Positions 1 through 16,613 of a stretch of DNA of 16,613 nucleotides are shown piece after piece. Position numbers and translations under genes: made by a program. How positions within the stretch are numbered: position 1 is the stretch's first letter; each line of letters begins with the position of its first letter. This stretch comes from Elusimicrobiota bacterium (GTDB lineage Bacteria > Elusimicrobiota > Elusimicrobia > UBA1565): contig JBDREN010000048.1 in the NCBI GenBank assembly GCA_043819795.1, positions 1 to 16,613 on the forward strand. The letters are read 5' to 3'. The notes beneath the pieces are model-generated. The model made no database searches, was not told where the DNA came from, and saw only the letters and a list, made by a program, of their open reading frames with translations.

Positions 1-92
1 CGGAACAGCATGCCGTTCGCGAAAACGCAATATAATCGACTTCCAGCATCGGGCACTTGCCGAATTCTTGCTTTTATTGCGTCTTTGGCCGT

Positions 93-123
93 TCGTGTAC
101 GGGGCCATAGGCCCCGTGTACGA
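93..123. other. GC-rich hairpin (REP-like or terminator-like) downstream of the LamG gene
   Basis: TCGTGTACGGGGCC-ATA-GGCCCCGTGTACGA forms a 14-bp stem on the + strand with two G:T wobbles. There is no clear U-tract on the minus strand. Confidence 0.4.
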
Positions 124-136
124 CTCTGGGACACTA

Positions 137-2140
137 TTAATAGATTTTGTCGCCCGAGGGGGCGCAGGCCATATACGCGTTGAACTGCGGCATCGTGGCG
201 TTCTTCGTGATCAGGCGCGGGGGATTGGGGGTCTCCAGGCAGTTGTCGTGATCGTCTATGACGCCGTCATAATCCGTGTCGGGCTCGCAGGCGTCGCCGG
301 CCCCGTCCGCGTCGGCGTCCGCTTGACCGGGATTATGGTGGTCCGGACAGTTGTCGCACGCGTCTCCCGCGCCGTCCTCGGCGGGATAGCGGGCGCCCGC
401 CAGGCCGCTCTGGTAATGCAGCGCTATCTCTTCGGCGCTCAGGGCCCGGTCATAGACCGCGACCTCGTCGATGACGCCGTGCGCGGGGAATCTATGGGTC
501 GACCAGGATGGCGTCCCGCCCATGCCGATCATCAGCGGGTTTGTCCCATAGTCCCGGGGAATCCCGTGAAACGCCGCCGTTCCCTGGAGCTGCCCGTTCG
601 TGTACAAGGCCAGCACTCCGCTCACGCTGTCCACGGTCATGACGGCATGGATCCACTGCTCGGGCTCGTACGTCACGGAGCCGACCCCGAATCCCTGGTT
701 CTCGGTATTCCAGACCGTCGCCTGGATCCTCTTGGTATGCGAGTAGTCCAGCCCCGTGTGCCAGCCGGGCTTGGTGACGATCCCATAGGCCATGTCGATG
801 TAATCGGGGTCCACATTCGGGGGAACCGACAGGGGATAGAACCACGCCTCGAACGTATAATCCCCTTCTTCGGTGATATTCTCCAGGAACGAGGAGCCCT
901 CGACCGTGACGTGATCGTCGACGCCGTCGAACCGCAAGGCACCGTCGACGCGGCCGCCGGTCCAGGCCGCGCCGGCGATCGTCCCGGGGCTGCCGCCGGC
1001 GGAATCGGCCGCGGTCGTCCCGGAGCCCTCATCGAGCGTCCAGAAAGAAAGCATGCCCAGCCCAATGCTGTCGGTGTCGGCTTGGTCCGGATTGGGCGCG
1101 GCGAGGCAGTTGTCGCAGGCGTCGCCCGCCCCATCGCCGTCGCCGTCCGCCTGCCCGGGATTGTGATCGTACGGGCAATTATCGACGTCTCCGCAAAGCC
1201 CGTCATCGTCCGCGTCATTCTCGGGCGACGCGGGACAGGCGTCGCATGCGTCTCCCATCCCGTCTTGATCGGCGTCGGCCTGATCATCGTTATAAACGCC
1301 GGGGCAGTTATCGAGATAATTCGGGATGCCGTCTTCATCCGCGTCGTCCGGAACACCGCAGTAATCCACGCCGGCCAGGCTATCTTGATAATGCTCCCAG
1401 ATCTCGGCCGCTGATAAAGCCCTGTCGTAGATCGCGACCTCGTCAATGACGCCATGAGCGGGCCAGGTCCAATATCCGGCCGCTGGCGCGTGTATGCCGA
1501 TCCGTACAGGCTGTGTTCCGTAGTCTTTTAAAGTCCCGGAATATGTCGTTGATCGTACTTTTTGCCCGTTGACATACAAAGTCAGCACTTTATTCACGCT
1601 ATCCAGGGTCGAAGCGGCATGGATCCACTGCCCCGGGTCATAAGTCCTCGAATCGATGTAGATCGCGCGGTATGCCGTATCCCAGGTTTCCGCTTGTATG
1701 ACACCGGAGTATTTGTACGCCAACCCCGTGTAGTATCCGGATTTAGTGATTATCCCCGCCGCATATCCATAGGTTGTGTCATCCCCGGGCCTCGACAAAG
1801 GATAGAGCCACGCCTCAAACGTATAATCTCCTTCAGTGATGTTTTCCAAAGAAGGGGAGTTGGCTATTTCAACGTAATCGTCCACGCCGTCGAAACTCAA
1901 AGCGCCGCCATGCATGCCGGTCGTCCATGCCGCTCCGGAAACGGCCCCTGGATTGGCATCAGAGGCGTCGCTCGCGGTTGTCCCGCTTATCGCGTCGAAC
2001 TTCCAATAGGAGACCATGCCGGAAGGACATGTCGCCGGAGCTTGCGCCGCGACAAGAGATGCGAATGAAAACAAACAAGACAGAAGAATCGCGGAAGGGA
2101 CAGGCTTCCCGGAAACACTAGGCACTTTGATCATTTTCAT
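137..2140 (-). CDS. Secreted LamG-like jellyroll (x2) / thrombospondin type-3 repeat protein, probably C-terminally truncated
   Basis: Signal-peptide-like N-terminus. Two LamG-like domains (YWKFD..GTTASD...GALSFDGVDDYV...FEAW...WIHA...LYVNG...GVIDEVAIYDRALSAAEI). Several DxDxDGxGDACDNCP..NPxQ TSP3 Ca-binding repeats. GGGGT upstream of the ATG. Confidence 0.9.
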   Translation of the reverse strand: MKMIKVPSVSGKPVPSAILLSCLFSFASLVAAQAPATCPSGMVSYWKFDAISGTTASDASDANPGAVSGAAWTTGMHGGALSFDGVDDYVEIANSPSLENITEGDYTFEAWLYPLSRPGDDTTYGYAAGIITKSGYYTGLAYKYSGVIQAETWDTAYRAIYIDSRTYDPGQWIHAASTLDSVNKVLTLYVNGQKVRSTTYSGTLKDYGTQPVRIGIHAPAAGYWTWPAHGVIDEVAIYDRALSAAEIWEHYQDSLAGVDYCGVPDDADEDGIPNYLDNCPGVYNDDQADADQDGMGDACDACPASPENDADDDGLCGDVDNCPYDHNPGQADGDGDGAGDACDNCLAAPNPDQADTDSIGLGMLSFWTLDEGSGTTAADSAGGSPGTIAGAAWTGGRVDGALRFDGVDDHVTVEGSSFLENITEEGDYTFEAWFYPLSVPPNVDPDYIDMAYGIVTKPGWHTGLDYSHTKRIQATVWNTENQGFGVGSVTYEPEQWIHAVMTVDSVSGVLALYTNGQLQGTAAFHGIPRDYGTNPLMIGMGGTPSWSTHRFPAHGVIDEVAVYDRALSAEEIALHYQSGLAGARYPAEDGAGDACDNCPDHHNPGQADADADGAGDACEPDTDYDGVIDDHDNCLETPNPPRLITKNATMPQFNAYMACAPSGDKIY

Positions 2141-2374
2141 TACCCCTGCGGACAGAGCAGCTTTTCCGCCGCCAGAACAGACCTCGCGGCCGCTTCCAAA
2201 GACCCGTCAGCGACAAGATGCGGGAAGCGCCGGCTATTTCCCACCACCACCGAGTATTACGTCTCTTTAGAAGCATAACGCCAATTCGCTGACAAGTCAA
2301 TGACAGTCGCCCGACAATGATGTTGAAATAATCCTTACTGCACAAGCATAAATTACTTTGTCAGGGAACGGCAT

Positions 2375-2419
2375 CGGCGTCAGGCATTGAGTTTCTTGAG
2401 TTGTTTGAGTAACTCCGCC
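2375..2419 (+). repeat. Family B repeat (CGGCGTCAGGCA + three 9-nt TTGAGT units)
   Basis: 41/45 identical to 9949-9993. The head also recurs at 16221-16241. Confidence 0.9.
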
Positions 2420-2427
2420 GGCCGCCC

Positions 2428-2510
2428 CCCCAACTTGAAATGCAGGATTGGCATTTCAAGTCGCGTCCCTCTTCTTTAAGATGCCAATTCGGCACCTTAG
2501 AGAATTATGC
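2428..2510. repeat. Two adjacent ORF6N-type palindromes, homologous to 10163-10209 and 11061-11095
   Basis: 2428-2474 is 40/47 identical to 10163-10209 and contains an 11-bp perfect IR (ACTTGAAATGC/GCATTTCAAGT). 2477-2510 (TAAGATGCCAATTCGGCACCTTAGAGAATTATGC) closely matches 11061-11095. Confidence 0.85.
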
Positions 2511-2562
2511 TCATCCCGGGTCAGGGGGCGGGTCCAAGCGGGCTTTTATCCTCCGGATTCGA

Positions 2563-2568
2563 TAGGAT
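2563..2568 (+). promoter_or_regulatory. Putative -10 box (TAGGAT) for a leaderless SDR transcript
   Basis: TANNNT 7 nt before ATG 2576. The same geometry occurs at four other genes in the window. Confidence 0.45.
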
Positions 2569-2575
2569 ATCTCCC

Positions 2576-4138
2576 ATGGAAGAGCGTCCCGCCTCCGACG
2601 AGAAGTCCCCCAAGGCTGATCCGGAAGACCTCCGCCGGGCGACTCGCCTGCTCGAGGCGGTCGTCGAGGACCGGCGGCTTCTGGCGGCGCTTTCCGAAGA
2701 TGAGGCCATCCGCCTCAAGGCGGCCGCGGGACGCCTGTCTAGGCCGGACCGGCTCGAGCAGATGAAGACATCCAAGCGCGCCCGGACGGCGCGAAAGAGG
2801 CGTTTGGTCGAAGTGGACCGCGCCGCTCGGGGAGAGAGCCGTATCAGAAAGGTCCGGTCTGAAAGCGTGTTCCGGGCGCCCGGACGGGTCGCCGGGGATG
2901 AACGTCCGCCCTATCGCAAGCTCAACATGCCGCGCGACTGCTACGTCTGCCATTCCTCTTTCGATAAGCTGCACTTCTTCTACGACTCCATGTGCCCCGA
3001 ATGCGCCGAGTTCAATTACGACAAACGGTTCCAAACGGCGTCTTTAGAGGGCTGGACGGCCCTGATCACGGGCGGGCGGCTCAAGATCGGCCGGCAGGCG
3101 GCGCTGATGATGCTGCGCGCCGGCGCGCGGGTGGTGGTGACCACCCGCTTCCCGCATGACGCCGCCGTGCGCTACGCGGGGGAGGACGATTACGACGCCT
3201 GGTCGGACCGGCTGCATGTCCACGGGCTCGACCTCCGGCACGCGCCCAGCGTGGAGATATTCGCCCGGTACCTGGACGCGACGCTCGGCCGGCTGGATAT
3301 CATCATCAACAACGCCGCGCAGACCGTGCGCCGCCCGCCGGGCTTCTACGCCCACCTTTTGGACCGCGAGGCGCAGGCCGCCGTCGAGCTCGGGGGCAAG
3401 GCCGCCAAGCTGCTTGAAGCTCGCGAAGCCTGCCGCGCGGCATTAGGCGGCGTCCCCGCCCTCCCCGGGGCGAAGGACGTCTCCTCGGGGAAAGGGCTCC
3501 TGGCCTGGCAGGCCGGGCTAACCGGCATCGGCATCCGCGCGGCCGCGCATCTTTCGCAGATCCCCTACTCCTATGACGACGCGGCGCTGGGCGCCGATGT
3601 CTTTCCGGCCGGCCGGCTGGACGCGGATCTCCAGCAGGTGGACAAGCGGACTCACAACACCTGGCGGATGGCTCTGGGCGAGGTCCCGACCCCGGAGCTG
3701 GTCGAAACCATGCTCATCAACGCCGTGGCGCCTTTCATCCTCAACGGCAAGCTCAAGCCCTTGATGCTTCGCAACCCTACCGGCGCTCAGCATATCGTGA
3801 ATGTCTCGGCCATGGAGGGGAGCTTCTCGCGAAAGACCAAGACCGACAAGCATCCGCACACCAATATGGCCAAGGCCGCGCTCAACATGATGACGCTCAC
3901 CTCCGCCCCCGACTACTTCAAAGACGGCATCCACATGAACGCGGTCGACACGGGCTGGGTCACCGATGAGGACCCCATGCGGGACTCGCTCAGGAAGCGC
4001 GATGAGCACGACTTCGAGCCGCCCCTGGACATCGTGGACGGAGCCGCGAGGGTCTGCGACCCCTTCTTCCACGGCCGGCTCACCGGCGAGCACCTTTGGG
4101 GGAAGTTCCTGAAGGACTACCGCCCTACCGGCTGGTAA
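2576..4138 (+). CDS. Atypical short-chain dehydrogenase/reductase with N-terminal CxxC-CxxC Zn-ribbon
   Basis: ALITGGRLKIG Rossmann motif, IIINNAAQT, IVNVSAMEG, HPHTNMAKAALNM, MNAVDTGW, and CYVC...MCPEC upstream. Start moved from 2507 to ATG 2576 because 2507 lies in the repeat and a -10 box precedes 2576. Confidence 0.88.
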   Translation: MEERPASDEKSPKADPEDLRRATRLLEAVVEDRRLLAALSEDEAIRLKAAAGRLSRPDRLEQMKTSKRARTARKRRLVEVDRAARGESRIRKVRSESVFRAPGRVAGDERPPYRKLNMPRDCYVCHSSFDKLHFFYDSMCPECAEFNYDKRFQTASLEGWTALITGGRLKIGRQAALMMLRAGARVVVTTRFPHDAAVRYAGEDDYDAWSDRLHVHGLDLRHAPSVEIFARYLDATLGRLDIIINNAAQTVRRPPGFYAHLLDREAQAAVELGGKAAKLLEAREACRAALGGVPALPGAKDVSSGKGLLAWQAGLTGIGIRAAAHLSQIPYSYDDAALGADVFPAGRLDADLQQVDKRTHNTWRMALGEVPTPELVETMLINAVAPFILNGKLKPLMLRNPTGAQHIVNVSAMEGSFSRKTKTDKHPHTNMAKAALNMMTLTSAPDYFKDGIHMNAVDTGWVTDEDPMRDSLRKRDEHDFEPPLDIVDGAARVCDPFFHGRLTGEHLWGKFLKDYRPTGW

Positions 4139-4174
4139 GCGGCGTCCCCACGCTTAACATAATCGGAGAAAGCT

Positions 4175-5821
4175 TCAACAAATGGACTTTATCCCGTCCG
4201 GGGAGGGAGGCTCCGCCTTGTAGAGGAACCCTCCGCGCTTCTCGATGTAGGCGTCTTCGCCGATGGTCTCGAGCTCGCGGATCTGATCCGCCAGATGCTC
4301 GACCACGTGCCGCGTCTGCCACCGCAGATGGACGTAGAATACCGCCGTCATCGCGGCAATGGCGAAGTGCCTCGGCCCGTGGAGCAAAGCGTAGGCCGCG
4401 GTCGCCAGGAAGGGAAAGAGCGCGGAGGGACGCGCCAGATAGAGCGCGAACACCTTGATCATCGTCCAGGCCATCCCCGGCAAGAGGCGCAACGGGGGCT
4501 TGTGGCGGGTATGGGGACGATACCGGCGGATGAAAACGCGCACCCGGCCAAAGAACTCGCTCGGTGAATAGACGCGGGCCAGCATAGCGCGGTATTCCCT
4601 AAGGATCTCCTGTCGCGGACGAAGGGGAGTGAAGTTCAGGCCGGCGGTCATCTGATCGAACTCGCCGGGCCTGATGGCCGCGCCTCGCTTCCGGACCAGC
4701 AGACGGCCTTCCCGTATCAGACGGTCGTCGAGTTGAGTGCCGGGCAGCGAGGTAAGCAGTCCGATCATCGCGGTGGAGATCCCGCTCTCCTCAAGACACG
4801 ACGCGATCGCTTCGGCGGCCCCGGGCCGCTCATTATCGAAGCCCAGGATGAAGCCCCCCATCACCATGATCCCGGCCTCGTTCATCCGGCGGACGCACTC
4901 GGAGATCGGGATCAGCGAGTTCTGGGACTTCCCCGCCCCTCTCAGGAGCTCGGGGTCCGGGGTCTCTATCCCGATGAAGACGTAGCGGAAATCGCAACGC
5001 CTCATCAGCTCCAAAAGTTCGGCATCCCGCGCCAGGCCCAAGGTCGCCTGGGCGGAGAAGTAGAACGGCCATCCCCGGGCTTCGGACCACTCGATGATCG
5101 CGCGCAGCAACCGCTTGACCGCGTTGCGCGGGCCGATGAGATTGTCGTCCACGAAGTCCAGGTGGCCGCGATAGCCGGACTCGTAGAGAGAGTCGAACTC
5201 CGCCAGGAGCCGCTCCGGGGTCTTGGTCCGGGGTTCGCGGCCGAAGAGCTCGATGATGTCGCAGAACTCGCAGTTGTTCGGGCATCCCCGCGAGAACTGG
5301 ACTCCCAGATAGAGATAATCCTTGACCCGCGCCAGATCGAAACGCGGCTTCGGACTCCGCTCCAGATCGGGACGAACGCCGTCGGTCCCAAAGCTGCCCG
5401 ACCGGGCCCCGGACTCCCAGGCCGCCACGAATTTCGGTATGGAGACTTCCCCCTCTCCCGACACGATGAAGTCCGCCTCCTGATAGACCTGGGGTTGGTG
5501 CGTCGCGTCGGGGCCTCCCACCGCCACCGGCTTGCCCTTGGCCTGCGCCCGCTTGATGATGCGTACCGTCTCCAGCTGCTGGGTGATCATCCCGCCGGTC
5601 ATCACCAGATGCGCCCATTCCAGATCGGCGTCCGAGAGGTCCGAGACGTTCAGGTCCACCAAGCGGCACTCCCAGTCCGCCGGCAGCAAGGCGGCCACGG
5701 TGAGCAGGCCCAGGGGAGTGGTCTGGTACTTGAGCCCGGCCACGCGATAGGCGCTCGCGAAGTTCCAGAAACTGAACTCCGAGAACTTGGGATATATGAG
5801 AAGGCAGCGGGTCTTCGCCAC
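4175..5821 (-). CDS. Cobalamin-binding radical SAM protein (DUF4070-type)
   Basis: N-terminal B12-binding region (PLGLLTVAALLP...AVGGPDAT...GEGE), SRGCPNNCEFC (CxxxCxxC), FVDDNLIG, FIGIET, GFILGFD. Start placed at GTG 5821, 6 nt after TATCCT; ATG 5857 is an alternative. Confidence 0.9.
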   Translation of the reverse strand: MAKTRCLLIYPKFSEFSFWNFASAYRVAGLKYQTTPLGLLTVAALLPADWECRLVDLNVSDLSDADLEWAHLVMTGGMITQQLETVRIIKRAQAKGKPVAVGGPDATHQPQVYQEADFIVSGEGEVSIPKFVAAWESGARSGSFGTDGVRPDLERSPKPRFDLARVKDYLYLGVQFSRGCPNNCEFCDIIELFGREPRTKTPERLLAEFDSLYESGYRGHLDFVDDNLIGPRNAVKRLLRAIIEWSEARGWPFYFSAQATLGLARDAELLELMRRCDFRYVFIGIETPDPELLRGAGKSQNSLIPISECVRRMNEAGIMVMGGFILGFDNERPGAAEAIASCLEESGISTAMIGLLTSLPGTQLDDRLIREGRLLVRKRGAAIRPGEFDQMTAGLNFTPLRPRQEILREYRAMLARVYSPSEFFGRVRVFIRRYRPHTRHKPPLRLLPGMAWTMIKVFALYLARPSALFPFLATAAYALLHGPRHFAIAAMTAVFYVHLRWQTRHVVEHLADQIRELETIGEDAYIEKRGGFLYKAEPPSPDGIKSIC

Positions 5822-6043
5822 GCACCAAGGATAGCTCGCGGGGGAGGTTTGCGCCATCCCTACATGCCCCCAGCTCTGGTCGGCCCTGCCCTGCTGACAA
5901 AAAAGAAATCCCATATTCCCCGATACGCCATTCCGCATTCATTCGCAGCGCTCTGTCCGCAGCAAGTCAGCGCCGCTGCCGGCCCGATGTTTTAGAGGAG
6001 TTGACGAAAGTGCGTTCGGCTCCAGGGACAACGCGCGGCTCTT

Positions 6044-7312
6044 CTAGACTTCCCGTACCGCCTGTCCGAAATGCAGCCGGATCCAGCCCAGCTCCCGGGG
6101 GGAGGGGCACCACAGGGTCCCCGGCTCGAGCCCGGTCCCCCGGCGCAGCGAGTAGGGGACCGTTCCCAGCCGCTCGTGCGTCGCGCGGACCTCGGCCAGG
6201 CTGGCCGTGCCGCCGCCGGGCGTGAGGAATAATGGGGCCGCTTCCAGGCTTTCCCGTTCGGGGCCGCCCGCCTTGGCCGCCGCGAGGTTCGCGGCGCACC
6301 GGTGGAGCCAGTCGGTGATGAGTCCGGCTCGGGCCAGGGGCCGCTCTTGGAGCTCTTCGGCGTCCCAGCCTTCGGGCGTTCCCAATAGGTTCTGCCATGA
6401 GCCGCGCGATGTCCAGTCGGCGAAGGCCGCCGCCGGCTCCAGCCGCTCGGGGAGGCCGGTGAAATCGCGTTCATGCCCGGCGAGGACCTTCCGAAGCAGC
6501 CGGAGCTCCTCGCGGCCGAGCAGGCGGAGCAGCTTGCCCCAGCGCGCTTCGCGCACGACATGGCTCTGCGCGATATCGAGGCTCAGCTTGGCGTCTTCGA
6601 CGAGCCCGAGTACGGGCAGGGGCAGCTCGAGGGTCGTCTCCTGGACGAGCACGCCGTGGCGATAGATCCAGAGACGGCTCTCGCCGTGCTCGCTGAACGG
6701 CCAAGGGCGCTGCCAGCCGCGCGCCTTTCCCTGCGCGAAGGCCGCCGCGTCCGGGGGGCATGGGAGTCTCGGCAGCTCGGCGTCGTCGATGAGCACCGGG
6801 CACGGCGCCAAGGCGCAGACCCGTTCCCGGGCGAGGAGGCCGCGCCAATCCGGCGCCCGGGAGGCCCGTCCCCAGCGCACCGACACCACAGTGTCGGCGT
6901 CGCTCCCCTTCTCGGGGGAGACCGTCTCCCCGCCCAGCTTCGCGAGCTCCAGCCTGACGCGGGCGCCGCCTTCCCCCGAGACCACGGTGATCGACGCGGG
7001 CTCGGAGCGCAGGGCCGTGAGCAGCCCGAGCCCCAGCTCTTTGAGCCGGCCGTCGCTTCCCCCGCCGAGCACGCCGTCATAGACGCGATCGAGGTCCTCG
7101 GCGGTGAAGGCCTTTCCTTTGAAGCGGATCGAGAAGCCGCCGGCTTTTCCCGAGAGCCGGACCGACGAGGCGCCGGCGGCGATGGCGCAGCGCAGCCACG
7201 ACAGCGCGAAAAAGCCGGCCTCCGGGACCCGGTAGTCCTTGAGGATCTCAAGGGCGCGCTCCCTGGCGACCCGCAGACCGCCCGATCCGACGAATACCCC
7301 CTCCTCTTCCAC
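6044..7312 (-). CDS. Hypothetical protein with degenerate GHKL/HATPase-like N-terminus
   Basis: C-terminal 422 aa of the listed 697-aa ORF; the upstream part is antisense to the SPFH gene. Contains RERALEILKDYRV...SWLRCAIAAGA...FKGKAFTAEDL...LKELGLGLLTAL...ITVVS. GTG start 6 nt after TATGAT. Confidence 0.7.
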   Translation of the reverse strand: MEEEGVFVGSGGLRVARERALEILKDYRVPEAGFFALSWLRCAIAAGASSVRLSGKAGGFSIRFKGKAFTAEDLDRVYDGVLGGGSDGRLKELGLGLLTALRSEPASITVVSGEGGARVRLELAKLGGETVSPEKGSDADTVVSVRWGRASRAPDWRGLLARERVCALAPCPVLIDDAELPRLPCPPDAAAFAQGKARGWQRPWPFSEHGESRLWIYRHGVLVQETTLELPLPVLGLVEDAKLSLDIAQSHVVREARWGKLLRLLGREELRLLRKVLAGHERDFTGLPERLEPAAAFADWTSRGSWQNLLGTPEGWDAEELQERPLARAGLITDWLHRCAANLAAAKAGGPERESLEAAPLFLTPGGGTASLAEVRATHERLGTVPYSLRRGTGLEPGTLWCPSPRELGWIRLHFGQAVREV

Positions 7313-7360
7313 GCTTACATCATAGGAAAGAACGCGGCGGGCATGCCGGGATCGTTTGTG

Positions 7361-7389
7361 TTGACATCCCAGGAGGCGAGAGCTAGACT
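7361..7389 (+). promoter_or_regulatory. Sigma70-type promoter (TTGACA-17-TAGACT) for a leaderless SPFH operon
   Basis: Perfect -35 TTGACA at 7361-7366, 17-nt spacer, TAGACT at 7384-7389, ATG 7 nt downstream at 7397. Confidence 0.75.
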
Positions 7390-7396
7390 TACCCTT

Positions 7397-8383
7397 ATGA
7401 GCATAATGTTCGGATGTGTCGTCGGATTCATCGCCTGGTTCCTGGTCATGTACCTTGTCGCCGGGCTCTATACCGTGGACCAGGACGAACGGGCCGTAAA
7501 GACCTCGTTCGGCCGCGCTAAGCGCATCGAGGGAAGGACCACCCTCGACGACCCCCTCTCGGAGAGCCTTCGCCCCGATGAGCGGGAACGCTATAACTAT
7601 CCGGCGCTCGAGGTCATCGGCCCCGGGGGGCCGTACTTCAAATGGCCCTGGGAGCGGATCCACAAGGCCAAGATCTCCACCCAGACGATGAATATGGCCC
7701 GGGACCTCGAGGACCGCAGCGCCAACAAGAACGGCACGGAGCTCGAAGCGGTGACCAAGGACCAGCTCAACGTCGGGCTGACCGGCGACATCCGCTTCCG
7801 GATCTCCGAGAAGAACCTCTACGCGTATCTGTTCGCCGTCAAGAACCCGATCGTGCACGTCATGGGCTACTTCGTGGCGATCCTGCGCGAGCGCATCGCC
7901 AACTTCGAGGCGGAGCGCAAGCCCGCCGCCGCGGCCGACCCTTCCGACGCCGGGGAGGCCTCGGGCATCTCGATCAACGACCTGCGCAAGAACCTGCGCG
8001 CCATCAACGACCACATGGAGGCTGAGTGCGTTTCCGCCGAAGCCCGCTACGGCGTGGTCTTCGAGGCGTCGCTGATCACGGGCATCGACCCGCCCCCGGA
8101 GGTGGACTCGGCGCTGGCCGCGATCAACACGGCGCACAACGAGGTGTCCTCCGAGATCAGCCTCGCCCGCGCCGCGGCCGACCAGCGCATCGTCGAGTCC
8201 AAGCGCGCCGTCGAGATCGAGACCCTCAAGGCCCAGGCCGAGGTCGAGCCGCTCAAGACCTTGGCCGCCCAGCTCCGCGAGTTCAAGCGGGCCGGCGGCG
8301 ACACGCTGAAGCTCTACCTAAGGAACCTGCGCCTCGCGCTCTACTCCAAGGCGCGGACCGTCGTCATGGAGTCACAGTCATGA
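7397..8383 (+). CDS. SPFH/band-7 domain membrane protein (first of a pair)
   Basis: N-terminal TM helix, GLYTVDQDERAVKTSFG, GPYFKWPWERI, AVTKDQLNV, ITGIDPPPEV, coiled C-terminus. Confidence 0.88.
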   Translation: MSIMFGCVVGFIAWFLVMYLVAGLYTVDQDERAVKTSFGRAKRIEGRTTLDDPLSESLRPDERERYNYPALEVIGPGGPYFKWPWERIHKAKISTQTMNMARDLEDRSANKNGTELEAVTKDQLNVGLTGDIRFRISEKNLYAYLFAVKNPIVHVMGYFVAILRERIANFEAERKPAAAADPSDAGEASGISINDLRKNLRAINDHMEAECVSAEARYGVVFEASLITGIDPPPEVDSALAAINTAHNEVSSEISLARAAADQRIVESKRAVEIETLKAQAEVEPLKTLAAQLREFKRAGGDTLKLYLRNLRLALYSKARTVVMESQS

Positions 8384-9306
8384 TCGCCCCGGGATTGATC
8401 GCCGCCGTAGCGGTGTTCGTCGGCTGCTTCATCGCGGTGCCGGTCGCCCTCGGCATCCTGCAGGCGCTGGGCGTCTACACGATCGTCCGCGAGCGCGAGA
8501 GCAAGGTGTTCATGCTCTTCGGCAAGGTCGTCGGCAAGATCGACGAGCCGGGCCTGCACTTTTTGTGGGAGGAGCTGGGCTGGAAGGCGCTGATCGTCAA
8601 TCCGCTGGGCTCTGTGCGCGTCGTCGACATGCGCCTGGACCAGCAGTACCTGCGCAGCCGCCCGGTGAACTCCGAGGAGGGCGCGCCGATGGGCATCGGC
8701 GCGTGGTACGAGATGTTCGTCAGCGATCCGGTGCCGTTCCTGTTCCGCAACACGGACCCGCGCGGCTCGCTGTCCTCGAACGTCACCAGCACCGTCGTGC
8801 GTTGTCTGAGCAACATGCCGCTCGACCAGATGCTCGAGGACCGCCACCACATGAGCCAGACCGTCCGCTCGGAGGTGTCCCCCAAGTCGCACGAATGGGG
8901 CTACCAACTCGGCTCGACTTACATCCGCAAGGTCCACTTCCGCGACAAAGGCATGATCAAGCAGATCGAGGAGAAGGTCGTGAACCGTCTGCGCCAGGTC
9001 ACCTCGGCGATCAAGCAGGACGGGTCCAACCAGGTGCAGGTGATCACCTCCGCCGCCGAACGCAAGGCCGCCGTGGCCTTCGCCCAGGCCTCCGCGATCC
9101 GCCCGAACCTCGTCGGCGCCGCCCTGGGCGAGATCGGCAAGGACCCCGACATCGCCGCGGCGCTCTTCGAGATCCTAGAGATCGAGCGCCTTGGCGACGG
9201 GGAAGCGTCCCTGCTGATGGTCCCTCCGGGCAATCAGCTGCTGTGGAGCCAGCTCCTCGCGGCCAAGCAGGATCCGCCGCCCAAAGCTTCCAGCCTCTTC
9301 GGTTAA
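8380..9306 (+). CDS. SPFH/band-7 domain membrane protein (second of a pair)
   Basis: N-terminal TM, YTIVRERE...LFGKV...EPGLHFLW, VDMRLDQ, WGYQLGSTYIRKV. ATGA start/stop overlap with the upstream gene. Confidence 0.88.
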   Translation: MIAPGLIAAVAVFVGCFIAVPVALGILQALGVYTIVRERESKVFMLFGKVVGKIDEPGLHFLWEELGWKALIVNPLGSVRVVDMRLDQQYLRSRPVNSEEGAPMGIGAWYEMFVSDPVPFLFRNTDPRGSLSSNVTSTVVRCLSNMPLDQMLEDRHHMSQTVRSEVSPKSHEWGYQLGSTYIRKVHFRDKGMIKQIEEKVVNRLRQVTSAIKQDGSNQVQVITSAAERKAAVAFAQASAIRPNLVGAALGEIGKDPDIAAALFEILEIERLGDGEASLLMVPPGNQLLWSQLLAAKQDPPPKASSLFG

Positions 9307-9329
9307 AGAAGGCAGAAGCAGAAGCAGAA

Positions 9330-9356
9330 GGCGTCAGGTGTTAACTTTGTTAACTA
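9330..9356 (+). repeat. Family A repeat (GGCGTCAGG TGTTAACTT TGTTAACTA)
   Basis: Exact reverse complement of 11217-11243, and over 25 bp of 13301-13325. Confidence 0.92.
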
Positions 9357-9475
9357 ACCCGGGGTGGCCGAGCTTATAGACGCCGGCGCGGGATTTGCCT
9401 AGATAGCGGGCTAGATCCTCCCAGCGGTAGCCTTGCTCCTCCGCCGCAACGACGGCCATCTTCCTGGCGGCTGTA
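9334..9475 (-). pseudogene. 3' remnant of an HTH-tailed (DnaA-C-like) protein, probably an IS200/RAYT-like Y1 transposase
   Basis: AARKMAVVAAEEQGYRWEDLARYLGKSRAGVYKL is HTH-like and runs into repeat A, ending LVNKVNT*. No HUH domain is present, so the family assignment is inference. Confidence 0.5.
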
Positions 9476-9516
9476 TTTGGCACATAAATTGCTCCATTTG
9501 GTTCAGGGGGGCTCAT

Positions 9517-9996
9517 ATGACTAAATGGAAAACGCTCTTTCTCGGCCCCGTGGTCTACGTCGTCGGGCTCGTGCTCATGCTCGCGGCGTTGGTGTCGGCC
9601 TGGAGGCTGATGCTGTTTCTCGAGCCCTACCTGCCTTCCCTGATCGCCGCGGCCGAGGTCATAGACGACCACTGGCTCTTCTGGTTCGTAATCGCGTCCC
9701 TGCCCGCCGTGACCGCGGGCTTGCTCGCCGCGCCCCCGGAAGGACCCGGTCGCTGGGCCGCGGCCTTCGGTTCGGGACTGCTCTCGACCGCGCTCCTCGT
9801 GCTGCCGGCGGCGGCGCTGGTGTGGGTCATGCTGCCGGGCTACCTGGATCATTCCGCCGGCTCGGACACTATGATGGGCACCGCGGTCATCGGGTTTTTC
9901 GCCGCCGGGATGACCATGTCCGGTTTGGGCGGCCTATGGCGTTATAAGCGGCGTCACGCATTGAGTTCTTCGAGTTGTTTGAGTAACTCCGCCTAA
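9517..9996 (+). CDS. Hypothetical 4-TM membrane protein (159 aa)
   Basis: AGGGGG SD-like site before ATG 9517 and four hydrophobic segments. The last 15 codons are encoded by repeat B. Confidence 0.7.
   Translation: MTKWKTLFLGPVVYVVGLVLMLAALVSAWRLMLFLEPYLPSLIAAAEVIDDHWLFWFVIASLPAVTAGLLAAPPEGPGRWAAAFGSGLLSTALLVLPAAALVWVMLPGYLDHSAGSDTMMGTAVIGFFAAGMTMSGLGGLWRYKRRHALSSSSCLSNSA
9949..9993 (+). repeat. Family B repeat
   Basis: CGGCGTCACGCATTGAGTTCTTCGAGTTGTTTGAGTAACTCCGCC, 41/45 identical to 2375-2419. Confidence 0.9.
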
Positions 9997-10073
9997 CGTC
10001 TCCGGGAGGGCGCCATACTTGGCGCCACCGAATCGGCGCCGACCGGCATTCTACGACTCACCCCCCAGCAAGT

Positions 10074-10092
10074 CCCCTCTGGTTAATAAAGT
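10074..10092 (-). repeat. Headless family A fragment (CCCCTCTGGTTAATAAAGT)
   Basis: Exact 19-bp match to 13504-13522 and one mismatch to 13293-13311. Confidence 0.8.
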
Positions 10093-10110
10093 CGGAACAC
10101 ATGACGCCAT

Positions 10111-10137
10111 CTTGAAGTCACAATTTGTGACTTCAAG
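10111..10137. repeat. Perfect ORF6N-type palindrome
   Basis: CTTGAAGTCACAA-T-TTGTGACTTCAAG, 13-bp arms. Confidence 0.9.
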
Positions 10138-10401
10138 TCCCAGGGCCGCGCGGCGGTCTCCGCCCCAACTTGAAATGCCAGATTGGCGCTTTAAGTCGCG
10201 CCACTCTTCGGGCGTCAGCTGGAGCATGAAATCCGGAGGGAATCTCTCCTGGTTTCTTTTTACGGCCCGGTTCAGGGCCCCGGGCGCGACTCCGTACATG
10301 CCGGCCAGATGCCGATCCAGCAGGACTCTGCGTCCGCGTATTAGGAGGATGCGGCTCTCGATCCGCTCCACGGGGATGGGGGGTCTCGTGGGCATCTTTC
10401 C

Positions 10402-10908
10402 CTACTCCCGCATATACGAGCGGAACCCCATTCTGGTTCCGGCTTCAAGTAAATGCCGCCGGGTCTCGCTAAGCCGGGCTTGCTTGAGCCCGCGCTCAAG
10501 CTGTGCGATCTTGCGGGCCAACTCCTTATGCCCAGCAATGACCTCTCGCAGCTTAACAAAGGCCCTGACGACGAAAACGCCCACCTCGATGGCTTTGGGC
10601 GAGTTAAGGACGCTGGCCGCCATGATGGCACCGTGTTCCGTGAAGGCGAAGGGTAGGGCCTTCGCGAACTTCAGCTTCTTCAGGTGGTCGCAATTTGCGA
10701 TCACCTCGGCCTTCTCGCGGGCGGAGAGCTGAAACATGAAGTCCCCGGGGAACCGGACCCGGTTGCGCTTCACCTGCTCATTCAATCGACGCGTCGGTAC
10801 CCCATAGGCCTCCGCAAGGTCGGCGTCTATGATGACCTTTTCGCCCCGGATCAGCAAAATCCGTTGCTGAATCCCGCCGATTTTTACCAGAGCCTTTGAA
10901 GGGGCCAC
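10402..10908 (-). CDS. ORF6N-domain (KilA-N-like) DNA-binding protein
   Basis: RILLIRGEKVIIDADLAEAYGVPTRRLNEQVKRNRVRFPGDFMFQLS...VIANCDHL...LPFAFTEHGAIMAASVLNSPKAIEVGVFVVRAFVKLRE...ELARKIAQLE...RMGF. GTG 10908 is the chosen start and is uncertain. Confidence 0.88.
   Translation of the reverse strand: MAPSKALVKIGGIQQRILLIRGEKVIIDADLAEAYGVPTRRLNEQVKRNRVRFPGDFMFQLSAREKAEVIANCDHLKKLKFAKALPFAFTEHGAIMAASVLNSPKAIEVGVFVVRAFVKLREVIAGHKELARKIAQLERGLKQARLSETRRHLLEAGTRMGFRSYMRE
10682..10706. repeat. ORF6N-internal palindrome
   Basis: AGGTGGTCGCAA-T-TTGCGATCACCT, 12-bp arms with one mismatch. Encodes VIANCDH. Confidence 0.8.
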
Positions 10909-10977
10909 GTTTTCAGAATCCCTCACCGCGGCGCTCGGTGAACGCAAGCGGCATGCGGCTCGAGAGTTTGAGGGCCT

Positions 10978-11007
10978 GGAGGTGGTCACTCATTTGTGAC
11001 CACCTCC
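10978..11007. repeat. ORF6N-type palindrome upstream of the ORF6N gene
   Basis: GGAGGTGGTCAC-TCATTT-GTGACCACCTCC, 12-bp perfect arms. Arms resemble 10682-10706. Confidence 0.85.
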
Positions 11008-11061
11008 TCGCGCGCCTTCTCGGCGACCATTAGCATACGCTCATCCATCCGCCAGGTTTCT

Positions 11062-11082
11062 AAGGTGCCAATTTGGCACCTT
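11062..11082. repeat. ORF6N-type palindrome
   Basis: AAGGTGCCAA-T-TTGGCACCTT, 10-bp perfect arms. Homologous copy at 2478-2498. Confidence 0.85.
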
Positions 11083-11216
11083 TAAAGAATTATGCGCCCC
11101 GCTTGTACGAATGAGAGGCTCGATCGGTTCCCGCTGACGTCTTGCCGTTCGCGGAGGACCCGAAGATGGGATTAGATGGCTTCATGAGCCGCTGCCGGCC
11201 CGATGCCTCCAGCGAC

Positions 11217-11244
11217 TAGTTAACAAAGTTAACACCTGACGCCG
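11217..11244 (-). repeat. Family A repeat
   Basis: TAGTTAACAAAGTTAACACCTGACGCCG; 26 bp identical to 13301-13326. Confidence 0.92.
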
Positions 11245-11320
11245 GCCTAGGTCCAATAACGGCGAACAAATAGGCACTTTGGGTAATGGGAATCGGAGCG
11301 GTTTGGGGTACGATGAAGTG

Positions 11321-13273
11321 ATGCCCGCTCTTCGGCGGCTGACGGCGCTTTCTCTGTCCATTGCGCTCATCCTGGCGCAGTGCCAGGGAGCCTTCGCCGC
11401 GATCCGCGCCGTTGTCCCGGTCAAGACCGTAGGGCCGGCGGTGCCGGCGGCCGCGATAGGCGGCATCGCCGGACTCCACCTAGTCGGGACACCCAACTCT
11501 TCGATGAGGCTCGCCCGGACCCTCGCGAGCGCTCTGCCTTCCGCCGGTATCGGGCCGCGGCCGCGGGCCGTCGGGGCCCACCTTCCCGGATCCCCGGCGC
11601 TCCCGGCCGGCATCGCCGCGCGGCGCGCCGCGTCGAAGCCGCTTATTCCGGCGCATGGGCAGCAAGACGAGCGCGGTAGACCGCGCACCCCGCTTTCGGC
11701 TCTTGAGCGTCTCGCCGTCCCGGCGCGATTGGCCCTCGCGGCGCCGAATTCCTTGAGCGGGGACCAAGTCGCGCGCATGGCCGCCGTGTTCGACGGCGGC
11801 GCGCGCAATAGCGGCCGAAGCTTCACCGCCGCCCCGCCGGCCGGTCCGCGGAACGCGCCGGCGAGCCGCCTCTCGCGCCCGAGCGCCGCGGCCCGCCGCG
11901 GCCCGGCCGAGGAGGGGGCCGCGCTCGAACTCAAGGCCCCGCCTTCCAAGAAGAAGCCGCTCTCGCTCGGGAGAATCCTCAAGGAGAACCGCTTCCTGGT
12001 CGCGGCCGTCGGGGGCGCCGCCCTCGGCTTCGCGGGCGTCAACCTCGGCGCGCTTCCGGTCCTAAGCCTCACGCCCGGGCTGTTCTTCGGCGCCTTGCCC
12101 TGGCTGGCCGCTCCGTTCATCGGCCTAAACGTGTTCAAGTCCTTCTCGCACTACAGCGTCGTGAAGGAATCCCGCACTTTGCTGGGCTTCCTCGTCATCA
12201 CCACGGCGGGCCTCGTCATCTCGGCGGGCGTCACCATGTTGTTGACGGCCCTGCTGCCCGTGGTCGCCCCGGCGAAGTTCGCGGCCGCGGCCATCCCCGG
12301 CCTGGCGACCGGCGGCTTCAGCCCCATGCAGTTCATGCTCCCGATCATAGGCGCGTTCACCGGCGCGGCGCTCATCTATAAGCGCGCGCGCAACGTGAAC
12401 AACGGCTCGGCGAAGCGGGATTACGGACCCGGCTGGAAGGGGGCGCTCTTGCGCGTCTTCGACAAGGCGGCCGGGCTCGTGGTCAACGGCCGCACCGCGC
12501 CTTTCCTGGAGAAAGCCGGCGAGCTGGGCGAGAAGGGGACAGCGCTCATCAATAAGGCCTTCCCGAGGTTCATCGACATCGTGGGCATCCCCGCCGTGGC
12601 GGTGCTGCTCTCGATGACCATGGCCACGGGGGGGCTCGGCCTGCTGAACTCTTTCGGGGGGTATTACATCACCGCCCTCACGGGCATGGGCATCGGCTTC
12701 GCCGCTCTGCTGGCCGCCTACGCCGCTTTCGGCGCGCGCGCCAAGGACTTCAAGGAGATCCTCAAGGCCGCGCTGGTCGGCTTCAGCATCTCGTCGAGCA
12801 GCGCGACGATGCCCACGGAGAAGGAGGCCCTCAAGGCGATGGGCGTCTCGCGCAAGACGCGCGACACCGTGGTGCCCCTGGGCGGGGTGTTCAACATGTT
12901 CGGCACCTCGCTCTACATGGGCCTGACGGCGTTCTACGCCCTATCCATGTTCGGCGCGGCGCCGACCCTGGCGCAGTATTTCAACACCGCCCTCACGGTC
13001 CTCGTCATCGCCATGGGCGCGCCCGGCATACCCGCCTCCAACATCACCCTGCTCGACCCCGTCCTCCGCCAGACGGGCCTGCAGTCCGGGCAGATCCACA
13101 AGGTCTACACGATGATCCTCCCCGGCGACCGCATCCTGGACATGGTGCAGACCGCCCTCAACGTCCTGGGCGATATGCTCCCCGCCGTGGAGCAGGACCG
13201 CAGGCGCCTGCGCTACGTCCGCGTGAAGCGCATCCGGGAGATCCGCCGGAAGCGCGCCGAATCGGGGCGTTGA
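11321..13273 (+). CDS. Dicarboxylate/amino acid:cation symporter (DAACS/SDF family) with long Ala/Pro-rich N-terminal extension
   Basis: FSISSSSATMP (HP1), PLGGVFNMFGTSLY (NMDGT-like), GAPGIPAS (HP2), DRILDMVQTALNVLGD (TM8). Signal-like N-terminus from ATG 11321, 6 nt after TACGAT. Confidence 0.88.
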   Translation: MPALRRLTALSLSIALILAQCQGAFAAIRAVVPVKTVGPAVPAAAIGGIAGLHLVGTPNSSMRLARTLASALPSAGIGPRPRAVGAHLPGSPALPAGIAARRAASKPLIPAHGQQDERGRPRTPLSALERLAVPARLALAAPNSLSGDQVARMAAVFDGGARNSGRSFTAAPPAGPRNAPASRLSRPSAAARRGPAEEGAALELKAPPSKKKPLSLGRILKENRFLVAAVGGAALGFAGVNLGALPVLSLTPGLFFGALPWLAAPFIGLNVFKSFSHYSVVKESRTLLGFLVITTAGLVISAGVTMLLTALLPVVAPAKFAAAAIPGLATGGFSPMQFMLPIIGAFTGAALIYKRARNVNNGSAKRDYGPGWKGALLRVFDKAAGLVVNGRTAPFLEKAGELGEKGTALINKAFPRFIDIVGIPAVAVLLSMTMATGGLGLLNSFGGYYITALTGMGIGFAALLAAYAAFGARAKDFKEILKAALVGFSISSSSATMPTEKEALKAMGVSRKTRDTVVPLGGVFNMFGTSLYMGLTAFYALSMFGAAPTLAQYFNTALTVLVIAMGAPGIPASNITLLDPVLRQTGLQSGQIHKVYTMILPGDRILDMVQTALNVLGDMLPAVEQDRRRLRYVRVKRIREIRRKRAESGR

Positions 13274-13285
13274 GCCCCGGCCCCG

Positions 13286-13326
13286 GACCGGGCCCCTCTG
13301 GTTAACAAAGTTAACACCTGACGCCG
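13286..13326 (-). repeat. Family A repeat with extended inner flank
   Basis: GACCGGGCCCCTCTG-GTTAACAAAGTTAACACCTGACGCCG, starting 13 nt after the symporter stop. Confidence 0.92.
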
Positions 13327-13496
13327 CTCCTCTTGGCGCTCCGACTTGGGCTGGTCGTTCGATGGGAGCGCTTTGTATCCTTCACCCTGAAACCAAGCTT
13401 CACTCGCAGAGATTGATGCCCCGCTACCCCGATATATACGACTTACCTTCGTGTAAGTTCCCCCCGAAATCGCTTGAGTCTCGTTTTCGGGGGCTA

Positions 13497-13522
13497 GACC
13501 GGACCCCTCTGGTTAATAAAGT
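13497..13522 (-). repeat. Headless family A fragment abutting repeat C
   Basis: 24/26 identical to 13286-13311. Confidence 0.82.
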
Positions 13523-13524
13523 GG

Positions 13525-13593
13525 ATCTCAGGATTGCGGGGGCGAGGCGTGGTCAAAAGTCAAACAAGTCACAAAAGTCATAGCCTGTCACCG
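13525..13593 (-). repeat. Family C repeat (CGGTGACAGGCT + 9-nt TGACTT units on the minus strand)
   Basis: 13525-13587 is 62/63 identical to 16282-16344. Confidence 0.93.
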
Positions 13594-13615
13594 TTACCGC
13601 GGAACCCGGCGCCGC

Positions 13616-16129
13616 TTAGAAAGCGGCGACCGTGACCGGAAGGACCTCGTAGGACGGCTCCCCGGTACCCAACTGTCCCATCTGGTTGTCTCCCCAGGCC
13701 CAGACGGCCCCGTCGTCCTTCAAGGCGAGCGAGTGCCGGGCCCCGCCGGCGACGGCGACGACGTCGGTCAAATCCCGCACCTGGACCGGCGCGTACCTGT
13801 GGGTAATGGTCCCGTCTCCCAGCTGGCCCAGGTGATTGTACGACCAGGTCCAGACGGTGCCGTCGGATCTGATCGCCATGGCGTGCAGCCTGCCCCGGCC
13901 GAGCGCGGTGATATCGGTCAGGTTGAGGACCTGCACCGGGCTCCATCTCTGGATGTCCGTCCCGTCGCCCGTGCGGCCGTGCTGCCCCCACGACCAGACC
14001 GTGCCGTCGGACTTCCGGGCGAAGCCGTAGTCCCAGCCGCCGGAGATCTCCTCCACATTATTCAGGCCGTCCACCGGGACCGGTCTGGCCTGGTCCCCAA
14101 GGTACCCGATCCCCAATTGGCCGTAGTCGCAGTTTCCCCAGCCCCACAGGCTACCGTCGCTCTGCTGGCCGAAGTTGTGATAATACCCGATCCCGATCAT
14201 CGCGATATCGCCGAGGTAGCCGCTTCCGCCCGGCGCCAGGACCTGGACCGGCGTATGCCTGTCGGTCCGGGTGCCGTCCCCCAGCGTGGCGTAGCGATTA
14301 TATCCCCAGTTCCAGACGGCCCCGTCGGATTTGAGCGCGACCGAATGATAATCCCCGCCGCCCATCGCGACGACGCCGCTTAAACCGGGCAGTTGGACCG
14401 GGGAATGTCGATTGGTGGTGGTCCCGTCGCCCACTTGCCCCCGGGTGTTCTGTCCCCAAGCCCATACGGAGCCGTCGGCCTTCGCCGCGAAAGCATGATT
14501 GGTGCCGGTGGCTAGGATGGCCGGATGGGACAGCCACGACAGCTGGACCGGCGTGAACCGGTTCTCGTTCGTGCCGTCGCCCAATTGCCCCTGGGTGTTC
14601 TGCCCCCAGCCCCAGACGGAGCCGTCGGTCTTGATGGCGAGCGAGAAATGATCTCCGCTGCGGATGGCGGCGACATCGTCGAGGCCGGGGATCCGGACGG
14701 GGAGGACCTTGGCCCCGCTCTGGCCGTTGCCCAGCTGGCCCCAGAGGTTGTTTCCCCATGCGAGGATGCCGCCGTCCTCTCCGATGGCGAGCGTATGGTA
14801 GCTGCCGGCGGCGAGCGCCGCGGCGTTGTCCACGCCGGGCACGGGGACCGGGACGCGGCGCCTCTTGGTCGTGCCGTCGCCCAGCTGCCCGTAGTTGCTC
14901 CTTCCCCATGTCCAGACGCCGCCGGCGCCGTCCAGGGCCGCGGAATGGACCGTCCCCGCGGCGATGGCGGCGACGCCCGGGAGGCCGTGCGGCTGGATGG
15001 GAGTGTTCCTGTCATCGGACGAGCCGTCGCCCAGAGCGCCCTGTGCGTTTTCGCCCCACGCCCATACGGTGCCGTCCGCTCTTAGGGCCAGGGAATGCTG
15101 GTCTCCGCAGGCGATGGAGACGATATCGGTCAGACCCGCGACCTGGACCGGAACATATCTGTCGGTGAAGGTCCCGTCGCCCAATTGTCCGCTTCTGTTC
15201 AAGCCCCACGCCCATACGGTGCCGTCCGCCTTGAGGGCCAGGGAGTGCGATTGCCCGGCCGCCACGGCCACGGCGTTGTCCAGACCGGCCACTTGGACCG
15301 GGACGTCGCTGCCGGCCGTCGAGCCGTCGCCGAGCTGCCCCCGCTGGTTGTCTCCCCAGGCCCAGACCGAGCCGTCGGCGGCCGTGGCGAGGGAGTGCAG
15401 GCGCCCCGCGGCGACTCCGACGGCATTGGAGAGGTTGGCCACACGCACCGGCACGTAGCTGGCGTCATCGGACCTGTCGCCCAATTGGCCCTGGTAGTTG
15501 TATCCCCACGCCCAGGCCGTGCCGTCGGCCTCGACGGCGAGGGAATGGTTGCGCCCGGCCGAGAACGCGGTGACCTCCGACAAGCCGCTGACCTGCACCG
15601 GCGTGACCGAAAAATCAATAGAGTCCGCTCCCAGCTGCCCCTCGCGCCCGTATCCCCAGGCCCACAGCGTGCCGTCGGACTTAAGCGCGAGGGTGAACTG
15701 CTCTCCGCCGGAGAGCGCGGTGACCTCGTTGGTGAGTATCCCGATAAGCGCGCTGGCGTCCTCCTGAGCCACCTTCTTCCCGGCCTGCGCGTTCAGGGCG
15801 CTCACAAAAGCTCCCAGGATGTCCGCCCCGGCCTTGGCCATATTCCCGCCGTGCTTGGCGTCGCCGGATTGGTAATCCGCCTCGGCGGTCTCCAGCTTCT
15901 CCCGGGCGGCCCGCAGCTTCGCGTCCAGGCTCCCGGCGGTCCCCTTGGGAATGTCCATGGAGCCCAGGGCGTCGATGAGGCGGTCCACTCTCTGGCGCAG
16001 CCGGACGACCCCCTGTTGATCCTGCGGCGGATCGACGGACTCGGTCGCGCCCATGCCGAGCACGGTCAATAAAAGTCCGGCGGACAGCCCAAGAACGATC
16101 AGGGACTTCCCCGTCTTCATCTTCTTCAT
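13616..16129 (-). CDS. Secreted RCC1-repeat protein (14 repeats, two 7-bladed propellers) with N-terminal helical FIMAH-like domain
   Basis: Signal peptide, helical SLDAKLRAAREKL...AFVSALNAQAGKKV segment, then 14 HSLAxxxDGxVWxWGxNxxGQLGDG..PVQV repeats. GGAGG SD site. Confidence 0.93.
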   Translation of the reverse strand: MKKMKTGKSLIVLGLSAGLLLTVLGMGATESVDPPQDQQGVVRLRQRVDRLIDALGSMDIPKGTAGSLDAKLRAAREKLETAEADYQSGDAKHGGNMAKAGADILGAFVSALNAQAGKKVAQEDASALIGILTNEVTALSGGEQFTLALKSDGTLWAWGYGREGQLGADSIDFSVTPVQVSGLSEVTAFSAGRNHSLAVEADGTAWAWGYNYQGQLGDRSDDASYVPVRVANLSNAVGVAAGRLHSLATAADGSVWAWGDNQRGQLGDGSTAGSDVPVQVAGLDNAVAVAAGQSHSLALKADGTVWAWGLNRSGQLGDGTFTDRYVPVQVAGLTDIVSIACGDQHSLALRADGTVWAWGENAQGALGDGSSDDRNTPIQPHGLPGVAAIAAGTVHSAALDGAGGVWTWGRSNYGQLGDGTTKRRRVPVPVPGVDNAAALAAGSYHTLAIGEDGGILAWGNNLWGQLGNGQSGAKVLPVRIPGLDDVAAIRSGDHFSLAIKTDGSVWGWGQNTQGQLGDGTNENRFTPVQLSWLSHPAILATGTNHAFAAKADGSVWAWGQNTRGQVGDGTTTNRHSPVQLPGLSGVVAMGGGDYHSVALKSDGAVWNWGYNRYATLGDGTRTDRHTPVQVLAPGGSGYLGDIAMIGIGYYHNFGQQSDGSLWGWGNCDYGQLGIGYLGDQARPVPVDGLNNVEEISGGWDYGFARKSDGTVWSWGQHGRTGDGTDIQRWSPVQVLNLTDITALGRGRLHAMAIRSDGTVWTWSYNHLGQLGDGTITHRYAPVQVRDLTDVVAVAGGARHSLALKDDGAVWAWGDNQMGQLGTGEPSYEVLPVTVAAF

Positions 16130-16185
16130 CGTCGCCTCCGGTGACCGGCGGGTGGATCTCTTAAAGCTTTTGACCCTCTTGAGTT

Positions 16186-16214
16186 TATATAGCCGTAAAT
16201 CCAGCCCCTGGCAA
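16186..16214 (-). promoter_or_regulatory. Possible sigma70 promoter for the RCC1 gene (TTGCCA-17-TATATA)
   Basis: Minus-strand TTGCCA, 17-nt spacer, imperfect -10, about 57 nt upstream of the ATG. Confidence 0.3.
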
Positions 16215-16220
16215 GGCCGG

Positions 16221-16241
16221 CGGCGTCATGCATTGAGTTCT
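16221..16241 (+). repeat. Truncated family B repeat (head plus one unit)
   Basis: CGGCGTCATGCATTGAGTTCT, 20/21 identical to 9949-9969. Confidence 0.8.
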
Positions 16242-16253
16242 GTCTCGGAGTCT

Positions 16254-16345
16254 CGGTGTCAGGCTATGACTTTTGTGACTTATCTCAGGATTGCGGCGGC
16301 GAGGCGTGGTCAAAAGTCAAACAAGTCACAAAAGTCATAGCCTGA
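16254..16345. repeat. Inverted doublet of family C repeats (REPIN-like)
   Basis: Perfect 23-bp IR: TCAGGCTATGACTTTTGTGACTT (16259-16281) and AAGTCACAAAAGTCATAGCCTGA (16323-16345). Confidence 0.9.
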
Positions 16346-16613
16346 TAATCATATAGAGATCCCCTCCCACAGGTTGTATTGTTTCGTTGCAAGACGAACA
16401 TTCCAACCCAAGGAGGGGACTGATGAAATTATACGTAGGAATCGACCTGCATTCCAACAACAGCGTGCTGGTAATCTTGGATGAACATGATCGCATCGTA
16501 TACGAGCGGCGTCTACGAAATGAACTGCCGCTTATTTTGACGGAGCTGGCGCCGTACCGAGAGAAGGTCGAGGCGATAGCCGTGGAGTCAACGTACAATT
16601 GGTACTGGCTCGT
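16346..16613 (+). mobile_element. IS110-family insertion sequence, left end (runs off the window)
   Basis: Similarity to repeat C stops abruptly at CCTG(A), the sequence becomes AT-richer, and a transposase starts about 77 nt later. The exact end is uncertain by 1-2 nt. Confidence 0.85.
16423..16613 (+). CDS. IS110-family transposase, N-terminal DEDD RuvC-like domain (partial; absent from the ORF track)
   Basis: MKLYVGIDLHSNNSVLVILDEHDRIVYERRLRNELPLILTELAPYREKVEAIAVESTYNWYWL contains the GIDLH and AVEST motifs. AAGGAGGGG SD site. Confidence 0.93.
   Translation, partial: MKLYVGIDLHSNNSVLVILDEHDRIVYERRLRNELPLILTELAPYREKVEAIAVESTYNWYWL

What the first reader, a model, noticed from the sequence alone, without database searches (positions are those of the whole stretch)
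2375..16345. Three repeat families with one shared grammar punctuate gene boundaries: a candidate gene-shuffling system
Seen: A = GGCGTCAGG-TG-TTAACTTTG-TTAACT (9330, 11244 rc, 13326 rc; headless pieces at 10074 and 13497). B = CGGCGTCAGG-CA-TTGAGTTTC-TTGAGTTGT-TTGAGT (2375, 9949, partial 16221). C = CGGTG(A/T)CAGG-CT-ATGACTTTT-GTGACTTGT-TTGACTT (13593 rc, 16254, 16345 rc). All have a similar head, the same 2-nt spacer and 9-nt-period T(G/A)A(C/G)TT units in the same register, but different unit sequences. They are not palindromic like classical REPs and lie mostly at gene edges. Inference: a conserved cut or strand-transfer site (head) plus family-specific iterons read by the HTH of cognate enzymes, used to insert or shuffle accessory DNA in an integron-like manner.
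Basis: partly seen in the sequence, partly recalled or inferred. Interest (0 to 1): 0.9.

Follow-up and report, generated by a model that had tools for sequence, protein, structure and literature searches.

The report
Repeat ends of TIR-flanked tyrosine transposons
These repeats are the ends of a named but never tested kind of small mobile element (TIRtron), copied about 170 times in several variants across this bacterial genome, mostly as plain insertions between genes rather than as an integron-like gene-shuffling system.

Summary
The repeats are real. They are terminal inverted repeats (TIRs) of TIRYT elements (HUH/Y1 nuclease plus DnaA-like HTH; Di Nocera 2013, Quentin 2018 subclass 2.1). 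The genome holds 171 copies (control 1). B and C each bracket their own intact TIRYT gene on other contigs, as do families D and E; A has only HTH-tail relics, one at window 9334-9483. 44 short inverted dimers (35-151 bp) behave like MITEs, without target duplication. Details I did not find in print: unit sequence co-varies best with the HTH recognition helix (60 elements); 39 of 310 ends carry short duplications breaking inside the head; an IS1111-type element whose RNA guides match the head sits in 8 of 8 heads, including 16345. Integron-like shuffling is not supported: 7 testable sites in relatives are plain insertions or lie beside genes present without TIRs, and the two integron integrases are on TIR-free contigs. 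Three cases hint that ends sometimes carry neighbouring DNA. This scan noted TIRtrons, and their end repeats, before on other DNA.

The parts
2376..2414 (+). Family-B TIR (head plus three units), unpaired
   Evidence: near-identical to the TIRs around the TIRYT gene at C140 (95% over 39-40 nt)
2416..2501 (.). Palindromic scraps resembling 10151-10209 (81%) and 11059-11085 (85%, inverted); possibly an internally deleted copy of the B-TIR/ORF6N stretch
   Evidence: origin inferred
9330..9357 (+). Family-A TIR, 23 nt after the SPFH stop; 3' end of a relic TIRtron
9334..9483 (-). HTH-only tail of a family-A TIRYT (relic, no HUH domain)
   Evidence: tblastn E 0.005 to the B TIRYT tail; HTH_23 E 0.0018, below cut-off; similar relic at C170
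9950..9988 (+). Family-B TIR forming the last codons of membrane-protein ORF 9517-9996
10051..10989 (-). Two ORF6N genes (neighbours, not part of the element)
   Evidence: Pfam PF10543
10067..10092 (-). Headless family-A piece with A-type inner sequence
11216..11243 (-). Family-A TIR; homology to two relatives stops at its head
11324..13273 (+). SDF-family transporter gene between two directly oriented A TIRs; found without TIRs beside it in G003, G008 and G002
13264..13325 (-). SDF tail, A inner sequence and family-A TIR; recurs as the right half of the 116-bp dimer C90:51000-51115
13497..13522 (-). Headless family-A piece fused to a half C dimer
13525..13592 (-). Right half of a family-C dimer; head 23 nt from the RCC1-repeat gene stop
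16222..16240 (+). Truncated family-B TIR
16241..16254 (+). Outer flank shared with the C-dimer copies at C90 and C224, with a short imperfect duplication running into the head
16255..16345 (+). Family-C inverted dimer (MITE-like); 95-98% copies at C26, C90 and C224
16346..16613 (+). Left end of an IS1111-type (IS110 family) element inserted in the C head; transposase ORF from 16423
   Evidence: full copy at C90 hits PF01548 and PF02371

Best explanation
A, B and C are ends of TIRtrons and of their non-autonomous offspring. Each family belongs to one TIRYT enzyme: an HUH/Y1 nuclease with a C-terminal DnaA-domain-IV-like HTH. Shown by sequence: each intact gene sits between two inverted copies of its own family; most other pairs are 35-151-bp inverted dimers; there is no target duplication; copies favour the DNA just past stop codons. 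Inferred: the HTH binds the family-specific AT-rich units as duplex DNA (chromosome or hairpin stem), and the HUH domain nicks at or up to about 12 nt outside the shared head. Rejoining via a 5'-phosphotyrosine to a free 3'-OH then copies the dimer, often with a few flanking bases, to a new intergenic spot. Abortive rounds leave short flank-plus-head duplications. Copies land near older copies and attract IS elements, above all an IS1111 guided to the head. That builds repeat-dense mosaics such as 9330-16613. Host genes are bystanders as a rule.
For: Cognate genes: B at C140:10328-11270, C at C198:15093-16023, D at C102, E at C96. Closest solved structure TnpA_REP 4ER8 (E 2.9e-7), weaker DnaA domain IV (E 0.009). 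64 of 112 related loci have paired head-bearing TIRs. Unit similarity tracks the recognition helix after removing core similarity (partial r 0.179, permutation p 0.001; top of all sliding 9-aa windows, mean 0.019, SD 0.058). No consistent target duplication seen at 53 inverted pairs (read by eye). Duplications of at least 7 nt ending inside the head: 39 of 310 ends against 10 of 3381 head-like non-TIR sites; the inner break peaks after head nt 6-7, and 21 of 39 have no microhomology. Related copies share at least 4 nt of outer flank in 11 of 34 pairs against 1% of unrelated pairs. Empty or TIR-free syntenic sites. TnpA_REP cleaves 5' or 3' of its REP and does strand transfer (PMC8266576, passages).
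Against: No TIRYT has been tested biochemically, so nicking and HTH binding are inferred. No intact family-A (or G) enzyme is in the 90%-complete assembly. Only 13 of 60 related elements show a strong 9-nt period, and 35 show none. Only 1 of 52 metagenome TIR ends had a duplication. 4 of 6 IS1111 right junctions have duplications beside them, so some may be IS1111 scars. The co-variation is modest and kin are not independent. 64 of 171 copies are unpaired, which a pure dimer model does not explain. The reads laid on the window were too shallow to show excision.
Confidence: 0.78

Rival explanations
1. TIR ends routinely capture and move neighbouring host genes (one-ended or composite transposition), so TIR-dense regions are cassette arrays.
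For: The C90:51000-51115 dimer joins sequence like window 9330-9389 (81%) to 13264-13325 (89%). It includes 14 nt of the SDF tail shared with G003, so two A ends 4 kb apart were probably joined and copied. Homology upstream of SDF stops at the 11243 head in two relatives. In G025 a ~610-bp unit (aspartic-protease gene plus TIR) is tandemly doubled with a border 7 nt outside the head, where congeners have other genes. Sites cluster: 59 of 122 have a neighbour within 5 kb against 25 expected. SDF and the RCC1-repeat gene each lie between directly oriented copies.
Against: No whole gene was found moved with TIR borders. Seven sites are plain insertions or lie beside genes that congeners carry without TIRs. 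C219's long pair holds a DDE transposase, not cargo. The G025 slot also varies in congeners without TIRs. There is no paralogue enrichment beside TIRs. The general pattern had 0 hits in viral contigs.
Confidence: 0.15
2. The copies are now mainly regulatory or structural sites (operators or terminator-like hairpins) bound by domesticated TIRYT HTH domains, and no longer move.
For: Heads hug stop codons and dimers fold into strong hairpins. One TIRYT (C72) has a degenerate HUH motif and only one clear TIR. HTH-only relics persist.
Against: Near-identical dimer copies sit at unrelated loci. Sites are empty in relatives. Four enzymes keep HUH and Tyr.
Confidence: 0.1
3. The head-anchored duplications and local mosaics are made by the IS1111 element or by replication slippage, not by TIRYT.
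For: The IS1111 core covers head nt 5-7, the same place as the break peak; 4 of 6 right junctions have duplications.
Against: The same duplications occur at 24 of 114 TIRtron ends from many phyla and 6 of 33 ends in genus g11, where no IS was seen in the head. Some extend to head nt 11-14. 21 of 39 lack the microhomology that slippage needs.
Confidence: 0.12

Closest known systems
TIRtron / TIRYT (Di Nocera, De Gregorio, Rocco 2013, PMC3733652; passages and section 16 read)
   Same: Tyrosine-transposase gene between long TIRs; gene-specific TIR families; dispersed singles, dimers and clusters; G-rich end motif GGGGWSAS; several TIRYTs per genome.
   Different: Heads here are mostly GG(C/T)GTCAGG; about eight families and 171 copies. 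The text read describes no head-plus-9-nt-unit layout, no end duplications and no IS targeting (Figure 9 and supplements not seen).
TnpA_Y1 subclass 2.1.2 (Quentin et al. 2018, PMC6006769; abstract and passages read)
   Same: NHFH and YIHLNP motifs, 276-305 aa, C-terminal Bac_DnaA_C/HTH_23/HTH_28-like domain, no REP hairpins.
   Different: That paper doubted the HTH reads the ends, because the head does not resemble a DnaA box. Here the inner units, not the head, co-vary with the recognition helix.
REP/REPIN-RAYT (TnpA_REP groups 2 and 3; PMC8266576 and PMC5581495, passages read)
   Same: Single-copy HUH enzyme with many intergenic inverted doublets; cleavage outside the repeat; target for IS110-family elements.
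   Different: No GTAG guide or hairpin in a single unit; specificity seems to come from an added HTH reading tandem units.
IS1111-family elements that target repeats (ISPa11 to REP, ISKpn4 to attC, IS4321 to Tn21 TIRs; PMC11187229, passages read)
   Same: 3' non-coding region, sub-terminal inverted repeats 7 and 3 nt inside the ends, guide segments matching both target strands.
   Different: The target is the TIRtron head shared by four TIR families; two IS variants split GGTG and GGCG heads 8 of 8.
Integrons (IntI, attC cassettes; features recalled)
   Same: Repeats at gene 3' edges; some genes lie between directly oriented copies.
   Different: No linked IntI, mixed orientations, no cassette found moved.

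Membership tests
TIRtron/TIRYT (subclass 2.1) | HUH/Y1 tyrosine-transposase gene with intact HUH and Tyr | tested here: met
   NH(F/I)H and YIHLNP in four genes; PF01797 hits. Not in the window itself, which has only an HTH relic.
TIRtron/TIRYT (subclass 2.1) | C-terminal HTH (Bac_DnaA_C, HTH_23 or HTH_28-like) | tested here: met
   Best hits Bac_DnaA_C E 1.9e-6 and 0.002, HTH_23 E 0.004, all below Pfam cut-offs; DnaA domain IV chains in PDB at E 0.009
TIRtron/TIRYT (subclass 2.1) | Gene flanked by long TIRs instead of REP hairpins, each gene with its own family | tested here: met
   B at C140, C at C198, D at C102, E at C96. Family A lacks an intact gene in the assembly.
TIRtron/TIRYT (subclass 2.1) | GGGGWSAS-type end motif | tested here: met
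   Family D has GGGGTCAG; A, B and C differ at position 3 only; the same head across phyla
TIRtron/TIRYT (subclass 2.1) | Dispersed single, dimeric and clustered TIR copies | tested here: met
   171 copies, 44 short dimers, clustering
TIRtron/TIRYT (subclass 2.1) | Enzyme binds and cleaves its TIR | not testable with these tools
   No biochemistry found for this subclass in searches
GTAG/CGTC REP (REPtron) | Single unit is a short palindrome with a GTAG or CGTC tag | tested here: not met
   Single B and C units barely fold; no GTAG tag
Integron | IntI integrase linked to the repeat array | tested here: not met
   Two IntI over cut-off at C133 and C91; neither contig has a TIR; no integrase among the 12 window proteins scanned
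Integron | Single-gene cassettes exchanged at the repeats | tested here: not met
   7 sites plain or TIR-independent, none with a moved whole gene; no same-species genomes were available
Integron | attC bottom-strand hairpin with R and L boxes | not tested
   No attC model was run
IS1111 group (element at 16346) | DEDD transposase, sub-terminal IRs, 3' non-coding region with target guides | tested here: met
   PF01548 and PF02371; ends and 3' region; guide segments co-vary with targets in four genomes (read by eye)

The most novel reading that the evidence does not exclude
TIRYT families form a set of orthogonal, HTH-addressed nicking systems whose ends sometimes act one-ended or in distant pairs, copying neighbouring host DNA. 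TIR-dense regions such as window 9330-16613 would then be slow gene-capture and reshuffling zones, fed further by an RNA-guided IS1111 aimed at the shared head.
Probability: 0.15. Interest if true: 0.75.

Novelty: new member of a known kind. Interest (0 to 1): 0.4.

Why it matters
Subclass 2.1 is the second-largest group of Y1 HUH proteins (14.9% of strains in PMC6006769), and I found no biochemical study of it. This genome offers four intact cognate enzyme-TIR pairs with one shared head and different units. That is a ready swap experiment for the open question of what the DnaA-like HTH reads, and the duplication footprints predict where to look for the nick. It also adds TIR heads to the repeat targets of RNA-guided IS1111 elements. 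The integron-like reading would matter far more but is not supported.

Tried and rejected
Reads and contigs: only one low-coverage run held part of the window (0.24 of words); no joint at a TIR was among those shown, and 17 more were not displayed. Uninformative. Synteny against other genera of the family: it breaks almost everywhere regardless of TIRs, so only two C130 sites were usable. Exact family-A pattern: 0 in metagenome contigs; with 2 mismatches, 3 of 100 other genomes of the order. General pattern: 34 metagenome stretches, none near-identical to this genome, and 0 viral. Long inward pairs as cargo transposons: C219 is a dimer split by a DDE transposase, and C130/C135 holds another; C230 (4.6 kb) is untested. 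G366 sites C59 and C23 are variable and unresolved. Paralogue enrichment beside TIRs: none (0.235 against 0.228). Excision footprints made of two fused heads: 8, 0, 0 and 0 for four patterns, not followed up. Target-site duplications: none seen. No structure prediction was run. Literature searches for later TIRYT work gave only the 2013 and 2018 papers; most subscription journals are not in the library.

Full report
Observation. The window is contig C48 of a 4.99-Mb, 66.8% GC, 90%-complete genome. Earlier scan notes call it Elusimicrobiota (not tested beyond related record titles). The shared grammar gives 6 window hits against 0.0 in 300 simulations. An iterated 27-nt profile finds 171 copies genome-wide against 1 in the reversed genome. 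By nearest reference motif: A 34, E 29, G 28, B 26, C 25, A/B hybrid 10, D 4, H 3, unassigned 12. 44 short inverted dimers (35-151 bp, 37 of one family) exist, and 64 copies are unpaired. The two dimers folded gave long hairpins; single B and C units did not. With my own gene calls (3926 genes), 157 of 164 copies lie outside genes, and 56 of 151 heads are within 30 nt of a stop against 14% expected.

What they are. PF01797 finds 7 matches in the genome: five intact 276-305-aa genes with an HUH/Y1 core and a C-terminal HTH, plus a broken IS200-like gene. Four of the five are bracketed by inverted copies of one repeat family each: B at C140, C at C198, D at C102, E at C96; the fifth (C72) has one clear TIR. 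Family A has no intact gene in the assembly, only HTH tails at window 9334-9483 and at the end of contig C170. This is the TIRtron/TIRYT of Di Nocera 2013 (PMC3733652; passages and section 16 read), equated with subclass 2.1 by Quentin 2018 (PMC6006769; abstract and passages). Such genes occur in 97 of 301 genomes of the phylum. 64 of 112 loci examined have paired TIRs with the same head (L048 and L049 left out as duplicates of phylum loci). A general TIR pattern hit 8 of 31 relatives.

Who reads the units. For 60 elements with paired TIRs and proteins of at least 260 aa (L026 and L113 dropped as mis-registered), TIR-unit similarity correlates with the HTH recognition helix after removing core similarity (partial r 0.179, p 0.001). 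That helix is the top-scoring of all sliding 9-residue windows (mean 0.019, SD 0.058); the linker before it gives 0.105. Kin are not independent and the effect is modest. It does bear on Quentin's doubt, which rested on the head not resembling a DnaA box: the inner units are the better candidates. A strict 9-nt period is a feature of this clade (13 of 60; 35 show none).

Footprints at the head. No consistent target duplication was seen around 53 inverted pairs. Exact tandem duplications of flank plus the first bases of the head occur at 9 of 163 ends in this genome, 24 of 114 TIRtron ends elsewhere and 6 of 33 ends in genus g11. The control is 10 of 3381 head-like non-TIR sites. The inner break peaks after head nt 6-7, the outer point lies 3-12 nt outside, and 21 of 39 lack microhomology. 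Two nested cases keep the outer point and vary the inner one. Related dimer copies share at least 4 nt of outer flank in 11 of 34 pairs (not independent) against 1% of unrelated pairs. Against: only 1 of 52 metagenome ends shows a duplication, and 4 of 6 IS1111 right junctions have one. The simplest reading, inferred from HUH chemistry (PMC8266576 passages), is a nick near the head, a 5'-phosphotyrosine, and rejoining to a free 3'-OH. Which of the two points is the enzyme's cut is not resolved.

IS landing pads. The element at 16346 is IS1111-type (family features from PMC11187229 passages). All 8 left junctions in the genome lie in a TIR head at CC-TGA, and 6 of 6 right junctions resume the head. 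One variant sits in C and G heads (4 of 4), the other in A, A/B and B heads (4 of 4). Two segments of its 3' non-coding region (C90:49498-49503 and 49517-49523) match the two target strands. The matching segments change with the target in relatives G007, G021 and G025 (read by eye). A second IS sits in an A unit at four contigs, and two DDE elements split other A dimers.

Gene shuffling. TIR sites cluster: 59 of 122 have a neighbour within 5 kb, against a mean of 25 and a maximum of 43 in 1000 simulations. Neighbouring genes are not paralogue-rich; low-GC3 genes are 20% against 12%. No same-genus genome exists, so tests used relatives. Two C130 sites are empty and syntenic in G003. The G300 TIRtron is a plain insertion relative to G365. 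G366 sites C118 and C38 are syntenic in congeners. At two C39 sites the flanking accessory genes are present in congeners without TIRs. Two further G366 sites are unresolved. Both integron integrases are on TIR-free contigs. Three hints point the other way. (1) The C90:51000-51115 dimer appears to join window 9330-9389 to 13264-13325, including 14 nt of SDF tail conserved in G003. (2) Window 2376-2501 looks like a deleted copy of the B-TIR/ORF6N stretch. (3) G025 has a tandem protease-plus-TIR unit bordered 7 nt outside a head. None shows a whole gene moved to a new place. Laid contigs were too shallow to test excision.

Verdict. A real feature and a new member of a known but untested kind. 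Searches found no later TIRYT study. Figure 9 and the supplements of the two main papers were not seen and may show the unit layout. The scan has noted TIRtrons, their end repeats and their fixed layout before; those notes are leads, not support. Interest 0.4.

Noticed in passing
L304-L310 (G001): A related IS1111 sits at 7 of 7 fetched junctions in a different repeat with a GGGAC-type head and inner units, possibly another TIR family; in G007 it sits in a CGTC-type palindrome.
   Followed up: partly
L145 (G013:C4:43883-44770): In G013 a TIRYT gene with one TIR lies directly downstream of the SDF transporter gene, which in the window is flanked by A TIRs.
   Followed up: no
L002 (G000:C72:12718-13635): A TIRYT with a degenerate HUH motif (GHAQ) and one clear TIR. 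Many phylum loci of about 300 aa also lacked paired TIRs, which may point to a conserved, domesticated clade (not tested).
   Followed up: no
window 10108-10137, 10157-10196, 11059-11085, 2431-2501: Palindromes inside or beside ORF6N genes that read as the same short peptide on both strands; similar ones occur in relatives.
   Followed up: no
L220 (G286:C25): An ORF6N gene inserted with an approximately 50-nt duplication of the upstream gene end and no TIR, at a slot that differs in most g11 genomes examined.
   Followed up: partly
G000 C128:440-784, C209, C90:48086-48338, C226:29455-29743: Internally deleted TIRtrons that keep mostly the HTH-coding tail; such tails could act as competitors if expressed.
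   Followed up: no
window 137-2140 and 13616-16129: Secreted repeat proteins (LamG/TSP3; RCC1 repeats). Several TIRs sit right after paralogous secreted-protein genes, though no overall paralogue enrichment was found.
   Followed up: partly
G000 C133:1888-2832 and C91:675-1592: Two integron integrases above the TIGR02249 cut-off; their arrays were not examined.
   Followed up: no
L317 (G000:C80:34150-35367): The second IS that lands in A units encodes a 405-aa transposase that looks ISL3-like (label recalled, not scanned).
   Followed up: no

Follow-up and report, generated by a model that had tools for sequence, protein, structure and literature searches.

How did a short intergenic stretch come to resemble three separate parts of an ORF6N gene cluster on the same contig, and is it a mobile element? 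The window analysed here, which is the entire 16.6-kb contig of a 5-Mb draft genome (66.8% GC), carries this stretch between a divergent LamG/TSP3 gene and SDR gene. A first-pass annotation had read positions 2375-2510 as a contracted form of the ORF6N module at 9949-11095, and more specifically as a mobile, MITE-like derivative. The homology to the module and the contracted form of an ORF6N cluster withstand closer analysis, whereas the mobile derivative does not. The stretch, which spans 2375-2527 (hereafter the relic), has one copy in the genome and combines two fragments of ORF6N coding sequence with a single TIRYT terminal repeat (TIR). It is probably the remains, now in decay, of a sister of the ORF6N cluster nearby, shrunk by deletions that spared its hairpins.

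Homology between the relic and the ORF6N module

BLASTN searches against the genome bear out all three matches between the loci: piece 1 (2375-2419 against 9949-9993) agrees at 41/45 positions (E 2e-11), piece 2 (2428-2474 against 10163-10209) at 40/47 (E 3e-9) and piece 3 (2477-2510 against 11061-11095) at 31/35 with one gap (E 8e-5). The pieces are colinear and co-oriented at both loci, with no intervening sequence retained. The homologies exceed these bounds: the alignment of piece 2 starts at 2416 (48/59), and piece 3, itself ORF6N coding sequence, reaches 2527, past the end of the module's match, so that the unit extends over approximately 2375-2527. A BLASTN comparison of the two loci recovered no common outer flanks. 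The CATAATTC flank, on the other hand, is common to the relic and palindrome P5 of the module, and is present in 0/46 ORF6N genes. The entire 5-Mb genome contains eight main-type ORF6N palindromes, of which five lie inside the window, as do all four of the non-genic ones (shuffled controls: 0), a co-occurrence far beyond chance. As judged from their sequences, the relic and the module are likely to have a local common origin.

The relic contains two ORF6N coding remnants

In 39/39 of the first-collected ORF6N genes, one coding position holds an odd palindrome of 25 bp, in which 10-11 of the 11 possible pairs form. A nucleotide profile built from 44 intact genes (nhmmer) detects two minus-strand ORF6N remnants in the relic and gives no matches in a reversed control. 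The type B remnant at 2415-2474 (model 259-318, 12.7 bits) preserves the variable segment LKCQ..ISSWGG and a hairpin at 2433-2461 with 9/11 pairs, while the type A remnant at 2469-2527 (model 247-305, 19.4 bits, genome E 1.5e-4) reads LT..E..SLRC.IG.LK and has a hairpin at 2474-2502 with 8/11 pairs. The two remnants overlap by 6 nt at their joint (2469-2474), and the type B remnant overlaps the TIR flank by 5 nt (2415-2419). Piece 3, previously taken for an upstream cis site, is accordingly a second ORF6N coding fragment, as both the nhmmer score and the position-weight matrix (PWM) score of its flank indicate. The related proposals that the relic keeps only cis sites and that its junctions lie at palindromes also fail: the relic lacks the ORF6N promoter motif and retains coding flanks, and its joints fall outside the palindromes, sparing these.

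In our own genome and all the loci collected, the closest match of piece 2 is gene B of the module (48/59; runner-up 44/59). Seven of their 11 differences fall at third codon positions, six of them synonymous (P=0.039, in a test confounded by the palindrome symmetry); this bias suggests that piece 2 and gene B diverged while still coding. Piece 3 finds its best ungapped match in an ORF6N gene of another genus (genome G016, 49/60). On the gene PWM, the 15 nt of its 5' flank come to 14.5 bits, a value typical of genes (median 13.4) and attained by 1e-5 of random sites, whereas the equivalent in the module scores -7.2 bits, a score reached by 6% of random sites, because a promoter is fused there. 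Piece 3 thus retains five codons that are absent from the module, and hence the stretch cannot derive from the present-day module, an origin also contradicted by its TIR, which is closer to other copies. The downstream flank of piece 3 also differs from that of P5. An inversion was considered for the type A hairpin, as its reverse match between relic and module is 87% over 31 nt; the centre of the hairpin has the same orientation in both. With 8 and 9 of 11 pairs the relic hairpins are among the poorest seen (9 or fewer pairs occur in 10/142 palindromes of relatives), and the type B hairpin has lost one near-invariant half-site C. The relic therefore looks released from constraint, and it is likely that the constraint on the hairpins was relaxed in this copy.

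Piece 1 belongs to a large TIR family

Piece 1 contains an unpaired TIR of the TIRYT/RAYT family, subtype B (2376-2414, plus strand), with a GGCGTCAG end and an AT-rich tract of 9-bp periodicity. A profile made from 66 seeds recovers 174 sites of this family in the genome, against 0 in one shuffled genome; 88 of the 174 are paired as inward dimers, the consensus is GGCGTCAGG, and at least 14 close copies of piece 1 are among those listed. All six Y1-transposase loci of the genome have a TIR within 1.5 kb, and matched inward pairs enclose four of them (C140, C96, C102 and C198). The relic's subtype brackets the Y1 transposase gene at C140 (10328, plus, and 11270, minus; 27/27), whose 276-aa product scores 24 bits with PF01797 (cut-off 23) and 74.6 bits with NF047646, below the cut-off of 80. 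By sequence, piece 1 fits the TIRtron/TIRYT class, whose TIR repeat families were described by Di Nocera et al. 2013 (PMC3733652) and whose transposases correspond to the TnpA-Y1 subclass 2.1 of Quentin et al. 2018 (PMC6006769). Like the TIRtrons described there, the family has ends resembling GGGGWSAS, flanks Y1 transposase genes as inward pairs, and is dispersed as single TIRs and dimers. Unlike them, it is large, its consensus end is GG(C/T/G)GTCAG, and one of its TIRs is fused to ORF6N remnants, giving a relic with a single TIR. A large TIRtron repeat family is hereby added to a class rarely treated in the literature searched.

The first-pass annotation had named independent occurrence of the pieces elsewhere in the genome as evidence against a contracted unit, and this is partly the case, since piece 1 is found on its own across the genome (the 174 family sites). 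Over its 39-nt core the relic TIR agrees with copies at C166 (38/39), C140 (37/39) and C241 (36/39), and with the module at only 35/39; the module-specific part of the TIR region is the 5-nt inner flank only.

The module has undergone collapses of its own

The interval 9949-11095 is not the natural unit it was taken for, as the sole unit bounded by perfect inverted repeats is 9330-11243, delimited by TTAAC-subtype TIRs at 9330-9356 (plus) and 11217-11243 (minus; 27/27), the latter ~110 bp upstream of the module promoter. Read on the minus strand, this second TIR is followed by a promoter motif that starts at 11131 and is fused almost directly to P5 (11055-11131 by profile and PWM). P5 itself (11058-11086) is what remains of a type A gene and carries an insertion of 1 nt. 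Next comes P4 (10978-11007), which with its flanks forms a frameshifted C-type ORF6N remnant (10933-11030) recognizable by translation and hairpin; it ends in an AFTE motif, the flank match alone being weak (0.5 bits). ORF6N gene C (10402-10892), with palindrome P3 at 10682-10706, is apparently intact (PF10543 E 4.5e-27; PADLOC PDC-S05 E 1e-48). Gene B (10151-10454; PF10543 E 9e-21; model 27-317) has the promoter motif GGAAC-N17-TCGTA at 10440 and is cut ~17 nt past its palindrome P2 (10168-10196). It is followed by P1, a bare remnant of a further ORF6N type (10105-10140; model 270-305, 13.8 bits; 11/11 pairs), and by a degenerate, dimer-like TIR (10067-10108, minus) whose outer end is fused to P1. 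This TIR faces the plus-strand subtype-B TIR at 9950-9993, which the TIR profile and the alignment delineate together with the 5-nt flank common to the relic. Read in this way, the module carries three collapsed remnants and is itself a product of collapse.

The 1914-bp unit at 9330-11243, with its perfect 27-bp TIRs, encloses a small hydrophobic ORF (~9517-9948) and the ORF6N cluster, and has no transposase; a cargo pair resembling it is found at C150:1518-2489. Both are possible candidates for non-autonomous TIRtrons with passengers. The motif GGAAC-N16/17-TCGTA, which resembles an ECF sigma promoter, occurs at 24 sites (e.g. window 10440 and 11131, C140:10367 and C42:2236) and precedes ORF6N genes, the TIRYT gene at C140, an SSB-like gene and a multicopy 130-aa ORF. 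The presence of one motif before these various genes suggests that they form a common regulon.

Elsewhere in the window, the minus strand of 13298-13525 shows a TIR fragment, an ORF6N-type promoter motif (13424-13477, 3 bits), a stub resembling the ORF6N C-terminus ('LGF') and a second TIR, and is possibly a further collapsed ORF6N gene that lacks a hairpin. Near-identical TIR half-dimers at 13525-13593 and 16222-16349 (62/63) bracket an RCC1-repeat gene. The second dimer (16222-16349) is split by an element that contains the start of a transposase-like ORF (16387-16613; this fragment has no Pfam match), and the TGATAATCAT junction of the element also follows TIRs at C174 and C202.

A size series of ORF6N remnants in relatives

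ORF6N is present in 57/61 genomes, with 1-13 copies each. The size series of modules that the first-pass annotation had anticipated in relatives does exist. It is centred on the coding palindrome: at 132 loci outside the present genome, genes account for 58 palindromes, partial genes for 22 and remnants of 45-99 nt for 20, the other 42 being bare, though many of these loci were fetched through the palindrome or symmetric pattern, which biases the proportions and inflates the symmetry. Several loci show colinear collapses, such as promoter, palindrome and C-terminus in L023 (model 22-74, 267-323 and 519-589), model 181-341 plus 515-589 in L128, and model 29-105 plus 270-407 in L131. Two others (L117 and L121) consist of promoter and hairpin remnant, and L100 has a promoter and two different hairpins with no gene. 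This series indicates that the genes shrink onto their palindromes.

Searching 17 family genomes with a protein profile, with no selection for palindromes, gave 126 matches. Of these, 55 partial ones were used, five pieces at contig ends and one nearly full match being set aside; at least four of the 55 come within 150 nt of the end of a contig, and kin make the breakpoint counts non-independent. Breakpoints of the partial copies cluster just after the palindrome: 19/35 of the 3' ends or shifts fall at model 67-88, immediately past the palindrome (62-70). In all, 22/60 breakpoints fall at model positions 59-88, against 13.1 expected (nominal P 0.007, given the non-independence of kin), and 10/12 internal fragments span the palindrome, against 6.0 expected. 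It is likely that the shrinkage of ORF6N genes proceeds by microhomology deletion.

Coupling of TIRs to ORF6N as a general rule was rejected, as TIRs of the type seen in our genome are near-absent from the ORF6N loci of relatives (2 PWM hits in 126 loci, whose TIRs may differ). A generic TIR search at these loci gave 1 hit in 269 kb. The TIR thus appears to be a local addition.

Arrays of two to five different ORF6N-type palindromes occur beside genes in relatives (L089:1318-1526, L092:1500-1597, L107:715-1107 and L079:254-316), some of the heterotypic palindromes standing head to head with no spacer. Two tandem palindromes within coding sequence are seen in the L058 ORF6N gene and at L092:1830-1866, and L018 has an identical palindrome copy 565 bp upstream of its gene. 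By eye, some ORF6N genes lie just downstream of tRNA-like sequences (C32:16050-16130, C107:4100-4125 and L117); tRNA-adjacent positions are typical of island insertion sites.

Origin of the relic

The reading that we consider probable starts from an ancestral cluster in which a type A gene, a type B gene and a TIR followed one another in tandem; two local copies of this cluster would have diverged while both were still coding. Microhomology deletions would then have stripped the promoter, the N-termini and the C-termini from the relic copy, while the module would have undergone separate collapses that produced P5, P4, P1 and the truncated gene B. The palindromes may, more tentatively, have been kept as useful or bound DNA sites (e.g. 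bound by ORF6N proteins), and perhaps also since breaks fall beside them. A sister cluster is indicated by the closeness of piece 2 to gene B, by the confinement of all four non-genic palindromes to the window, and by the CATAATTC flank that ORF6N genes do not share. The overlaps at the two joints, together with the colinear collapsed genes and the breakpoint excess in relatives, speak for deletion as the process. Against this origin count that neither an intermediate of the exact relic nor an empty site was found, that piece 3 has its best match in another genus and a flank unlike that of P5, that three copies elsewhere match the TIR core better than the module's copy does, and that the outer flanks are unshared.

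Plain slippage does not account for the retention of the hairpins, since palindrome-stimulated deletion of the classical kind removes them; the likeliest reason why they were spared is selection for a DNA site that is bound or processed. Palindromes are in any case break-prone (PMC7999016).

A less probable alternative is that hairpin-centred ORF6N fragments of 30-90 nt are copied or excised and pasted side by side and beside TIRs, and that the relic is an array so assembled. The HUH-type TIRYT transposase of the genome would be a possible agent of this process. The flankless arrays L089 and L092 and the identical copy in L018 fit such copying as well as they fit deletion; in the same vein, 5/101 genomes have flankless head-to-head heterotypic palindromes upstream of ORF6N promoters, and L058 has its two palindromes in one frame. 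The homology of relic and module begins exactly at the outer end of the TIR, the piece 2 match ends beside a TIR-end-like GGCGTCAG in gene B (10211), and P1 is fused to a TIR end. Yet both relic fragments have long in-frame coding flanks and are co-oriented in the order of the module, and sites resembling TIRs are very rare at the ORF6N loci of relatives, where remnants abound. Moreover, the 5' ends of these remnants (model 220-265) match those of the relic, and so TIRYT is not needed to produce them.

We regard as rather unlikely a further reading, in which ORF6N clusters are self-archiving: new palindrome-type paralogues would be added, old ones stripped to their hairpins and the arrays kept as a library, the relic being an archive moved from the cluster. 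If true, the arrays might offer sites for binding, act as decoys or donate cassettes to the variable segment, and the co-regulated HUH (TIRYT) transposase with its common promoter motif might handle them.

It is still less likely that the relic is a regulatory island whose two hairpins are maintained operators for ORF6N control of the divergent LamG and SDR genes. The relic does have divergent starts on either side (2140 and ~2576) and a weak sigma-70-like site (2289-2318) upstream of it, and its strand folds with a z of -2.6; the ORF6N model, for its part, weakly resembles DNA-binding folds of the Dachshund and Mbp1 type (Z 6.2 and 5.0). However, operators under maintenance would hardly be among the most degenerate hairpins seen, with the near-invariant C lost in type B, and no such sequence lies upstream of 11 SDR orthologues. 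The SDR gene is present in 44/61 genomes; the 11 orthologue loci, some with short flanks, give no BLASTN match to window 1-2600, are not syntenic with LamG, and have no match to it by TBLASTN. Neither a terminator at the relic nor an Rfam match (E<=1) in 2100-2700 was found.

Evidence on mobility comes from several searches. BLASTN finds one copy of the relic in its own genome and matches (E<=0.01) in 29/101 genomes of the order, with no two relic pieces joined in the 100 others. No target-site duplication was found at the relic, whose flanks are unrelated, and no second TIR near its right end, so that it has no MITE-type pair of terminal repeats. In three sequencing runs (best share 0.14) the contigs are scattered pieces with no relic or module joint among the joints listed; one 233-nt contig ends at the TIR start. 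A MITE-like, non-autonomous miniature of a mobile ORF6N module is very improbable: it could account for a start at the outer end of a TIR next to unrelated flank, for the cognate transposase gene at C140, for TIR-bounded cargo units such as 9330-11243 and that at C150, and for a GGGTCAGG motif at the right end (2518-2525), but this motif is ordinary ORF6N coding sequence (Leu-Thr codons), the relic keeps sequence that the module lacks, and the lone TIR, single copy and absent target-site duplication all stand against it.

Functional significance and relationship to other repeats

The ORF6N proteins of the window match the PADLOC candidate defence family PDC-S05, and pieces 2 and 3 represent parts of genes of this kind (PF10543), two of which lie in the module. 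One PDC-S05 member is reported to reduce phage plating (bioRxiv 2024.09.26.614923); unlike the proteins of the window, that member has a RhuM domain and not ORF6N. In the predicted ORF6N structure (pLDDT 76), the segment encoded by the palindrome falls at the end of a helix and in a flexible loop. No Foldseek match reached E<=0.001, and the best VIA-align Z of ~6 is within the range of common arrangements; the model resembles the Dachshund/Mbp1 DNA-binding folds only weakly. Neither the coding palindrome nor its remnants is treated in the titles and abstract openings of the literature searched.

The relic itself is probably dead. It nevertheless explains the source of free-standing ORF6N palindromes, namely remnants that still have in-frame coding flanks, and relatives offer a continuous gradation in size between the gene and the bare hairpin. 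As deletions that keep hairpins reverse the usual expectation, the palindrome is arguably a functional DNA element, and for a widespread candidate defence family this becomes testable through binding, cleavage and deletion spectra.

Bacterial MITEs are non-coding, multicopy elements of 70-300 bp with 15-30 bp TIRs (PMC3733652). At ~150 bp, with frameshifted fragments only, the relic has their size and lack of coding capacity, and it shares with them hairpins and, probably, an origin by internal deletion. Unlike MITEs it retains internal coding hairpins instead of both ends, is single-copy and has no target-site duplication. With REP/BIME and REPIN arrays, which are accompanied by RAYT, it has in common an intergenic cluster of short hairpins and an HUH transposase in the genome; unlike those described, its hairpins originate within a protein-coding gene, have coding flanks and represent several types of odd palindrome, each of 25 bp. 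A REP element (GTAG/CGTC) was rejected, as no GTAG foot lies beside either hairpin and the eight genome palindromes are all different. Elsewhere in the genome, C128:440-784 is a 345-bp collapsed TIRtron, a miniature of the element at C96 with both TIRs and the 5' part of the transposase, and is a better MITE-like candidate of this genome than the relic.

Follow-up and report, generated by a model that had tools for sequence, protein, structure and literature searches.

An insertion sequence (IS) of the IS110 family, with an IS1111-type layout, lies in the outer end of a TIRtron-type repeat in the genome of an Elusimicrobiota bacterium, and it is likely steered there by a guide RNA predicted in its 3' non-coding end. 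We assign this reading a probability of about 0.9. The element has a readable anatomy and occupies a fixed site in a fixed orientation, the repeat is linked to Y1 transposase genes, and the guide segments match the target and change with it.

The insertion junction at the end of contig C48

The window analyzed here is the whole of contig C48 (16,613 nucleotides) of an assembly (G000; 4.99 Mb, 241 contigs, 66.8% GC), and this contig stops 269 nt inside the IS. The sequence AAGTCACAAAAGTCATAGCCTGA at 16323-16345 is followed by TAATCATATAGAGATCCCCTCCC and then by an open reading frame (ORF) that runs from the ATG at 16423 to the contig end. Upstream of the IS is a target mini-element of 92 nt (16254..16345; inverted repeat I9, DNA fold -27.0 kcal/mol), composed of two inward-facing TIRtron-type arms and a short spacer. 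The left arm (16255..16281, plus strand) is intact, with the head GGTGTCAGGC, and presents a free target on the minus strand. The right arm (16323..16344, minus strand) is broken by the IS ahead of its terminal CACC and forms the left half of the IS target (…ATAGCC-TG); it ends in GCCTGA, after which come TAATCATATAGAGATCCCC, a ribosome-binding site and the ORF. Uninterrupted heads in the window read TAGCCTG-TCACCG (13581-13593) and GCCTGA-CACCG (reverse complement of 16254-16270), and intact units near-identical to the mini-element were found on C224, C90, and C26.

The triplet TGA (16343..16345, plus strand) is common to the target and both IS junctions. At the 47 loci for which both ends are available, the junction on the left was YGA in all 47, and the third base of the one on the right differed in 13. 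The aligned junctions thus point to TG as the most likely core, with the A at 16345 most likely opening the IS itself. The initial annotation had placed the IS at 16323..16613, which holds from 16345 onward, the segment 16323-16344 being host repeat.

The short left end of the IS (16345..16422, plus strand, defined from the sequence) contains the left subterminal inverted repeat TAGAGATCCCC (16354..16364, plus strand), which pairs with GGGGACCTCTA in the right end over 11 bp with one mismatch. By direct inspection, this repeat can be extended by CAT at 16350-16352 (plus strand) over a one-base bulge. A predicted -10 half of a junction promoter in the circular form, GATAAT (16344-16349, plus strand), and the ribosome-binding site AGGAGG (16411-16416, plus strand) are also in this end. 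The following ORF (16423..16613, plus strand) encodes codons 1-63 of an IS110-family DEDD transposase, including D8 and E55, and is ended by the contig end. The 63-residue fragment by itself gave no Pfam match; all 63 residues were identical to the start of the full 339-aa transposase on C90, which matches PF01548, PF02371, and NF033542, and this bore out the family assignment made from the window. A single silent difference was seen at 16473, where the window has A and the C90 copy and the sequencing runs X1-X3 have G.

Given a metagenome-type assembly of 241 contigs and a contig that ends inside the IS, the junction might be an artefact produced by a mis-join of two repeats. However, C90 includes a whole copy of the element flanked on both sides, and a contig from an independent run of a second study (X2) spans 16311-16466 with zero differences, covering 35 letters of the repeat and 121 of the IS. 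The junction is therefore not an assembly join, and we regard a mis-join as refuted short of raw reads and as having next to no probability. The X2 contig may originate in another copy of the same arm. Run X1 yielded a 1705-nt contig that begins at 16323 and extends beyond the window end. The surrounding locus of the C48 copy was absent from all 31 relative genomes examined; its right flank is absent from the assembly, and two exact-pattern scans of metagenome contigs for it gave nothing.

The target repeat and its occupied copies

Searches of the genome with a strict arm motif gave 60 matches, with none expected, and a relaxed motif identified 123 arms where about 2 are expected by chance; thus, the repeat family is as abundant as had been presumed from the window. 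The target of the IS variant found here (variant A), RG[CT]CTGACAC[CT]G, occurs 35 times, 33 of them ahead of an AT-rich arm body, against 0 expected from a 5th-order Markov simulation. The pattern for a second variant (variant B), which is shorter and less specific, gave 134 matches, 66 in an arm-like context, with 76 expected. Some arms stand alone, others form pairs of about 30-150 nt, and others again flank Y1 transposase genes, pointing inward. Other arm heads in the window lie at 2376+, 9330+, 9950+, 10108-, 11243-, 13325-, and 16222+, and a free near-copy of the 16254-16345 unit with the variant head GCCTG-TCACCG is located at 13525..13593 (minus strand; D10, I4).

Clear arms were present on both sides of four of the five full-length Y1 genes with a helix-turn-helix (HTH) region (C102, C198, C96, and C140), and the proteins of these four contain YIHLNP, which corresponds to the Y---NP motif. 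The fifth gene, on C72, has degenerate arms and is without the Tyr motif. The Y1 proteins matched PF01797 above the cut-off, and two of the three scanned reached 78.7 and 78.3 bits with NF047646, just below the cut-off of 80. The C-terminal HTH matches were weak and below the cut-off in all three (HTH_23, E 0.004; HTH_38, E 0.002; Bac_DnaA_C, E 1.6e-6). In TIRtron/TIRYT elements, a Y1 transposase gene lies between inward-facing repeats that are dispersed as dimers (PMC3733652), and TnpA-Y1 subclass 2.1 is defined by the Y---NP motif plus a C-terminal HTH (bioRxiv 10.1101/279083); the elements found here share these features. From this resemblance of sequence and arrangement, the repeat is identified as the terminal inverted repeats of TIRtron/TIRYT elements together with their mini-elements.

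The arm heads also resemble GGGGWSAS, which is common to only some of the terminal inverted repeats described in PMC3733652. This motif was exact at the repeat end in 5 of 123 arms, most being one position off (GGTG/GGCG), and the heads differ from the published ones in that they are mostly GGTGTCAG or GGCGTCAG, with GGGGTCAG in 5/123. Two other identities for the repeat were rejected. The arms, linked to a transposase, do not have the form of the short tagged palindromes of a CGTC-REP. A classic GTAG/CGTC REP is a self-complementary unit of 20-40 bp with a terminal tag; a single arm here is not a self-complementary stem and instead has its partner in a second arm or flanks a Y1 gene. As for an attC cassette array, no integrase was detected among the 12 window proteins scanned.

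Several other features adjoin the repeat arms. Two ORF6N-domain ORFs (10054-10395 and 10405-10989, minus strand) lie between repeat arms at 9950-11243 of the window, and an ORF6N-like non-coding remnant at about 2416-2501 adjoins another arm. An 837-aa RCC1-repeat protein (13616-16129, minus strand) is flanked by the repeat units 13525-13593 and 16254-16345, and the protein and its flanking units may have moved or recombined together. The Y1 protein with a DnaA-type HTH on C72 (12685-13632), in which the HUH motif as well as the arms are degenerate, is possibly a domesticated, inactive TIRYT, as far as its sequence indicates.

We identified 8 left ends and 6 right ends of the IS in the genome. 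All eight left ends follow a repeat-arm head ending in …CTG-A, in one orientation, with the transposase gene pointing away from the repeat. The initial annotation had described a precise insertion into the repeat head, had expected the head to resume at the right flank, and had proposed a check of other copies; on all three points, the genome-wide junctions agreed. The head resumes at 6 of 6 right ends (CACCG three times, CACTG, CGCCG, and CGCCT), and none of the eight left junctions lies in an unrelated target. Variant A accounts for four left ends (C48, C63, C90, and C174) and four right ends (C53, C55, C90, and C142). The three unpaired right ends of this variant (C53, C55, and C142) all begin with CACCG, and one of them should belong to the C48 copy. 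On C90, the IS occupies what is left of a TIRtron, in its downstream arm.

It is conceivable that the IS inserted only once or twice and that the Y1 transposase, or duplication, then spread it as a passenger of the repeat, as a transposase is associated with the repeat family and ATAGCCTG is common to three variant-A left flanks. Against such spread, arm bodies and spacers differ at all eight sites, which include several arm subfamilies, and beyond the head all six right flanks become dissimilar after a few bases. We consider it largely refuted and very improbable.

Tandem duplications of 10-15 nt (head plus outer flank) were observed at four of the six IS right flanks (C53:131-175, C55:135-179, C90:49884-49928, and the C194 right end) compared with 7 of the 122 arms that are free of the IS (small n; Fisher p 4e-4). 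Head duplications of the same kind occurred at 5 of 62 homolog right flanks, with 0.2 expected. They may be the footprint of one of the two enzymes, that of the IS or Y1.

The full-length element and its predicted guide RNA

The complete copy on C90 (48371-49883) lies between two TGA triplets and consists of a 77-nt left end, a gene for a 339-aa DEDD transposase, and a 416-nt 3' non-coding end, with subterminal inverted repeats. The transposase matched PF01548 (E 3.7e-14), PF02371 (E 8.3e-15), and NF033542 (180.7 bits, cut-off 140). Its residues D8, E55, D93, and D96 were located by position, and Ser259, in RWSN, aligns with the serine region of IS621 and ISCro4. The short left end, which the initial annotation had called typical of the IS1111 group, goes together with a long 3' non-coding region, as in the IS1111-type layout. 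Insertion is specific for site and orientation and produces no true target duplication, the repeated part being a core of only 2-3 nt (8/8 left and 6/6 right). The subterminal inverted repeats, at 11 bp, compare with about 11-13 bp in the IS1111 group, and the terminal extensions are 6 (GATAAT) and 3 (AGT) if the repeats are lengthened by CAT/ATG across the bulge, or else 8 and 5, the group values being 7 (or 6) bp on the left and 3 bp on the right. The C-terminal motif, ARCVSSSRWSN, is not the GL-P----S(t)G carried by IS1111 proteins (PMC11187229). Because this motif is missing, the element is more safely described as IS110 family with an IS1111-type layout than as an established core member of IS1111.

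The variants A and B encode proteins that are 86% identical over 319 aa. One variant-B copy (C142:10482-10797) is cut off at the end of the transposase gene, without the 3' non-coding end, and adjoins an intact arm pair.

Neither the window nor the full element matched any Rfam family. In an alignment of 11 3' ends, a first hairpin was common to all, with compensatory changes in the stem and a variable internal loop, and the guide segments are located in this unpaired loop. Variant A has AACGGUGUUG and then AGUCUGA, so that guide segments are present where the initial annotation had expected them; AACGGUGUUG pairs with the top strand TGACACCGTT with two wobbles, and AGUCUGA has the same sense as AGCCTGA with one wobble. 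Variant B has AAGGGCGUUG and then ACGUCUGA. With wobbles, the former fits TGACACCG/AGCCTGA heads and the latter TGACGCC/ACRCCTGA heads. The variants differ in both guide segments, and the own guide scored best at 7 of 8 left junctions, with 1 tie, and at 5 of 6 right junctions; at C194, a variant-B right junction, the variant-A guide was slightly better (6.5 vs 6.0). This tracking of the target by the guide supports the earlier proposal that the IS is programmed against the repeat head. Both guides require G-U/G-T wobbles, and part of the guide was paired internally in a single-sequence fold.

To score guide-target agreement, we used the five non-core positions of each guide at 81 loci, namely C90 and the best 80 of 578 homolog matches (45 hairpins parsed, 36 loci without a parsed hairpin). 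The top-strand guide reached 4.04 of 5, compared with 2.42 after shuffling (32 pairs with 13 distinct guides), and the bottom-strand guide reached 3.85, compared with 2.60 (34 pairs with 17 distinct guides). For each guide, 0 of 10000 shuffles reached the observed score, a count that overstates significance because the homologs are related. Read out of register, the top-strand guide gave 2.29 vs 2.17, and the positive result was obtained once this guide had been aligned anew to the TGG/CCA stem. A second motif, UGAUG(A/G)GUG-NN, has a variable base that agrees with the right end in 46/46 elements, which is largely a clade split; its agreement with the first target base was 40/46, compared with 28 when shuffled. 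Such agreement is called handshake pairing in PMC11208158. In the predicted guide, the match to the top strand lies 5' of that to the bottom strand, at the sequence level only, and IS1111 seekRNAs likewise have the top-strand match first (PMC11187229). In one homolog (L014:1010-1465), the 3' end apparently contains two tandem guide hairpins with differing loops.

The fixed site could alternatively reflect structure, if the IS recognizes a folded hairpin or repeat-bound proteins and the RNA match merely fine-tunes the choice or is incidental. At six of the eight occupied arms, a partner arm 68-91 nt away makes the site foldable, and folded sites (attC and REP) are among the known IS1111 targets (PMC11187229). 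On the other hand, two occupied arms (C90 and the second C120 copy) have no partner within 100 nt, and the siblings L011, L012, L013, and L201 carry changed guides and lie in sites that match those guides, unlike the TIRtron arms here. We consider structure-directed targeting improbable and favor steering by the predicted guide RNA.

By analogy with known members of the family, excision of the IS would yield a circle, and the junction of its ends would create a promoter, predicted as TTGACG, 18 nt, GATAAT. The TTGA was invariant among 11 aligned ends. A promoter scan of the linear element found zero forward promoters, as expected if the promoter arises only at the circle junction. The transcript from this promoter would yield both the transposase and the seek/bridge RNA. 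In the loop of the first hairpin, AACGGUGUUG would pair with the top strand to the right of the core and AGUCUGA with the bottom strand to its left. The second motif, AUGAGUG-AC, would pair both with the right end of the IS and with the bases that begin the target, in the manner of the handshake guides of IS621, and the DEDD/Ser site would recombine at TG. An intergenic repeat of 120 copies would provide many landing sites outside genes, and the landing of the IS would break the tip of the occupied repeat.

Homologs and known systems

The nearest homologs (best 80 of 578 matches) were mostly in records titled Elusimicrobia. Among 44 distinct sites, 29 read CTG[AGT]C[CA]C[CT], and these are scattered over several phyla on a midpoint-rooted tree of full-length proteins (42 rows, close homologs only, without ISfinder reference elements). 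In the relative G001, a GGGAC-TG-TCCC repeat holds a sibling IS with a longer left subterminal inverted repeat region; this sibling sits in the center of the GGGACTGTCCC palindrome at 7/7 left and 6/6 right junctions (L103-L109 and L113-L122), and two of its copies lie directly upstream of Y1 transposase genes. Moreover, L073 adjoins the 5' end of a Y1 gene, the right end of the IS at L143 is close to a Y1 gene, and in G031 a Y1 gene is flanked by arms that match the local IS target. A Y1-like match within the 1.5-kb flanks was found at only 5 of 80 homolog loci, none of the Y1 loci examined in G032 (1) and G035 (4) has an arm matching the local IS target, and close siblings have other targets (L011-L013, L020, and L201). 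One of these (L020:1300-3000), 71% identical, sits at the tail end of a REP-like palindrome of CGTC type, and its guides have changed so as to fit this site. TIRtron targeting thus appears, from the loci compared, to be common in this branch but not universal.

Like ISEc11, ISKpn4, and ISPa11 (PMC11187229), the element combines a DEDD transposase and a short left end with a long non-coding 3' end, and it also shares with them subterminal inverted repeats, a fixed site and orientation, a top-strand match 5' of the bottom-strand match, natural reprogramming between close relatives, and a repeat as target. In that report, ISPa11 targets REPs and ISKpn4 targets attC. The present element differs from these seekRNA elements in its TIRtron-head target, the missing GL-P----S(t)G, and a 3' end of 416 nt, and it is described from sequence only. 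IS621, which targets REPs (PMC11208160), likewise has an RNA matching both target and donor, a short core, handshake-like bases, and a repeat of REP type as target (PMC11208160, PMC11208158); in contrast, its RNA is in the left end with the reversed match order (PMC11208160), and its protein similarity to the present transposase is distant (E 1e-11). ISGme8/ISGme9 lie at a fixed distance from paired repeats in Geobacter metallireducens (PMC2700814), where the repeats are read as regulator binding sites, with no TIRtron link and no guide proposed in the text concerned.

The closest named branch is that of ISGsu4 (ISGsu4, ISGsu5, ISShfr7, and ISShwo5). A 56%-identical plasmid match is labelled 'IS110-like element ISGsu4 family transposase', and the ISGsu4 protein has the motifs GIDLH and WYWL in common with the element here, as compared by eye only. 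ISGsu4 itself is reported inserted inside a gene (PMC11077965). Among the rows listed in the tree table of Durrant (PMC11208160), two have the NWYWL motif, neither with an ISfinder name. No element with matching ends turned up when the supplements to PMC11208160 and PMC11187229 were searched for the motifs; their target logos are pictures, in which a match is possible. The main text of PMC3733652 never mentions IS110 or IS1111, and bioRxiv 10.1101/279083 names IS110 once, in another context. In the literature searched, outside which lie most subscription papers and ISfinder, there was no report of IS110/IS1111 targeting of TIRtron ends, and the terms TIRYT or TIRtron appear in only two of the papers.

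IS4321/IS5075, which Partridge and Hall are said to have described in 2003, are reportedly elements of IS1111 type that aim for the terminal inverted repeats found in Tn21-family transposons. They likewise target another mobile element's terminal inverted repeats, here those of HUH/Y1 TIRtrons and of their mini-elements. That IS110/IS1111 elements target repeats, and the ends of other elements, under RNA guidance is known already, so that a single insertion would not surprise a specialist. The value of the finding is modest and practical: the target class is named as TIRtron ends, one genome offers a natural pair of elements, 86% identical, whose guides fit two subfamilies of the repeat, and the guide, donor, and handshake positions of a diverged transposase branch are easy to read.

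The targets in this branch comprise those of the two variants here, that of the GGGACTGTCCC sibling in G001, and CTGACCCC-type sites in Pseudomonadota, Nitrospirota, Acidobacteriota, Myxococcota, and Planctomycetota. We tentatively propose, at somewhat below even odds, that this is a little-catalogued IS110/IS1111-type branch in several phyla that is specialized on TIRtron tips, with a guide that is rewritten to follow the repeat subfamilies. If so, the branch would be an RNA-guided parasite of HUH elements, and its cut site would mark the putative functional tip of their repeats.
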